Assembly (NCBI GenBank): GCA_977020255.1
Contig: CDROCS010002676.1
Coordinates: forward strand, 496,001-560,000
Length of the DNA stretch: 64,000 bases
DNA from: Obrimoposthia wandeli
Lineage: Eukaryota
Direction: 5' to 3'
Under the pieces are notes generated by a model. That model saw only the letters and a program-made list of their open reading frames with translations. It was not told the origin of the DNA and ran no database searches. This document shows, in pieces, positions 1 to 64,000 of this stretch. Numbering within the stretch: position 1 is the first letter of the stretch; every line of letters begins with the position of its first letter. The translations under genes and the position numbers were made by a program.

Positions 1-144
1 TCGTTTTTCTGGGACTGGAGTAGAAATTTGCCATCTGATCTTTTTTGTCAACCCCTGGTATATAAATATTTTAGGATTCTATTTATACTGATTTCAATCT
101 GGTCTTTCCTTATCTATTTTACATCTTTTCTATTCCATTTATAT

Positions 145-1915
145 TGTTAAGATTAGGAATTGAAATAAAATGAATTAAACTATTTATAAAGAAAAACTAA
201 ACCTTGAATGAAAGATTGAATTAATAAAATATAAATTTAAAAAAATTAGAAAAATAACAAAAAGTAATTTAGGACCGTGAGGGGGTCGTGTGTGTTGCGA
301 TGTATGTAGGGATGATTTTAAATAAGCGGGCAAATAAAATAAATTACTAGGAAAATCAGGATTGAGTAAAAATAATAACCCAAGAAAGAAAAGATTAATT
401 AATCGGCTATGAAACCAGAAAATAGAAAATCCATTATTGTGTGAAAATTCCAGCTGCCACTAAGTGGAGAATCCCCAGAAGCGGAATCAATCAACGCGTT
501 GGAATCAATCCAGCCGTAAATAGTCTGGAAAGGAAGAAACTGGTAAGGGCACTTAAGTTTAGTGCAGGCCATTTATTATTTTCCATTGAGGGGCGAGACG
601 GATGCACTTGATTTGAGGTGCTGGGTGCTGGGCTGGCCAATTTCGAGTTCGGCTCCGAAATTGAGTAAATGTATTCGTTGAGTTGAGGGGGAAATCATCC
701 AATTGCAGCGGCCACTTGTGGAGGTCGAGACCATTGGTAGATTGAGACAAAATTCACAGAAGTAAAAAGAAATCCTATTGGAGGTAAAATTTCTTATAAA
801 AGACGGAAACTAGAGTTGAGATTTAGTAGAAATTATTGATCGTAATACAATCGAATCACAATCGGACAAGCAGAGACAGATATAATCGTAGAGCACCTTC
901 TGGACAAGCAGAGACAGATATAATTGTAGAGCACTTTCTGGACAAGCAGAGACAGATATAATCGTAGAGCACTTTCTGAACGAACAAAGGCGGATCTTGG
1001 TGAGAATTCTGTGTGTAGATAACTTAGAGAAAGTTTAAATTGTGAATTATCTTAAAGTTGAAAGAATTGTGAATTTATCTGAAAATTGGAATAATTGTGA
1101 ATTATCTTAAAGTTGAAATAATTGTGAATTATCTTAAAAGTTGATTAATTGTGAATTATCTTAAAGTTGGAATAATTGTGAATTATCTTAAAGTTAAAAT
1201 AATTGTGAATTATCTTAAAAGTTAAAATAATTGTGAATTTATCTTAAAAGTTGAGATAATTTATGTAATTAAGAAATTATCTTAAAGTTTGTATAACAGT
1301 TTGTATAATTCTGAAGTTTATTGTAAAAGGGTTATTGTAAACTGACTTGTTATAAAAAGTTGTAGAACATAATTTTTAGAATCGGTAATGGGAAGAACTT
1401 CGAACTGGTAAATTAGGTGAAGTTGGTTCAAAATAAGTAAAGGTTTTAGAACCTATATATTGAAGAAACCAAAGTTGGAACTAAAGAACAATTTAAATTA
1501 ACTAGGCAAATTTGGTTATCTATATTTATAAAGTGTTTGAGACTGATTGTTGTTAGACAACCTACTTGTCAACTTGGTACCAACTTGGATTTACCAAAAT
1601 CCTTTTTAGTTAGTAAAGTAATATCGAATTTTTCTACAGATCATGTAGAGTTAACAATCACATAGGAATAGAAAAACACAAATCCCTCCACACACCACAC
1701 TACAATAAGGGAACCCTTTTAGTACCTTGTGCACACAACTCTGTACACATCTCGCACTACATTGACACAAAAACCTTCAGACTTTAGACTAAGTTAAGTA
1801 GGAAAAAACCTAAATAGGCCACATACATCTGTAAACCCTATTGCTTCAGAACTCACGCTGGGGCCCTCCAGAAGAGGATCTTTCTGAATCATAATTTCAA
1901 ATAGAAACCCCAACA
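145..1915 (+). mobile_element. Solo LTR (1771 bp) of a family related to the giant Gypsy element
   Basis: Starts TGTTAAGATTAGGAATT and ends GAAACCCCAACA, flanked by ATAT on both sides (141-144 and 1916-1919). Both ends align with the giant element's LTR read on its sense strand. No PBS follows. Confidence 0.9.
864..1290 (+). repeat. Tandem arrays inside the solo LTR: 38-bp unit x3 (864-978) and ~27-bp unit x~8 (~1038-1290)
   Basis: Units GGACAAGCAGAGACAGATATAATCGTAGAGCAC and AATTGTGAATTATCTTAAAGTTG are directly visible. Confidence 0.9.
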
Positions 1916-3269
1916 ATATATCAATTTACTCACATACGCACTTCTGTGTCATTGCCACTTAGTTCCCCTTTTTCCAATAATGGATTTACAACGTTTTGAG
2001 GATTTCTCTTTCTATTTGATCTAAGTGTTCCAGTTGTGAGTCTTGCACTTAAATGAAGCCTTGGACAAATCAATATTTTTATAGCAATTACCCAACGTAT
2101 AAATTATGAGTAAGTAATTATGTTCAAGTAAGGTACCATAAATAGAAGTACTAGGAGTTGTATTTTTTTCATTTAAGGATTTTCAGTATCGATTTTTGGC
2201 CTTTTCGCGAAACAAGACTGGGATTATGTAGTAACAAAGATTCATCCAAAGATAAGGCCTCATTTGGATGGTATGTAAGTAGTATACATAGTGTCAGTAC
2301 GAACATACCGTCAAAAAGACCACCCAATCGGGAGAATCTTTGTGACGGTGCGTCCGTCCCAAATTGCATGCATTAGTCTTGTCTATATTTGTTAAAAAAA
2401 ATACAAAATCACTGAAAAACACACGAAAATCATCTAGGCTTGAAATCGTGCAAACGGCCGCACTGCTGACCCCCACACGAGGGTATTCCTTTTACTACAA
2501 AATTTGATTGCTGCTGTATGCACAATTTCAAGACTTTAGAAAATGTTTAATTTTTTTGTTTTAAAGTTTAAGAAAATAAAATTTTGTGTTTTTATGTTTT
2601 TTAGTATTTTTTATAAGTTTTTGATCTATATATATTTTAAAAAGGGACCAAAGTCTCCCTTACGGAGCCTCCTAAGAGGAGAGCTCTGTATGATCAGGCA
2701 GCACCTTTGAAAATTAAATAATAATTAAAATAATAAACAATTAAATTATTTATTCACATGCTTACAAAATAGAGTTTCATGGCGGTGATAATACCGGAAG
2801 ATTTCCTATAGCTAATAAAATATTTATAATTAAATTAAAAATAAATTTTTACTACGATGGTAATGAAATAATTCCAAAATCCTAGCTTCAAAAAGTTCTT
2901 TTGAAAAGTTCATTTGAAAATTATTTATTTGTATATAGTTTGAATATATATCTTCTCTTGTGTTAATGCGAAGAGCACATAACATATCCAAAGTGTTGAA
3001 ATAAGAATTTATAATAAAATTATTTTAAAATTAAATTTACTTCAATATTATTAGGTAACAAATCAAAGTTTTCCTATATATTAAATAAGTCGAGATAAGA
3101 TAAAAATTATATTATATACAAATAAACGTGTATGTAATAATATATACAAATGATAATAATATATACAAGAACAATAATAATATACAACAGTATCAAATAT
3201 AAAATCAGACAACAAAATCTATACAAATTAATTTATTATATCTTATTTACAAATTATTAAGTAAAACTA

Positions 3270-4581
3270 AAATGACCATAAGCTAGGCTTTTATTCTTAC
3301 TAACCCATCTCCTTTTATCATCAAAACATTTTAAAGCAACTTTAGAGGTAAATGTTATATGAAGCTGATGGTTATAGATGTTATACGTAACTGGCTAACA
3401 CTAATGATTTCTTCTTTTACATAAGTCTTGATGTCTTAAATAAGTTTGTTTTAAGGAAATACCCGTAGCCTTTAATTTATTTTGAAGAGAGTAACATTTT
3501 GGTTTAAATAAAACTCACTCTTTATAATCAGTACCCTCACTTTAATCTTTAAATTTTCCAATTGCAGCTTTAAGATTTTTCGAATACATTATTACTCTAT
3601 AATCAGTACCCTCACTTTCATCTTTAAATTTTCCAATTACAGCTTTAAGATTTTTCAAATACAAGGGCTGTATTTTAGAATAATTACTCGTATCTAAATA
3701 CCCGTCCTTAATCATTTTTAAAGTAATTTATCTTTATTAATATTTATACACTCAAGGAAAAATAATCTGTATCCATAGCTACAATTCGAATATTACAATT
3801 AAAAGTTTGCTAATATCGTTCAAGCTCAACATACGTAATTGATACATTCGTAATTTATATTGATCAATTACAGCTTTACCGACATAGAAAAGCCGATCTA
3901 AACATATTTCTTGTTTCTGCATAAAAACTAAATTTAAATCATAATTTATTTGAGTATGACGTTTAAACCAGGAACTCGATACTAATTTTACAAACTGTTT
4001 ATCATTATTATATAATCTAATATCAAGCCGCTTCTTAAGATTCTCAACCCTTTTACCGTAAACAGAATTATTTTTCAACTTATAAAATTCATATTCAAAC
4101 TTATTGTCACTAGTTGCTCGCTTGTTTGAATAAAAATATATACTGTTTTTAAATAGGTGCTTGTCTAAATTGAATACCCCTATGCATTTTTAAGATTTCA
4201 ACACCAAGAAAAACATTAAAATTAGAGAAAGGAAAATTTATTACATAATATTCGTTATCATTATGTGTTAAAATTAATTTAGGAATTTTTGAGTTTGGTA
4301 GACACATCTTATGGGGTCCAATAGGAAAATCATCAACTTTATTATGTATACGAACCGGAATATGTAAATCTATTTGAACAAGATAACCCCTTACGTTTTT
4401 ACTTATATGATTTTTGCTTCCAATGCAATTTAAAATATAATCAAAATTATCATGCACCCAATTAAATTCTATATGTGGTAAAAGTTGTCTTAAAGCTCAA
4501 CCGTATAAATTATTTACATCTAAATAAAGAAGAGATGTAGATCGGTCTTACATTAATGTTTATAGACAAAAGTCATACATC
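3270..4581 (-). pseudogene. Polinton/Maverick protein-primed DNA polymerase B, C-terminal half (degraded)
   Basis: ORF 3779-4078 has KNNSVYGKRVENLKKRLDIRL (motif B) and YVGKAVID. ORF 4149-4457 has GYLVQIDLHIP...KLILT...HRGIQFRQ. Further downstream: DTSNY...IGKFKDE...KPKCY. Multiple stops. Confidence 0.85.
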
Positions 4582-5044
4582 TGTTGGGGTTTCTATATGA
4601 AACTTATATAGATCCTCTTGTGTGCGGAGGGCCCCAACGTGAGTTCGAATAGAAGCAGATCTTAAAGTTGGTCGTGGCCTACTTAGTGCTATGGTCTCCT
4701 GTCTCAACTACTTATCTGAAGGTGTTTGTTTTGACGTCTCTTAATCTGAAGGTTTTAAAACAACGTTTTCTAATGTAGGAAATCGTTTATTGTTAACACA
4801 CTAGACTAATACAACAATATGTTTACGTACGTATTTTCTAAAAAGTTATAGTAAAAATTCCTAAGACTTCTGTAAGTCTCTACACCAGTGGGGATGAACC
4901 ACGTATCGATTTTACGTTAAGGTTGGTTAATATCTTAGAGTCTTTTCCTTAAATCGCGAATAAGCTCAAGTTATAGATTTTATGGAGCTGGTTGCTCTAC
5001 TTCAAATGGTGAATTTATAGGCAAACAATTGTTAATTAAATTTA

Positions 5045-5895
5045 TAGGCAAAACAATTATTACTTCAATGGTAATTTTATAGGTAAACAAATATTTCTTC
5101 AATGATAATTTTATAGGCAAATAAATATTTCTTCAACGATAATTTTATAGGTAAACAAATATTTCTTCAATGATAATTTTATAGGCAAACAATATTTCTT
5201 CAATGATAATTTTATAGGCAAACAATATTTCTTCAATGATAATTTTATAGGCAAATAAATATTTCTTCAGTGATAATTTTTTAGGTAAACAAATATTTCT
5301 TCAATGATAATTTTATATGCAAAACAAATAGTATGTCAATGATAATTTATATGCAAAACAAATATTATGTCAATGATAATTTATATGCAAAACAAATATT
5401 ATGTCAATGATAATTTTATAGCAAAACAAATATTATGTCAATGAAAATTTTACAGGCAAACAATATTTCTTCAATGATAATTTTATAGGTAAACAAATAT
5501 TATGTCAATGATAATTTTATATGCAAACAATATTTCTCAAATGATAATTTTATATGCAAAACAAATATTATGTCAATGATAATTTATATGCAAAACAAAT
5601 ATTATGTCAATGATAATTTTATAGCAAAACAAATATTATGTCAATGACAATTTTACAGGCAAACAATATTTCTTCAATGATAATTTTATAGGTAAACAAA
5701 TATTATGTCAATGATAATTTATATGCAAAACAAATATTATGTCAATGATAATTTTATAGCAAAACAAATATTATGTCAATGACAATTTTACAGGCAAACA
5801 ATATTTCTTCAATGATAATTTTATAGGTAAACAAATATTATGTCAATGATAATTTTATATGCAAAACAAATATTATGTCAATGATAATTTTATAG
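5045..5895. repeat. AT-rich 31-33-bp tandem array (about 25 units, two variants) within the LTR; counterpart at ~24560-25376
   Basis: Units TTTCTTCAATGATAATTTTATAGG(C/T)AAACAAATA and TTATGTCAATGATAATTTTATATGCAAAACAAATA. Confidence 0.93.
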
Positions 5896-5959
5896 TCGTT
5901 TCGTCTCACCTATTTAATCCGATTTTCCAATTCCTGGGACGACGTGTAAGCTTGCCGAT

Positions 5960-6157
5960 CCGCAACTGTAAGATGAATCCCGATTCGCAACTGTAAGATG
6001 AATCCCGATTCGCAACTGTAAGATGAATCCCGATTCGCAACTGTAAGATGAATCCCGATTCGCAACTGTAAGATGAATCCCGATTCGCAACTGTAAGATG
6101 AATCCGATTCGCAACTGTAAGATGAATTCGATTCGCAACTGTAAGATGAATTCGATT
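5960..6157. repeat. 25-bp GC-richer tandem array in U3: 8 copies here, 5 copies at ~25441-25564
   Basis: Unit CGCAACTGTAAGATGAATCCCGATT, containing the mini-palindrome GAATC-CC-GATTC. Copies counted directly. Confidence 0.93.
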
Positions 6158-7233
6158 GTCTGTCGCTCCGCCGCCGTGAAATGAATTCGATATTGGCTGA
6201 TCTGCAATTCCAGCAATTAATATAGGCTCAAAATTAGGAGCGCTCACCAGAGTTTTTTCCGCTGACTCAGTCCTTCGTCTCGGCTAAAATTGCTCTTTTC
6301 TGTGTGTGTCCCCTGGCACGACAATGACTGATAGTTACTGGAGAGGATTTCTGGTAGTTGATTTTTCTTCCAATTCACTGAGTTTGTTTCTCCTTCTATT
6401 ACAATTCACTGAGTCGACTTATATAGTCGATCGTCGATTGGAGGCAATTTCCACCTGGCTCTTGAAAGTCAGTGAAAATAAAATTGGCTAAAATAATATG
6501 CCTACTGTCAATCTTCTTTTCTGCTGACGTGGTTTTTCTTTTAATTAATTTTCTTTTTTGCTTTGCTTATTATTTTCTTTTGCACTTTTGTTTCCTTTAA
6601 AATTAACTTATATACACAACACATCATACACGACCTTCGTGGTCTTCTAACATTTATTCTTATTTTAATTTTAATAATTTTAATTTTGATTTTAAAATTT
6701 ATTAAATTCTAACCTTGCTTTCAAGGATTTTCATTTTACTATAAAATCAATTTATTATTTTAATTTTTTAATTCCTAAACCTAACATATCTCGGGGGTTC
6801 CAAAAAAGTTACGTCCCCGGAACGTATCGATTTTACTCTTACAAGCCTCTGGCTGTTGATTTTAGGTTCATCCCTACAAAATCAGTCATTCAACTCATCA
6901 AACATGCCCAAAAAAAAAATTCCAAAACCCGGTTTTTAGAGGAAATTATAGTGAATAATTTGGACAAGTCTCAATTTATACACTATTACTACGTAAAACT
7001 AAAAATTACACAAGGGAAAGGATCAAGGGGGTGATTGTCAAGGAAGATGACGGTTCAATTAATGTTAATTGTCAGTTGTTCCTGTCATTTAGGAACAGCG
7101 TGACCTGCTCCAGTGGCAGGTCTGGATACGATGGGGTCTGGCCTTCGAACAGGGCCATCTGCTGGTTGAGGTTGAGGTGCGGGTTGGGATGGAAAAGGGT
7201 TGTGTACCGCCCGTGGACCCCGCGATTCTGGAT

Positions 7234-7569
7234 TCATATTTGGCGACCGCGTTGCCATGAGCGGCAGTCACGGCTTGATCGCCATTTCTCTCGGAGGGAG
7301 AGTTTCGCGTCGCGACGGCGCGCAATGCAACCGGGACATTGGCAATGTTCGCCACCAATACAGCTGGTGAGCGAACGAGTGCCCTTGTGGCGACCGCGAC
7401 ATTGGAGTGTCCATTCCGCGAAGGGAGCACGGCACAACGGACATGTGACGTGGCCTTCGGGTCGAGTTCGGGCCCATGTATAGAGACACGCCTCGTGGAA
7501 CTTGTGACGGCAGCCGACAGGGGATGCCGATGCCGTCCAAATTTTCTCCAGGCAGACTGAACACTTCAT
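7234..7569 (-). CDS. RING-H2 finger protein 1 (LTR-element cargo), with C-terminal C-x5-C-x-C-x2-C motif
   Basis: CSVC...CRHKFHEAC...W...CPLCR is a C3H2C3 RING. ATG at 7569; the ORF track starts at an upstream GTG. Confidence 0.85.
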   Translation of the reverse strand: MKCSVCLEKIWTASASPVGCRHKFHEACLYTWARTRPEGHVTCPLCRAPFAEWTLQCRGRHKGTRSLTSCIGGEHCQCPGCIARRRDAKLSLREKWRSSRDCRSWQRGRQI

Positions 7570-7919
7570 CTGCACAAGATAATGATTTTTTTCAACTTGG
7601 GGTTCGACTGTTTTCGTCGTTAGTTTATGAAGTTAAAATTTTAGTTTCAAAACGAAACCTTAGTTTTTAATCCTACCGAGTTTTGTTCCGATTTTAGGCA
7701 TGTTTACACATTCATACTAGGCATAAAAAATTGTCTTTTAGAATTTCAGTATAATAATTACAATTTCAATTAAACAACATACATAAAAATGGTAATGGTC
7801 ATTTTACAGTTTCACAAGATTATACAATTATGATTACAATTATGGTAGTTAATTTATCGCGGTATGCGATACACAGGGTAGTTCATGATGTCACGTTCAA
7901 GTCAGAAAGTTACCTTCGA

Positions 7920-8225
7920 TTATTGCTGGGAGTTGGGCTGGCCTGTGCGTCGCTCCTCCACGCAGAACGAGCACCAGCAATCGCAGATAGTTTTCCAGCA
8001 GTGTACTATGGGTACCACTGCTTGGAGGCTGTCCTGGATGTACAAGTAGTGCACTGAGAAGGTCGCTCTGCACATCGGGCAGGTTGGGTAGTCGAGGGGA
8101 TTGTTGCTGTTGGCGATGGGAATCCACGTCTCGAGGCATTCGATGTGGAATAGGTGGTCGCAGTTGTTGGGCTTGGTGTAGAGGTCCACGATGCTCTCGT
8201 AGCAGATGGAACATTCTCCAGACAT
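7920..8225 (-). CDS. RING-H2 finger protein 2 (cargo), with C-terminal C-x6-C-x-C-x2-C motif
   Basis: CSIC...CDHLFHIEC...W...CPMCR, then CWKTICDCWCSFC. Confidence 0.88.
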   Translation of the reverse strand: MSGECSICYESIVDLYTKPNNCDHLFHIECLETWIPIANSNNPLDYPTCPMCRATFSVHYLYIQDSLQAVVPIVHCWKTICDCWCSFCVEERRTGQPNSQQ

Positions 8226-8285
8226 TACTGTGAGAGGGTTGATGTTGAATTTGGGCTCGATTGAGGACTGGTGATTGTGTGATGT

Positions 8286-8585
8286 TTACACAAAAGAGGT
8301 CGGATTTTGTCGTTCTGACAAACAGTAGTAACACCAACACTCTCCGAAATTCTTCCAACAGAATACCACCTGTACATATACATCCTCTTGGTTGGGTTCT
8401 ATCATGATGAACCTTGCGAATTGTCTTCTGCATACAGGGCAACAAGGGTATGTTGGATGTCCGAACTGTCCATAAGTTCTGATCCATGTTGATAAACATT
8501 CCTCGTGGTGTAAATGGTTGCAGGTTTCGGGTCTTGTTCTTCGTTCGGTTAGATCTTCCAAACATATTGGGCATTCTTCGGACAT
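8286..8585 (-). CDS. RING-H2 finger protein 3 (cargo), with C-terminal C-x6-C-x-C-x2-C motif
   Basis: CPIC...CNHLHHEEC...W...CPVCR, then CWKNFGECWCYYC. Confidence 0.88.
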   Translation of the reverse strand: MSEECPICLEDLTERRTRPETCNHLHHEECLSTWIRTYGQFGHPTYPCCPVCRRQFARFIMIEPNQEDVYVQVVFCWKNFGECWCYYCLSERQNPTSFV

Positions 8586-8708
8586 TCTAAATACATGATG
8601 ATGATTAATTTCTACATGAGTTTTATATATTTCTACTATTTGTACAATCGCTTCTAGGTATTTCTACATATTTCACACACTAATTTATCTACAACCTCCT
8701 CTGACTTA

Positions 8709-9707
8709 TCATATCTTGATGGGAGGCGGAGGTAAGGGTCGCAATTCCACTTCCTCCATGGTGGGTGTGTTACAGCATCGCAGTCCTTCGCATTTTCGTC
8801 GTATTTTTGGGCATATTTGACTGCCTTTCACGCACACGACTGTCAATAGGACCACTGCTGTTGACACTACGGCCATTCCAATTAGAGCGTTGACCGCTGT
8901 TACTCTGCTATCAGATGATTGATAATCATACTTCATTTTGTTGTTTGTCGGTTCGAATGACATTTCCATTGGTCTTGATCGGTTTCCATGTATTAGGTCC
9001 GATTTTCTAAAAATTCGCGGATTTGGATATTTTGTTTCTGGTGGAACAGGTATTATTATTTTAGATTGGAAATTATGTTTGGGATCTAGTGGGATCGTTC
9101 CCCTCACTCTTGTCCTCTTAATAATTGTACTTTGGTTTCTGGAATTGAGCTCTTTTTCTTTCGCTTCTGTCTTTGTTCTGATCACTTTTGGCTTTTTGGA
9201 ATGGCGTTTACTTTCGTTTACCTTTGCCTTCTTTTTGACTAGGATTGGTTTTTTGGGAATGATTTTCCTGGGTTTGATACTTATACCGGATCTACGAAAT
9301 CGACGGTTCTGGTATCTTAGAGTTATGTAGAATATTTCACCTGTTATTACCATGATTATGGTCGAGGTCTCTGTAGCATTGCTGGGAATTCGGTTACATA
9401 GACATTCTGTATCAAAATGTGGTACTAACATTTGGTTTTGGATTTCGAATCTGATTCCGCCATCTGGATTGGGACACAACACTGTTACTCTGTCGGTTTC
9501 TAGCAATCTGAAAAATATTCTAACATAATTCCATACGGTTTTACGTCGTCTACCTGTGATCATAATCCTGTCGACAATTTTCCAGATGCGCTCATCTCTA
9601 GGCAATATTAATGACTTTGTTCGGATACTTTGGATAATCCGCTTCCTCTTTGATATCGTTATCCGTAGGTATAACACTCTTTCATGTGGATTTCTTTGAA
9701 CCAGGAA
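8709..9707 (-). CDS. Putative type-I membrane protein at the end of the Pol frame (joined to 9659-10408 by a 1-nt shift)
   Basis: Preceded by signal-peptide-like LLAIGLLSCLMPITGA at the end of ORF 9659-10408. Contains RRFRR (furin-like), hydrophobic VNALIGMAVVSTAVVLLTVVCV, and a short Cys-rich tail ending RPLPPPP. Confidence 0.6.
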   Translation of the reverse strand, partial: FLVQRNPHERVLYLRITISKRKRIIQSIRTKSLILPRDERIWKIVDRIMITGRRRKTVWNYVRIFFRLLETDRVTVLCPNPDGGIRFEIQNQMLVPHFDTECLCNRIPSNATETSTIIMVITGEIFYITLRYQNRRFRRSGISIKPRKIIPKKPILVKKKAKVNESKRHSKKPKVIRTKTEAKEKELNSRNQSTIIKRTRVRGTIPLDPKHNFQSKIIIPVPPETKYPNPRIFRKSDLIHGNRSRPMEMSFEPTNNKMKYDYQSSDSRVTAVNALIGMAVVSTAVVLLTVVCVKGSQICPKIRRKCEGLRCCNTPTMEEVELRPLPPPPIKI

Positions 9708-10408
9708 CTATTTCCGTGGTTAGAGCCTATCTCTTGTGCTCCCGTTATCGGCATTAGACAACTTAACAAGCCTATCGCTAGCAATCTTTGGTATTGAAAG
9801 CTGGGCACTGTTGTTGTAGCTTCATTTGTTTCTCGTTGTTGCTTCCTCTTTTCGGTGTACTTCTCTATTTCTCGAACGAGTAACGGTTTGAATTCCGTAT
9901 CTGGTCTATTCTGTTTGATGTAGACCATCGCTTCTTCTGGTGTATGACCATGGTACTCTACCAACAAGGATACACCTATGGTAGGCGCTAACATCGTACC
10001 TTTTTTCTGATATATCAGAACGCCGTTTCCTTCTGTGACTTCGGCTTGGATGGTTTGAGTCAATTTCATCAGATGTTGTTGTGAATCATTTATTTCTCGA
10101 TTGGAAGCATGTATGTATCGAGTGGTGTCGTCTTCAGTATTTTGACACAGACTGATTATCTCGTTTCCGACTTCAACAATATTAATTACTCGGTTGATAC
10201 TGTGGAACTTTAATCCAGCAGCATCTATATCTCCTGGATAACATAAAAATACTTTTGGCATTATCTGAGTAATTTTGTCGACTCCGGCTAAGAATAAACC
10301 GGTCAACGATAATGCTTGGAGGAAATTCTTTTCCTTTGGATCCTCAGGAATGTCGTCCATCCGTCTTTGTTCTTGCAACATAAGTTGGTAATTTGACAAC
10401 TGTCCCAA
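9659..10408 (-). CDS. End of DSP domain 1, plus a catalytically dead dual-specificity-phosphatase-like domain 2, plus a signal-like segment
   Basis: Starts GQLSNY, completing PNLNF(L)GQL. Then QIMPKVFLC...INRVINI...GVLIYQKKGTMLAPTIGVSLLVEYHGHTPEEAMVYIKQNRP follows the DSP fold, but HCxxGxxR is replaced by YQKKGTML. Confidence 0.75.
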   Translation of the reverse strand: MGQLSNYQLMLQEQRRMDDIPEDPKEKNFLQALSLTGLFLAGVDKITQIMPKVFLCYPGDIDAAGLKFHSINRVINIVEVGNEIISLCQNTEDDTTRYIHASNREINDSQQHLMKLTQTIQAEVTEGNGVLIYQKKGTMLAPTIGVSLLVEYHGHTPEEAMVYIKQNRPDTEFKPLLVREIEKYTEKRKQQRETNEATTTVPSFQYQRLLAIGLLSCLMPITGAQEIGSNHGNSSWFKEIHMKECYTYG

Positions 10409-13400
10409 AAATTAAGATTTGGGTTTGCAATACTTCTTCTCTCCTGTAGGTATTTCAGTGCTTCTAGTACCTGCATTCGTATAGTCTTTATTAGATACGC
10501 TAATACTAGGGTTGCTGATCGAGAAATTCCTTTCTGACAATGTACCAACACTTTTCCTTGGTTTCGGAGTTCTCTGTGAAGTATTTCGTTTGTTTCTACG
10601 AACCATTCGAGAAGATTAGCGTCCATTGAGTCTTTTACTCTTAATGTCATGGCTCTGATTGTCTGGTATTGTGATTTGTGATTCATTGTAACATTGATCA
10701 CGTATGTTATCCCTTGTTCCAACAGTTTCTTTTCATCTGTTGCATCTTTCACATTTCCGAGGTATAACTTATCTGGAATGATCTCACTCATTGGTGGCAA
10801 TAATTCTGACTCTTCAAGTTTTAGTCTTTCTAATCTCTTCTCTATCTGTTCGTCGATGTTGGATAGTTTCGCCAATTTCTTTCCTCTCAGCATTCGTATT
10901 GCTGGAGAGATATTCATCTTTGTCTCTGATGTCTGTTTCTTTGTTGAGTCTTCTTCCGACTCGGTCTCTTCTGCAGATTTAATTCGTCTTTCTTGTATAT
11001 TCTGTTTCACGAATTCTATGTTTTGTCTTTTTCTGCTCTCTTTAGCGAATTCAACCTCCATGGTTTTTTCGAATCGCTCTATCATGTTATCTTCAGATTC
11101 TGTTGATTCTGTATCGTTACTTTCCGGTTCGCTGTCTTGACCAGACTCGCTCGAAGGGTATTCTGGTATGTCTGTCTGAACTGAAATTAATGAAGGGGTT
11201 AGAATAATTGGATTGACTGGTCCTGCGTATTTGTGAATCGGATACGGTATTACGCTATCTTTAAGTATCTCAACTTGGAACTGTGCTCCATAGCACATGA
11301 CAATTGTTTCCAATTTACCCATGATGGATAATCCATCGAAATAGGTAACATTCAGCTTAGATATCGGTGTTTTCGCATAATTAATTAAATTGACTCGTAT
11401 CTCGGTTGATGACGGCCATCGATTTTTTAGTAAAATTATAATTTCGTCGTTTATCGATGTAATTACACTTGGCGCGGATGATACTATTTCAGCATGATAT
11501 TTTGGCTGGATTGAGTTTGTCACTTGTTCTCGGATAATATTGATTCGTTGTGGTTTATTTTTAGCTTCCCACTTCCGGTATCCGCTGTCAATGCGTAACT
11601 CTGCCGTTGCTTTGATGATTTTATTGTTGGTCACTTCCGGTTGGGTTGGCGAATGAAATCCTTCTATTACGCTCAACCTTACAGATACTTCCGTTTGATC
11701 TGTGTCTAACCGGTGAGATTCTGGTATACAACATACAATTGTCTTTCCGTCAAAGTATTTGGTGTCCATCTGACAAATTATCTTTTCGGTGTCTGCGTCG
11801 ATTAAATGAACTCTCATAATATCTCTTTTCCCATGTGAATTACGTAATACCATTATTACATCATGGTATTCTTGTTTGAGTCTTTTTGGTGTACCATGAA
11901 GAATGTGACCACCGGCCGGTTCCTTTTCTTCCTGACTGGCTAGACCTGTTTCAGTACTGTCATAATTCTGCCATGCAACTATGTTTGGTGTCAATGTGAT
12001 TTCGATTAACACTTTCTTAGTCGTAAACACATTGGAGTTTTGATATAGTGCTGCGACTAATGTATTTCCGTCGTAGTATGACACTCTAAGTTCGCATAGA
12101 AATTCGTTTGTCAGTGCATCTTTCACAATGACTTCTTTCGCCACATCTGTTGGTTGTGTTTTTTCGAAAACAACTATTATCTCTTCGTCTTCTTCTAATA
12201 TCTCTTGTGGTGCGATGTGTCGAATTACTTCTTTTTCCTCTTGGTGCTTCATTCTGAGCATACCAATTCTCGCTGGTTTTTTCTCGCTACCACTCGTCAT
12301 CATGTTTATGTAGTTCCGATCACTTACCATTCGTGTAAGCTTAATGGTATTGGTATTCGGCTTCGATTTCTGTGATCTTAACTCATATCGTGACGCGTTA
12401 TCTTTATTTGGTACTAATTTGCATCGATTTGCATGTACAATCATCGGTTCCTTGTTCCGATTTTCCTCGTTGATTACTTTCAAGTTCGTTGAGGTTGTCT
12501 GTATCACCTTGTATGGTCCTTTGTATGGTCTATGAAGTTTAAACGATAGACCTGGTTCGATGACTGGATAAAATATCATCACTTGATCTCCGACTCTAAA
12601 TTCATGTGGTTTTGCTTTTTTGTCGTATTGTTCCTTGTAACCTTCTTGATTGAATTTCAACTTCAATCCGGCTTTGGTCCAAGCATCCTGCAATCTTTCC
12701 TTCATGACGACAATGTATTGTTCAGTTTCTAGATACTGAGATGTTGGCTCGGTCCACTCCAGATCCATCGGCATATTGTTCTGTCTGAGATACATCAGAT
12801 AGAATGGTGTGTGACCCGTCGCCTCTCGAACTGAATTCCTGTAAGCATATAAACATGAAGGTAAATATTTATCCCAATCCTCTTGCTTGTCTGAGCAATA
12901 GGATTGTACCATCATACATAAAGTTTTATTAAACCTTTCTACTAGACCATCTGTTTGTGGGTGATATGGTGAAGTTTGTAACTTCATGATTCCGAATATC
13001 TTCGATACTGCTTTTATTACTTCTCCAGTGAAGTTCTTACCTTGATCCGTTAACAACTTTCTAGGCACTCCGTATCGAAATATTATCTCTTCCACTAAGA
13101 TTTGCGCTATTGTTTCAGCTTTCTGGTTCTGCATGGGATATGCTTCTACCCATCTCGTCATGTAGTCCGTAAATACTATGACGTACTTGTTTCCTTTACT
13201 TGATTCTCTCAATGGTCCCAATATATCCATTGCTGTGAATTCCATTGGTGCCAAAGGAACTGGCATTGGTTTCAGTGGAACTTTAGTACGGGTTCCAGTA
13301 TCTTTTCTGGTTAAACATACTTTACATTGTTTACACCATTGTTTTATGTCGTCTTCCATGCCATCCCAATGGTACTTCTCTTTGATTCTGGCTATTGTCT

Positions 13401-13515
13401 TTCGCCCTGACAGATGTCCTCCTAGTGTTCCATCGTGATACTGGATCATCACTGCTGTTTTCAATGACTTTGGAATTACTACTATTATCTTTCCGACATT
13501 ATTGACAATATACAA
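10303..13515 (-). CDS. Pol part: integrase (HHCC, DDE, GPY/F), three IPT/TIG-like repeats, acidic linker, active dual-specificity phosphatase
   Basis: H-x5-GH...CKQC, MDILGPL, TDQGKNF, GLVERFN, YKGPYKV. DSP: EIIPDKLYLGN...VHCQKGISRSAT. In frame with 13537-16539 across a single TAA. Confidence 0.93.
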   Translation of the reverse strand: MYIVNNVGKIIVVIPKSLKTAVMIQYHDGTLGGHLSGRKTIARIKEKYHWDGMEDDIKQWCKQCKVCLTRKDTGTRTKVPLKPMPVPLAPMEFTAMDILGPLRESSKGNKYVIVFTDYMTRWVEAYPMQNQKAETIAQILVEEIIFRYGVPRKLLTDQGKNFTGEVIKAVSKIFGIMKLQTSPYHPQTDGLVERFNKTLCMMVQSYCSDKQEDWDKYLPSCLYAYRNSVREATGHTPFYLMYLRQNNMPMDLEWTEPTSQYLETEQYIVVMKERLQDAWTKAGLKLKFNQEGYKEQYDKKAKPHEFRVGDQVMIFYPVIEPGLSFKLHRPYKGPYKVIQTTSTNLKVINEENRNKEPMIVHANRCKLVPNKDNASRYELRSQKSKPNTNTIKLTRMVSDRNYINMMTSGSEKKPARIGMLRMKHQEEKEVIRHIAPQEILEEDEEIIVVFEKTQPTDVAKEVIVKDALTNEFLCELRVSYYDGNTLVAALYQNSNVFTTKKVLIEITLTPNIVAWQNYDSTETGLASQEEKEPAGGHILHGTPKRLKQEYHDVIMVLRNSHGKRDIMRVHLIDADTEKIICQMDTKYFDGKTIVCCIPESHRLDTDQTEVSVRLSVIEGFHSPTQPEVTNNKIIKATAELRIDSGYRKWEAKNKPQRINIIREQVTNSIQPKYHAEIVSSAPSVITSINDEIIILLKNRWPSSTEIRVNLINYAKTPISKLNVTYFDGLSIMGKLETIVMCYGAQFQVEILKDSVIPYPIHKYAGPVNPIILTPSLISVQTDIPEYPSSESGQDSEPESNDTESTESEDNMIERFEKTMEVEFAKESRKRQNIEFVKQNIQERRIKSAEETESEEDSTKKQTSETKMNISPAIRMLRGKKLAKLSNIDEQIEKRLERLKLEESELLPPMSEIIPDKLYLGNVKDATDEKKLLEQGITYVINVTMNHKSQYQTIRAMTLRVKDSMDANLLEWFVETNEILHRELRNQGKVLVHCQKGISRSATLVLAYLIKTIRMQVLEALKYLQERRSIANPNLNFWDSCQITNLCCKNKDGWTTFLRIQRKRISSKHYR

Positions 13516-13536
13516 GATTCCTTCTTTTATCGAGTA

Positions 13537-16500
13537 TTATTTCGTCATTTCATCGTTTAGATCTCCTTTCACCAACAATTCTTTGATTAGACTCAATTCT
13601 TCATCTTCTTTCTGTTCTTTGATGATCTCTTTGTCTATTTTACCCGTCTTCAGCAAAATCGTCAGTAGATTTGCTTCTCCTTTTTGGTCATTGGTTTCAT
13701 CTTCTTCTGGAATTATGTTTCCTTTCTCGTCTACATTTGTCAATCTCGACAAACAATCTGCGTTGCCGTTCGACTTTCCGGTTCTATAACGGATTTCTAG
13801 ATCGAATTCGGCCAATTTTAGAAACCATCTGTTTAATCTACTCATATCATCTCTATGTTTATATAAGAACTGTAGTGGTTTGGGATCTGTATATAGGAAT
13901 ACTTTTTGTCCTAGCAAGTAGTGTCTGTACTGTCTACATGAATACACTATGGCTAGACATTCCTTTTCGATAACAGAGTATCCTCTTTCAGCTCTGTTTA
14001 ATCCTCTACTCGCATACGCGATGACGTGTTCTCTTCCTTCGTCATCCTCTTGTCCCAATACTGCTCCTACAGCATAGTTACTTGCATCTGTCATGAGTAT
14101 GAATTGTCGGTTTATATCTGGAAACGCTAATATTGGTGCGTTTATCAGCCTTTCTTTTAAATGCTCGAAAGCTTGTTGTGCTTCTTCTCCCCATATGAAC
14201 TTCTCATCTTTCCTCGTCAACTTTCTCAATGGTGTTGCTATATCTGAAAAATGTTCAACGAATCGTCTATAATAATTCGCAAGACCTAAAAAACTCTGTA
14301 TTTCCTTAACAGTCTTTGGCGCTAAATGCGCTTTTACTTTCTCGATCTTCGCTGGATCAGGTCGAATGCCTTCTTTCGATACTATATGTCCTAAAAATGT
14401 TACTCGCTCTTTAGCCCATTCACATTTTGTAGGTTTAACTTTTAATTTAGCGTTTTCCAGTCTTTTAAATACAACTTCAAGATTTTTTAAATGTTCTTCG
14501 AACGTTTTCGAAAATATTATTATGTCATCGATATAAACCATCGTGTTTGCACACGATGCGAGCACAAAATTCATGCAACGCTGAAATGTTGCTGGAGCTT
14601 CTGTCAGTCCGAATGGCATCTTTTCGCATTCGTATAGGCCATCTCCGCAGGAAAAGGTTGTTTTGTGTTTATCCTCTTCCTCTATCTCGATTTGCCAGTA
14701 TCCACTCTGCAAATCCAATGTCGTAAAATAATCTGAATTACCCAATTTATCGAGCATCTCTTCGATTCTAGGTAATGGATACACATCTTTTCTTGTGATC
14801 TTGTTCAGTTCTCTGAAATCTATACAGAATCTCATTTTCCCATCCTTCTTTTTTACCAACACCACAGGTGCTGAGAATGGCGAAAAACTCGGTCTAATTA
14901 CTCCTGTTTTAGACATATCTTCGATCTGACTTTTTACTTCATCTTGTAACTGTAATGGTACTCGATATGGTCTTCTTCTGACTACTTTGTCTTCTGTCAG
15001 TGGTATTGTATGTTTTATGACAGGTGTTTCTCCTATGTCATATGGATTTTTTGCAATTACTTTCGGAAATTTATGTATTAGATCAAGTAATTGTTTCTTT
15101 TCTCTAGTTGTCAGTCTTTCTGATTGGATTACTATTTCTTCGTAATCATTCGTATCTTTATCGAGTTTCATAGCGCATACAGTGGAATTCTCCATCTGTG
15201 CTATCTTTCCCAACCTCATTCCTCTGTATAATAGAATGTCATTGTTGGTTGTATTCATCAGTCTAACTGGTATTTTGTGGTTTTCGATCAGGCATACTGT
15301 ACTCACAACTGGTAATTCGTATTTCTCTATGAAATCTCGTGATGGTTCGAACACAACTGGTCCTTTATCTTCTGTTAATGTGTGACCTTGAATGAGAAAT
15401 TGTGATCTTTTACCGATTTTTATAGGATTCTCTATAATTACATCAATTTGGTTTATTTGTCTGTTTGATGTACTATCCTTTAATCTTGGATCTTGTAAAT
15501 CAATACTTATCCCTTTAAGTTGTGATAGTACATCCATTCCTAAAATTGTAGGTTCAGGACATTCTTTCATGATTCTAACTGGTATAGTGATCGTATTACG
15601 TCCAATTATAAATGTACATGGTAATATTCCCGTCACTTTTACAGGGTCTCCATTGACCGATACCAAGAATTCATCTGGTTCTGCCATTGTTCGTTTCTGT
15701 TCCTCTGTCAAACAGTCTTCACTTACTATCGAAGCTACAGCACCTGTATCAATTAAGGCTTTTACTCTTAAATTATTTACTCTAATGATAGCTGCTGGTC
15801 GCTGTGCTCCATTTATGTTTCCCATATGGTATATTGTATTTATCGAATTATTACACTCTGTCAGTCCACTTCCTTTGTTTGGATAGTGAAATCTAATGTT
15901 TCTCACTTGTCGATCTATTATTCTTCGACAAATTGGACATGATACTATTTCATTCGCACATCTCCGACATGTTCTTACATGTCCGCATGGTAGAAAGGCA
16001 ACTTCTATTTTGTTGACCATGCAAACTGCGCATTCCGGATCTTCTAGTACGTATTCTAGTTCATTTATGTACTCTTTCTCTTTTGTTTCAATTGTACTGT
16101 CATCTTTATCTCGCAGTAATTCAAAAATCGATCCGTATCCGTTTCGCGTAGTTTTTATTTTTAATTCTACCAATTCTCTGATTCTTTCTGCTTCTTTTGG
16201 ATATAACCTTCTCACGAATGACACTACCGGTGTGTCTTGTTGAGCCAAAATCTCTTTCCGTGTGATTTGGTATTCGATTATACATTCGGTTTTCTGTTCT
16301 TTTTGCTTTATTTTATTTTTAAAAATACAAAATTCGCAAAATTCATGATGTAAAATTTTCTTAGGTAGCTCAAGAGTATATCTGTCGATAATTCGTTCTT
16401 TTTTACACTTGTGGCATTTAATTACGTCTTTACCATCCTTTTTTATAGCAAAAAGTCCCTTTTTTGCCAATTTTTTAAGTCTTGGATCTTCGAAAGTTAC

Positions 16501-16539
16501 TTCTCGATATTGTTCGTCACATTCGTTCACTTCTCGCAT
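13537..16539 (-). CDS. Pol part: degenerate BIR2, IAP-type RING, aspartic protease 2, reverse transcriptase, RNase H
   Basis: LAKKGLF...CHKC-x18-H-x6-C; CAVC...FLPCGH...CRRC...CPICR; LIDTGA; FCIDFRELN, LPRIEE, MPFGL, YIDD; TDASNYAVGAVL, EKECLAI, DCLSR. Confidence 0.95.
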   Translation of the reverse strand: MREVNECDEQYREVTFEDPRLKKLAKKGLFAIKKDGKDVIKCHKCKKERIIDRYTLELPKKILHHEFCEFCIFKNKIKQKEQKTECIIEYQITRKEILAQQDTPVVSFVRRLYPKEAERIRELVELKIKTTRNGYGSIFELLRDKDDSTIETKEKEYINELEYVLEDPECAVCMVNKIEVAFLPCGHVRTCRRCANEIVSCPICRRIIDRQVRNIRFHYPNKGSGLTECNNSINTIYHMGNINGAQRPAAIIRVNNLRVKALIDTGAVASIVSEDCLTEEQKRTMAEPDEFLVSVNGDPVKVTGILPCTFIIGRNTITIPVRIMKECPEPTILGMDVLSQLKGISIDLQDPRLKDSTSNRQINQIDVIIENPIKIGKRSQFLIQGHTLTEDKGPVVFEPSRDFIEKYELPVVSTVCLIENHKIPVRLMNTTNNDILLYRGMRLGKIAQMENSTVCAMKLDKDTNDYEEIVIQSERLTTREKKQLLDLIHKFPKVIAKNPYDIGETPVIKHTIPLTEDKVVRRRPYRVPLQLQDEVKSQIEDMSKTGVIRPSFSPFSAPVVLVKKKDGKMRFCIDFRELNKITRKDVYPLPRIEEMLDKLGNSDYFTTLDLQSGYWQIEIEEEDKHKTTFSCGDGLYECEKMPFGLTEAPATFQRCMNFVLASCANTMVYIDDIIIFSKTFEEHLKNLEVVFKRLENAKLKVKPTKCEWAKERVTFLGHIVSKEGIRPDPAKIEKVKAHLAPKTVKEIQSFLGLANYYRRFVEHFSDIATPLRKLTRKDEKFIWGEEAQQAFEHLKERLINAPILAFPDINRQFILMTDASNYAVGAVLGQEDDEGREHVIAYASRGLNRAERGYSVIEKECLAIVYSCRQYRHYLLGQKVFLYTDPKPLQFLYKHRDDMSRLNRWFLKLAEFDLEIRYRTGKSNGNADCLSRLTNVDEKGNIIPEEDETNDQKGEANLLTILLKTGKIDKEIIKEQKEDEELSLIKELLVKGDLNDEMTK

Positions 16540-16686
16540 AACTTCGAATATGTCTTCAATTCGGCTATTTGTTATTACTCTGCCTACTATTAGAGCTTAT
16601 TCTCCTTCTGGAATCTCGTCACTGTAATCGAAATCGGGTGCTTTTCCCATTTGGATTTCTGGTACGTTTGAAGTTTTCAATTTCAA

Positions 16687-16880
16687 AAGAAATGGGCAAT
16701 TTGGTGCATCTCTTTTATGACGTCTCATTGGGTTTTCATTCTTTTCCCACTCTCTAAACTTTACTCTACATCATACGCATCGTACGACTTCCTCATGACC
16801 ATAACTACTTGTCGCGTTTAACATTTCTAAACCTGATCTTGCCATTTTACGTGCCATTTCTTTTGAATAGTACTGTTCTA
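16687..16880 (-). pseudogene. BIR domain 1, interrupted by an in-frame TGA (16771-16773) and missed by the ORF track
   Basis: Reading through the stop gives MARSGL...EVVRCV*CRVKFREWEKNENPMRRHKRDAPNCPFL, an exact C-x2-C-x16-H-x6-C BIR signature. Confidence 0.9.
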
Positions 16881-17610
16881 ATATATTTCGTCTCTTTTTC
16901 TCGAATCTCATGGGATCCTTTTCTGACAGATTAACATATGTTATTTTCCTCCTCGTCATCTCTTGTGGTCCGAGGTTTACGTTTTTGTAGTGAAGTATCG
17001 ACTTTACTAGCGCTTCCTGTTTTTTGTCTTGGTACGAATTTCCCAAACGGAACGTAGTGTATTTTTCTTTTTCGACTACAGGTCCTCTCAACATTTTTAT
17101 CTCTCTCACTGAACTGTCATTCTTATAACTCTTGTTGTTTGGTAGTATAATTATTCCTTCAAACATTCTTATTACGTCCATCCCAATCATGACTGGACTT
17201 CCGCAATCTGTGAATATTCTAGCATTTAACTGCAATGCTCTTCCATCGATATTCAATGAACATTTCAGTGTTCCTTCTGACACTACATCTGTACCATTTA
17301 CGTTAACAAATGTCTGTTTTCTAGGACATACTTCTCTTAATTCTTTTGATGACAAGATTTCTTTACTCAGTACTGATACTGCAGATCCAGTATCAACTTC
17401 GGCAAGATATTCTCTTCCGTTCAATGTTACTGCTACTTGTGGTGGAGCATTTGGATTCTCATTTGATATCCTAGACTTCAGAATTCTTCTGGAATTATCT
17501 TTTTTGTCTTTTTCCTCTGCTTGTGGAATCTCACTGTAGCTCACTTTAGGCCATCTTATCATTAAGATGCCTCTCTTGAACTTTTCCTTCTCTTCCTTTA
17601 GTTCCTTCAT
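16771..17610 (-). CDS. Aspartic protease 1 (additional retropepsin), linker, and N-half of BIR1
   Basis: VAVTLNGREYLAEVDTGSAVSVLS...VNG...G.L.C...IGMDV, colinear with protease 2. Confidence 0.88.
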   Translation of the reverse strand: MKELKEEKEKFKRGILMIRWPKVSYSEIPQAEEKDKKDNSRRILKSRISNENPNAPPQVAVTLNGREYLAEVDTGSAVSVLSKEILSSKELREVCPRKQTFVNVNGTDVVSEGTLKCSLNIDGRALQLNARIFTDCGSPVMIGMDVIRMFEGIIILPNNKSYKNDSSVREIKMLRGPVVEKEKYTTFRLGNSYQDKKQEALVKSILHYKNVNLGPQEMTRRKITYVNLSEKDPMRFEKKRRNILEQYYSKEMARKMARSGLEMLNATSSYGHEEVVRCV

Positions 17611-17628
17611 TTTTTTTTTTCATTTTTT

Positions 17629-19211
17629 TTATTTTTTTACAACATGTTTGTAATTCTTGTATATTTCTATTGTTCCTGTACGAAATGCGTCTTCGCAATC
17701 TCTCGGAAAAACCTTATGTGCTTTGTACGGTGTGGTAGGTGTGATTTCTGACATAAAACTTCTATGACCACAATAGAATTCGTGATAACTTGAATGGATT
17801 GAACATTCTTTCACTTCTACTTGTGCTTTATCAACATCCTGATACACAAAGTAGTTTTCAACACCTTGAACTTCTAGTTTTGACGGTTGTGACTCTGGAC
17901 AGTCTTCGCTGTCAAGCAGTGAATACTTTTGTCCCATCTTTGGTATGCTACAGTCGTATGCTATCAATCCTGATGCCTGTTGCATTCCCATGAACATTAC
18001 TAACATCATCATCATCATTGTTGTGGACATATTTGGTTGATTGTTTCTTTCTTTCGGACGGTATTGTTTATTTTCTCTTTGACGATTCTCATGACATTGT
18101 TCGTCATCGTCTTCGTTCATTTCCACAATGGTTTTAGCGTAGTCACTTAATTTTGCCCAACCTCCGTTTTCGTCGATTCGTCTCTGTAACACATTCTCGA
18201 TCAAATACATCGCTTCATTTATTCCTTGTTTGACTTCGTGAGGTTGGCTCGTTCGTTCCGTCAATTGGAAACATAGATATGTGATTGCTGTAATTAACTT
18301 TTTATTTGTAGTCTGGTTTCCACATAATCTCGCTAAAACTTCACCGTCGTAAAATCTATCTATTGATGCATGGTATACATGATTCGCAGTCATTCTCTTT
18401 ACTGCAGACATTTGTGATCTAACTGCTTTAGTCAAATTGTCTGTTATATCGGTTGTTTCATCTCTGTACATTTTGAACAACTTTGGCTTCACTTGCCTGA
18501 GAATTCCCGTAAGTATATCTTTACTACTTGGAGTTTCCGAATTCATATCACCTCTGATATCTTCATTCCGCTCCGTACTATACTGCTCTAATGACGCTGC
18601 TAACTGTCCAATGCTTAGATGTCTCTCTTTATCAGTTTGTGGTGCAGTTAGAACATTTCGTAATATACTTCCGTCTTTTCTAGGTCTTCCAGGTCCTCTT
18701 CGAAAATACTGATACTCAGTTTGATTCTCTCCTGGATCATACGGTTCACCATTATACTGTATCTCTTGACTTGGTCCCTCTTCATGGCCAATCTCTTCAC
18801 TTTGTCGCATCATCTGCTCTGCTTGTCTGTCTTTGTATGCAGCATGCCAAATTGGTGAATCTAAATCTACAATTTCGGAGATTTCATCTTCTCCTACTAG
18901 TTGGGTTACGTTTTCGTTTTGTCTCGCTTGGTTAGCTGTATCCATGACTTCATCTTGTCTGATTTGAATTATATCTGGTTCTGGTGGTACTTCGACCACT
19001 GGAGTTGTCAACTCATTTTCTAAATTCATGTCTTGTAATTCAGCTACGTACGGTTCTGGTGTGGATGTCTTGTTCCAAGCTTCAGCTACATCATTATCTC
19101 CGCTTTCGCTTGAACTGTCTAAAATTTCTATAGGCGTTTTTATCATTTCTAACGCAGAGTTTAATATCTCCGTTAATCCTTCATTATCTACTAACTCTTG
19201 ACGTCCTACAG
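17629..19211 (-). CDS. Gag-frame extension: acidic region, AT-hook, Bcl-2-like domain, hydrophobic signal, truncated chuvirus-type glycoprotein N-terminus
   Basis: RRGPGRPRK (AT-hook); LRQ..YR..TDITDNL and IDENGGW (Bcl-2 helices, BH2); MMMMMLVMFMGM..ASG-LIAYDC...SLLD...C...KEC...CG...C...TG. The ORF track's first residues (19212-19287) come from the hAT insertion. Confidence 0.7.
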
Positions 19212-20657
19212 CAGGGTTTCTCAACGGGGGCCCTGGGGCCCCCTGGGGGGCCACACAATTTGCCAGGGGGCCACACGAGCCAAACAAAAATAAAAAATTA
19301 ACACCCCTGTTTTCACTGGGTTAAACACTTCGATGGCTGCACACGTGTGCCATAAATAAATGTTTGACATGGAATAAAAACAGAGTATAGACTTCTAGAT
19401 ACATATGGACGCGACGCGTCAACTTATTTCGTGGGCGTACCAGCCCAATGAGGGCCGACGGTAAAACATCATAATATGCCTTTGCAAAAATATCATCGCG
19501 CTACAAAAGTTTGTGTGGCGGATGTGGCATATGCATAATCATCATTCTGAGTAATCTATGGACTAAAATCAGTAATCGTGTTGTGTCTCAGCGTGTGAAG
19601 AGAAGAGTGTCACACTTCATGTGTACATGCCCAAAATACGCTGCCATTGAAAAATGCTACCTACCTAACTCACAAACGTGCACTTGTGTTTGTTTTGAAT
19701 GAGTCAGTAGTTGATTTCTTTCTTCTTGTTTGTCATTCACCATATCTGAATGTACACACATAGGACCTTGTTTTTCTAATTGTCTTTTTGCTCACGTTAC
19801 CCTTGTAAACAATTTTCATTTCTGATTTTTAGTTGACAATGAGCAGCAAGAAAAAGTGCAGACAGTATAATTGTGATTATTTACGTTTCGGATTCATTGC
19901 AAGCCAAAGTAATTCTCAACTTCCTGAGTGTATTGTCTGTAACACTGTGCTCTCCAATGACTCAATGCGACCATCAAAACTTGAGGCTCATCTCCAAAAG
20001 AAGCATCCTGACATTGCAACAAAACCGCGCACATATTTTACTCAGCTTCGTGATCAGAGGACAACAGCCTCAACCCAATTGCGAAAATTTGTGGTTCCTC
20101 AGAACTTTACTTCTGGCTTAACAGCATCATATAAAATTGCATATTTAATGGCGAAACAGGGTAGAGCGCATACACTGGCAGAGCAGTTGATTAAACCTGC
20201 TATCTTGGAAGCATTTAATGTTGCCATGTATCAAATCCACAGTCAGTGCTCGCATCGATTCCTCTCTCAAATGAAATTTTCAAGAAGGTTTATCCCTTTA
20301 TTGTTAATCTACCGACGTCGGTGTTAGCTGAGAAGGGGTTCTCAGTTGTCCTTCATTCGTTCGCAAAACAGCGGATGAATCTCAAGTTGTGTGACAATGC
20401 AGAAATCCGTTTACGACTTTCTGAAAATGCTCCAGATTTCACTACACTTGTTGGCAAACGCCAAGCGCAAGGGTCACACTAACATTTTTTAAATATAGTT
20501 TTCTCATTGATTATCTTTTTGAATGTTTCCATGACAGAATAGTATAATTGAAAACAATACGTATACGATGTAATCTTTTTGTTCATAGTAGAGGGGGGCC
20601 ACAGCAATTTGCTGCAAACTAAAGGGGGCCGTGGTGAGAAAAGGTTGAGAAACCCTG
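19212..20657 (+). mobile_element. Non-autonomous hAT (Buster/Charlie-type) DNA transposon, internally deleted, 1446 bp
   Basis: TIRs CAGGGTTTCTCAAC / GTTGAGAAACCCTG and 8-bp TSD TCCTACAG (nnnTAnnn) at 19204-19211 and 20658-20665. Contains a BED-finger N-terminus (KKKCRQY..YL.FGF...PECIVC...LSNDSM.PSKL..HL..KH) joined to a Buster-type C-terminus (PTS.L.E.GFS...QAQGSH). Confidence 0.95.
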
Positions 20658-21011
20658 TCCTACAGTGATGACATCAATTTTTTCCTCTAATTCATTTCCT
20701 ATCGGATATCCACACTCGACTGGTACGTCCTCATCATCTAGTGATCTCCCTTTATAATGGAACAACATATTCATTCCATCAATTTCAAGTTTCTCGGCCA
20801 ACTTTTTTCGAATAGTTTTCATTGTCTGATACACGTTAAGTTTTTCATGTATAATCTGTCCGGAAATTAATCGAAGTGAAATATTCATCGTTCCTTCCTG
20901 GTTTGATCTCTGTACGTAGCGACCATAACCTTTCAATAATCCTCGTGGTACTTCTTTGTAACCCAAGTTATCATGACTATGTTTAACCAATTCTGCTCGC
21001 ACTTCTTCCAA
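20658..21011 (-). CDS. Ubiquitin-like domain following Gag; continues in frame into 19211 once the hAT is removed
   Basis: MNISLRLISGQIIHEKLNVYQTMKTIRKKLAEKLEIDGMNMLFHYKGRSLDDE follows the ubiquitin pattern (MQIFVKTLTGK...TI..VK.KI...L.F.GK.L.D). No C-terminal GG. The junction reads KIDVITVG|RQELV. Confidence 0.7.
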
Positions 21012-23086
21012 TCTGTGTGCACTTTAATTGTTTGCAATTTGGCCAAAACTTCTGGAGCTTCACTCGTTTCATCTAACGGTTGATTCAACGTCTCCTTAGC
21101 TTCACTAATTATCTTTTTTACATTTTCCATACTCGTAGCATTTCTTGATGCTTCTACATGATCAGTCATAGGTTGTGCGTTACACGTTTTCTCTATTGGT
21201 GTCTCATATGCTTCTAGTATTTGGTTCATTAAATCATTCATCTCTTCTCTCGAGTGTAGACTTTTTTCTTGTTTCGACAACGTAGATGAATTCGCCATCT
21301 TTGTATGTGGTGAATCTTTAATTATTCCCAACATTCGTTCAAATTTACTATCACTATCTTCAAAATCTATTTCGCGTCGAAGTTCGGTCTCGCGATTCCT
21401 ATCGCTGTCATCGTTTACATAACTAAAATTTCCTTTCGGTTTCGGCGAACTCTCGCGACTATTTGTCTTGTCAACATTATTATTATTATATCTACCGGAA
21501 TTATTATATCTCTCAGCTCCTTGCTGTCCTACGTAATTATTGTATCTCTCAGCTCCTTGCTGTCTGTCTGCATAGTTATTGTATCTACCTGGTGACTGTT
21601 GTCTATCTGTATACTGATTATTCGGTCTCCATGGCTGTGGAGTATATCCACCACCTCTATTCCATGGCGGGGGTGAATTATATCCTCTATAATTATTTCC
21701 AAAATTATTATTACCGAAATTATTATTTCCGAATCTGTTAGTTCCGAACTCTTTACTTCTCGTACAATCTCTCGAATAGTGAGCCATTTGTTTACACGTG
21801 TAACACATTATTCTCCCTCGAATATCTATCTTATTTTGTTCATCTTCGAACTGTACTCGACGACTATTCTGTCTATTATCATATCGTCCTCTAAAATCAT
21901 TTCTTCGGAAATTCGATTCAAAACCGCTTCCTCGATTATTGAATCTTCCGTCACTACTTCCTGTATTATTTCCAAATCGAGAGTCACTTCGCTCTTCTCT
22001 GTTTGCGTTGTAATTCCTATCGTCTCCTCTCCAAGGTTGGCGATTTCCTGAATTTTCTATGTTAAATCTATTCCTGGAATCATCTCTATTTCTATTCCAC
22101 GAATCATTACTATTTCTACCTCTTGAATCATCTCGATTCCTGTTCCAAGACTCACTATTATTTCTACCTCTGGAATCATCTCGATTCCTACTTCGGAAAT
22201 TATCTCTGTTTCCGTTACTGGATTCATCTACTTTTTCAAACTTATTTTGTCCATAATTTCGATTCTGAAAATTACTCGGTTCTGTTTTATTCACGAAGAC
22301 CTTTGTCTTATCGTCGTCACCTGCAGTCATTGCGTAAATTGCCAATGCTGCGTTATTTTTTATATTTTTCTCAATCTCTCTCGCCTTTCGCACGGCGTTA
22401 TCAAAATCATTTGTATCCGATACTGCCAATAATACTTTAATATCTTTTTTCAGTCCTCCTCTAAATATATCCAACAAAACCTCTGCCATTTCATTTTGGT
22501 TCCGGTCATTTTCCGCTACTTGTGCTTCTTGAGCTACAGGAATACCGTCCTGATTTCTCATTATTCTTCTTGGGTACGCTCTTGCAGCCAAGGTTCTCAA
22601 AACATACGCGTATTCATTCACGCCTTCATCATGTTTCTGCTTCCGTTCTCTCATGAGTCGCTTATTTACTTTGGCTAAGTCTCCTAATACCAATTTTCCA
22701 ATAAAAGCATTTTCCAACGTTGGCCAGTCTAAACGTTCTGCTTCTGTCAAATGTTTATACACTTCAAGTGCTAATCCGGTTAAGTGTGCCTGTACTCGGA
22801 CACATTTTTCTTTATCGTTCCATCCTTGAACATCTGCACAACTCGAATATTCTGCGAGGAAGTCACAAATACTTTCCTCATCTCCTTTAAACTTTGTGAT
22901 CTGCAATGATCCTGAAAAGTTGGGTCTCAACGTCGCATTTAGGGCTTGTGCCAACTGTTCGGCATTCATGTCACCTACATTATTTCCTGCATTATTATCT
23001 GCTTGAGCTCCTGGGTGAGCCATATTTTCAACTATATCTTCTTCAACTATTTCTTCAATATTATTCGCTTGAACTTCTTCAATCAC
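20933..23086 (-). CDS. Gag (capsid, N/R/G/Y-rich low-complexity region, CCHC knuckle)
   Basis: KFKGDEES..FL..Y...GW...LTGLA..Y...W..L...F, and CYTCKQMAHYSRDC. First in-frame ATG at 23023; the frame is open without an ATG up to ~23410. Confidence 0.9.
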   Translation of the reverse strand: MIEEVQANNIEEIVEEDIVENMAHPGAQADNNAGNNVGDMNAEQLAQALNATLRPNFSGSLQITKFKGDEESICDFLAEYSSCADVQGWNDKEKCVRVQAHLTGLALEVYKHLTEAERLDWPTLENAFIGKLVLGDLAKVNKRLMRERKQKHDEGVNEYAYVLRTLAARAYPRRIMRNQDGIPVAQEAQVAENDRNQNEMAEVLLDIFRGGLKKDIKVLLAVSDTNDFDNAVRKAREIEKNIKNNAALAIYAMTAGDDDKTKVFVNKTEPSNFQNRNYGQNKFEKVDESSNGNRDNFRSRNRDDSRGRNNSESWNRNRDDSRGRNSNDSWNRNRDDSRNRFNIENSGNRQPWRGDDRNYNANREERSDSRFGNNTGSSDGRFNNRGSGFESNFRRNDFRGRYDNRQNSRRVQFEDEQNKIDIRGRIMCYTCKQMAHYSRDCTRSKEFGTNRFGNNNFGNNNFGNNYRGYNSPPPWNRGGGYTPQPWRPNNQYTDRQQSPGRYNNYADRQQGAERYNNYVGQQGAERYNNSGRYNNNNVDKTNSRESSPKPKGNFSYVNDDSDRNRETELRREIDFEDSDSKFERMLGIIKDSPHTKMANSSTLSKQEKSLHSREEMNDLMNQILEAYETPIEKTCNAQPMTDHVEASRNATSMENVKKIISEAKETLNQPLDETSEAPEVLAKLQTIKVHTDWKKCEQNWLNIVMITWVTKKYHEDY

Positions 23087-23519
23087 TACTTGATTGGCAA
23101 TTTCAAATTCTTCTGGGTTTTGAACTTCAATATTATCAATTTCTTCTGGGTTTATTTCACCAATTACTTCAGTCAGATCAAAACTGTCGGTTGAAACTGC
23201 TGATTGATTTACGTCTCTGTCTGATACGTTTTCTTCGACTCTAGTCTGTTCTATTACTTTGTTATCTGTTTGGGGAATCTGTTCAATTCGGTTAACTTTA
23301 TTATTATTTATCTCTTCCTGGGGAATCTGACTTTGTCTTCTAGTATTATACGCGGGTCCTTTTCTATTATCCGTTGTCTTATCAATTATGTATTCGTTTA
23401 CGATATCAATTTACTTATTATTTTATCTTATTTCACAATTCTTATTTTACGATTTTTTATCTCTTTAATTAGTTCGAGGACACGTCTCCCGACTTAACCT
23501 ATTCAATTAATTACTTCGA

Positions 23520-24045
23520 GTATCAATCCACTCGATTCTCAACTTTATCAAATTTACTGAACTCGAGGAACAAATCCACTCGATTTCTCAAAACTTATCA
23601 AATTCTTAACTTCGAGGAACAAATCTACTCGATTTCTCAAAACTTATCAAATTCTTAACTTCGAGGAACAAATCTACTCGATTTCTCAAAAACTTATCAA
23701 ATTCTTAACTTCGAGGAACAAATCTACTCGATTTCTCAACACTTATCAAATTCTCAACTTCGAGGAACAAATCTACTCGATTTCTCAAAACTTATCAAAT
23801 TCTTAACTTCGAGGAACAAATCTACCCGATTTCTCAACTTTATTCAAAACTTATCTCAATTTACTTATATCTTCTTCTGAAACTTATTCTCAATTTGCTT
23901 ATATCTTCTTCTGAAACTTATTCTCAATTGTCTATATTCTTCTGCTGAAACTTATTCTCAATTTATCTGAAACTTATTCTCAATTTATCTGAACTTATTC
24001 TATTTATCTGAAACTTATTCTCAATTTATCTGAAACTTATTCTAT
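23520..24045. repeat. 5' leader tandem arrays: 49-bp unit x~6 (~23530-23830) and ~22-bp unit array (~23860-24045)
   Basis: Units CTCGATTTCTCAAAACTTATCAAATTCTTAACTTCGAGGAACAAATCTA and TCTGAAACTTATTCTCAATTTA. Confidence 0.9.
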
Positions 24046-24070
24046 GTGAATTCGCTGTGTCCGACGAGCT

Positions 24071-24089
24071 ATCCTCACTCGGGACACCA
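24071..24089 (-). promoter_or_regulatory. Primer-binding site (19 nt), best matching elongator tRNA-Met
   Basis: Sense TGGTGTCCCGAGTGAGGAT. The complement ATC-CTCAC-TCGGGAC-A-CCA parses as T-loop end, 5-bp T-stem, 7-bp acceptor strand, discriminator and CCA, and resembles metazoan elongator tRNA-Met 3' ends. tRNA identity is from memory. Confidence 0.8.
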
Positions 24090-24097
24090 CTTTAATA

Positions 24098-26192
24098 TGT
24101 TGGGGTTTCTATATGAAACTTATATAGATCCTCTTGTGTGCGGAGGGCCCCAACGTGAGTTCGAATAGAAGCAGGTCTTAAAGTTGGTCGTGGCCTACTT
24201 AGTGCTATGGTCTCCTGTCTCAACTACTTATCTGAAGGTGTTTGTTTTGACGTCTCTTAATCTGAAGGTTTTAAAACAACGTTTTCTAATGTAGGAAATC
24301 GTTTATTGTTAACACACTAGACTAATACAACAATATGTTTACGTACGTATTTTCTAAAAAGTTATAGTAAAAATTCATTAGACTTCTGTAAGTCTCTACA
24401 CCAGTGGGGATGAACCACGTATCGATTTTACGTTAAGGTTGGTTAATATCTTAGAGTCTTTTCCTTAAATCGCGAATAAGCTCAAGTTATAGATTTTATG
24501 GAGCTGGTTGCTCTACTTCAAATGGTGAATTTATAGGCAAACAATTGTTAATTAAATTTATAGGCAAAACAATTATTACTTCAATGGTAATTTTATAGGT
24601 AAACAAATATTTCTTCAATGATAATTTTATAGGCAAATAAATATTTCTTCAACGATAATTTTATAGGTAAACAAATATTTCTTCAATGATAATTTTATAG
24701 GCAAACAATATTTCTTCAATGATAATTTTATAGGCAAACAATATTTCTTCAATGATAATTTTATAGGCAAATAAATATTTCTTCAGTGATAATTTTATAG
24801 GTAAACAAATATTTCTTCAATGATAATTTTATATGCAAAACAAATAGTATGTCAATGATAATTTATATGCAAAACAAATATTATGTCAATGATAATTTTA
24901 TAGCAAAACAAATATTATGTCAATGAAAATTTTACAGGCAAACAATATTTCTTCAATGATAATTTTATAGGTAAACAAATATTATGTCAATGATAATTTT
25001 ATAGGCAAACAATATTTCTTCAATGATAATTTTATAGGCAAACAATATTTCTTCAATGATAATTTTATAGGCAAACAATATTTCTTCAATGATAATTTTA
25101 TAGGCAAATAAATATTTCTTCAGTGATAATTTTATAGGTAAACAAATATTTCTTCAATGATAATTTTATATGCAAAACAAATATTATGTCAATGATAATT
25201 TATATGCAAAACAAATATTATGTCAATGATAATTTTATAGCAAAACAAATATTATGTCAATGACAATTTTACAGGCAAACAATATTTCTTCAATGATAAT
25301 TTTATAGGTAAACAAATATTATGTCAATGATAATTTTATATGCAAAACAAATATTATGTCAATGATAATTTTATAGTCGTTTCGTCTCACCTATTTAATC
25401 CGATTTTCCAATTCCTGGGACGACGTGTAAGCTTGCCGATCCGCAACTGTAAGATGAATCCCGATTCGCAACTGTAAGATGAATCCCGATTCGCAACTGT
25501 AAGATGAATCCCGATTCGCAACTGTAAGATGAATTCGATTTGCAACTGTAAGATGAATTCGATTGTCTGTCGCTCCGCCGCCGTGAAATGAATTCGATAT
25601 TGGCTGATCTGCAATTCCAGCAATTAATATAGGCTCAAAATTAGGAGCGCTCACCAGAGTTTTTTCCGCTGACTCAGTCCTTCGTCTCGGCTAAAATTGC
25701 TCTTTTCTGTGTGTGTCCCCTGGCACGACAATGACTGCTAGTTACTGGAGAGGATTTCTGGTAGTTGATTTTTCTTCCAATTCACTGAGTTTGTTTCTCC
25801 TTCTATTACAATTCACTGAGTCGACTTATATAGTCGATCGTCGATTGGAGGCAATTTCCACCTGGCTCTTGAAAGTCAGTGAAAATAAAATTGGCTAAAA
25901 TAATATGCCTACTGTCAATCTTCTTTTCTGCTGACGTGGTTTTTCTTTTAATTAATTTTCTTTTTTGCTTTGCTTATTATTTTCTTTTGCACTTTTTTTC
26001 CTTTAAAATTAACTTATATACACAACACATCATACACGACCTTCGTGGTTTTCTAACATTTATTCTTATTTTAATTTTAATAATTTTAATTTTGATTTTA
26101 AAATTTATTAAATTCTAACCTTGCTTTCAAGGATTTTCATTTTACTATAAAATCAATTTATTATTTTAATTTTTTAATTCCTAAACCTAACA
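24098..26192 (-). repeat. 5' LTR (2095 bp)
   Basis: Direct repeat of 4582-6786, adjacent to the PBS and followed by the CATC TSD. Confidence 0.97.
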
Positions 26193-26196
26193 CATC

Positions 26197-28100
26197 TTCT
26201 AATACCTGCTTCAAAGAGATTATTCATTTTCGAATCATGTATGAATTCTACTTTGTGTGTTAAAGATTGAACTGCACTACACCAACTAAGATTTGGAATA
26301 CTATAGAAATTAAGAGCCTCAAGATTACCATCAGATCTAACTTTTTGTCTAAAAGCGTCAAATACATCACAAAGTAAGTATACTTCAAGTCTCATATATT
26401 CCATCATATAGTCTTTAATATTAGTGCAACCATAGTTTTATCCACATTGTGAGAGCTAAATTTTATTTATAATATGTAATCCTATCAGGAAATTCACTTT
26501 TTGTAGACAATCTATCTCAATACAACTTAGATTCACAAGAAATATATTTATAAGGAAAAACACATTTACTAGATATTAAATAAGTACTAAAATATCTTGA
26601 TGTTTATGGTGAACTTGGAAGATAACTAACCAATCTTTCAAGACTATTTGTTGTAAAAAGATATGAATCTAAAAATTTCAATGTACCAGCTGATAATTCT
26701 ATCTTGAGAGCCATAAATGTTTCACTATACTTGGGTATGATTGAATAACTTTTCCTTTTTAATTTTGCAAATTTTAAAATATGATGAATATCATAACCCA
26801 TTAAGTAGTAAAATAAAATTGGCAATTTCGGTCTCTTACAAGAATCTACGAGATAAATTACGTGTGTTACATGGTGCTCTCTAGAATGCACCTGAAACAT
26901 GATCATGATCACGTACTGAAACTCTATTGATTTTCCTACAAAAATGACATATAACACAATCTTTAAAAGTTAACCGATCTTCATTTGTCATTATTAGTGG
27001 TGCTTGCAAATTATTTCTCCAAAAAGGTGCAAAAATATCATTAAAAATGTCAGTTTATTTATCTATAAAAGTAGTAGCTCAATCTAAACAAAAATATGAA
27101 AAGTACTCTATTTTATCGGTAACATAATTTTTCAAAAATATTCTAACTGCAATGGGAGCATGTATATGTTTAACAGTCACATCAGGTTCTAAAATATTAT
27201 CAAAATCAGCGTAAACTACAAAAGGAGGTTGAACTGACTTTGACCAATCTGTGAATTCACAATATTTACCATCTGGCATAGTGAATAATGTTGTATCAGT
27301 ATTAAGATCACAATGGGTTATAGGTTTATCATAAGCAACCCCAGTTCAAAAACCAAAAAGACATTTCGGCCATCAATGAAGTCGTTAATTCATAAGCATG
27401 ACAATTTAATAATCTATTTAAATTACAAACACCACAATAATGATAGGTGTTATGGTCTTCAATCAAAAGTAAATTAACAATTTTATTACATTCCGTAGTT
27501 TTTTTTCCGAAAAATTATACTAACATTCGGATTTTTCAATAGATCCTTATTCGGGTATTTTGTTTTAATTTTAGAATACTTAAAAAATGTAATTGCTATT
27601 TGGTTATTACATTCAAATCTAAAAAAAATAGGATATATTTATTCGAATAATTTCATTATGCTTTAACACACTAAGGATAAAATAGATAAAATACTTATTG
27701 AAACTGTTTTTGACATTGATTACTGCCATTTTATTTAATAATTTAAGTAGTGTTGGTATATATGAAGAACCCGAAACACTATATAATTTAGTTAATTTAA
27801 ACGAAATTTTTCATATTTTATCGATTGACCAACCACTACTCAATTCCGAGTACTTTTCAATACAATTATTTAACTTGTCTGCTCTAATAACGATAAAATC
27901 AAAATCGAAAACAACAGCCTTACAACTTATATGCCCCGTTTTAACTTTGTTTTCTATTTTTACAAGTTGAGCTTGAATACCAAATGCATTAATTTTATTT
28001 AGTAAATCATTTTTCATATCATTATAAATAACAAGTTTCAACATATTCTGGTTAGTTGTAGTATCAAAAATAAGATTATCTTGAACTGCACCCTCTATTT
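26197..28100 (-). pseudogene. Polinton/Maverick pPolB, N-terminal half (degraded); continuous with 3270-4581 before the LTR insertion
   Basis: SSGWSIDKI; PPFVVYADFD; GYDIHHI...E.F...LKFLDSY...SLE.L; VYLLCDVFDAFR...YSIP.LSW...FEAGIRR, continuing CMTFV across the CATC junction. Confidence 0.85.
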
Positions 28101-28199
28101 GGATATTTTCATTGACTAATATACTTTCAAGGCCTACCTGTTGCTACAAAATAGTTATATAATTCGTTAACAAACGGTTTTCGATTGACATTATCGTTT

Positions 28200-30330
28200 C
28201 ATTTATACATTCCTCAATAACCCAGAATTTATTGCAGTGTCTTGTTATATTGTTTGTTTTGTGCCAGATACGTTCTTGCGAAATTCGTTGTATTTCCTCC
28301 ACTACCATATATCATTCCCATGCACGTCCAACCCAGCGGTGTCAACAGAGCCACCGGATTTCCATATCTTCCAGCAACTTCTCTAATCACTCGATGCACT
28401 CTCATGCACCAAATCAAGACATCAAATTTTCGCGATCTCTGCCCTCTTTGCAGGAATTGTATATTCCTGAGATGCGGCCATCTTCCTGCGATTTTATCGC
28501 ACTCGTATACTGTCAAGTCACCAGTTACGTTATTTACGGTTAGAGCATCTAATATTAAATTTTCTTTACTGTCCATACGTTTAACCTTCACTTTGATTGA
28601 TGTAGCTCTTATCTCTTGCCCATTCCCTCCAACAACTCCCACTGGAACTATCTGTTCTGGTCCCTCTAATCTAAATGGCTTCGATACATAGTTGTTAACA
28701 TAACTTGTCGTGCTGGCATCATCTAATAGTGCGTTTACCCACACTTTCTTTCCTCGATTTTCCAGAATGACAGGCACCGTTCGCAATGTTATCATTTGAT
28801 CTGGCCTCTTTCTAATCTTACGCGTTGCATATGTCTCCTGCATCTTTGCATTATCTTTCGAATCTATGTGGACTAAATAATGGTGTTTTGTGCAGCAACC
28901 AGTTGCATTGCAAAGCTTCTTCATCTTAAAATCGTTTTCGATATGTCCTCCGTTTAGACAATTGAAACATAATACATGCTGTCTCACTAACCGCCACCTA
29001 TCATTCAACGCTAAGCTCTTAAATTGCTCACATTGACTTAGATAATGTTTCTCCTCACACTTAAGACAACTAATTCTCCACTCATGGGTTACTTGCAATG
29101 TGTTAGTAAGATACGTAACTCTTCCTCTTTCTAATCCAGTCCTTCCGACTCCTCGTGACACATCAGCTGACTTCTGCAAATAACAGGCCTCCTGTCGAGC
29201 CCATTTTGCTAACGTTTCAATATCTTCCTCCTCCTTACACGTATGAATGTGCCTTCTCCAACTAATTATAGATACATCCGCCATTAATTTCAACACTTTA
29301 TGGAACAACATTCCATTTTTTAAAATTCTCCTTCCTTTTTTATCTCTGTCAATTTAACTATTGTCATTTCCACAAACTCTGCATATTTTTCCCAATCTCG
29401 CACTTCCCCATGCCACAATAATATAAAATTTTTAATTTCTTCTAATATTATATTTATTGTCTTCTCCCCCGAATCGCCGTTCCATTTTCAGCAATATGAA
29501 TTAATAAGCTTCTCCGGAGAACCTCAAATTCTCAATAATTTTCAACGCTTCACCTCTTAAACTATCTCGGAGATATAGTAGTTTATCTTCTTTTTCTCCC
29601 TAGGATTTCCAATATATACGTTGAATACTGCTCTTCATTGTTCGTATTCTCGTACGTTTCCACTAAATATAGGTATTGCCAATTTCTTCAACCTCTTTAG
29701 ACATTTGGTATCATCTGTCCTTTTTCTTCACTATCAAATTATCTTTCAGAATTTGTTATTGATTGTACCTTAAACAATATAATACTCATCTCTTCGTATT
29801 TCCTTTCTATCTCCGCCAAATCCCTTTCCAATTCCGCCTCCTTTTATCCTTGTTCGTTCTCCACACACTAATCAACCATTTTAGAAATTTTTTCTATAGC
29901 CTCCATATACGCGTATTCATAGCGTTCTCTTCTTTCTTTAACTTCTGTGGCATCTGGGTCTTCCAATACTTTGTTCCTTAATTTAGTCAACTGACCCTTG
30001 ATTATTCGCTTTCTTGTCATCTTATCTCTTAACTCCTCGTCACCTGGCCCTCCCCGCATTCGTAACTTAATATGAATCCCAGTTCCTTGCTTAATTCTGT
30101 TTATTTTACAGAATTCACTCGGCCTTCTAGCATCTACCTGCTTCATTCCCACGCCATTGACCTGTAGCCAGAAATGATCTTTCTTGATCCTCCATTTCAC
30201 GCTTATCTGCTTTAACAGCTCGTCATATGTGACATCTCCATATATCTCCAGATTGCCCTCCTTTTCTCTTCAACCTAAGACTCTCACATTTATTTTTTGC
30301 CTTCCTATATCCACGTCAACAGATCTGATG
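28200..30330 (-). mobile_element. BEL/Pao LTR-retrotransposon fragment (Ubl-Gag-protease), truncated and degraded
   Basis: Triple zinc-knuckle cluster (CLKCEEKHYLSQC; CFNCLNGGH; C...C..KHHYLVH), protease ALLDDAS, Gag core KLLYLRDSLRGEALKIIENL, N-terminal Ubl ending IHIKLRMRGG. Confidence 0.85.
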
Positions 30331-31699
30331 TCAATTAATGATGGGTTTTTTAACGTGGTTTACCCTTTCCACGATAGTTTCACATCTAGGTTTTTAACAT
30401 GGTTTTCTATTTCCACGACGAATGACCATCTAGGGTTTTTTAACGTGGTTTTCCATTTCCACGGTGCAATTAGTTTGTTTTTTAAAGTGGTTGTCATCCA
30501 CTAAACAATTATTTTGTTTTTTAACGTTGTTGCCTTCCACGACTTTAATAATTTCCTGATTATCAAGAGTGAGGTTTTTGTCATCGCCATGCTCTGCTCC
30601 CAATTGTTTCTGCGTCCATCGTCAAAGTAAAACACAAAAAACGACTCCAACAATTTGTGTATTACGCTGTGTATTTTTCTTTCACAACCAACTCAACTTT
30701 TCCCTAATTTTAAAATTCATTCTTTTAAACAAAAACTCAATTTTTTGTCACTAATTATTATTATTATGTTAACACACACACAACTCTAAAACATCCGATC
30801 TCATGTCTGAACACTGGGTATGGTTTTTAAAATGATTTTTGTTGTTGTTGTCTGATTTTATATTATTATTTGCTGTTGCTGATGACAATACCCCAATTAC
30901 GGAGCCGTCTAAAGTGGGGAGCCCGTCGTCCGAAGACAGGGCCGCAGTTTCGTTATTAATTAGAAATGTATTATTATTATTTTAAAATTTTATATGAAAC
31001 ATAGAAACAGTGTCAAACTTAAAAGAGAATCAGTCAACATAAAGAGAGAATCACAGTAAGACACAACATCGTCACAATCTAAACTTCTCAGCTTATTTTC
31101 CAAACTTCCTCAAACTTCTAAAACTTAACATCTCAACATCTTTCAACTTCTTTTTTTTCAAACTTTCTCAAACTTCTAAATTTTTTTGATAATAATTAAT
31201 AGTAAGTGATCCTTTAAACTAATTTAAAAATCAAAAATTAAATTTTAAAAAAATCACTTAAATAAAATCACTGGAACAGTGGTGACCATAAATGAAAAAC
31301 AGCTTTGTTTATACTGAAATAAACAAATAAAACGTAAAATAATAAAATTAAACTACTGCAAAGTAATTTAAAAGTAATATTTAAAAATTATTTTCTTAAA
31401 TTTTGTTTTAGATTTGTAAAAAAAAATTTTAACTTTAATTTTATTTAAAATATTGATTTTTAAATAAAGCATTATACATAATTTTAATCTTAATAAATCT
31501 TTGATTCTCCAAGTGTAAATAGTTTTAAAGATTCTTTTTTAGTTTATTGTTTTATTTGATTCAATATAATCATATCATAATATATGTATATTTTTTATTT
31601 TCAATTATTTTTATAAACGTTTAAATAATTTTTTTTCATAAATAATTTGCAATCATATAAAGTAATTTATAAATTTGTTAAAAGTTTGAAATTAATATT

Positions 31700-33870
31700 T
31701 ATAGTCAATGTAAATCTAACTTGTATAAAAAACAACAAACAAAGTCGTTTAAATTCATGAAATTTATTTGAGAAACTTGATGATACAACTACAAAAGAGA
31801 TAAAGGTCTACAATTAATAGTTAATGGGTTTTGAATATGAGTTTTATTATAGAATACATAGCGTTTTCCTTGAGTTTTCACATTTCTGATGAGTGCTGAT
31901 GAATAATAAATCACTAGAGGGTCGAATACGTGTACACTATCACGTCTCAAAGAATATCCAGTGTTCACCATGTAAATTACTCGTATCATTTTGCATTACA
32001 CCCTTTCATAACCAATTGCATCTAATGAAACATTTTTTTTATATTTTTGTTATAATTAAGTATAAATTCAATCAAAGCCTTGTTAGCATAATTAACATTT
32101 CCTTCTTCAAAAACCTATTCAAGTGAATTTGCACATCTTGAAATAGTGTATGGAAAAATAAATTTGAAGGTACGAATTTATTTTCTTCCGTCAAGACAAT
32201 ATAACTAATAGTTCCATTATGTTTTAAAATTAAAATTTTTAAATATAATAGAGAATCATTCAAATCTAAATATTCTGTTTCATTCGATTAAATATTAAAC
32301 TCGATTGTATGAATATTACTATCTGTAATATTATTCACAGGGAAAAGGATCTCAAAATGTCTATTTTCTATAGCAATTTAAGGTAGTTGACGGTCAAACA
32401 AACAGTTCAGATTTTGCATATGCCATTTCTTACTCATATATGGTTCTAAGTCTTCTATGTTTCTCTATACTACCATTACATTTTTGTTCCTCTTTCATTT
32501 GAACTTGTACTTGTGGTCATTTTCAACTTTTTTTATTACATTCATTAGTTGAGTAGCAGCTTTTGTTGTTTCAGGTAACAAACCTGGTACCTCACAAACG
32601 CATTTGATTTCAATTGACTCAAAATTGGTTTATCATTTATTACTACGTTTGTAAGTGTTTTAGCACCAATTCGTCCTAAACGTGATAGTATAGGAAAAAC
32701 AATTCGCCCAAAAATTTTCATCATTAACAATATCAAGTAATACTTTCTTGTGTTTTGTAACTTTCGATTTATGTTTACTGATATTGACTTTTCCTTTAAA
32801 TATATTAAATATAATTTCAATCAATTTATCGAACACAAAAGGCGGAAATGACTTGAAAATTTGAGCTATATGTGAACTAGGTTTGAAAGCGTTTGAAAGT
32901 AAGGTAAAACGTTTTTCATTATTATTTAAACTGAAAGTACATATATTGTTTATAGTCTTATTGAGAAAATTGATTAAAACCTTCTTTTTGTTTTCCCTTT
33001 ATATCTATTACAATTAAATTCTTTGTCTTTTTAGCACTTTTTTTCTCAGTACACTTCTTTTTAATACATTTCTTTGATTTTTAGTACTCAGCTTTGTCTT
33101 CTTTTTTAATATGCGATCAGCTGTGAGTGTACTTAGACGTGATAAGCAAACATAAACTTAAAATACGTTTAACAGATTCTTGTTTTTCACCATAAAATTT
33201 TGGAGTTGTAATTATTTCTTCATCTTTAAAATAAATACCTACTGAGACAGTATCGGCTTTCAAAGTGCTATTTGTTGCATTATATATAATTTCACCACAC
33301 TTGTGTAAAATAACGGGTGTATTACTATAAAAAAAATCCCATACGCCTTGAAGTTTTATTGAATTTTCTCAATCAACAATAAATTTCGATGTGTTATTAT
33401 CAGGTTGAATGTTTGGACAATTATTAGATGGTAATACAATATAATTTTTTACTCTATCTGGTTTGCTTTTATCCATGTTGTTGTTTATATCCGTAATATT
33501 GTTTATTCTTACCTCGACATTTAGATTTAATAATTTCTTGTATCCTACATACTTTTGGTTTATCAATAAATTGTAATTTTTTCTCATATTGGACTTTCAT
33601 CCTCATTTATGATGTTATACATTACAGGGTTAGCACGAAAATTGATTTTTAATATTTAAAATACTTCATCCCTCCAATTATTCTCGAAATTTTTAATAAA
33701 AGGTGTACTTAGACTTGATATGCGAACAAAATCTCCAACTTTGTATTTGGGTTATTTTATTATTGATTTTTTATTATGATTGAACCAATCATCAAATAAA
33801 ATATATATATAGGTTTCTTACAGCCTTATAGCTTGTACAACAATACGTTACACCTGTGATTAAAATAAAT
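31700..33870 (-). mobile_element. Decayed Polinton/Maverick segment A: integrase C-terminus, minor-capsid-like ORF, basic core-like ORF, partial major capsid
   Basis: PKYKVGDFVRIS...F.KNFENNW.DEVF (Polinton IN C-terminus, ~33600-33790); VLPSNNCPNIQPDNNTSKF (minor capsid N-terminus); GRIVFPILSRLGRIGAKTL; AKSELF..DR.....NDSLLYLK (MCP start). Homologous to 58500-59250. Confidence 0.75.
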
Positions 33871-33899
33871 ATAGTTTTGAAGAGAATATTGCGAATTTA

Positions 33900-34306
33900 A
33901 CATTTGGCATTGAACCCCTTTTGAGCGCCCAATTAGAGCAATTAGAAGATCCACCAGCCGAGAGTTAACCAACGAAACGGTAGTCAGAGACCTGAGATAT
34001 TAAGAGGAATACCGTCGACGTAGATTGATTCCGGCTTATTTTGCATAATCAATGTCTTGGTTTTTCCAGACCATTTTAGTTAAAATCCAATTTGGCCTAG
34101 CCGGCTTATTAAATTAGTCCTACACAACACAACAATAGTTTTGCGGACCATAACGTTATCCTGAACACAGACTCTTTGACAAAGTACAAAATACCTTCAG
34201 GGATTAAGATAGGTAGACCACATCCTACTAGCACTATCGCTACAGAACTCACGTTGGGGGCCTCCATCCGAAGATTCTAAGTAAGTTTCATTAGAAAAAC
34301 CCAACA
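33900..34306 (+). mobile_element. Partial LTR (U5 end) of a related Gypsy family
   Basis: Ends GAACTCACGTTGGGGGCCTCC...GAAAAACCCAACA like the other LTRs. No PBS follows. 5' boundary not defined. Confidence 0.7.
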
Positions 34307-37099
34307 GGATCACCAGCTTCAAAGGCATCTGAATTCAGATTCTCATTTTCGGAATCATCTCCTACAAATAATTTCTCAACTTTTTCTCGCTCATTTTCAG
34401 GACATTTTTGATGGAAAATATTGTATACTTAGTTTTTTTATTACAGTTTCTAGTTATTATATTGATTTATTATTACAGATTGTAGTTTACAAAAGCAATT
34501 ATACTTCGTTAAGAAAATTCAAACCAAAAGTGCGGTTTTTTCGCCGAGACATTCGCAAAAACACATATATTATCCTAAGAATATAGCGGCAATACACGTC
34601 ATAAACCCCCAAAATAAAATTTAATTTAAAAATATATTTCTGTTGACAGTAGAACAATAAATTGTAGTTCTTGTGAGGTACTAACAAAGGCAATCCATAC
34701 AAACCCTTAAAATACTTGACGCTGTACCCGCCATGACCCTATTATTTCAACACATTTTGACGCATATACCCGTCATGTTCCACAAGGAAACAGTAGCATG
34801 ACGTGTATACTTCTTTGTCTGCGAAAGATTTAATTAATATCATTAACAATAACAATACATGTAAAAAACTGTGCTTCATCATCTTATGTTGGACAGCTAT
34901 AGTACTGCACGATTGTCAGTTTCTAATTTCTGATAGTTAAACTTCTAAAATGCAATCAAAATCACATTTTAATCTTTTTTAAGACAAATGATTTTAAAAC
35001 TTGAAAAATTTTATGAACAAATCGAAAAAATATCGAAAAAATATCGAAAATTTGTGTAAAATGAAATGTAGGACAGAAATTAAATAAACCTTAATATATA
35101 TAAAACTAAAACAAATAACTGAGTGGACTAACTTGAAATGTTACAAACGGTTCACCCCAACCGGATAAATATATATTCAGCAAATCCCTAAATATAGGTA
35201 CACATTAAAATAATTTTATGCTGCAGTTTAAAAAAAAACAGCTTGTCACATTAAGACACACTAGAAAAAGGAATTGAAATTTTAAATAAGAATAAGAATT
35301 TATTAAAATTTATCCAACACAATTTTAATAACTCCAAATCTAATTAGTATTCAGTAAAAATTCATATTTTTGATTAGTTATTTTCAATTTCTAAAAATAG
35401 AATCATTAATAGTACAAATCCAAAAAATTGACGAATAAGAAATGAGGTCCTTGAATTGATTTTCTAAACAAATTTCTTATTTTTATTTTCTGAGTTTTCT
35501 TGAAATTATTTCTTACAATAATTTTTTTCGTGAAAATGATTTATTACTACTTCTTATTTCAGTACATTTTGTGTTGAAAATAATTTTTAAATCAAGTGAC
35601 CTGACAATTATAAATATAAACTTCATTTGCTAGTGTTTTATTTTTTATTTGTAGTTTGTTAGAAATTCTTTTGTTTCTTTTCATGAAATATGAAACTTTT
35701 AATTTTAGAAAACGTTTCATTTTAATAATATTATTATGTTTCAAATTTCAATAAATTATTTTAATATTTTAAAATCACTTAAGAGTTTCAAAGTTATATT
35801 TTATTGTATAATTTTTATACATATTTGATTGTCATTGAACGATGTGATTTTAGCTATTATTATACAATCAAGGATTAACACATACACCTAACAGAAGAGT
35901 CATATGGAAAATACTCAATAAATTTTAAATGTAAGGAATTTTTCCTAATTAATTTTATGTAAATGCATGTTTTAAATATTAGTTTCTTAATATAATAAAA
36001 CATGTCAGCTAGAGTTCAGCTTGATTAGCAGGTGTGAAACATATATCTTAAATCTTCCTTTACTTTCGAATCGGCAAGCTCTAGAGAATTGTCTTTATCT
36101 ATATCGGGAATGGATGAGACCTGTATGTGAAAAATCATCCAAAACTATCAAGTGTTAAATTGTTAAAAGTGTCCATTGTTAAAGGTGGAAGAAACAGATT
36201 TAGCAAAAGAAAAGCTCGGTTATAATGAATTTCAATGTAGTAATTGTGGGTTAAATCGATTTAAAAAGAGACACGAAGTTACATTTAGAGACTTAAGTGA
36301 AGAATCAAAAATAAAACAGTCGACACAATGATTTAGGACTACAACAAAGATATTTTCATTGCTCACAAAATGGAAATTTTTCAAATTATTACCTAATAAA
36401 ACATTTACATTTAAAGAAGATAAATGTCATAATGGGAAGCGGTTTCCGTTTTGGTTATTAATAAATCAGCTTAACCAAGACAATTTTCAAAAATTTGAAC
36501 ACTTCTGTGAATTATAGAAAAATAATTAGAAGATATGGATGAACTGTGAACATTTAAGTGAATGTATTTTCAAATTAGAGAAAGTATTCATTCTTGAACA
36601 AAGAAAGATAAATTGTTTATTATGAGTCTTAAATTTAAACGAATAGGTATTAAGGATTATAGACGAATTCTAAAGAAATTTCTTGATGCGAATGAAACAA
36701 AAACAGTCAAAGATTTTTCAAAAAATATATTTCAATATCTTAGTTGGTTAAAATCTGTATAGTAGAACGAAGTAAAAATAAAGATGCGACAGAAAGGGAA
36801 GATTCCAACATATGCACTTCTGATTTTTTTGATCGTTGAGAGAATTTGCAGTTTGAGCTCAAGATCAGAATAGTATGAATTATTCTAACGTGGTTGAAAA
36901 TTTAGCTATTACGATGTTTCTCGATGAAAATATTAGTATTTCAGAAGTTCTACAAATTTATGATTCGAAATTAAATGATTATGAATATACGGACCGACAA
37001 AAACGCGCTCTTTACCCATAATATTTATCAGTGTAGTAAAGTATTTAAACATAACGTGTTATAGCTCAATCTACATTGTACATAATTACAACCAGCTAC

Positions 37100-37960
37100 A
37101 ATAAAGTAGCCAAATGAATTTTGATCCCCCAAAATTCCTTTCTCATTTGACAGTCAATTAAACTATTCATAAAATCATCAATGTTCGTTCCAACTTCAAT
37201 GGATTTGTTAAAGTTTACTTCATGGCTGAACACTTTATAGCAGCGAAATAAACACGATCCATCAAATTGAAGTCTGGCGAATAGGGAGGTTCGGGGAGGA
37301 AGTGCTCACCATTGAGCCATTCTTGAACAATAACTGCAGCATGATGCCGTATATTTTCATGTAGGGGAAACGATTCGCATTTTATGCAAGAAAAGCAAAT
37401 GTCTGTCTGCGTTAATTGTGCCCCCCTCGTGCAGTATGTCACAGTATGTATATGATTTGGAAACGTTCTATTCAAGAATCAACATAACCTTCTTTCCAGA
37501 AATTGTTCTTCGTGGTTGCCGAGGCTGGTCTCCTGTAAACCCAGGTTCTTTGAACAAACACTTCTGAGATAGATCTATTTCTCATCCAGAACAATTACCA
37601 TTTCTTTCCTCAATCTGCAGTCAAGTGTTTTTAACATTTTTGTGGAACATTCAATACGATTTTTCTTATTTAACTCTGATGGCTTCAGTTGCTGGGCTAG
37701 ATAAACGATTATTGTCTTTGACTAACTCCGAGACACGCTCAACATTTGCGGGACATGTGCCAGTTTGCAGTTGACCAGAACATTCAACTCTTTTCACAGT
37801 TTTCCGCCATTCCACAAAATCTTTGGCTTGAACTCCTCGAACACCAACAACAGTTTCTTCACCCTCGGGTTTCCACCAGCAGTTCTTGGATCGCGGTTGC
37901 TTTGTAGTTATTTTGTGAAAATCTTGCAACAAAAAGGTTGAAATTACATTGCTTATGAGT
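37100..37960 (-). pseudogene. Tc1/mariner transposase remnant
   Basis: HENIRHHAA..V.EWL...LPEPPYSPDFN.MD..F (mariner HDNARPH / PPYSPDL motifs), with an upstream HTH-like region (W...SG...T..NVE.V.ELV..N.R.S). Confidence 0.8.
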
Positions 37961-40614
37961 CATGTTTCAATATTAAGAGCTAACACAATTCTATTCTATA
38001 TATGAAGGTCTTAAAAATAATTTCCCAATTCTGCTAACCTAGAAAGGTGTAATTAAAGCTTTTTTGGTGGTACAGACATATATAGAATCAATTTTTTCAG
38101 GCAACTTCGACTATTTTATTTCTTGATTAAGTAATTTGGATGCTGCATTTGAAAGTTTAGCTTCTTGTCACACAAAACAAACGAATTTGACTGAATATTC
38201 AAAATATATTCTTGGGTTTAGAACTTTTATTATTTTTCCATGGATATAATCTTTGTTCTTCTATTAGTCAAATAAAACATCGAATTTAATATCATAATAA
38301 TGCAGTTATTAGATTAGAATAATCAAATATCTCCTAAAAATTGAATGATTAGGTTTAATAAAATTAAAACATCTATGTACAAACATATGAAATTATTTGA
38401 AAATTCATGGGAGTAATTAAATATTTAATTAAGGCTATAAAGTTAGAGAGCAAACTATAAACTGATAAGTAGTGAAATTTAACTGAAAGATAGTCTGAAT
38501 GACATCACATTGTAGAAACAGTTGAGCAGCATTGGCAATCGGAATCAAACAATGAAAGAGCGGTTGTGGGGTCAACACCACTGCGACTGGAGCAATACTG
38601 GTGGCAGGTCATAATTCATCAATATTTCATTAAATATCAGACCCGAGCAAATAAGTAGAGATAGATAGGGAGAGAGAGAGAGATCAAGAGCGAGAGTAGG
38701 CATAAACAATTAGCCAAGTCTGGTGAAGTTGCCTCGCAACTGCTGCTCTGTTTACCGCACCCGCTGTGTTTCTCTTTCCCTCTTTCCCGTATGTCGTCTT
38801 CTGTTACTGCTGATTCTACTGGTGATGTCGTGATGTCGTGCGGCACCGGAAGTTTATTGGTCGCACCTTTCATAAGTGTACAAGTTCAAAGGGACAACTG
38901 AAGCTGCTGCTTATGTTGAAAGACAGCCATGAACGATCAGAATGACGAGCGACAAACGAAGAGACTCACTCTATCCCTCTCTTGCTCTCTCTCTCAATTT
39001 AATTCTTTGACAAGTAATTACGATGTTTTCATTAGCCATGTTTTCCCATTCGGCTTCTTGGGGGGGGGAGAGATCATTTTGCACGCATTCATATTTCTTT
39101 GCTTAGACCGCTTTTGTGGTTGGGAAAACAGCATTACGCATAAATACTATTTATCATAATGGGATGCATATTACCGTACATTTTCTGATTAAAAGGTACA
39201 CTTCCCGTTTATGACAAATTTCAAATAATTTTTATTGCGTTTTGCCACAAACTACAATACCTCTTTATAGTTTTTAGATGTAATTAGATTCTGAAATTGT
39301 AGCTTTACAAATCGGCTAAGCATAATATAAACAGCGAATTAATAATAAATGTAGATCTCTGTTTACAATACCTTTTGCGAATAAAGCTTCATTTTGCCTC
39401 CATTTAATGTACCGCATGTAAAATAAGGTATTAATGTTTGGGTACATAAAGCAAGTCAAATGATAGAAAATTCTTCTTCAACATTAATTCTAAGCATAAA
39501 ACGTAATGTATTCAATATTTGAGGGAACTGAAAGTGCTATAGTTGACCAATGGGGGCTTCGTAGAGTTAATTGATCGCCGGTCATCCCATCCCTGTTGCC
39601 ACACCACAAATTCTTCCGAGCCCCATGACCACTCACTTGTCTCTGGAGGCTCTCTCAGCTATTAATCCAACTAATATCTTGCAATGGTCTTACTTTGTGT
39701 CGTTGCAACTTGTAGTCGATTTGTTTCCATCCAAATTTCTGAATAAAGTCATATACATTAGATTTGACCCATGCATGTACAGGGCTAGTGTATTTCAAAT
39801 GCGGTGTCCGTGAATTTTGAGATCCTCTGATACATCACGTGTCATCCTCAGTTCGCAACGTTACTCCACAAATATCGCGAACTCACTCGAGGAAATCACT
39901 GTTAATTTCTATATATTAAAATTATTTTAAGTAAAAGTTTTAGGGATTATAAAATGCAATGTTTTTCTGATTGAGTTTTGGTAAAGCTCGGTTATTAAAA
40001 AAATTTAAAGGGCAATAGAAAGAAGACTAAAATTTAATCATCAAAGTTTTTCTATGATTTGTGTAGGTATGCCGCTCGTAAATTTAAAATATTATGAATC
40101 ATTTTGAGTTTTGCTAAATTAATTTTTTTAAATGTCGATTATAAAATATCATTTAAAATAAAAATTTGAAACAAAATAAGGAAATATTTTATTTATATTT
40201 TCCTTTGTTTCTTTAGATCTAAAAAAGTTACAGAACTAGGGTTAAATACAACAATACGTTTAGTTCTAGTTTATCCTGGAAATTATATTACAAAATACGC
40301 CTCGAAAAGGAATTTATCGATTCTTGAATTTTAATATTATTTATTTATATTAAAACAATTTGGTTAGCAAATGTTTTACTCTTCATATACGTTATTTTAA
40401 AATACATCTACACATCTACATTCCTATTTATTGGTTCCTTTAAGTGAATATGTAATAAATTTAAATGTTTAATTACCTAACAAATGATTTTTTTCCGCAC
40501 CAATATGGAATAATCTTAATGTAACTAACCAAAAACGTAACCAGAACAATATGAGCGTAGATTTGTTTCAGCGCAGTTGTAGCAATATCAAACTATACTT
40601 AGAGAAGGAGCAAT

Positions 40615-40905
40615 TCACACCCACTGACTCTGTTTGACACATCCTTGAATCGTACTATGTCGCTTAGAATTAGGCGCGCCACCAGAATTGCTTTTTGACT
40701 GTCTCTTAAATCGTTCAGACAGCGTCTTTGATTTAATGTGGCCACAGTTTGTTTGATAGCAAACCCGATCAATTTCCACATAGCAAATTGTACACCAAAT
40801 AAATCCATTATCTATATAAAACTCGTTTACACCAATTTCCGTCACATTTTGACTTGGTTGGACGTTCCCATCCATATTATTGTGCTTGATTACACTTTTT
40901 ATCAT
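40615..40905 (-). pseudogene. CGGBP1-like / hAT-derived zinc-finger fragment
   Basis: VQPSQNVTEIGVNEFYIDNGFIWCTICYVEIDRV..QT..GHIKSKT resembles the CGGBP1-type finger (VTP.DRV.EFG.E...DGG.LFC..C...L..V..S.I..H.KSKTH); the second His is lost. Confidence 0.55.
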
Positions 40906-43900
40906 ATGGTAATTTATTAGTTAATCATAGATTTTAGAAAAAAACTTATTTTTAACAACAAAAAAATATCATAAAGTTCTAAAATCTCTAAAAAAATTTA
41001 TAAATGTTTCGTCTTTATAGAAAATTAAAAATATTCTATGCATTTAATTATTAGTTTTAAAAAAAACTATTTTACCGTTTTTCATATAAAAGCTTTGATA
41101 AATAAAATTCACTACGTTGTTTCGGAACAAAATTTGTTTATGTTTGTTTATAAGAATTCAGCGGAGTAACGTTTTCCCAGGGTCTAAGGAAAGCATTGGT
41201 CCTATTTAAAAGTACCTCATTAATGTACTTACAAGAAAACGTTTCGCACGGTCATAGAAAGAACTCAGTGAAATTTTAGTATATGATAAACATTATATAT
41301 TGCAATATTAAAAATGTAGTTTTAGCTGCTATTTATTTATAATAAAAAAGTTATATGTATTAAATTTTTATAAAATAAATTTTATGATTTGGTTTAATTG
41401 AAATTATTTAAATCCAAAAATTTAAGCGCACTAGTTGAAATAGTGTTGCGAATTTTAAAATTCAATAGGAATTTGGTAAGGTTTTATTTTAAACCAATAA
41501 CAATTTAATATTTCATCAAATTAATTTTTATTTGATATTTATTCATATAATCACGTTAGTGTTTCCATAATTTAATATATTTAAACACATTTATAAATTT
41601 ATCACATAAATATTTCTTTCGATAACTTTTTATATACTGAAAACTAGCATATAATGAAATTACTTTTATATGTAGAATTCATTTCATAATTTTTATACAA
41701 ATTGCAAACTCCTAATTTTTATGACACCTAAAGTACGTTTCCTTGTAAGAATAAAGAAGATTTAAAATATTTGCTTTCTTTGAAAGAAAATAATATCATT
41801 TACCTATTGTAAAAGCTTCAAAAGAATTGGAAAATATTTACCAGATAAGTGGACTTCAAGTACTTAAGTAAGCATTCAAAGATTTAAACCGAAACTTTTG
41901 TCTTGAAAATAAATTGTATCTTTTGTACTTTTTATACATATTTTTATTGAGCATTGAAGCTAGTGGAAATTTTACAAAATATAAAATTTTCCTTTCAAGT
42001 AGATGAAACAACTATTTATAATCAAGCTCTAATATTGACATATATAAGATTTATATATCAGAATGATATTAGGGAAGAGATGCTTTTTATTAGAAGTTTG
42101 CCTTACAATGCTTGCGATGACAATATTAAATGATATTTATAAATTATATGCTTATTTGTTTGATAAAGATAAATTGTTACGAATGTAACCATATTTTTAA
42201 AATTGAATTGATTGATTACTTTTCTTAGTATTTCTTATAAATTATTTGTGACATTTTTCAATCCTATTTCAAAAAAGGCGTACAAAACAATAGTTTGAAA
42301 CTCGTGTATTTCTCTTGTACAATTCGTGTACTGTTAGAAATAATACATGACTCAGCACTCACTTTTATTCTTACTTTAACATTCATTGTTAGTAAAACGA
42401 ACAATGGTAATTAATGAGTTAACGTCAAAGTAATCACATTAAGTAGATTTGTTTTCATTTTTAAATTTTAAAAATCAGTGAAATATTAAAAAAAAATCTT
42501 CTTGTCATAATGAATATTTTCAATAATGTTTTCGGGGAATTAATATTTTACTATTTTTACAATTTTTGAGTGTTGTGTTATACATATGAAGAAGTTAACT
42601 TGACTTGTCTGTCTACAATTAAAAATGTACTTTAAAATTATATAAAATTAAAAAATTAAATCCATAGGTTAGTTTTACCAGATTTTTAAAATCAAAAGAA
42701 ATTTGTTGTTATGGTTGATGGGGATGCATTTCTACAATATTTGCAGTAAATCAATTATTTATACTGTTATACTTTTTAACTCTATATATTTTTTTATTGA
42801 TGATCTTTGTTTTGATAGATAAAACAGTTTTCCTACTATCTTGACCTAGCAAAAGTAGAAATGTTTTTTTATATAAATTACATTTTCAACTTGTTTTCAG
42901 TGGAATAATATTAGAGAAATAAAGCAAGTACTTGACTCAACGAGTTGCACTTGACGAATTTTGATGCATTTTCCCCTCTTGTAGGTGCTAAGTACTGGTA
43001 CTTGGAATAATCTCTAATTTACATAATATAAGGGGTAGTTTTTCATTATTTATGCCATTATTTACAGTAAAACGATTAGTTAGAATGATCAGTCGATTAT
43101 TCAGCCGGTATTATTCACAACTAGATATATATATATATTGCTACGTTGTTGTAGAAATTGACATAGGCTCTTTTATGTCTTCCCTGATGTACTTATAACC
43201 CGCGATTCTGATAGCGCTGCTGGAACCTAGCAACAACTCATATAGAGCGAGATCAAAGCTACCGCAGCCGTCCATTAGGATTACGTCACTTTAGAAAACA
43301 CACAAACACAGAAAAACATAGAACTGCAGCAGTCCATCGAAATAAATTAAATCAAATCATAAAAGTCCTACCAGCATCAAAGCACAACACTTCACAAAAC
43401 ACAAATCTGCGTGTAAAACACTGAGATCCGTAAGGGATATCGTGCATGGATATAGTCAAATTTGCAACTGATAGAAAGCCTCTGAAAAAGGTGCCAAATC
43501 ACACACACACTTTAATTTTATTTTGAAACCGGTTTTTAACCTGTTATTTTACTGTCTTACAGTAAGATGATTCCACCGGATTAGCCCAGCTTAGAGGTCG
43601 TTTTGTAGGTAGGAGGGCAATGAACGTTGGATACGTACACAGATGAATCATCAATAACACTGTATCCAACAACTCTTGACTCAAAACGAAACCAAATACA
43701 ACAAAAAGAATGTAAAATATCATAATCAAACCAGTAAAGTATTTTGTAAAATTTATTTCATAATTGCAATTAGTTATTTTCATATAATAAGAAATTTCAG
43801 TTTAGAAAATATAATTTGAGCTATAAAGAAGTTGTTTAATTGTATTTTGACTTTTTTGATGTTTCTCTATTTAGAAATGAACAACGAAACCCGTTAGCAA

Positions 43901-46900
43901 TATTATATTTATGCATTAAGGGGCATCAGACTAATCAAATCATCTAGAGCGTATTTATGTGTTAAAGCGAATGATCAGAAGTACAAGGTATGTAACGTCA
44001 TCAACTTGTTCTCCAACTGAAAATCAGTACGATGTGTGGCTTTCTTCATTGAAGTCGCTGATATTTCCTCATTTGCATTAGATATTTAATTGATATTAAC
44101 CCCAGTACAAAAAATCCATTGAAGTTATATCGGGAGATCTGGAAGATCAAAAAACTACTTATTTGTAAAGATTTAACTTAATAGAGCTAAGAAATTTACC
44201 CCATATCCTTGAATCGTAAGTACCATTGTATCATCAATTTCTTCGTGATTTGACTTAACATACCCGTTAATTCTTCTGTTTATTTTTTAGATATTCAGTT
44301 CAATCTAATTTGACTCCAGAGACAGAATTTGGTGACCCATTTCAACTTATTTTTTATTGCAAGCATTAATTTTTATGCTTTCTATTCCTAGTCTGAATTT
44401 TAAATTTATCACTACGTATCTTTTCTAATTTTGAATCTAAAAAAAAACAGTTTATACATACAAAGTGAAAATTACAGATTTGTACCTTTAACGATATCGA
44501 AAAGGTAAATATTAAATATTTTAAATATAACAAAAACTTTTTAATCTAATTATTATTATAAAATTCAAATAATTTATCACTATTAATGTACTTATTTTAT
44601 TTCACTAACATATAACAGGAAGAACATAATTATAGGAAATATCATATATATGATATCGTTTAGATAAAGTAAGGAGTATAAAAAGTAATAAATTACAAAT
44701 TAACAATTCAATCTATAGAGCATTTATGAATGAAAGGATTTGAATCATATCATTACTATATACAATCAGCTGATGACGTAGTCAGTTATGAAGCATATAG
44801 CTGTGTGTGGAGGAAAATAGTTGGGGAAATTGTCCAGAGAAAGACAAATCAATTATGTAAATTCCAACCAATCCAGTCGTGATTTATCTGTCTATGGATG
44901 TAGTGCTTTCCGACTGACTGGCAGTTTTTGTTACAGAAGATGTGAAGATTTAAGTACCAACAGTAGCAGTAAAAGTTGGTGATTGATACACTACAGAATG
45001 ACGATAAACATAAGTTAGGTAACATATAAAATAATTCTGTGCTTCGAATTACTTCGACTGATGGCAGATCTAGCTGACCTAACAAAATACATTCAGTCGG
45101 CGCTATTTTCCACATAATTTATTTATTGAGATTCTCTGTTAATTATTCCATATCGTGATTAACAGTTATTAATTGGGGAGCTACTTTGATAATAATTATT
45201 ATTTTTACTTCGTCTTCCAAAAGAATAAAAGTGGTGTCCAAAGCGAGTGGAATTAAATTTACAGTGCTTAATAACAACATACTTTCACAAAACGTTACTA
45301 AAATGAATGTAAAAATACACGATACACGTATTTAATTTTATTTTTATATGGAAGAATTATTTTCGACTGAAAATTTAATCAAATTACAAATTTGAACATT
45401 TAGGTCAGTTTTATTTTGAACGTCCCAACAGTATATTTAGCTAAATGATATTTTTCAAAAGAGATTTAGATTTAAACACAAAAAACAATCTGATGAAAGA
45501 AGTGTTAGTATAATGAGAATGCGTTCTTTTATGAAAGTTGGTATACAATTTGACTGTGGAACGAGTTTCCTTGAGAATATAATTTTTAGAAGCCGTCGGA
45601 CACAACAGAACTAGAAGAGTAGTTAATGAGAAGCTCGAGAGCAGCTAACATAAGAGCATGGTCATTTATTTCTGGAGAATTCGTAAGGGATACTTGTTAG
45701 AGCAGATGGGCTACCGCGTGCGGAGGGGTCTCTAGGGGAGATGTGTAGCAAGGAGGAGAAATACAAGGATAATTTCTTCCGCCGGTGCATAGCAACTGAG
45801 ACCCAGATGCTTGAGCACGATATGTGACTGACCTTTGCCGAAAATCTGCTCTAACACTTCACTCTGGAACTGTTTTAACTCTCGACTTAAAGAGTATCAT
45901 AAACAGCGACAACAGAAGGAGTAACGACTTCATAATAACATTGAAATAGGACAATACTATTTAGAATGGTGGAATTTCCTTTGAAACATACTGATAAGAT
46001 ATTTTCACAAAATCTCTCTAGATATTGATACACTGAATAAACTAAAACTTTTCTAACTAAATTTCTCAGTACACAAATGTAACATTTGCAAGATTAAGGA
46101 CCAAACTTCCGATACAAACTTCCATTTTCTGACATTATAAAAGATGGTGTTGTCGTAGTTTGTGCTAAGAAAGTGTAATAAATAATAAATTTTCAGTCAC
46201 TCTCGTGTGAAAGTAAAAAGTAGCCTATTTCTCAAAGAAATATTATTAAAATCACTTTCTATCTTCACACTCTAATGACTCATGTCTTTTGAACTAACAT
46301 TTGCGAATAAAGAAATTAAAATGAAATTACTTATAGTGCAAATTAGTGAAAAGAAAATCAGAAAAATTAAAAGTACAATTAAAGCTCTCTTAACATTAAA
46401 ACTTTTGTTTCTTTCTCATTTTCCGTTTTCGCTTTGCAAGTGAAAATGACTTATTCAAAGAAATCTGTTTCAATTTGCTGAAATTTTTCTTCATTATCGA
46501 TATCTGCTGAAACTTTTAATTTTAATAGAAAACATATAAAATGTATCGAGATTTATTAAAAATACGAATTTACCATTACATATTCTGGTAATAAATTAAA
46601 GACCCACAAAAATATGTATTATTCCATAATGATATTAAATTTCCTTAATTTCAACATCAGGAAAAATGTATTATAGAAACATTCTAAATTATTTTATGGA
46701 AATTGAAAATAGTTTTAATGAATTTGTTAAGTTCGCAAAAAAGATACTTACAAGACACATTACAAGAAAAGCTATCAAAATGAAAAACAGAAATCTTGTT
46801 CATATTTACTAAATGTTCACAAAAACAGCTGTCAGGACCAATTTTAAAATATTAGTCTCCAAAAACATTAAAAGATATATATAGAAAAAAAAAAAATCTG

Positions 46901-47542
46901 AATTGATGTAAAGCAAATTTGAAAATATGTAAAACCTCTCGAAATTTGCCGAGGTTGAAATAATTATGTTAGATGGTTAAAATGAAGTCATAGAAACAAA
47001 AATCACGTGTTGGGAACAAAATCAATTCATTTCAATTAAACAGAAATGCCCACAATCTGGGAGGGACGTTATTTTCAACCTCCGACAACGGAAAACCCGT
47101 TTCGTTCTGACATGGGATCTTCACGGAGGTGGCTTTATCTCCGACTTTGCAAAGTCCGATATAAGAAATTATTCAGGGATGAATGAGATACGAGATATAC
47201 CTCGTAAAAGTGCCACCCAGGAATTTACACCAGCCAGTCTCCCCCTCCATCCTGCAACATTCACATTCCACTCGTCCTAACCGTTGATGTTGCGATATTG
47301 GCTGTGGATGGGCGCTTTGTTGGGGAGCCGAAGTAGTTTCCGAAGCTTTTTCGGTTTTTATTCAGCAATTTCCTCCAACGGGACTCTCTTAGAAATACTT
47401 TTTAGATAAAATTAATGAATATTTTCCATGTTGTTACGATTTTAAATTAGACAAAAAATTAATAAGTATAATATTTTTAAATTTTATAAATGAGTAAATT
47501 TAATATATAACAAAACCTGTGATTTATGTTTTCGTTAATTTC

Positions 47543-48072
47543 CTGCAGTGTGTTATTAAAGTCTAGTATGGAGTTTTCTCGTTTCTCACATTAATTAAAT
47601 TGAGACAATTTTGTTATTTTTAGCAATTATAATAATCGTAGGAACAGGAAAAAGATCGAATTGATTCTTTTAAGCAAAAATGTCATTCAAATCAAAAAAT
47701 TAGTTGACGACTTCGTGGATCTTATCATGTTATTGACAATTACATCAAGGTGAAAATTACCATATTCATCCACGTATAACACCTATAAACTGTTTTTGTA
47801 GAAAAAATCAATCGCTCTTGCGTATGAAGTGAAATGAAAATAACTTTTTCAAAATGTTACATTTTTATTTGTATTCGTTTTTGATTTTATCATATTATTT
47901 CAAAGTTTAGTTGAAAAAGAACTAGCGTCATTTATTTCCATTTTCAATCATTTTAAACGTTTGCTGTTTTACTAAAACTGTCTCTTTGATATTTAAAAGA
48001 TAATTTATAATATTGTTGTAAACTGCAGTGTGTTATTAAAGTCTAGTATGGAGTTTTCTCGTTTCTCACATT
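47543..48072. repeat. Perfect 50-bp direct repeat (47543-47592 and 48023-48072)
   Basis: CTGCAGTGTGTTATTAAAGTCTAGTATGGAGTTTTCTCGTTTCTCACATT occurs twice, 480 bp apart. Confidence 0.9.
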
Positions 48073-48335
48073 CATATTTTCTCGTTTTGCCAAACGATTC
48101 TAAAGTTTTATATTTTATGAAAATAAGTTGCAATTAAAAATATATATGTATATATACAATGTGTTCAGATATCGGATCGAACTTTGTTTTTAACACTAAT
48201 GATTTAATAATTCAATTAAGATTAAAACAAAGCGCCAATAATTCAATATTAAGTTTAAAAATCCAATTCAGCACTTTAATCCTAGAGAATCATCTAACTT
48301 CAATGTGCAAAGCAAATATTCATACTTAGTCTCCA

Positions 48336-48370
<35 letters not shown>

Positions 48371-51300
48371 AGAATACGTGTGTTCATGTCTTGACTTGAT
48401 GTAATTTACTATACTCACAACTTGGTTTAATACATATTTCATTGATGCTGCTTTTGTTAATAGGGACTATGTAAAACAATGCACATATTTGATATTACGT
48501 TTTTTCAAGGGTAACAAATCCTTTAATAGTACTTTTCATTGGTGGAGCACCATCTGTACACATTCTTGCGCATAGCTCTTTTAATATTATTTTTTTTCAA
48601 AATATGTTGTCACAGAATTAAAAATCCCTTGCCGTGTTGTTTTTTCAGCAAGTTCTCTACATAATAAAGACTGATTAACTATTTATCTTTCAATAATAAA
48701 CAAAGAATAGCTTGAAAAGTTTATCGGTCACTTTTTCCTCATTATTATCTGAAATGTCTTTAATCATTTTTTTATCATCAGAGAGAAGAAATTTATAAAC
48801 TTATTTTTTGCATCATTGCTAAACATCATTTTATGGCAACATGCTGGCAATACAAGACAATGTAAAGTGGTGCCCCGTCATATGATGCAAAATGATTCTT
48901 CTCGGAAATTTTAAGTTTATTTTAATGTTATATATTATATCCATCAATCTTTTGAAATAATTTATGTTTTTTCAAGGAAGAGTGTCGTGCTTTGGCCTTC
49001 TTTCTCATCTCTCTATGTAAATTCAAAACTTAGATATTCGTTTAAATATTAAAAAAAAACTTTGTCTTTCGGTAGTGCATTATATAATTTTGTATCAATG
49101 GCACTTCTACTAGTACTTGCTCAACCATTAATATTTGGCTGAGAATTGTATTTTCAATTTAGAAGTTTGTCCATTATAGGATCGTAAAATTAAAATATTA
49201 AAAATATAACACATATTTATAAATATTGATTTTTGTTATATACATATGAAATATAAATATGTATTATCCTAAGGAAATAAACTATAATTTCTAATAAATT
49301 AAATTATTTGAAAGAAATAAATTATTACAACAAATTTGAAATCCTCTGCATTTATAAAAGGTTATTTTAAAGAAAAGTAAAATTAAAGGTTTCAAAAAAA
49401 TTGCACTTTTAAAAGAATAAATCGTTGAAATATGAATGAAATTAACATTTCAAAAATTATTATAATTAAATTATTAAAAGAATATGCACGATGTATTTTA
49501 TCAAAAAAAAGAAGTATACAAAATGTACAAGGTTATGAATATTTTAAAATTTAAATATTTAAATTACATCTTTTATAAAATGATTAATTAAAACAAATTC
49601 TGTATTTTTTGTGAGAAAGTTTGAAATAATATTTGTTATTTTATATAATCATTATTATTTATCAAAAATTATTTTTTAAAATAAACTTTTATCATTCAAT
49701 AAAAAATAATTTTATTTTTATAAACCTACTTAAATTTTTTTCGATCTAATGCAGATATTATCAGTAACATTAGTTGGAATTAAAACAAGATTTGTGTACA
49801 CCTCTGAACATCCATGTTTATCAATTAAATTTTTCATTAAATTTTTTATTTAATAAAATAAAGAATTTAAAGATATGTATTTTTCAATTACATTAAAGTT
49901 CCATTTACAATGCCAGCCTAATGATATACTGTAATATTGCACAGGTCAACAACCAAATAAAAGCAAAAAATGAGTTTTATATATATATTAACACGCTGAT
50001 TTAAAAACTGTTCTAGAACGTCGAATTTTTCGTTACTTTAAGGTTATTTAATTTTAAAATTATTGTTTTTATTTTCAGGTAAAACACATTTTAAATTGTT
50101 AAAAGAAGTAAATTATTATTTATCGATAGATGTCATTATTCATTATCAATGTAAACAGCTTCCTGATAGTCTTTTTGTTATACATGACGTCATTTCACAA
50201 AACGCAAGATAACAACAGATATCAAAAATCATTTACAAATAATATTTCAATTGTACATTAGCATATTAGTATATAGTATGTAATTCGTGTAGCTAATATT
50301 ACTATGTTTAATGGAGTAGAGAATTTACTATATGCTTATAAAATAAGGGCTGAAGGATAATGTTTAATATGTATGTCGTATAATGTAAAATTAATTATAA
50401 TTGTTATGAATTAATCGATGTTTTATGAAATGTGAAAGTTGGCTTGAAAGTTTAAATTTTTTGTTAATATTTTTAAATAATATTGGTTGCTTCCTGATTC
50501 AATAAAGTTATGCCAACTGTTGGAGATAGTTTGTATTTGTAGAAATGTAGATAAGTGGGCCGAGAAAAACGTTAACACAGCTCTGAAAGCTACCAAAAAA
50601 TCAGTTTTACAACAAGATCTTGGCTGATTTTGTGGACAGAAATTTGGGGTTGCTTTAGAAGACGTTCCAAAGGATACTGAATTGGCTAAATCACTTAAAT
50701 GCGACAAATGCGGTAAGTTTCTGAGGACTACCGATTCTGTAACTTTTATGTAAGTAAAACTGATAACTCTATCGTTCTGTGGGGAACAGCCCCAAAAATG
50801 TCCTAAATAGGTTCACCCGCCTGTATTCCTTTTTCTCCTGAGGACTCCCAGAGTGATGGTATAGTATGGAGTGTTGGTAGTATATCGTCTCTGGGAGGTA
50901 TTGCATCCAAGATGAAAAGCACGTAGCAGTGGCTGTAGAAAGGAGATTGTGAAGGCTAGAAATACGGGTACCAGCGGAAACTATACAGCTGACCTTTAGG
51001 GGAAAGACTTGACGAACAAGTGAGATGTCTACATATTAAGCCGCTACAGTACTGCAAAGGATACAGAAAGTCAATAAAGGTTTTAGATGATTTGAGTTGC
51101 GAAGAACTAAAGTCAGTAGTAAATCATTGTTTCACAAACAAAGTAAAATAAATTTTAAACATACAACTGAATCAGCAGGTATGCATGTTTTGGGAGATTC
51201 AAAGGCCAATTACACCACACGACAGTCAAACAGTTGCAGGACAAAAGTTGATGGAACGAGCACTCGAGACAGTATTGAGATAGATGGGCGGCATGTGGTA

Positions 51301-54300
51301 TAAATTCTGTGGACATGAATGAATTTTTTGATTTTACAAAATGAATATTTTAAACTGGTCGAAAGAAGAATCATTGTTTATATTTTTATCTAATTGACCC
51401 AAATTTTGATAATGATCAGTTTAAACTATAAATAAATCAGAACTTTGATTATGTATAAGAAGAAAATTATTTAAAAATTGAAGTGAATCCCAGTCTTGTT
51501 TTGAGAGACGGCTTTAATTATGTGATTGGTACACATTTAGGAGCAAAATAGAATATTCCAATACGGATGGTTGGTTTCTATGTAGCTGTTGATGTAAAAG
51601 TACAACACCTGCAATTTAGATAAAGCTAATATGTTTTTTTTAAATATTCAATATTTGTGTTAATTTAATAAATGTATTGAAATTAATGTTTATCTTGAGT
51701 TTAGTTATTTTTCTCTAAAAATATATAAGTCTGACCTACATGTTCTTGTCATAAAAACGATTGGAATATTTTTGATGATATACATTCAGATATTTTAAAT
51801 ATTATCATAAAAATAGACAAACGTTAATGTTAAGATTATACACACAAAGATAAATGTTCACTGCAGACCCACAAACACGAAATTATACTCCAGACATATA
51901 TGCACGATTTTAATAGACATATGCTTGCCTATCCCACTCTCCGTAAGGGGCAAGGAAAGGGATTAAATTAGGCTGGATATAACATAGTCATATTTTATTC
52001 TGTGACAATTCTACCTGTGAAAACATCAGTGTCTTCATCGAGATTGTTGTTTAGATTGACAGAGAAAGGGTAAAAAACAACTGAAATGAGTAAATGAGTA
52101 AAATGAGTAAAATCTATGTAATGAATAAAAACAACTAAAGATTCTAACAATTTATTATTTGAATTTCTGCACACACAAAACATTTACATATTAAAACAAC
52201 TGACACTAAACGTCGAATTGCATATTTTACGACAATATTCAATATTTTGTGGAATGGTGTGAATTGAACCAATGCTTACACCTAGTCAAGATACACAATT
52301 TTTGGTCGTTATCTTAGTATCATCTTCAATCAGTCGCTTCACAACGTCCCTAATATTTCATGAGGATGCTGAGAATCACCATTTGTCGAGTTTCTTCAAT
52401 ACTTAACCAACCGACTTCACTTCTGAATTTTCCAATGCAAGAATTCAATCTCAACATACGCCATCTTCAGCTTATCTATTGTCTCAAACATAGAATTTCT
52501 AAATTTCCCGTAAAAACGTTATAACTACTTTAATGAACTAAAAATTAACGAAACTCGATTATTGATTTCAAGTATTAATATTTTGGGTATACTCATGACT
52601 TGTTTTTAATATCATATGAAAAATAGCAAAGTCAACTGAAGGAGGGTTGAGTTAAATCCAAAAGAATTTCAGCACGAACTTTCTGAATACTCTAGTTAGT
52701 ATTCAAAATACATACAACAACTATCTGGACATCTATAATTACTCAGGTCCTTTTTGTCAAAAACAAATGAGGCAGAAGGACAGAGTTGTTATGTGAATAA
52801 TAATCACATCCTGTCAAAACAAATTGGATGATTATTTAGTATTTTTGTAAAATTTTAAACATATAACATAAAATTATGCACATATTATTTACGGAATGAA
52901 TTTAAATGAATTTAAAATTTCGTTTAATAGGTAATATTAAAAATACAGCTATGTTTTCCTTCGTAGTCATAATTCAAAAGAGTCAGATTCTACAAACTGA
53001 AGATTTATTCATTTAACTTCGAGCACAAAAATGCACAAAACAGTAACTACGAATCTGAATATAAGTTACTAAAACTCAGTGAAAGGCAATTTTAAATATT
53101 TCTCAAATACAATATCCTCTCCAACGGGGTCTGAGGAATATACATATGGATGACATATATAATTATCTTTAGATATAGACAATACTTCTTCTAATTTTGC
53201 AAATCTCTCTGTGCACACATCTATACAGAAGAATGGAAGGATAAATTTGTGTTGAGGTGTTTCAATTCAACATCCGCTCAGTAACTCGCATACGCACAAG
53301 TCACTCTCACTTCCCTTTCATTTGATAGTTGACTGTTATTTCAGATTGTAGTATGTCTAACCAGAAAGATTTGTCTTCCTATCGACTCTTCTGTGCCTGA
53401 TTTAGATATCGAACTGACTGAATCTGAAACAACTCACATTTGAAAATTTGAGAGTCTGCCTTACTTAATAATGATACTGTTCATCGATTCAATTCTCTAG
53501 CGAAGATTCTCCAGTCAGATTGATCGTCTTAATTACAATTCTCTGTTTCTTTCCACCTCGCCACACCTTGGGATATTTCTCTTCTCTATTCCCTTTTCTG
53601 TTTGTCCCATTCTTATTTTATGTCACAGTGATCTTTGAGGTTTGTATCACAGCAGACATAGCCTCTGACACTCTAAATGAAAGTCGACAACGACACAAAG
53701 AGAACAAGAAAGAAGAAGGTGTCGATGACAGCGACATAGAGAGGAGTTTAAGTAGAACTGAGATTTTTCTGTTGTGCGACATAGAGAGGGGACAACGTAC
53801 ACAACATTCTAGCGACTGGAAATTTGATTTGGCTCTTTTTGACCGGCTTTAAATTGCGATTTTCTTCGACACAACTGGATGTACGAATCGATTAATAAAA
53901 CAATGCTATTTAGACTTAAGACAGTTTGTATATTTCAACAATTACAACTTTTTAAATCCCATTTTGTCAGAAGAAAATCTACTTAATTGCACTAAAATGA
54001 GACTAAGAGTCGAGTAAATTGATGCAATTTTAATGATCGTAATTAGTGCTTCGCAAGTTATATTATAATATAAAAAGTTTCATTTCAAAATACATTGAAT
54101 AATTTCACAATATACAATTAATATTAAATTCAAATTTTCACATTTTGAATATTTATAAAATAAAGTTTTATCAAATGAGGTGATAATTGTAAATAGCAAC
54201 GATTTATATATTATTCGAAAGATTACAAAAACTTAAGGCGACAAAAAACTTGTTCTGTCGAAAAAAAGCAGGAGTTCCGCAAGCCGAAATTTAATGAAAT

Positions 54301-55499
54301 ATAAATTTACAAAAATTGGCCTTAACGTTACTCACCTCTATCTACCAGGGCATAGGTCCACTATAACTACTTAATAAATACTTCATTAGTCTAACTTAAT
54401 TTATTTTATTCATTTTTCAATATAAATAAGTTTCATTTTTATTCTTCACTTTATGGTTTTAAGTATATTTTTAAAATAATACCATAGACTTCCGCGGCCA
54501 AAATCGTTTGGTAACCCCTGAACTATGGTATTATAATGGATAATTAATATAATTTATTAAAATCCTTTAGCAGTCTATTAATGTAAAAATTTAGGCATCA
54601 ATAAACAGAACAGAAAATTAGGTTCTTTCTTTTTTCTGCACCGGTCAAAACTGATATAAATGATTTTTTTTTCTGTAAACATTTTGGGTTTTTTGGACTA
54701 ATCACAAATCTGATATTTATATTCTCAGATATCAGTTAGTTTATTAGAGTTTTACAAAGTTAATAAATAACATTTAGTTTTCTTTTTCATTTATATTGTT
54801 GTTTGAAAGTGTAAATTAATTATTCTTATAACTTTTGACTTTCAAACCATAATAAATATGTATCATTTTAGAATAAACTAATCATTTTAGAATAATTTCT
54901 TAAACGCATGGCTAAAATGACACTGTCAATCATACTTTAGCGTCTCAGGTGTGTAGCATTTGTTCTGACCAATATTTCACTTTTTACGCCAAAGGGCTCT
55001 ATTTTTGTAACCCATTAAACACATAATTATCATATAATTAATCAAAATTTAAATATTATTTTAAGACTTTCAATAATTCCGTTGTTAAATGAGATGACTT
55101 GAAAAAAAACATTGCTACCTGTCCCCTAGAGTAGACGTCTGACGCAAGAATTTACGAAGTACATCATTTTTCAGAGAAATTCTCCCGGATACGTCCGTTT
55201 TTGGGGAATTCGGTTGACGCAAGGAGTAGACGTTCGATGGATAGGTGTCTTTAGTAGATGGATCCGGGGCGAACCAGTGTCTTTTAAAACCGTGCATTTG
55301 GGTGTATAAAAGTCTATGCATGTACTGAGACATATACATTTTTTCAACTGCACAAGATCAGTTTACTGGCGGTGGATGGTACAGTGGTCAAGGTGGCGAA
55401 CTGAAATTCAAAAATTAAGCGCATAGGATACTTGAATTCCATCAAGAGCGATTGTAATATTTTTAATTTCATAACACATGTTTAAGTTGTTGGAGTTTC

Positions 55500-56270
55500 C
55501 TTCGACACTACCTGCAGTACTACAGGCAACGTAAACGGAAGCGTAAGAATATTAAAATAACTATTAAGCCAACATGTTTTTGAATTAAAATGCCGGCACC
55601 ATATCCTTGAATTAATCATAGCAGCGGTGTTTGAAACTTAAAATGGGGTAAGTTCGCATCCAACAATTAAAAGTTTTGAAATGGTAAATAAGGTTAAGAA
55701 ACTTTACATTGAAAATCGTGATAATTACATTTCCATGCATACAATAAGAAATTAGATTAATGGAACAAAGTTAGAAGAAACAGATTGTTTTAAAAGCAGC
55801 CGAGATGATTATAAAGAGAGTTGAAAATTAATGATTCATATTATTGTTGGGGAACCAATAAAATGATTAAAGCCAGGGTCTGTTTCAAGTGCTAGATGTA
55901 TGGCTAACATTTTGTACAGTGCAAAAGCATATATTTTAAGCATTGATAAAAGTAAAAAATAAAAAAACATTTTATTATTTATAATATATGGTTACCGTCA
56001 TTTTGGATAGATGCTGGAAACATTGAACGAGCTCGACTAATGATATGTTATTGAAAAATAATTGGTCTAAATTAAGTTCAATAAATGATTGGCAAAGTAA
56101 AATATATAAAGCAGCCAGTGAGAAATTTTTCAGACATGAAAGTTACCAAAATATAGATAAAACTATTATTAATAAAGCTCCTGTTGTGAATGATCCAGCT
56201 GAACGTACACTATCGAAGTTCAAAAAGTCTGCATGAGATCGAAACAAGAAGACATTAGACAAAAGCTTGT
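55500..56270 (+). pseudogene. Degraded DNA-transposase remnant (PGxxxxARWM / VVNDxAER family)
   Basis: PGSVSSARCMANILYSAKAYIL (~55873-55940) and APVVNDPAERTL (~56175-56215). Superfamily not firmly assigned. Confidence 0.55.
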
Positions 56271-56840
56271 TGGTATTAATTATAATTGAAATCATATATC
56301 TTTAATTTTTTTTCTTATATTTATTTAAACAAAACTATAATTTGACATATTAACTTACTTTTTTGAAGTGCAACTGAACTACAATTTATTTGATTAAATT
56401 AATTATAAAATCTTTATTGTTATGTAATTATGTAATAGTCCTTTGCTAAGGCTAATATAAATTCTCTTATTTTGATTTTTATTAGATACCCATTGACACC
56501 TTTTATGAATATTATGAACATTACAGCTTACAATGCACAAGTTTATTTCTAAGGTAATTTAATTTTAAATTTAAACATAATTTACTTGTAGTCATCATCT
56601 ACATGTGCAATATTTGTGTTGCAAGTGTTAATATAATTTGATTATCATTGTCAAGTTCAGTCTATTGTATATTTTCTTGTAAGTTTTTATAAACAAATAT
56701 ATGTTAATTTATTTTAGAAAATGCTTGTTGATTATATAATTAATTATAGAACTGTTAATACTGTTTTAGTTAAACGAAAAGTAGAATATACTAGAATTAG
56801 TGTTTTATAATAGAAATATAAACACGAGAGCGTAAGATTA

Positions 56841-57615
56841 ATGCCTTTATTATTAAATTATAAAGGGAATCAATCTAAATGTGATTTAACTGAAGACGAA
56901 TTTTATAAACATGATGATGATTCAACTGAAAACGTAAATTGTATATACTGTCAATGTACATTATTTGAATGGGTATGGTATCTTAAACCAATGAAGCAAC
57001 TTATGAAAGATTTTCCTACATATCCATTCCTTTTGAAATTAAATGTTGCAAATGTATCAATAATTGAAACAAGTAACAAGAAAATTAATTTTAATACATT
57101 AACCATGATTGGAAAGTATATGTATCAGATATTTATGTAAATTACCTGATATATGCTATTCAAATAGTTTAGGAATCTATAATGATATAGTTATTGAGAA
57201 AATTGAATCAGATTGTATTATAAAATATCCTTTAACTATAGAGAAATTCGATATGTTGATGGATACAAATCAAATCAAATATTTGAAAATGTTTTTCACA
57301 AAAGACAGAAGAAAATCTGTTTTAAAATATACAATAATGCGATATGGAGAATACAAATCACTATTTGAAATTATTTGTGATTTATCTAATTTAGAAATAA
57401 ACCCTGAAAAACAATATATAAATATACTTTCGTACACGTTAAAAGAACCTGAATGTGTAGTATGTTTAAATAATCATATTGAAGTAGTATTTCTACCATG
57501 CGGACATGTAAATACATGTATCGCATGTTCCACAAGGTTACATTCATGTCCAGAATGTCGATATATAATTGAAAGGAGAGTAAGAAATGTAAAATTTCAT
57601 GGTATAAACAATTGA
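56841..57615 (+). pseudogene. IAP-like gene (degenerate BIR plus RING) in Polinton-like segment B; frameshifted
   Basis: ENVNCIYCQCTLFEW...P...FPTYPFLLKL (BIR with H/C ligands lost), then YKSLFEII.D...EKQYIN.LSYTLKEPECVVCLNNHIEVVFLPCGHVNTCIAC...CPECR. Confidence 0.85.
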
Positions 57616-58149
57616 AATTTGGTGATTTATACAAAAATAAATAAAAACGATTAATTAATTGATGATATTGTTGATGAAATTATAAACTGAACAATAAATG
57701 GAGTTCAGTATTTTTCTAGTTTTAATGGACTTTCTAGTGATAATATAAAGGAAATTGATGGCACTCATGTCTATAAAGATATCAAATGGGAAAAGGATTT
57801 TGAAAATTTCATTCAAATTATTCGTTCAAACATGATGTATATAACTTTTTCTGTATCAACTTTTAATTCGTTTTTGCTGTATATATTAATAAAAAAGCCT
57901 ATAAACAATATTATTATTATTATCTTATTATTATTATTATGAAACTTAAAAAATTTTGAAAATGATCGATTAGGAAAGAAAAATATCAATTCAAAAATCG
58001 TGTTTGACAACGATTTCAATAGTACAGATTTGAATGCATTAGTTAAATAAAAAATGTTGTCATATTTTTAGCATGTTTTATATTGAAAAAGATAAATTCA
58101 TCAAATTCAAGTTAAAATCTCATATTTCAAGTATAATGTTTAATACTCG

Positions 58150-58800
58150 TATGGAATTTGTACTGGTTCTTAAAAAACAGAATTTACAGGCGAAGGTAAA
58201 GGTATACCTCAATTAATATGTGAGTTTGATCACATGTACATGGATACTAATTTGATAGAGTCTATAAATGTTGATGGTGTGAAAATACCATTGTTAAAAT
58301 CAATTATGTTGGATAAAAACAAAAATATGGTGATACCGCAAATATTACACTTATTAGACCAATGTATCTTCCTATAATATCAGCATCTATTACCAATATT
58401 GAAGTAAACATACCTAATGATAGTGGAATACTGATAAACTTTGCACATAACACAAAAACTAGTTTAACACTACATTTCATAAAGGTTATGTATAAACAAA
58501 ATTAAACAATGTTAATCGTTATTAATATTGTCTCTATTTGATGTGTATAGCACATCCCAAACGGGTGGCGAACTACACTACTTTCTTGGAAAACAATATG
58601 GTTCAGGTTGGATGTAAATTTTGGGGCGAATTGCGTTTCCTATACTATCACGTTTAGGACGAATTGGTGCAAAAACACTTACAAATGTAGTAATGAACGA
58701 TAAACCAACTTTGAGTCAACTAAAAACAAATGCCTGAAGCAACAAAAGCTGCTACTCAACTAATGACTGCAATAAAGAAAAATCGAAAACTACCATCAAA
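58150..58800 (+). pseudogene. Polinton minor-capsid-like remnant and basic core-like ORF remnant
   Basis: MYMDTNLIES...LLK.I...NIEVNI.NDSG.LINF...TSLTLHF (penton-like C-terminus); GRIAFPILSRLGRIGAKTLTNVV, matching 32545-32820. Confidence 0.6.
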
Positions 58801-58885
58801 AATTCCTGTCGAAATAAAATAAGTACAAATAGGTAGTGGTAGTATAAACAAACGTAGAAAAATAGGAACCATATTTGAGTAAGAA

Positions 58886-60122
58886 ATGGCTTGTGCAAAA
58901 TCTAAACTGTGTTTGTTTGATCGTCCACTACCTCAAATTTCTATAGAACATAGATGTTTTTAGAATATTTACCTTGTTAATAATATTACCGGTAGTAATA
59001 TTAATACAATTGATTTTAATATCCAATAGAATGAAACATAATATTTATATATGAATGATTCTCTATTATATTTAAAAATTAAAGTTTAAAAACATAATGA
59101 AACTAACAGTTATATTGATATGACTGAAGAAGATAAATTCGTAACATCAAATTTCTTTTTCCGTACATTTTTTAAAGATGTACAAATTCACTAGAATAAT
59201 ACTCGTATTGAAGGAGGAAATGGTAGTTATGCTCACAAGGCTTTGATTGAATGTATGCTTAATTATAGCAAAGATACGAAAAGTGTTTCATTAGATGCAA
59301 TTGGTTATGATAGTAAAATTGATAGAAAATGTACAAAAAGGGAGGATTGAAAAATCTTATGAATTGGAGTTGTGCAGTTCAATTCGATCAAACTTTCTTG
59401 AACAACCCAAATATCTGCTTCCCGGTATGAATTTCGGTATAAAATTGATTATTTTCAAAGCAAACTTGTTACTATAAACAAGTACAACTCATTGTAGAAT
59501 AAAATTTCTAGATGCTTAAATGAAAGTTAGGCGTATAAGAGTTGAACCATCAGTATTGATGGCTCATTATGTTGGTTTGGCAACTCAAAATGCGGTTTAT
59601 CCATACAGACTGGGAAACATTGTACGTTATTCACTACCTAAATGCGCTACAACATTTTGTAAATCACCTATCTTTGATGATGAGCAATTACCTAAAATTT
59701 GGTTTGGTTACATTTCAACATAATCTTAAAATGGATGGGTATAGTGAAACAGACTCTACAGAATTTGATCATTGTAATGTCGGTTCAATTTCCCTTAGTA
59801 GAAACATTGATTTTGTTGAAACATACACTACAAACTTTGAAAAAAATGAGTTCATGTTTGCGTATATTCAATCACTGGTTAGAAACAAGGGATTATTGGA
59901 TAAGAATATAAACATCTAAATATTTTAAGGAACATTATCCATTTTTACATTCATATTGGCCCTGACTTTGATATAAATCAACATCAATTACCGAAACAAG
60001 GTAATCTAAGACTTGACGTAAAGTTTCTCAAAGGATGGGAACATCTGTCAAACATTATAATTTACGGTGTTTTCGATACTGAAATTCAAGTAACTAAAGG
60101 CAAACGTCCAATTGTTGGATGA
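58886..60122 (+). pseudogene. Polinton/adintovirus major capsid protein (double jelly-roll), degraded
   Basis: MACAKSKLCLFDRPLPQ.SIE; NDSLLYLK; VRRIRVEPSVLMAH..GL...NAVYP; FDHCNVGSISL...FAYIQSL...GL; PKQGNLRLDVKF; IYGVFDTEIQV. Typical Polinton MCP motifs, with many stops and frameshifts. Confidence 0.85.
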
Positions 60123-60129
60123 AGTAAGT

Positions 60130-60780
60130 GTTGAGTATTTATTGATCTTAATTAATGTAGTTCTAAGCAAATAAATTAATAAATATTGCTTTTGTTGTAA
60201 AATGTAGTGTAATTGAAGCTGGTAAAACATAACATAGACTAAAAACAATTAATGTAGAACCTGGTTCATATGAAATTAAAACATTGAAACTAAACGCCTA
60301 AAATAGGACAGAGTATAGGAGTTGTTGGCGGCAACACCCCTAGAGCCTTCGACTCGTAAACCCTATAAATAAATTAGAAATTAGAGCAAATACGATAAAT
60401 TCAAAATGTATTTTAATACTAAATAAATGTGAAATTATATTTACAAAAGAATCTTTATTTCATAAAATTCTTGAATTAAGACATGGTAAAGGTATTAAAA
60501 CAAGAACTAAAACTTCTGAAGAAATAAGTCAAAAATCAAATATTTCAACTATAAATTTTACGTGATATTATTGAAGGATATTCTAAAAATGGTCAACAAG
60601 CTAACATTTTATATTATTTTCCTTTAAATACTGTTCCATTTGGATATAAATTAATTGAAATACAATCAACACCAACATCTTTACCTGTTTCAAGAAAAGT
60701 GATTAATAAAATTAAAATTAAAATCTTTGATGAAAATGAAAAATTAATTCCTTTTTAATGGATAAATAAAAAGTAATTTT
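60130..60780 (+). pseudogene. Second minor-capsid (penton)-like remnant
   Basis: INVEPGSYEIK...DIIEGYSKNGQQANILYYF....PFGYKLIE.....LPV....I.KIKIKIFDEN.KLIPF. Confidence 0.6.
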
Positions 60781-61499
60781 TTGCATTTGGAACAAGTTTA
60801 ATAAACAAAACTTAAGCTATGCGTATAACTTCTTATAATCATATGAATTTTGTAGTTGGTGCTTTAGAATACCGGGATGTAGATTTAGAAGATATTTTAA
60901 ATCAGACAGAAATTAAATTAGTTAAACCTTTAGTGTATACAGTTAATAAAAGAAGTGATACTGAACTTGGAGGAGTAAATGACGATAATAAATATGTAAA
61001 TGAAAGTAGTGATAAAACTGAAACATTAGAAAATCACAAGTGAAAAGCGGAAAAGCTGTTAAAATAAATGATGTAAGCAGTTGAAGCCTTTCACAATCTA
61101 TCTTCATATAAATAGGGCATAACCCAACAATGATGTATGTTGTATGTTGTAATAATATAAAATGTCAATATCTAAAAAACTACATTTGTTATTTAAGGCA
61201 GCACTTCTACTTAAAACATTGGATTAAAGTATGAAAATAAACTGATTCAGTAAAATACAAAGAGTGTATAAAGTTTCCACCATCTTGGAGAATAGCCATC
61301 ATGAATGAAAATTTGTATATTTAGGAAATCTTGAATTTGAATGTTTCCATCTGTGAAAATTTACATTACTACACATAAAATTGGCCACCAATTGGATTAA
61401 AGCATTAAATAATTTAGAAACTGTTTTTTCCATATAATTTTTTCAGTTTAATTCATCGCAAAGTACTTAATTCATAAATATATTGAAAAACATTTTAAT

Positions 61500-62201
61500 C
61501 TATTTCATCTCTGAGTAAACCTTGTCGATCTTCGCTCTGACGGCAGTGAAATTGACTCTGACTGTTTTGCGGAATCCGTCAGACCGCAGAGTATCATCGA
61601 ACTGGCTGTTCTGGTCACACAGCTCGCGGTACCTCTCGATATTGGTCTTGAAGTGGCACACAGCCTTCTCATAAAGCTCATCAGTGAGTTTCACACAGTC
61701 ATGCATCAGTACATCCACAACACCGAACCGCAGAGTGTGATATAATGTTGCAATATTGTAGGACTCACTCTCTTTCAGAGATTTGTCATCCTTCTTACCT
61801 TCTCTTCCGGGCTCGTTGAACCACGGCTGCTCGTTCATGAGAGTCTGGATTGACAACAACAACGACGAGAAGTTCATCATGGCTGCCCAACCAGGCCCGC
61901 TCCAGGTTCCCAAAATACTCAGACACACTTTGCCACAGGCATACAAGTTCGGATTGAAACGTACACGGCCTCCTGCAGTCGTCTTCAGTGTGACCTTGGG
62001 TGGACTGAAGGGATAGTTGTCAGGAACCTCTATGTAGAAGTAAAAGAAACCGCCCTCATATGGTGTTTCACTAGGACCAACCACGAGGGCGTGGATGATT
62101 TTTATGTTCTGTGGTTCTGCGTGCAAGTAGATGTTTTGGGGTGGTGCATCGAAGTACTTCCCCAAATCTCTCTGTATTCTTCTAAGACACAGGTTAGACA
62201 T
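61500..62201 (-). CDS. UBE2Z: Intronless ubiquitin-conjugating enzyme E2, UBE2Z/BIRC6-type UBC domain
   Basis: LRRIQRDL...HALVVGPSETPYEGGFFYF..P.NYP.SPP.V...TT.GG.VRFNPNLY..GKVCLSILGTW.GP.W...NEPG. Catalytic Cys intact; open 233-aa ORF. The symbol denotes family, not proven orthology. Confidence 0.88.
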   Translation of the reverse strand: MSNLCLRRIQRDLGKYFDAPPQNIYLHAEPQNIKIIHALVVGPSETPYEGGFFYFYIEVPDNYPFSPPKVTLKTTAGGRVRFNPNLYACGKVCLSILGTWSGPGWAAMMNFSSLLLSIQTLMNEQPWFNEPGREGKKDDKSLKESESYNIATLYHTLRFGVVDVLMHDCVKLTDELYEKAVCHFKTNIERYRELCDQNSQFDDTLRSDGFRKTVRVNFTAVRAKIDKVYSEMK

Positions 62202-62639
62202 TTTTGTACCATATAATAACTATTTTTTAAACAAATTTGTTTAACCATTTCAACTGTATTGCATAATATTTTTCCAGTTTTTAATCCCTTCAATGTTTCA
62301 AAACTACATAAAGAATTTAAATACAAATGAATCTGCTTTCGTAAATACAGTAAGACAATTTCAACTAAAATTAATCCAAATTCTCTGTTTTATTTCTTTA
62401 TACTATTTTAACTTTATATTTTATATACAAGATGTAACAAAAGTAGCCTTATATCAAATTTACAAATATTAGTTGTTAACAAATTAAATAATTTACACAA
62501 ATTATTACAATAATATCTCAAATTAATAAGGTGATAAGGACATGCATTAGTCATATCAAAAATATTTGTCTAATAAAAAATATTTAACTACTGAGATAAC
62601 TGCAATGCTAATTCATGTGATTTTTGATAATAATTTCTA

Positions 62640-63375
62640 GTGCACTAGATGGCAGTAGCGGCTGGATATCACCAAATCCGATTGGCAGCCCGTGTGGATA
62701 CCGAATGGGTATATAAAGACAATACTTGCTATTTTTTGGCACAAATTTTAGAAGCGAAATTATTTGAACAAATATTTAGGTGAAGAATCAAACCAATCAC
62801 GAGAAACAGCAGAGGATTGCACCGGAGGATATAAAGCGAAATACTTAAGGAATAAAAGAAGGATTGATCAAGTGTTAGCAAGGAAAATCAGGAAAATCAA
62901 ATTTATTGAATCGGCGAATAACGAGTGATAAAGTAGTTTTGCGTAACAATTGACAAAGAATATTTGTGTAACGATTGATAAATAAGTTTTGAGTAATGAT
63001 TGATAAAGTTTTGTGTAACATAAGAATTGAATTGATAAAAGAAATTGAGTTCTATCGTAAAAGTGCTAGATCATCGTTCAGTATTGAAGATTCTAGAACG
63101 ATTCGTGTTCGCATATTTTTGGCCAAAGCTTGCCTGATCGGCTCAATACTACAGCCCCACACTACACTACATTAGTTTTAGGGTCCTTTTCAGTTATCCT
63201 AAACACAACCCTCTGTACACACCACAAAACAACAGAAATAGAAAACCTTCGGATAGTGAGACTAAACTTCAGTAAATGGAGAATATGTAGGCCACATCCA
63301 TCTGTAAGCCATATCGCTACAGAACTCACATTGAGGACCTCCAGACGAGGATCTAGTTTCAAAAAAAACCCAACA
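62640..63375 (+). mobile_element. Partial or solo LTR of a related Gypsy family
   Basis: Ends GAACTCACATTGAGGACCTCC..GAGGATCT...AAAACCCAACA. 63150-63375 aligns with 1690-1915. TATA-like GGGTATATAAAG near 62706. 5' boundary uncertain. Confidence 0.7.
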
Positions 63376-64000
63376 TAATCATATATTTTTTAAGCTTAAT
63401 CAAATAAGTTTAGAACTAACAGAAAAACAAAAATAATATATTTTTTATGCGCTAAAAGTATAAAATATATATAAATAATTAAAAAATATATTAATTTACA
63501 AATTAAACATTATTATTAGGTTAAACAATTACCTGTTCATATTTTTTAAAACCATGTTCAAATAAATTCGGTGCTTGGATCAAAATTATGTAGCATTTTA
63601 AGTTATTCAACTGTTATTTTAGTTCCAAAAATCTAACTTGAAGTATAGGTTTCAATTTTTAAACATTGGCCATTAATAGGATAATACAAATAACAAAATA
63701 TATTGCGATTAAAAAGTGGATTAGTCAGAGAGACAGGTGCTTTGTCATGCGATCTGGGTACATTATCTTAGAAACATCAGATTTCTTACGCCCAGAGTTT
63801 TCCAGTTGTTAATCTGATCTGAACGGCCGTTACTTGGAGTACTGGTGCATGATGACGCAAGTATACTTGTGTTTAGTACCCTGCAGCGGGATGCACTAGA
63901 GCTTCTTACTCTATTGAGAAATGTATGTAGGAATATTTTAAACAGATTATGCTCAGTAAGTATATATGTGCCAAATGTATAGAGATGACGAATACGCTAA

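Follow-up and report, generated by a model that had tools for sequence, protein, structure and literature searches.

Three RING-H2 genes sharing a cysteine module form an accessory cassette of a Burro-like giant Gypsy retrotransposon in Obrimoposthia wandeli

What are three small, neighbouring RING-H2 genes doing in the genome of Obrimoposthia wandeli, and does the cysteine motif that follows each RING belong to a known domain? We addressed this in a 64,000-nucleotide stretch of DNA (the window; GCA_977020255.1, contig CDROCS010002676.1, positions 496,001 to 560,000 of the forward strand). A sequence-only reading had described three tandem RING-H2 ORFs of about 100 aa with a common C-terminal cysteine motif. 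The ORFs and motifs are exactly as described, and all three RINGs exceed the Pfam zf-RING_2 cut-off of 27.3 bits. We name the genes R3 (37.5 bits), R2 (36.2 bits) and R1 (37.1 bits) in their order of transcription on the minus strand (Table 1). Each RING has the C3H2C3 ligand pattern, a hydrophobic V/I in the first CxxC and an Arg directly after the last Cys; a preprint on ORF61 describes such residues as E2-contact and linchpin residues (bioRxiv 10.64898/2026.03.11.710994). R2 and R3 are mutual best relatives (80 bits) and are 29-34% identical to R1 (alignment A1). Because R1 ranks only 4th to 39th among the 150 generic RING matches listed, its paralogy with R2 and R3 rests on the common module, spacing and position. 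The R1 of the window is a truncated copy that stops at codon 111; 29 full-length R1 ORFs elsewhere have 161-179 aa.

The three genes are the last ones inside a 21.6-kb Gypsy element and lie directly inside its 3' LTR. The LTRs are 99.4% identical, the target duplication is 4 bp, and the element is young. Its order is gag, ubiquitin-like (Ubl) domain, BCL2-like stretch, fusion protein, protease (PR), BIR, IAP-type RING, a further PR, RT, RNase H, integrase, two phosphatases, a membrane-protein-like frame and finally R3-R2-R1 (Table 1). The BCL2-like stretch had no Bcl-2 match among PDB sequences. The window copy is damaged by frameshifts, a 1.45-kb insertion, the early R1 stop and internal deletions relative to the copies L125/L126; related copies hold ~1.6-1.7 kb more at two places. 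Hydrophobic signal-like stretches before the env part and after the second phosphatase suggest membrane processing of the polyprotein. Read by eye, the acidic N-terminal part of the frame at 17629-19146 (-) contains the SIM-like cores IEILDSSSES and EIVDLDS. At 6787-6810 there is no clear polypurine tract adjoining the 3' LTR on the sense strand.

Table 1. Features of the retrotransposon and its RING-H2 genes, in window coordinates.
Feature	Position	Strand	Remarks
3' LTR	4582..6786	-	TG...CA; 34-nt and 25-nt tandem arrays; target-site duplication CATC at 4578-4581
Rest of R1 frame beyond the window copy's early stop: helical domain	7072..7233	-	this lineage without SIM-like tail
R1: RING-H2, hairpin, Cys4 module	7234..7569	-	111 aa; module at 7315-7362
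Intron-like R2-R1 spacer	7570..7913	-	donor-like GT at 7912-7913; branch-like CTAAC 54 nt before ATG; acceptor AG at 7570-7571 in 41/41 copies
R2: RING-H2, hairpin, Cys5 module	7920..8225	-	101 aa; module at 7950-8000
Splice-acceptor-like AG, 2 nt before R2 ATG	8228..8229	-	65/68 copies; ends conserved non-coding 60-nt spacer 8226-8285
R3: RING-H2, hairpin, Cys4 module	8286..8585	-	99 aa; module at 8310-8360
Splice-acceptor-like AG, 1 nt before R3 ATG	8587..8588	-	kept in 67/67 copies
284-aa frame, hydrophobic stretch near end	8709..9563	-	no Pfam match; probably end of polyprotein, membrane-protein-like
Integrase and two dual-specificity-phosphatase domains	9659..13449	-	DSPc 108 bits; second 25.9 bits, below cut-off
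BIR-like, IAP-type RING, protease 2, RT, RNase H	13537..16539	-	RING zf-C3HC4_3, 45 bits
Aspartic protease 1, then BIR half-domain	16597..17610	-	BIR 27.9 bits, over cut-off
Acidic region, BCL2-like stretch, start of Monjiviricetes-type fusion glycoprotein	17629..19146	-	BCL2 Pfam E 0.073, weak; glycoprotein PF24664, 54 bits, over cut-off
Secondary DNA-transposon-like insertion	19212..20657		zf-C2H2_12/BED-like ORF; skipped by other copies' contigs
Ubiquitin-like domain	20660..21023	-	Pfam ubiquitin E 0.003, below cut-off
gag-like ORF	20933..23023	-	one CCHC knuckle, Pfam E 0.004, below cut-off
Primer-binding-site-like sequence	24071..24089	-	begins TGG; 8 nt inside 5' LTR
5' LTR	24098..26192	-	1043/1049 aligned bases identical to 3' LTR outside arrays; target-site duplication at 26193-26196

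The closest known system is Burro/GYPSM1, a giant planarian Gypsy element described as present in thousands of copies and as carrying gag, ubiquitin/SUMO-like and BCL2-like domains, a mononegavirus-type env between BCL2 and protease, and BIR plus RING (PMC6431247). The BIR-RING of Burro1 (B-IAP) is reported to protect stem cells from apoptosis (PMC13465017), and Burro is a precedent for giant Gypsy elements with anti-apoptotic cargo. Both elements are Gypsy LTR elements in thousands of copies with a matching cargo order, both place an env-like fusion protein between the BCL2-like domain and the protease, and both carry BIR and RING cargo; the BCL2-like and ubiquitin/SUMO-like domains stand in the expected order here, with Pfam scores below the cut-off (Table 1). 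However, Burro exceeds 30 kb while the element here measures 21.6 kb including its insertion. It has two proteases and two phosphatase domains, and phosphatases are not among the Burro motifs given in section 7 of PMC6431247. The dUTPase-like (between PR and RT), MATH and ankyrin domains of Burro have no Pfam match in this copy, which has internal deletions, and some of them required HHpred in that review. Stand-alone 3' RING-H2 genes are likewise absent from the Burro account in the same section. Burro is also marked by its RT clade, its planarian host and a single ORF of ~5,000 aa; a search for Burro relatives returned one unnamed match at 29% and no named Burro sequence. The element is a Burro-like giant Gypsy variant that shares part of the defining features of Burro. 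Our literature search found no description of stand-alone RING-H2 or STUbL genes in an LTR element, and the terms RING, ubiquitin and SUMO are absent from PMC6338049; the primary Burro papers (Burro1, Dev Cell 2026; Grohme 2018) or their supplements could already describe such ORFs.

The cassette is abundant. Protein searches with R2 and with R1 each gave at least 150 matches at 94-100% identity. Genome-wide, two complementary patterns for C-W-C-x2-C-x2-E-R matched 9,670 and 771 times, against 0 and 0 for the reversed controls; at two per cassette, these ~10,400 matches correspond to roughly 5,000 cassettes, a number that haplotype duplicates in the assembly may inflate. The cassette also follows pol-IN-DSP in an 84-91% identical subfamily (L125/L126) that was reached independently through a search for the Ubl family. 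None was seen in five further Ubl-bearing regions of 30 kb each (C556, C332, C2209, C75 and C369), although in C332 a same-family copy lies at the edge of the fetched stretch, with just its 5' part included.

Substitution patterns indicate that the RING frame is the one maintained. Between subfamilies, dN/dS of R1 is 0.23-0.25 (dS about 1, near saturation) and 0.06-0.11 over the hairpin and module (residues 48-90; dS again near saturation). Across six representatives of the 34 intact blocks, the R2 and R3 modules have RING-frame pN/pS values of 0.19 and 0.42, compared with 1.1-1.5 when the DNA is read in either other frame. For R3, constraint is absent from comparisons of close subfamilies (dN/dS 0.9-1.2) and from the hairpin (1.11). 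Between its polyprotein and 3' LTR, this young, very high-copy Burro-like Gypsy element holds R3-R2-R1 as a fixed set of accessory genes, and purifying selection on the RING frame maintains the set as a whole. The E3 hallmarks expected of a minimal E3 family are present, but the genes are not free-standing; they belong to the accessory complement of a retrotransposon. As a separate observation, four R1 copies (L007, L015, L017 and L020) are nearly identical to L033 over the first 27 codons and have a dS of at least 1.5 over the rest, and R1 variants combine freely with near-identical R2 genes, which points to recombination or module swapping between subfamilies.

The cysteine module follows the pattern C-x5/6-C-x-C-x2-C-x3-R, with four Cys and one Arg invariant across R1, R2 and R3 (alignment A1), and its first Cys lies 23 residues after the C-R of the RING in all three genes. 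The pattern arose spontaneously in 3e-5 to 3e-4 of tail shuffles (100,000 shuffles per tail). The Cys and the one Arg are all that the R1 module has in common with those of R2 and R3, which keep W/W/F-Y aromatics absent from R1. R2 has a fifth module Cys (C81); in R1, the hairpin carries an additional conserved Cys, and a His precedes C76. The label of C-terminal Cys4 module needs correction on two points: full-length R1 continues well beyond the module, and the R2 module has five Cys. Of the full-length ORFs in 96 loci, 28 of 29 R1, 46 of 48 R2 and 35 of 35 R3 retain an intact module, counts that cover unbroken ORFs only, include two loci twice and draw many R2 loci from a Cys-requiring pattern. 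The sequence-only reading was right that the motif is kept in diverged paralogues, and its cysteines are conserved in other copies as well, under purifying selection.

It was also right that the module matches no named domain. Searched alone, the module found nothing in Pfam, NCBIfam, PDB sequences or the ESM Atlas. DM and PHD zinc fingers were considered as candidate relatives; the module, whose segments are short, had no Pfam or PDB match at E<=10. Profiles A1 and A3 yielded 10 and 106 candidates in a set of 5.8 billion sequences, none of them significant. HMMER over 1.84 billion representatives returned 4,583 matches at E<=0.001; the best 150 of these are generic RINGs, and none of the 150 has CxCxxC within 60 aa after the RING. 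The module was likewise found in 0 of 6 viral or metagenome RING loci in one scan and 0 of 67 IMG/VR loci in another. A looser pattern for distant module families gave 68 matches versus 40 for the control, and the genuine ones are old copies of the same family. Across these database, viral and metagenome searches we found no relatives with the module outside this genome. By sequence libraries, then, the module appears not to be assignable to a named domain; a known fold is possible, as the fold searches were filled by the RING.

AF2 models of R2 and R1 place the RING and a beta-hairpin at pLDDT ~90. The Cys loop is at low confidence in both models (pLDDT 52-64 in R2 and 51-63 in R1), and the fold and contacts of the module are for this reason not established. 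A helix follows the module, starting at the last Cys pair; in R1 it runs 36 residues into a small helical domain, followed by a disordered tail. At its fixed distance behind the RING hairpin, the module probably binds one Zn and would cap this short helix. Among viral proteins, those closest in fold are the RINGs of the ICP0 family, PE38/IE2, poxvirus p28 and giant viruses (E 2.5e-4 to 1e-3), while the PDB fold matches are generic RINGs with best Z scores of 6.3 and 6.9, not above background. In the PDB sequence search, the EHV-1 RING is among the longest of the top matches (profile positions 2-66), and the ESM Atlas neighbours are small viral RINGs. The small RINGs of baculoviruses (PE38, IE2, CG30), poxviruses (p28), iridoviruses and giant viruses are nearest by fold and language-model features; in contrast to R1-R3, none of the 67 IMG/VR RING loci and none of the 150 top database RING matches has CxCxxC after the RING. 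With these relatives and the intact RING residues, each gene likely encodes an active viral-type RING E3 that would borrow host E2~ubiquitin.

A comparison with the herpesvirus ICP0/ORF61 family refines this assignment. As described in the ORF61 preprint (bioRxiv 10.64898/2026.03.11.710994), these proteins have an N-terminal RING with a hairpin, to which R1-R3 are similar in fold, and the C-terminal TIDL(T) of some R1 subfamilies resembles the LTIDL of ORF61. They are, however, C3HC4 proteins of 330-820 aa, whereas the predicted proteins here are RING-H2 types of 99-179 aa with an extra Cys module and are encoded by a retrotransposon. Judged from the models, the cassette would work like viral RING E3s without being a member of the ICP0 family, the likeness being one of fold only.

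The tail of R1 adds a possible link to SUMO. We compared 51 R1 tails. The short lineage, which includes the window copy, accounts for 25, all without a SIM-like end; in the other 26, 18 end in [VIL]DLT and 5 more have a partial motif. Variation within the DLT core is synonymous while the flanks vary, in a search that demanded DLT. The R1 tail of one locus, L039, carries LTIDL, the same motif as ORF61. The SIMs of RNF4 read VDLT and that of PIAS VIDLT (PMC3901395), and in VZV ORF61, a viral STUbL, a dominant C-terminal LTIDL SIM is described as driving STUbL activity (bioRxiv 10.64898/2026.03.11.710994). R1 of the longer subfamilies has such a consensus in the same chain as the RING. It shares with RNF4-type STUbLs a RING and a VDLT-type SIM; RNF4 has tandem N-terminal SIMs (PMC3901395), whereas the SIM-like motif of R1 occurs once, C-terminal to the RING, and half of the copies lack it. 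From these sequences, the chances appear about even that the helical domain and an ancestral C-terminal SIM make R1 a SUMO-targeted ubiquitin ligase. None of the window's own R1, R2 and R3 has a SIM: its R1 lineage stops before the motif, and none was seen in R2 or R3. Because this very successful lineage has no SIM-like end, the motif is dispensable for recent amplification, and its loss from the lineage that amplified most weighs more heavily than any other point against an essential STUbL role.

How might three ORFs at the 3' end of such an element be expressed? A YAG lies within 0-2 nt before each cassette ATG, compared with 48 of 393 element ATGs, and the AGs are kept in nearly all copies (Table 1). 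The genes may equally well be made from subgenomic mRNAs as not, using alternative 3' splice acceptors right before each ATG in the manner of complex-retrovirus accessory genes. Two points temper this reading: conservation of the neighbouring bases is about equal to that of each AG, and an origin of the genes by duplication would make the three acceptors non-independent. An alternative to cis-splicing from a 5' donor, somewhat less probable and still a serious contender, is expression through internal promoters, trans-splicing of a spliced leader, or re-initiation. A TATA-like run ~40 nt upstream of R3 and the lack of AATAAA between the cassette genes are consistent with these other routes, and acceptor sites lacking a demonstrated 5' donor are compatible with trans-splicing. 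The donor-like and branch-like sites that bracket the R2-R1 spacer argue against them. Re-initiation or read-through would fit the fact that R3 and R2 are in the same frame, with the 60-nt spacer between them (8226-8285) free of stops in 33 of 34 blocks; that spacer, however, has a pN/pS of 1.14, which indicates no coding constraint, and we reject a read-through product of R3 and R2 on this ground.

Several other features of the window and genome deserve mention. At 56814-57615 (+), in an unrelated decayed region, a BIR-like frame (Pfam E 0.004) precedes an IAP-type RING ORF that is 39% identical over 172 aa to the element's pre-RING/RING, a possible case of cargo exchange between element classes. 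A Polinton-like reading of 57-61 kb (capsid-like by eye) found no Pfam support and was set aside. An intronless 233-aa ubiquitin-conjugating enzyme ORF at 61500-62201 (-) (UQ_con, 94.8 bits), GC-richer than its flanks, is a retrocopy or the cargo of another element. Positions 32003-32722 and 58611-59313 form an inverted copy (~80% identity over ~730 bp), and to the right of the element, at 26604-29311, lie family-B DNA polymerase-like fragments (E 0.011) and a BEL/Pao-like ORF (by eye). Elsewhere in the genome (G000), short ubiquitin-like frames are arrayed at ~270-nt spacing in many contigs (for example C2592:108.2-110.6 kb, C1456, C2050 and C4682), and Ubl domains also occur in long ORFs of other mobile elements. 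A marine-metagenome run (X5) contains contigs that match the element at 95-99%, covering 27 of 30 bins along it at low depth.

Taking these results together, we lean toward an accessory cassette of host-modulating E3 ligases, one of them ancestrally SUMO-targeted, as the best overall explanation. In this proposal, the small RING E3s delivered by the element would use host E2s. R2 and R3 have no other parts, and their aromatic-rich module plus hairpin could serve as a substrate or partner surface, a suggestion that falls a little short of even odds. R1, which is without those aromatics, would instead add its helical domain and SIM to reach SUMOylated targets. That the module instead assists the RING structurally or catalytically (in stability, E2~Ub binding or dimerisation), and is no substrate adaptor, is a sizeable possibility in its own right: the RING-module spacing is fixed at 23 residues in all three paralogues, and R1 shares nothing but the Cys and one Arg with R2/R3. 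The RNF125 C2HC finger and TRAF zinc finger 1 are described precedents (PDB 5dka, PMC4944129, PMC5702613), each a small Cys cluster at a fixed distance after a RING, although their ligand spacing differs and they have no sequence match to the module in Pfam or the PDB. A helper role would, however, leave R2 and R3, with their W/W/F-Y residues that R1 lacks, without an evident substrate-binding part. On balance, a structural role supporting the RING is plausible and about as likely as a substrate adaptor, the latter being plausible for R2 and R3.

Other readings concern the target of the RINGs. They are unlikely to target what the element itself makes (in gag or polyprotein processing, particle release or the control of copy number) or to serve as inactive decoys of host RING E3s. 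The polyprotein's Ubl domain and acidic SIM-like cores suggest that ubiquitin/SUMO signalling may be element-internal; yet the closest structural look-alikes are viral host-modulating E3s, and the intact linchpin Arg and E2-contact residue speak against decoys. Very improbable is a cassette of passively carried DNA-virus or host sequence, or a real product in the 225-aa overlapping frame at 7897-8574. Cargo does seem to move between elements, as with the IAP-type RING at 57.1-57.6 kb, and 30 of 34 blocks keep the overlapping frame open; nevertheless, pN/pS in that frame is 0.89 over R3 and 1.54 over R2, and R1 has a dN/dS of ~0.24 at a dS of ~1. Constraint confined to the RING frame largely refutes both.

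Returning to host-modulating ligases, we can ask what such a cassette would do. Its targets might be restriction or silencing factors of the host, degraded or dispersed as a complement to the element's anti-apoptotic cargo (BIR/RING and BCL2-like), although we consider this specific job rather unlikely. More speculative still is a herpesvirus-like counter-defence kit, in which a spliced trio of RING E3s is built on a new zinc module and its ICP0/ORF61-like SUMO-targeted member would strip SUMO-dependent silencing factors from the element's chromatin, helping it reach ~5,000 copies. Counter-silencing, the boldest reading of the cassette, draws on the requirement for SUMO in piRNA-guided silencing in Drosophila (10.1101/533091). 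At 20-25 kb each, ~5,000 cassettes would amount, as a rough estimate that haplotype duplicates may affect, to several percent of the 1.35-Gb assembly. Animal LTR retrotransposons with anti-silencing proteins of their own are rarely described. A conserved trio of viral-type E3s, for which we infer separate expression, together with a SIM-like tail that is gained or lost between subfamilies, may offer a small, testable handle on how an element disarms the SUMO and ubiquitin defences of its host.

What the first reader, a model, noticed from the sequence alone, without database searches (positions are those of the whole stretch)
15890..16880. BIR-BIR-RING IAP module inserted inside Pol between two proteases
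Seen: BIR1 has an exact C-x2-C-x16-H-x6-C signature hidden by a TGA at 16771. BIR2 is degenerate (C-x2-C-x18-H-x6-C). An IAP-type C3HC4 RING follows. All are in the same frame as PR/RT apart from two in-frame stops (16771, 16597). Known: two BIRs plus a C-terminal RING is the baculovirus IAP architecture. Inference: flanking proteases could release a free IAP from the polyprotein.
Basis: partly seen in the sequence, partly recalled or inferred. Interest (0 to 1): 0.75.

Follow-up and report, generated by a model that had tools for sequence, protein, structure and literature searches.

The report
Apoptosis-inhibitor cargo in giant flatworm retroelement
A giant flatworm retrotransposon of an already described type carries a cell-death-inhibitor-like module between two proteases in its polyprotein, and the same module is a free-standing gene in two virus-like DNA elements of the same genome, which suggests that unrelated mobile elements trade this gene.

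Summary
The module lies in a decayed 21.6-kb copy of a high-copy Burro-like giant gypsy LTR element (gag, ubiquitin-like, Bcl-2-like, env, PR1, IAP, PR2, RT, RH, IN, phosphatases) of a flatworm, probably marine. BIR1 and the RING are clear. The second BIR is a shortened BIR-like finger (C-x2-C-x18-H-x3-C, not H-x6-C), and a UBA-like domain precedes the RING. Both stops are private: 0 of 68 other module-bearing copies have them. Module and both proteases are under purifying selection. BIR/RING cargo in Burro elements is published, with function shown for planarian Burro1 (paper not readable here), so the core is known. Not found in what I could read: twin intact proteases around the module; a colinear free-standing homolog (33-39% identical) in two Maverick/Polinton families of the same genome, grouping apart from cellular IAPs; and a BIR1 with type-I-like residues that argue against classical caspase/antagonist binding. 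Most likely the element's proteases release an IAP-type ubiquitin ligase that keeps the host cell alive; release, expression and target are inferred, not shown.

The parts
4582..26192 (-). Whole giant gypsy (Burro-like) LTR element, decayed copy, TG..CA ends, 4-bp target duplication
   Evidence: LTRs 1198/1208 identical over their non-tandem parts
24097..26192 (-). 5' LTR
20933..23410 (-). gag with CCHC knuckle
   Evidence: zf-CCHC E=0.005; E=1.3e-5 in another copy
20709..20876 (-). ubiquitin/SUMO-like domain
   Evidence: E=0.003; ubiquitin variants E=0.006
19212..20657 (.). secondary hAT-type DNA transposon insertion, 14-bp terminal inverted repeats, 8-bp target duplication; private to this copy
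   Evidence: (absent from 6 of 6 other copies)
18100..18420 (-). Bcl-2-like domain (weak)
   Evidence: PF00452 E=0.12, below cut-off; position matches published Burro order
17653..18021 (-). N-terminal piece of env (Monjiviricetes-type fusion glycoprotein); about 1.65 kb of env is deleted at 17611-17634 in this copy
   Evidence: E=1e-14; E=3e-94 in another copy
17152..17448 (-). aspartyl protease 1 (DTG at 17394)
   Evidence: (DTG in 30 of 30 copies, pN/pS 0.06)
17086..17100 (-). candidate cleavage motif I-x-M-L-R after PR1 (inferred)
   Evidence: 3 of 3 occurrences lie in interdomain linkers, 0.04 expected in shuffles; motif chosen after looking
15880..17020 (-). IAP module, colinear over its whole length with free Polinton genes
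16684..16899 (-). BIR1, zinc ligands intact, type-I-like groove residues; broken by a private stop at 16773-16771
16597..16599 (-). second private stop, in the BIR1-BIR2 linker
16336..16512 (-). BIR-like second zinc finger, C-x2-C-x18-H-x3-C, with the BIR N-terminal R-x-x-T-F and L-A-x-x-G motifs
16090..16284 (-). UBA-like helical domain
   Evidence: probability 96% against the pre-RING region of cellular IAPs
15880..16032 (-). IAP-type C3HC4 RING and its tail
15832..15843 (-). candidate cleavage motif I-N-x-I before PR2 (inferred)
   Evidence: 4 of 4 occurrences in linkers, 1.1 expected; post hoc
15517..15813 (-). aspartyl protease 2 (DTG at 15750)
   Evidence: DTG in 30 of 30, pN/pS 0.09
12958..14856 (-). 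RT, RNase H and integrase; stop at 13539-13537
9659..10767 (-). two dual-specificity phosphatase domains
   Evidence: E=2.7e-31 and 1e-5
7234..8663 (-). three short RING-finger ORFs
4582..6786 (-). 3' LTR

Best explanation
The module is a standing, selected part of the single giant polyprotein of a Burro-like gypsy element. The polyprotein is made whenever the element is expressed; the element's own aspartyl proteases cut at linker sites after PR1 and before PR2 and free a roughly 420-residue BIR/BIR-like/UBA-like/RING protein. This acts as an IAP-type E3 ubiquitin ligase that, with the Bcl-2-like and phosphatase cargo, suppresses death or stress signalling in the cell that hosts retrotransposition. 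BIR1 probably recruits targets through a protein surface (type-I mode) rather than the caspase/antagonist peptide groove. The gene belongs to a lineage of IAPs that lives on mobile elements and has moved between this retroelement and Maverick/Polinton elements. Shown: anatomy, family-wide presence, private stops, purifying selection, homology to the free Polinton genes. Inferred: expression, cleavage and its sites, E3 activity, targets, direction of transfer. The window copy itself is dead.
For: Open frames up to 5497 aa across the RING-PR2 junction among the 150 best hits, none with a stop in the matched stretch; gag-Ubi-Bcl2-env-PR1 in 6 of 6 other copies, one in a single 2195-aa frame. pN/pS among 30 copies: BIR1 0.22, BIR-like 0.11, UBA-like 0.22, RING 0.15, PR1 0.06, PR2 0.09, RT 0.09; all zinc ligands and both DTG motifs in 30 of 30. 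Free 333-aa and about 300-aa homologs, 33-39% identical and colinear, ending four residues after the shared RING tail motif, inside 15-16-kb elements with 580-620-bp inverted ends, A32-type ATPase, rve integrase and type B polymerase. [quoted passage not shown] Arg at the 319-equivalent and a non-aromatic 323-equivalent mark type I BIRs (PMC6360406, passages); the family has Arg and Asp in 30 of 30. Planarian Burro1 B-IAP is reported to protect stem cells from caspase-mediated death (second-hand, PMC13465017 passages).
Against: No expression or cleavage data. The cleavage motifs were picked after looking, so their shuffle statistics are inflated. The copies counted were best hits, not a random sample, and pairs are not independent. 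In the PR1-picked set only 10 of 29 copies, and 6 of 12 in the P0178-picked set, have the module fully open. The Burro1 result points to caspase inhibition, which sits uneasily with a groove-less BIR1. The N-terminal half of BIR1 is nearly unconstrained between subfamilies (dN/dS 0.84). The tree is a quick tree on 142 columns with long branches, and the search profile was built from the very sequences that group together.
Confidence: 0.62

Rival explanations
1. Classical IAP: BIR1 binds caspase or IAP-antagonist N-terminal peptides in a modified groove and the RING ubiquitinates them, as for baculovirus IAPs and as reported for Burro1.
For: Trp310 and an acidic 314-equivalent are kept (29 and 30 of 30); Lys at 306 also occurs in XIAP BIR2, which binds peptides; the unnamed homolog P0126 keeps Asp314 and Glu319; Burro1 report (second-hand).
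Against: Arg319 and Asp323 in 30 of 30 copies; among 440 cellular BIRs position 319 is Glu in 297 and Asp is not among the six commonest residues at 323; the second finger lacks the residues between His and Cys that carry position 323; the Polinton versions lack the acidic 314 instead.
Confidence: 0.2
2. The module serves the element's own life cycle rather than cell survival: a RING/UBA ligase that degrades host restriction factors or regulates turnover of the polyprotein; the two proteases, tethered by it, may dimerise early and so time processing.
For: The element also carries three more RING ORFs and a ubiquitin-like domain; BIR1's N-terminal half, the partner-binding surface in type I BIRs, is the fastest-changing part (63-71% identity against 89-99% for the other domains in six subfamily copies), as in an arms race; both proteases stay catalytically intact.
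Against: dN/dS 0.84 is below 1 and pS is raised there too, so relaxed selection or a recombined tract explains it equally; the co-occurring Bcl-2-like domain points to apoptosis; tethered-dimer activation is an analogy recalled from retroviral work, untested here.
Confidence: 0.13
3. A passenger: a captured gene that is decaying or tolerated, with no function for the element.
For: This copy has two stops in it; 2 of 29 PR1-picked copies lack it by deletion.
Against: pN/pS 0.10-0.26 over most of the module in two separate samples; the one clean deletion examined is out of frame at a 7-base microhomology, so a later accident; 12 of 14 older copies picked downstream of PR2 still carry the RING.
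Confidence: 0.05

Closest known systems
Burro / GYPSM1 giant gypsy LTR retrotransposons of planarians (PMC6431247 section 7, read; Grohme 2018 and Jurka 2007 seen only through it)
   Same: One huge polyprotein (4873-5140 aa there; frames up to 5497 aa here), order gag, ubiquitin/SUMO-like, Bcl-2-like, in-frame env of mononegavirus type, PR, RT, RH, IN; BIR and RING cargo; very high copy number; flatworm host.
   Different: About 22 kb rather than over 30 kb; no MATH or ankyrin hit in the window ORFs scanned; the text read mentions one PR and does not place the BIR (its figure is not viewable); host COX1 is only 71-73% identical to the nearest named triclads and an independent marine metagenome holds the element, whereas Burro1 is described from Dugesiidae and Geoplanidae.
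Burro1 B-IAP (Lee et al., Dev Cell 2026, doi 10.1016/j.devcel.2026.03.001; not held, known only from passages of PMC13465017)
   Same: BIR plus RING region inside a Burro element, anti-apoptotic role proposed.
   Different: Sequence, number of BIRs, flanking proteases, mode of release and origin could not be compared.
IAP genes of Polintons/adintoviruses (PMC8502044, passage)
   Same: Adintoviruses are reported to carry IAP and Bcl2 homologs; two Polinton families here carry a free IAP, one also a phosphatase 34% identical to the retroelement's first one.
   Different: No link to LTR retroelements in the passage read; its supplementary figures were not examined.
Baculovirus and cellular two-BIR RING IAPs (DIAP1 type)
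   Same: BIR, BIR, UBA-like, C-terminal RING order; zinc ligands; RING type.
   Different: Second BIR truncated; BIR1 groove type-I-like; longer RING tail; embedded in a polyprotein; separate branch from 70 cellular IAPs.

Membership tests
Burro-like giant gypsy elements | LTR element with gypsy order PR-RT-RH-IN | tested here: met
Burro-like giant gypsy elements | single polyprotein near 5000 aa with env in frame between gag and pol | tested here: met
   (in other copies; broken in the window)
Burro-like giant gypsy elements | ubiquitin/SUMO-like, Bcl-2-like, BIR and RING cargo | tested here: met
   Bcl-2 hit is weak (E=0.12)
Burro-like giant gypsy elements | total length over 30 kb | tested here: not met
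   21.6 kb in this copy, about 21.8 kb allowing for its insertion and deletion; a size descriptor of the planarian members rather than a lineage test
Burro-like giant gypsy elements | RT groups with Burro1-4 | not testable with these tools
   no named Burro sequence was available; one search found no long relative among 4289 candidates (weak search)
Canonical two-BIR RING IAP (baculovirus/DIAP1 type) | BIR with C-x2-C-x16-H-x6-C | tested here: met
   BIR1, 30 of 30 copies
Canonical two-BIR RING IAP (baculovirus/DIAP1 type) | second complete BIR | tested here: not met
   H-x3-C finger, no Pfam hit; BIR-derived by profile
Canonical two-BIR RING IAP (baculovirus/DIAP1 type) | type II IBM groove (acidic 314, Glu/Gln 319, Trp/His 323) | tested here: not met
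   Glu, Arg, Asp in 30 of 30 against the residues given in PMC6360406; sequence only, no structure
Canonical two-BIR RING IAP (baculovirus/DIAP1 type) | RING at the free C-terminus with E3 activity | not testable with these tools
   internal in the polyprotein; terminal in the Polinton homologs
Maverick/Polinton (for the two elements carrying the free gene) | long terminal inverted repeats, type B polymerase, rve integrase, packaging ATPase | tested here: met
   inverted ends in 2 of 2 copies of each family; ATPase seen in family B only; polymerase Pfam hit in family A, family B polymerase by likeness of its motifs
Maverick/Polinton (for the two elements carrying the free gene) | major and minor capsid genes | tested here: inconclusive
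   ORFs of fitting size and place but no Pfam or PHROG hit; the assignment is from recalled likeness

The most novel reading that the evidence does not exclude
A lineage of IAPs lives only on mobile elements in free-living flatworms and has crossed between an RNA-based enveloped retroelement and DNA-based Polintons (perhaps together with a phosphatase). In the retroelement a duplicated, still active protease pair brackets it as a release cassette. Since RING IAPs are reported lost from the flatworms sampled so far, these elements may be the host's only source of a RING IAP, and Burro's anti-apoptotic gene would be of viral rather than direct host origin and older than the freshwater and land planarians.
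Probability: 0.35. Interest if true: 0.75.

Novelty: new variant of a known kind. Interest (0 to 1): 0.5.

Why it matters
Burro1 is the reported case of a retrotransposon whose IAP helps host regeneration. A young, abundant relative in a distant, probably marine flatworm, with the IAP bracketed by two selected proteases, makes it testable how such cargo is freed from a 5500-aa polyprotein. The free homologs in Polintons define the natural protein ends and raise the question where the gene came from, given the reported loss of RING IAPs in flatworms (parasitic species sampled). It would be a clear instance of gene exchange between retroelements and virus-like DNA elements.

Tried and rejected
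Primary Burro papers were not held: Grohme 2018 and Lee 2026, so twin proteases and the Polinton link may already be in them. Paper searches that found no report of either: (listings only, except the papers cited). The protein atlas look-up was not obtained. Word-based protein searches found no long relative and only generic IAP/RING hits. Viral contigs (3 loci) and metagenome contigs (best 80 of 116) gave only generic IAPs; none scored with profiles of the mobile-type-specific parts. No RNA holder listed among sequencing runs; this says nothing on expression. A host RING IAP was not found, but both searches were swamped by mobile copies (150 of 12110 and 74 of 16948 candidates scored); the phosphatase search likewise gave only one repeated family by score (loci not examined). 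P0126 shows no protease remnant before its module. Apparent stops in two PR1-picked copies were alignment artefacts of copies lacking the module. A module-less copy was checked as a possible ancestral or spliced form and rejected: out of frame, microhomology. The second retroelement phosphatase does not match the Polinton one. A complex prediction for PR1 with PR2 was not sent, as a pass would follow from likeness to solved protease dimers. The careful tree did not finish; no test of one clade was run. Earlier scan findings: none.

Full report
Observation. On the minus strand one frame runs from 17619 through a protease, BIR1, a second zinc finger, a RING, a second protease, RT, RNase H, integrase and a phosphatase, broken by stops at 16773-16771, 16599-16597 and 13539-13537. 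Read through with X, Pfam gives BIR E=3.5e-13, IAP-type RING E=2.5e-11 and two aspartyl protease stretches. The first stop lies in the spacer between the first two cysteines, so the BIR1 signature is exact. The second finger has no Pfam hit. Alignment with homologs shows its conserved spacing is C-x2-C-x18-H-x3-C; profile comparison places it with BIRs (92%, controls under 1%) and shows a UBA-like domain before the RING (96%).

Context. The module lies in a 21.6-kb LTR element, 4582-26192, with TG..CA ends, a 4-bp target duplication and LTRs 99.2% identical. Upstream are gag, a ubiquitin-like domain, a weak Bcl-2-like domain and the start of a Monjiviricetes-type env. This copy also has a 1.45-kb hAT-type insertion and a 1.65-kb env deletion; 6 of 6 other copies lack both and show gag-Ubi-Bcl2-env-PR1, one as a single 2195-aa frame. 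Frames across the RING-PR2 junction reach 5497 aa among the 150 best hits. This is the architecture described for planarian Burro elements, including BIR, RING and Bcl-2 cargo and in-frame env (PMC6431247, section 7 read). A 2026 paper reports that the BIR+RING region of Burro1 protects stem cells; I know it only from passages of PMC13465017, the paper itself not being held. The host is a flatworm: a repeated COX1 copy reads correctly under the flatworm/echinoderm code and its best named hits are triclads at 71-73%. Contigs of an independent marine metagenome run cover 29 of 30 bins of 15000-18200 at 90% likeness or more. So the host is probably marine and distant from the families where Burro1 is described; this is inference, and the assembly contains other organisms.

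Family test. Neither stop occurs in 29 best-hit copies (30 loci returned of 40 scored, 4374 candidates), and 23 of 29 have the module open. Of 29 copies picked by PR1 alone, 27 carry the module and none of those has either stop; two lack it by deletion, the one examined being out of frame at a microhomology. Twelve copies picked with a distant homolog all show PR1, module, PR2. Of 14 mostly older copies picked downstream of PR2, 12 keep the RING and 10 BIR1, which lies at the edge of the fetched flank. Fully open modules are 10 of 29 and 6 of 12 in these less biased sets, as expected of ageing copies. Pairwise pN/pS over 30 copies is 0.11-0.26 across the module, 0.06 and 0.09 in the proteases, 0.09 in RT; both DTG motifs and all zinc ligands are present in 30 of 30. 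Between subfamilies (3 against 6 copies) dN/dS is 0.10-0.19 in most domains but 0.84 in the N-terminal half of BIR1 and 0.46 in its core; that cannot be told from relaxed selection or recombination.

Origin. A BIR search of the genome returned, among 30 loci, 28 from two other repeat families. They encode the same module as a free gene of 333 and about 300 aa, 33-39% identical to the window module and colinear from the residues before BIR1 to the RING tail. Their neighbours are an A32-type ATPase, an rve integrase and a type B polymerase between long inverted ends, i.e. Mavericks/Polintons. A profile search of 1.84 billion proteins gave three more single-stretch, full-length homologs among the best 150, all unnamed. 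In a quick tree these six sequences form one side of a branch (SH-aLRT 100) against the first 70 of 96 usable cellular rows; long branches and the way the profile was built weaken this, but shared linkers support it. The retroelement keeps a more complete second finger than either Polinton family, so neither is its direct donor; direction is open. Adintoviruses are known to carry IAP homologs (PMC8502044, passage). RING IAPs are reported lost in flatworms (PMC13159474, passages), but the flatworms named there are parasites, and my searches for a host RING IAP were swamped.

Mechanism. [quoted passage not shown] An internal RING therefore probably needs cutting free. An I-x-M-L-R motif occurs three times and I-N-x-I/M four times in Pol, all in linkers, one after PR1 and one before PR2 (chosen after looking). 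Cuts there would free about 420 residues with a 32-residue tail. BIR1 has Lys, Phe, Trp, Glu, Arg, Asp at the positions equivalent to 306, 307, 310, 314, 319, 323; Arg319 and loss of the aromatic 323 are what make XIAP BIR1 unable to bind IBM peptides (PMC6360406, passages). I therefore favour a released ubiquitin ligase that recruits targets by a protein surface (0.62) over a classical peptide-groove IAP (0.2), a function in the element's own cycle (0.13) or a passenger (0.05). No structure, expression or cleavage data were obtained.

Verdict. Real, family-wide and selected, but IAP cargo in this kind of element is known. The twin proteases, the Polinton homologs, the groove-less BIR and the likely wider host range were not found in the papers I could search; the two primary Burro papers and all figures were out of reach and may contain some of it. 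New variant of a known kind; interest 0.5.

Noticed in passing
L063/L064/L083 (G000:C760) and L067/L068/L081 (G000:C3621): Two abundant Maverick/Polinton families, about 16 and 15 kb, each with a free IAP gene near one end; IAP gene open in 15 of 26 and 4 of 15 copies, pN/pS 0.39-0.48 and 0.57-0.74. Family B has lost the second finger, family A its N-terminal half.
   Followed up: yes
L064:1989-2699: Polinton family A carries a dual-specificity phosphatase next to its IAP, 34% identical to the retroelement's first phosphatase, with an altered catalytic loop; possibly a second shared gene, no tree made.
   Followed up: partly
window 16800-17050: BIR1's N-terminal half is a divergence peak between subfamilies (DNA identity down to 72-76%, dN/dS 0.84).
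   Followed up: partly
window 19212-20657: hAT-type DNA transposon fragment with a BED/Spin-doc zinc finger inserted into the element.
   Followed up: partly
window 7234-8663: Three short RING-finger ORFs in tandem before the 3' LTR; a second copy shows related ORFs (L082).
   Followed up: no
window 10900-12300: About 470 residues between integrase and the first phosphatase with no Pfam hit; looks like three loosely repeated units separated by candidate cleavage motifs.
   Followed up: no
window 6787-6810 and 24075-24096: A tRNA-type primer site follows the 5' LTR after an 8-base gap, but no purine-rich tract precedes the 3' LTR.
   Followed up: no
window 4990-6160 and 24500-25590: LTRs contain 34-bp and 25-bp tandem arrays whose unit number differs between the two LTRs; further arrays lie in the leader (23500-24050).
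   Followed up: no
window 61500-62219: Intronless ubiquitin-conjugating enzyme ORF (Pfam UQ_con E=5e-27), probably a host gene.
   Followed up: no
L099 (G000:C6379): Polinton-type IAP copy with two BIR1 matches 435 bases apart, probably a local duplication.
   Followed up: partly
G000; L079, L080: The assembly holds many bacterial-type COX1 genes, several copies of a flatworm-type COX1 inside large contigs, and a second animal mitochondrion (L080) of another group, so it includes other organisms.
   Followed up: partly
L031, L032: Single BIR genes that look like host survivin and Bruce (labels from recalled likeness, not tested).
   Followed up: no

Follow-up and report, generated by a model that had tools for sequence, protein, structure and literature searches.

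The locus described here raises two questions, namely whether a giant LTR retrotransposon carries a Bcl-2-type domain within its polyprotein, and what such a domain would do. The window, that is, the whole stretch of 64,000 nucleotides of Obrimoposthia wandeli DNA that was analysed, had previously been read from its letters only, and this sequence-only reading proposed a Bcl-2-fold domain embedded in a Gag-frame protein. The stretch concerned (18112..18531, minus strand) encodes about 140 amino acids, is predicted to be all-helical and forms a conserved block common to an older family of the element (family B, see below). The motif strings that had been quoted do lie in a single minus-strand frame, the ORF at 17629-19320, which holds the domain of the window copy.

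The stretch is part of a Gypsy LTR element with a Burro-type domain order (4582-26192, minus strand), whose 21.6 kb were followed end to end in the window copy only. The 5' LTR (24098..26192) and the 3' LTR (4582..6786), both on the minus strand, measure 2.1-2.2 kb each and are 99% identical outside tandem repeats, and a 4-bp target duplication flanks the element. Pfam matches gave the module order as Gag, ubiquitin-like, Bcl-2-like, Env, protease, BIR/RING, second protease, reverse transcriptase, RNase H, integrase, two phosphatase domains and three RING ORFs, all of them on the minus strand. The upstream modules are Gag, with one CCHC knuckle near 21805 (20933..23410; Retrotrans_gag E 0.0037, below the cut-off; zf-CCHC E 3e-4), and the ubiquitin-like domain (20658..21023, in the ORF 20619-21023; PF00240 E 0.0028, below the cut-off), while an acidic linker (18532..19203, minus strand) lies immediately before the Bcl-2-like domain. 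Downstream of the domain are the N-terminal part of a Monjiviricetes-type fusion glycoprotein, or Env (17632..17967; PF24664 E 9e-15), a first aspartic protease domain (16774..17619; PF13975 E 1e-6) and a degenerate BIR with an IAP-type RING (15910..16530; RING E 9e-12), in which the BIR match is weak (E 0.0096, below the cut-off) with its Cys/His pattern CxxC..H..C at 16327-16416. The second aspartic protease (15511-15804) is followed by the reverse transcriptase and RNase H (13540..15804 for the three together, by Pfam), so that the two proteases stand on either side of the BIR-RING module. The remaining part consists of the integrase, an unassigned region and a dual-specificity phosphatase (10306..13536; rve E 2e-12; DSPc E 4e-31), a second, degenerate phosphatase domain (9662..10411; DSPc E 1e-5, below the cut-off) and three small RING-finger ORFs (7237..8663; zf-RING_2 E 5e-9 to 1e-8). 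Between 11140 and 12240 (minus strand), after the integrase, there are three look-alike segments, each with a Y-[YF]-D-G motif (12078, 11757 and 11343), which matched no Pfam family and gave no BLAST self-match. Tandem arrays of 49-, 34- and 25-bp units are found at 23514-23983 and inside both LTRs.

Comparison with other copies revealed that the window copy is defective, since about 1.6 kb of env is absent near 17620, several frames are broken and a Buster-type hAT remnant of 1,446 bp has been inserted secondarily at 19212..20657. The remnant has zf-C2H2_12/zf-BED matches, 14-bp terminal inverted repeats and an 8-bp target duplication at 19204-19211 and 20658-20665; it is itself a young repeat, with 1,052 candidates in the genome and 97-100% identity at the best 40 places listed. 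The proposal that the domain lies in the Gag frame thus does not hold for the window copy, where Gag, the ubiquitin-like part and the domain occupy three ORFs with the remnant between them, but it does hold elsewhere: of 18 other copies, 10 have Gag, CCHC, the ubiquitin-like part and the Bcl-2-like domain in a single open frame. These 18 were the first 21 listed, minus the window copy and two near contig starts, and they are not a random sample, as all of them are 100% identical in the domain. A single giant ORF, in which Env is in frame and lies between gag and pol, was also seen in other copies, though not in the window copy. Among the 30 loci that bear env, the Bcl-2-like domain lies immediately upstream of the Env signal stretch in every one, the frame is open from the domain to Env in 20, and it is open from the domain to the protease in eight.

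A genome search returned 11,486 candidates, a figure that is not a copy number; the 150 that were scored are all 99-100% identical, with open frames of up to 5,478 codons. The family of the window copy (family A) is clearly large and young. Searching the genome with a Bcl-2 profile uncovered a second element family, B, which is older and decayed and whose domain is about 38% identical to that of the window. A search for the BH2 pattern (38 matches, of which 30 were translated), together with an Env profile, revealed no third element family, every match belonging to family A or B or to a host gene, or being due to chance.

The best Pfam match of the window domain is Bcl-2 (E 0.048-0.064). The scores remain under the PF00452 cut-off of 31.4 bits, at 14.2-14.7 bits for the window domain and 16.8-20.6 bits for the element copies found in the genome search. 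Bcl-2 was also the commonest Pfam family among the copies (13 of 25), with the best E value, 7e-4, in the older family. The alignment of these 25 rows, eight from family A and 17 from family B, was assembled from long matches without frameshift. Its profile was compared by hhalign with eight host fragments of the Bcl-2 family, the best host gene being a clear Bcl-xL relative (E 2e-18), and the comparison gave a probability of 81.5% and an E value of 1.1e-5 over 66 columns. The hhalign score of 38.0 was reached by none of the controls: the reversed profile scored 16.7, 150 column shuffles gave at most 19.9 and 150 block shuffles at most 36.7 (0/150 in each set). When the BH2 octamer was taken out, the score fell from 38.0 to 16.0. 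Taken together, the controls and the removal of BH2 indicate a genuine sequence signal that depends on BH2.

This dependence on one motif would fit an unrelated helical domain with a GGW arising by chance. The BH2-like motif RIDENGGW (18157..18180, minus strand) corresponds to W-I-x-x-N-G-G-W in family B, and its GGW is the only one among the 10,445 ORF residues of the window. The BH2 motif typical of the Bcl-2 family (W-x4-GGW) was found in the domain, as the sequence-only reading had stated. Conservation of GGW across copies and relatives had been set beforehand as a check on that reading. Of 64 family-A copies, 63 retain GGW and one is not covered, and 60 have Arg in place of the first BH2 Trp; in family B a Trp stands at the start of BH2 in 22 of 30 loci, the full W-I..GGW being retained in 9/30 of these decayed copies. 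The presence of the BH2 Trp in the older family argues against a chance motif, as do 41 control windows taken from the other proteins of the element, which score at most 17.1 compared with 23.3 for the Bcl-2-like domain.

Structural predictions bear on the same alternative. The AlphaFold models are all-helical and poor (pLDDT 43 and pTM 0.29 from the single sequence; pLDDT 46 and pTM 0.37 with the alignment), and the alignment-based model was used for the fold searches. In the PDB, Foldseek placed Bcl-2 folds in the top 16 rows and in 37 of the 46 shown, with a best E value of 0.08. A VIA-align comparison with 48,161 chains had Bcl-2 folds at 14 of the top 19 positions (Z 4.0-4.8, rmsd 4.3-5.5, 106-121 residues aligned), and in a viral structure library KSHV ORF16 ranked first (E 0.13). 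The best matches were BHP2, KsBcl-2, CNP058, Mcl-1 and A179L, all BH3-binding proteins, and identity to viral and metazoan Bcl-2 proteins in the fold alignments ranged from 4 to 19%. None of these matches is significant alone, since the Foldseek E values all stay above 0.001 and Z does not exceed 4.8; moreover, the GGW motif may have steered the predictor, and the evidence consists in the consistent ranking across libraries. In the Foldseek and AlphaFold check suggested by the sequence-only reading, the ranking favours the helical bundle around a central hydrophobic helix that is typical of the Bcl-2 family, but does not prove it. Low-confidence models, and the fact that apart from the Pfam E value of 7e-4 in the older family no fold or sequence match is significant alone, speak for an unrelated helical domain, but in each of three fold libraries the leading matches are Bcl-2 folds, aligned along almost the entire domain (106-121 residues), and independent authors annotated BCL2 at the same position of a related architecture (PMC6431247). 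We consider a chance GGW the least probable of the explanations weighed here.

Other searches contributed no relatives. A search of the PDB by sequence matched no Bcl-2 protein, a BH4 scan of seven N-terminal pieces gave no match, and nothing usable was found among homologues outside the own genome, where the lone match, a triple-repeat protein over 21 residues, was judged to be due to chance. The ESM Atlas returned DUF6532 (0.95, with 151 shared features) and clusters of bacterial hypothetical proteins, unrelated families that no other test backs. The host genome contains its own Bcl-2-family genes (L031-L045), with 10 matches above the Pfam cut-off and a BH3-like exon of the Bax/Bak type in L038. 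No donor stands out among these paralogues, the best being L036 (45%) and L032 (44%), and the sequences are too divergent for a tree.

The balance of silent and replacement changes showed strong purifying selection on the domain. Compared with seven older family-A copies, dN/dS of the window domain was 0.07-0.17 (7/7), against 0.24-0.34 in the faster-evolving upstream linker. Changes common to at least three of 64 copies gave a ratio of 0.06 in the domain (54 silent, 13 replacement), 0.20 in the linker and 0.11 in Env, while private changes among the same copies gave a ratio of about 0.5 everywhere. Common variants from two sequencing runs of one sample (contigs of unrecorded kind, with no bearing on expression) numbered seven silent and no replacement in the domain, and seven of each in the linker. 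As judged from this pattern of substitution, the domain is functional for the element. With Pfam, hhalign and the fold rankings, selection supports the original call, and we conclude that the stretch is a real domain and very probably a divergent Bcl-2 fold, a confidence that was raised in part by the independent annotation published for Burro in PMC6431247.

The anatomy of the motifs, on the other hand, differs from what had been proposed and from the pro-survival members of the family. The register of hhalign sets TNKK (18298..18309, minus strand) on NWGR, so that both the Gly and the Arg of BH1 are Lys; the sequence-only reading had NKK at this position with a degenerate core, which stands, in a register that is one residue off. 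Family A retains NKK in 61 of 64 copies and family B in 22 of 30, and the domain lacks the Gly-Arg of BH1. The spacing from the BH1 Asn to the BH2 Trp is 49 steps, compared with 52 in the host Bcl-2 gene, which confirms the proposed 50 versus 53 residues when counted inclusively. The assignment of BH3 to the ILRQ...DNL stretch (18433..18504, minus strand) was not supported, because its Leu lies 64-65 residues before BH1, whereas the distance is 46 in Bcl-xL and 47 in the host gene. In the structural alignments the model starts at residues 2-6, which fall on the first helix of the target proteins. The ILRQ helix is therefore more likely to be helix 1 (the BH4 position), the rest of the stretch opening the helices that follow, and the proposed BH3 was probably placed one helix away. 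No BH3 Gly-Asp (L-x3-G-D, about 46 residues before BH1) was found inside 18112-18531.

According to PMC9609553, the BH1 Arg forms a salt bridge with the BH3 Asp and the GR pair is strongly conserved, although a poxviral F1L has no such salt bridge and departs from NWGR; PMC2836074 describes that mutation of the BH1 Gly abolishes pro-survival activity and that vaccinia F1L still binds Bak. The conserved Lys-Lys in place of Gly-Arg thus makes classical BH3 binding doubtful. A complex prediction of the domain with the host BH3-like peptide of L038 scored 0.01, which speaks neither for nor against binding.

Poxviral Bcl-2-fold signalling inhibitors such as A46, A52, B14 and K7 have lost the signature residues of BH1 and BH3 and block signalling. 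The domain resembles them in this loss, and it could be a Bcl-2 fold whose groove is closed and which uses a different surface to block innate or stress signalling, working with the RING, ubiquitin-like and phosphatase modules of the element. Two families with just 38% identity both keep Lys at the two GR positions, as if selection had favoured an altered site. This retention, the lack of a BH3 Gly-Asp, and the two phosphatase domains, four RINGs and ubiquitin-like domain encoded alongside are consistent with such a role. Nevertheless, the domain differs from the poxviral inhibitors in that BH2 is kept and the fold searches favour BH3-binding members, an A52-like protein appearing only at rank 19 of the viral list, and the F1L proteins mentioned above show that departure from NWGR and binding of Bak are both on record (PMC9609553, PMC2836074). 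We regard a signalling blocker of this kind as possible, though on the unlikely side; the remark of the sequence-only reading that such folds may act without binding BH3 peptides is a reasonable one.

The hydrophobic Met-rich stretch downstream (17968..18030, minus strand) had been taken for a tail anchor. It begins 43 residues past the BH2 Trp, is short (Kyte-Doolittle 2.15 over 11 amino acids and 1.45 over 19) and is preceded by five basic residues in the last 20. The stretch is internal, the frame continues into Env in 20/30 loci and the PF24664 match starts on it, so it is not a terminal tail anchor, and a mitochondrial anchor is rejected. It is better read, from its position and composition, as probably the signal peptide of Env, which would direct it to the ER and not to mitochondria. 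An ATG microsatellite within the signal stretch (18004-18018, minus strand) has five repeats in 49 of 64 loci, and 28 and 52 in single loci. Like the pro-survival proteins KsBcl-2, CNP058, A179L, BHP2, Mcl-1 and Bcl-xL, the domain has the BH2 GGW and a similar BH1-BH2 distance, and such proteins are its top fold matches over most of its length. Unlike them, it has no BH1 GR, BH3 Gly-Asp or terminal tail anchor and sits inside a polyprotein. Since it departs from the family at BH1, BH3 and the tail anchor and scores below the Pfam cut-off, we refer to it as Bcl-2-fold or Bcl-2-derived and not as a canonical family member.

The constant position of the domain directly before the Env signal stretch (30/30 env-bearing loci) could also mean that a Bcl-2-derived domain has been turned to the element's own ends, as a cytosolic, folded leader of Env which either fixes the topology or links Gag with Env at the membrane. 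The short spacer between the domain and the signal stretch is constrained as well, with a shared-change ratio of 0.03 based on only 14 changes, as such a leader would suggest. However, the retained BH2 GGW and the anti-apoptotic BIR-RING cargo in the same polyprotein fit a role directed at the host better, and we find the leader function rather improbable.

The explanation that we prefer is a host-derived, divergent Bcl-2 fold that acts within a Burro-type polyprotein as an ER-tethered pro-survival module; taken as a whole mechanism, we judge it to have about an even chance of being correct. In viral polyproteins with internal signal peptides, processing can leave the signal stretch as the anchor of the upstream piece. 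In the same way, the Bcl-2-like domain would remain cytosolic, with the hydrophobic stretch after it serving as the Env signal peptide, and cleavage by signal peptidase would leave this stretch as a C-terminal ER anchor of the domain, where it could persist in the membrane. The protease of the element may release the domain piece from Gag. The ER-anchored domain would then restrain host death of the Bax/Bak type through a remodelled groove, alongside the BIR-RING module, with the outcome that the cells in which the element is expressed stay alive.

The presence of a BCL2-like domain in such elements is not new, as the architecture has already been published for Burro (PMC6431247). In that description, planarian Burro LTR elements encode one polyprotein of 4,873-5,140 amino acids with Gag, BIR and protease and, citing Grohme et al. 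2018, a BCL2-like motif; a ubiquitin/SUMO-like domain precedes this motif, and a mononegavirus-like Env separates it from the protease. The earlier statement that no LTR retrotransposon was known to encode a Bcl-2 domain is thereby superseded. Burro elements are abundant, giant and expressed on PIWI loss (PMC8532177, PMC11410931), and the family is spread in Dugesiidae and Geoplanidae, as PMC13465017 reports citing Lee et al. 2026. The element of the window agrees with the published account of Burro/GYPSM1 in its giant polyprotein, Gag with CCHC, ubiquitin/SUMO-like and BCL2-like domains, in-frame mononegavirus-like Env, protease, RT, RNase H and integrase and in its very high copy number, and its weak BIR match may be a further likeness; the resemblance is one of domain order, and searches outside the own genome brought up no sequence of Burro1-4 or GYPSM1. 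It differs in being 21.6 kb long (window copy) where Burro exceeds 30 kb, in having one CCHC where two or three are described, and in giving no Pfam match to MATH, ankyrin or dUTPase, for part of which annotation PMC6431247 used HHpred. It also has two protease domains, two phosphatase domains and three RING ORFs beyond what section 7 of PMC6431247 lists; the phosphatase domains (9662-10767, minus strand) follow the integrase and the RING ORFs precede the 3' LTR. The Burro1 BIR-RING protein (B-IAP) is reported to protect stem cells from caspase-mediated death (PMC13465017, citing Lee et al. 2026). The present element likewise combines a probable BIR with a RING, and an anti-apoptotic role is proposed here too for its cargo, whereas the Burro1 result concerns the IAP module and the BIR found here is degenerate. 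A literature search found no functional test of the Burro BCL2-like domain, within a coverage that did not extend to Grohme et al. 2018, Lee et al. 2026 and their supplements.

Additionally, our analysis uncovered related sequences elsewhere in the window and in the AT-rich, 1.35-Gb genome. A fragment at 57109-57615 (plus strand) is 39% identical to the BIR-RING region of the element and is probably a relic of a related family, and a strong BIR domain occurs in a highly repeated ORF, often of 341 codons (12,110 candidates, 150 scored), apparently from another IAP-carrying repeat family. An uninterrupted ORF for a ubiquitin-conjugating enzyme at 61500-62219 (minus strand; UQ_con E 5e-27) may be a host gene or mobile cargo. 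At 28229-30269 (minus strand) a BEL/Pao-like gag-protease remnant, recognised by eye and without Pfam support, is preceded by an ORF with a ubiquitin-like RMRGG. The 18S rRNA gene occurs in three full-length copies (L170-L172; 88-96% identity), which resemble the paralogous clusters of Geoplanoidea described in PMC10991399, though they may be pseudogenes or contaminants; along with the AT-rich genome they are consistent with a geoplanoid planarian host but do not prove it.

Because the BCL2-like motif of Burro is already in print, the discovery value of the domain is small. What the copy family adds is strong purifying selection on the domain, a structural ranking that favours the fold, the conserved loss of the BH1 Gly-Arg, and a proposed topology with an anchor taken from the Env signal peptide. 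More speculatively, and less likely than not, the domain may be no plain Bcl-2 mimic: with Lys-Lys for the BH1 Gly-Arg and the Env signal peptide borrowed as an ER anchor, it might be a BH3-independent blocker of death or innate signalling, and part of a counter-defence kit (ubiquitin-like domain, Bcl-2 fold, BIR-RING, two phosphatases and three RINGs) such as large DNA viruses are known to carry. The family in question would be one whose wide spread through the genome is recent. If the domain does protect host cells, the IAP would no longer be the only anti-death module of the retroelement, and this would bear on the transposon-host mutualism reported in planarian stem cells.

Follow-up and report, generated by a model that had tools for sequence, protein, structure and literature searches.

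One IAP gene lineage of host origin is common to a giant LTR retrotransposon and to Polintons in the Obrimoposthia wandeli genome

Sequence comparison confirms that one lineage of IAP genes is common to a giant LTR retrotransposon and to Polintons in the genome of Obrimoposthia wandeli. The LTR and Polinton IAPs share a host origin, which we regard as solid, and their BIR, UBA and RING domains are under purifying selection in both element classes. In the explanation that we favour, with a probability of about one half, a spliced host IAP would have been captured a single time, as processed mRNA, by the giant LTR element and then relayed from the LTR element to a Polinton. Both kinds of element occur in the window, that is, the whole stretch of 64,000 nucleotides analysed here (G000:C2676:496001-560000); the own genome searched comprises 1.35 Gb.

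The sequence-only reading of this DNA had placed an IAP gene of a Polinton-like segment at 56,841 to 57,615. The gene is present, but its start lies further upstream, near 56,721 (Table 1). Stops near 56.81 kb and frameshifting indels near 57.11-57.14 kb disrupt it; Pfam detects a weak BIR (18 bits) plus zf-C3HC4_3, and the protein identity to the 149 other scored copies is 83-86%. The gene opens a Polinton remnant of 3.6 kb (56,624-60,188) that has no TIRs; set against the copy in G000:C694, a deletion at 57,950 has removed about 2.9 kb from it. The remnant reads IAP, first codons of an ATPase, the deletion, a penton-like end, a core-protein-like gene and the major capsid protein. Capsid matches support the last of these, and the penton-like and core-protein-like labels are putative. 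An uninterrupted ubiquitin-conjugating enzyme frame of 239 codons (61500-62219, minus strand, Pfam UQ_con 94.7 bits) lies 1.3 kb off the remnant.

The second IAP of the window belongs to a gypsy LTR element of 21.6 kb with LTRs of about 2.2 kb each. The element consists of gag, a ubiquitin-like piece, an env-like fusion domain, a protease, the IAP, protease-RT-RNase H, an integrase, two DSP domains and three small RING frames, and Pfam matches of its frames include a zinc knuckle, a viral fusion glycoprotein domain, two proteases, RING, RT, RNase H and integrase. These matches and their order give the gypsy arrangement protease-RT-RNase H-integrase together with gag and an in-frame env. The BIR1 region of the window IAP module is interrupted by stops; BIR1 to RING forms a single frame in all five LTR element copies inspected, and open frames reach 5,487 codons in other copies. 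The LTR IAP region has 150 scored copies in the own genome, 98-100% identical, of 21,898 first-look candidates. Repeat arrays with 33-34-bp and 25-bp units lie inside each LTR (window 5000-5900 and 24516-25376), and their copy number differs between the otherwise 99% identical LTRs. On the opposite (plus) strand, the element contains a zinc-finger fragment of a DNA transposon (19833-20327, Pfam zf-C2H2_12).

Giant gypsy elements of planarians named Burro (Burro1/GYPSM1, Schmidtea mediterranea) are described as carrying BIR (PMC6431247), and the Burro1 B-IAP reportedly protects planarian stem cells and aids regeneration, as Lee et al. 2026 (Dev Cell) are summarised in PMC13465017. The window element resembles Burro in its giant gag-env-pol polyprotein with BIR and RING, in the env-like region between gag and pol, and in the frames of more than 5,000 codons in other copies; from this agreement the host would be a planarian. 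It differs in being shorter than Burro, which exceeds 30 kb, and in its DSP and extra RING cargo. BCL2, MATH, ankyrin and dUTPase domains were not among the Pfam matches of the window frames scanned. Because of its length and the missing domains we call the element Burro-like and not Burro1, with which it was compared by description. The available portions of the two Burro sources (PMC6431247, PMC13465017) contain no mention of a Polinton relative of the IAP.

The LTR element splits the polymerase gene of a decayed Polinton, as expected from the earlier claim that the giant element is physically inserted in one. The integrase, capsid and protease pieces further along are probably of the same Polinton copy as this polymerase. 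The interrupted Polinton had also been assigned to the family of the 56.7-57.6 kb segment, and the capsid region at 32.0-32.7 kb is indeed 80% identical to that at 58.6-59.3 kb; the same-family reading is reasonable, provided that one copy comprises both the piece at 31.7-33.8 kb and those of the polymerase. The nesting itself was considered as the transfer event and rejected. The two LTRs are 99.0-99.4% identical across their unique parts whereas the two IAPs are 35-37% identical, so the split of the IAPs is ancient, the nesting is far younger, and it provides no evidence for exchange. Between the Polinton pieces lie decayed retrotransposon frames (28229-30269, minus strand), which have no Pfam match and which we take to be BEL/Pao-like.

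Table 1. Features of the window that bear on the two IAP genes (positions of the 64,000-nucleotide stretch)
Feature	Position	Strand	Basis or remark
Decayed Polinton DNA polymerase B gene, downstream part	3263..4577	-	Interrupted by LTR element
Giant Burro-like gypsy LTR element	4582..26192	-	Pfam; LTRs 4,582-6,786 and 24,098-26,192; 4-bp target duplication
DSP phosphatase domain of LTR polyprotein	10417..10911	-	Closest tested relative of family B DSP-like gene
IAP module in LTR polyprotein (BIR1, degenerate BIR2, UBA, RING), between two protease domains	15886..17016	-	Pfam, tblastn, copies
Decayed Polinton polymerase gene, upstream part	26197..28143	-	DNA 66% identical to the polymerase regions of family A
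Decayed Polinton integrase, capsid and protease pieces	31686..33821	-	80-84% identity to G000:C694
Polinton remnant without TIRs	56624..60188	+	87% identity to G000:C694, in two blocks 2.86 kb apart there
Polinton family A IAP gene (N-terminal extension, BIR, UBA, RING), broken	56721..57615	+	Pfam and genome copies

Across the genome, the family A IAP has 150 scored matches (83-99% identity) of 17,015 candidates, and its commonest open frame is 301 codons (12 of the first 30 rows). At 48 family A loci besides that of the window, an ATPase adjoins the IAP at 47, a TBP-like gene at 44, both at 43, and no locus has neither. At 30 LTR IAP loci, a protease adjoins the IAP at every one, always in the order IAP then protease, and a Polinton gene at none. 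The reading of the window IAP as a stray or decayed LTR fragment was rejected on these neighbours (Polinton genes at 48/48 family A loci versus 0/30 LTR loci).

It had been proposed to look for the IAP within Polinton TIRs in other copies, and exact termini with matching 6-mers do enclose it in three of four regions. Exact termini and 6-bp target duplications are found in C1416 (family A) and in C399 and C760 (family B), and C694 has one end only; the TIRs of these Polintons start with AG. Wider stretches around the family A IAP carry the full Polinton gene set. In a family A carrier, the rve integrase (47 bits) and the A32-type ATPase (Pox_A32, 29.5 bits) score above the Pfam cut-off, and DJR-like, Capsid_N and Peptidase_C5 matches fall below it (E 0.002-0.008), in the expected order. 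The family B polymerase frame matches a PHROG DNA polymerase (E 8e-8) and shares 48% identity with the frame of family A; the latter alone has no Pfam or named PHROG match, and a PDB search with the family B polymerase gave no match. The DNA polymerase B motifs in the Polinton polymerase were read by eye.

Family B is a second Polinton family with a related IAP of 341 codons and a degenerate second BIR. Its gene order differs from that of family A and runs IAP, TBP-like, DSP-like, ATPase. Pfam scores of open-frame copies of families A and B are 50.8 and 53.2 bits for BIR and 42.4 and 44.6 bits for RING, respectively. Most Polintons in this genome, with or without an IAP, have the short TBP-like gene (L053:690-1019 in G000:C1416 and 14 further matches in nine regions), in which Pfam TBP (49.9 bits) finds one repeat. 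On the ATPase tree, families A and B are split by IAP-less lineages (C694:5443 and C463:23301, region coordinates), and the IAP sits on different sides of the TBP-like gene in the two families; the cassette was thus lost repeatedly or moved between Polintons. Within family A, the subfamilies of G000:C1416 and C694 are 83% alike over ATPase-IAP, 71% over the integrase and 65% over the capsid genes, and this uneven identity suggests that the IAP-bearing arm may have been exchanged between them. Polintons of different families adjoin or nest in most of the regions fetched (G000:C1416, C1198, C480, C694, C1148, C463), and the IAP arm is duplicated in inverted orientation in some copies (C1148, C777).

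The likeness of the two mobile IAPs extends well past general IAP features. The LTR IAP frame matches the window with 39% identity over 172 amino acids in tblastn (E 2e-30). All seven peptide strings checked among those quoted by the sequence-only reading occur in the window translations, and the reported match of the BIR exits was seen by tblastx. Similarity beyond the RING consensus, also claimed there, holds up when the BIR-to-RING linker alone is compared with 154 IAP-like proteins and three element proteins, as the linker separates the lineage from generic IAPs. With the Polinton A linker as query, Polinton B reaches 66.9 bits, the LTR IAP 34.9, the protein P0006 13.5 and all others 9.6 at most; with the LTR linker, four lineage members reach 35-47 bits and nothing else exceeds 14.7. 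Part of this linker is a UBA domain, also found in cIAP1. The first quoted block does align between LTR and Polinton but is a UBA helix and not private by itself, because cIAP1 has this helix too, as a weak aligned stretch. The degenerate BIR2 is retained more fully in the LTR IAP than in Polinton family A or B.

Three standalone proteins also belong to the lineage (P0006, P0154 and P0121). A representative protein search returned three lineage members among its best 150; other protein searches gave 4 matches and 19 matches, the latter including one lineage member, and almost all were generic IAPs. Longer proteins yielded no lineage members, a weak negative, and an Atlas search returned generic IAP clusters only. 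None of 83 viral or metagenomic loci exceeded 31 bits on the lineage linker profile, and neither P0154 nor the LTR DSP found a match in scans of viral contigs.

The earlier reading had allowed for one host or viral source, and spliced paralogues show the host to be the source, given two intron-containing genes of the lineage in the same genome. Host gene G000:C2454 was found through one of 17 odd RING matches fetched, a spliced exon with the C-terminal signature of the lineage. It has at least five alignable exons with GT-AG introns over about 15 kb. Its upstream exons encode UBA, degenerate-BIR2, BIR and N-terminal parts, and two middle exons of the model are uncertain; it is single copy among the candidates scored with single-exon queries. 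Such queries also revealed paralogue 2 on G000:C369, with two recovered exons whose ends are intron positions matching those of G000:C2454. C369 is nearer to the element copies in an alignment of 38% of columns, the recovered exons excluding the BIR core, UBA and RING; P0006 is the standalone protein nearest to it (47% identity). The element IAPs are continuous frames (301 and 341 amino acids in Polintons, plus the LTR module) and the host genes are spliced, so the element copies would have passed through spliced RNA. Further paralogues may be hidden, as whole-protein genome searches are swamped by element copies, and the host genes surfaced through odd RING matches and single-exon queries.

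In phylogenetic trees, the lineage forms a single clade, with support of 100/98 in a 40-row tree (chosen from 90 rows passing the domain filter, of 207) and 100/100 in a 23-row tree with the first host gene, from which the long branches P0121 and P0154 were left out; the outgroup of generic IAPs, top matches to the Polinton protein cut with lineage-built profiles, may inflate this support. The IAPs of the two Polinton families group as sisters, with support from 94/92 to 98/96. A phylogeny of this kind had been proposed as a check: it recovers the single clade, but the grouping of LTR with Polinton IAPs is weak, and separate nesting with host paralogues is not rejected (p-AU 0.07-0.25). With the two long-branch rows left out, LTR and Polinton IAPs stand apart from host-like rows at 88/82 and 73/82, neither starred; P0121, when included, falls within the mobile-element group. 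The p-AU of Polintons with host gene 1 is 0.082 and 0.253, that of the LTR IAP with P0006 is 0.101, and the LTR IAP with host gene 1 is rejected on the full-length alignment (0.016) but not in the 23-row test (0.098). Gene exchange between the elements, as the sequence-only reading put it, is therefore favoured (73/82 to 88/82) but not demonstrated, since host-sister trees are not rejected, and we consider element-to-element transfer of the IAP a little better than even on this phylogenetic signal.

The chief competitor to a single capture with relay is two captures, at separate times, of processed copies of one host paralogue (C369 type), one by the LTR element and one by the Polinton; both would gain from blocking cell death, and neither would have passed the gene to the other. 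We hold this to be possible, if less probable. Paralogue 2 is no further from either mobile IAP than the two are from one another: over its two exons, it is 27-36% identical to the mobile copies, which are 23-28% identical between LTR and Polinton. Site patterns over these exons (8 v 12 v 18; 13 v 15 v 14; 11 v 9 v 18) do not favour LTR with Polinton. Alternative topologies are likewise not rejected: p-AU is 0.159 whether paralogue 2 is placed beside the Polintons or beside the LTR IAP, and 0.143 and 0.070, respectively, in a second test. P0006 already has the short UBA-RING spacer of the mobile copies, and unrelated adintoviruses bear IAP homologues according to the portions available of PMC8502044, so repeated capture occurs. 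Against two captures, every best tree without the two longest branches joins LTR and Polinton IAPs (75-85% of bootstrap trees), and a DNA element would need a separate retrocopy to shed the introns. A further point may come from a second cargo. With the DSP-like gene of Polinton family B as query, the first DSP of the LTR element reaches 62.8 bits and the best of 31 PDB matches 38.1; the LTR DSP itself scores 81.8 bits on human DUSP10. The catalytic motif of the family B gene is presumably degenerate. The DSP may thus be common to the LTR element and family B, a lead from a panel of phosphatases without flatworm host members, in which shared capture and shared host origin look alike. We count it for a single capture because it would demand a second coincidence under separate captures.

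A single capture in the opposite direction, by a Polinton from a genomic retrocopy and from there to the LTR element, for example through a read-through transcript of an LTR element inserted in a Polinton, appears quite improbable. LTR elements do insert into these Polintons, the Polinton IAP branches are shorter and nearer to the host genes, and the presence of the IAP in two families separated by IAP-less lineages on the ATPase tree suggests old presence or mobility. However, trees that nest the LTR IAP, sampled from one LTR family, among the sampled Polinton IAPs are rejected (p-AU 0.044, 0.023 and twice 0.022), and the fuller BIR2 of the LTR IAP also argues against this direction. Least probable is an outside large DNA virus as the source for both, or generic IAP similarity only. 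The unplaced lineage proteins P0006, P0154 and P0121 count in its favour, but the spliced paralogues in the same genome and the 0/83 viral or metagenomic loci passing 31 bits speak against one, and trees placing the LTR IAP with either of two tested generic IAP sets are rejected (p-AU 3e-8 and 7e-14).

Under the single-capture relay that we prefer, a host IAP of a flatworm-type lineage (N-terminal extension, BIR1, degenerate BIR2, UBA, RING) would have been captured once as processed mRNA, most simply by the giant LTR element, whose own reverse transcriptase can copy mRNA. It would later have been handed to an ancestral Polinton and have spread into at least two Polinton families. Its job is likely the same in both elements, with a RING ubiquitin ligase and a BIR docking domain that would keep the cell alive while the element multiplies, in line with what is reported of the Burro1 B-IAP in planarian stem cells. 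Of this explanation, we infer the single capture, the LTR-to-Polinton direction and the anti-death function.

The selection on the IAP was measured as dN/dS in 17 pairs in all, from open-frame copies only. The values are 0.28-0.36 between family A subfamilies (5/5 pairs), 0.24-0.30 for LTR IAP pairs (3/3) and 0.35-0.62 for family B pairs; among the closest copies they are 0.59-0.88, as expected for post-insertion decay. Certain acidic residues of the BIR help to bind the N-termini of caspases and antagonists. Those present in cIAP1 BIR3 (PDB 3t6p) are missing at the aligned place from the Polinton A BIR, so canonical caspase binding is doubtful, and the RING activity of the Polinton A IAP may be more important than any direct contact with caspases. 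We regard as a speculative, rather unlikely extension that an anti-apoptotic module useful to stem cells was relayed, with a phosphatase gene, from host mRNA through a retrotransposon to a capsid-encoding DNA transposon, and that its spread to hundreds of open-frame Polinton copies makes it a second, unrecognised source of IAP activity.

The presence of an IAP in Burro and in adintoviruses is already in print, each separately. Adintoviruses (Polintons/Mavericks) have IAP homologues among their anti-apoptotic accessory genes, and flatworm names were not found in the available parts of the text and supplement of that report (PMC8502044). The Polintons described here resemble adintoviruses in their TIRs starting with AG, 6-bp target duplication, integrase, A32-type ATPase, adenain-like protease, jelly-roll capsid, polymerase B and IAP. 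Unlike in the adintoviruses described, the IAP here goes back to a spliced host paralogue and is also found in a retrotransposon, and the Polintons add a TBP-like gene. Nematode Mavericks acquire host gene families as cargo (Widen et al., as given in PMC10680173); there cargo moves between species, whereas here the same cargo lineage is found in two element classes of one genome. An expansion of Mavericks in Dugesia has been reported, with no IAP mentioned in the part of the preprint available (bioRxiv 10.64898/2025.12.11.693146). The literature search found no report of a common IAP origin; this novelty is provisional, as Lee et al. 2026, Grohme et al. 2018 and the bioRxiv supplements may treat the origin of the IAP. 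Should the same host gene lineage be present in Polintons at high copy number and be kept by purifying selection, host-element mutualism may span two unrelated element classes, and knock-down studies would gain a second target. The system also offers a testable case of how a DNA element gains intron-free host genes, by relay via an LTR element or by separate capture.

The lineage has BIR, UBA and a C-terminal RING in the order known from cIAP1 (PDB 3t6p) and metazoan RING IAPs, and it differs from cIAP1 in its own N-terminal extension, degenerate BIR2 and linker. A survey reports that RING-IAPs were lost in flatworms, and the tables seen of it are without Schmidtea, Dugesia and Macrostomum (PMC13159474). 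In contrast to the parasitic species of that survey (PMC13159474), this genome has a spliced, RING-bearing host IAP gene. A RING-bearing host IAP is thus present in a probable free-living flatworm, against the reported loss in parasitic species. Two host BIR genes of this genome fall outside the lineage, L101 (G000:C694:435434-435643) and L102 (G000:C6834:49196-49366), which we take to be survivin-like and BRUCE-like, respectively.
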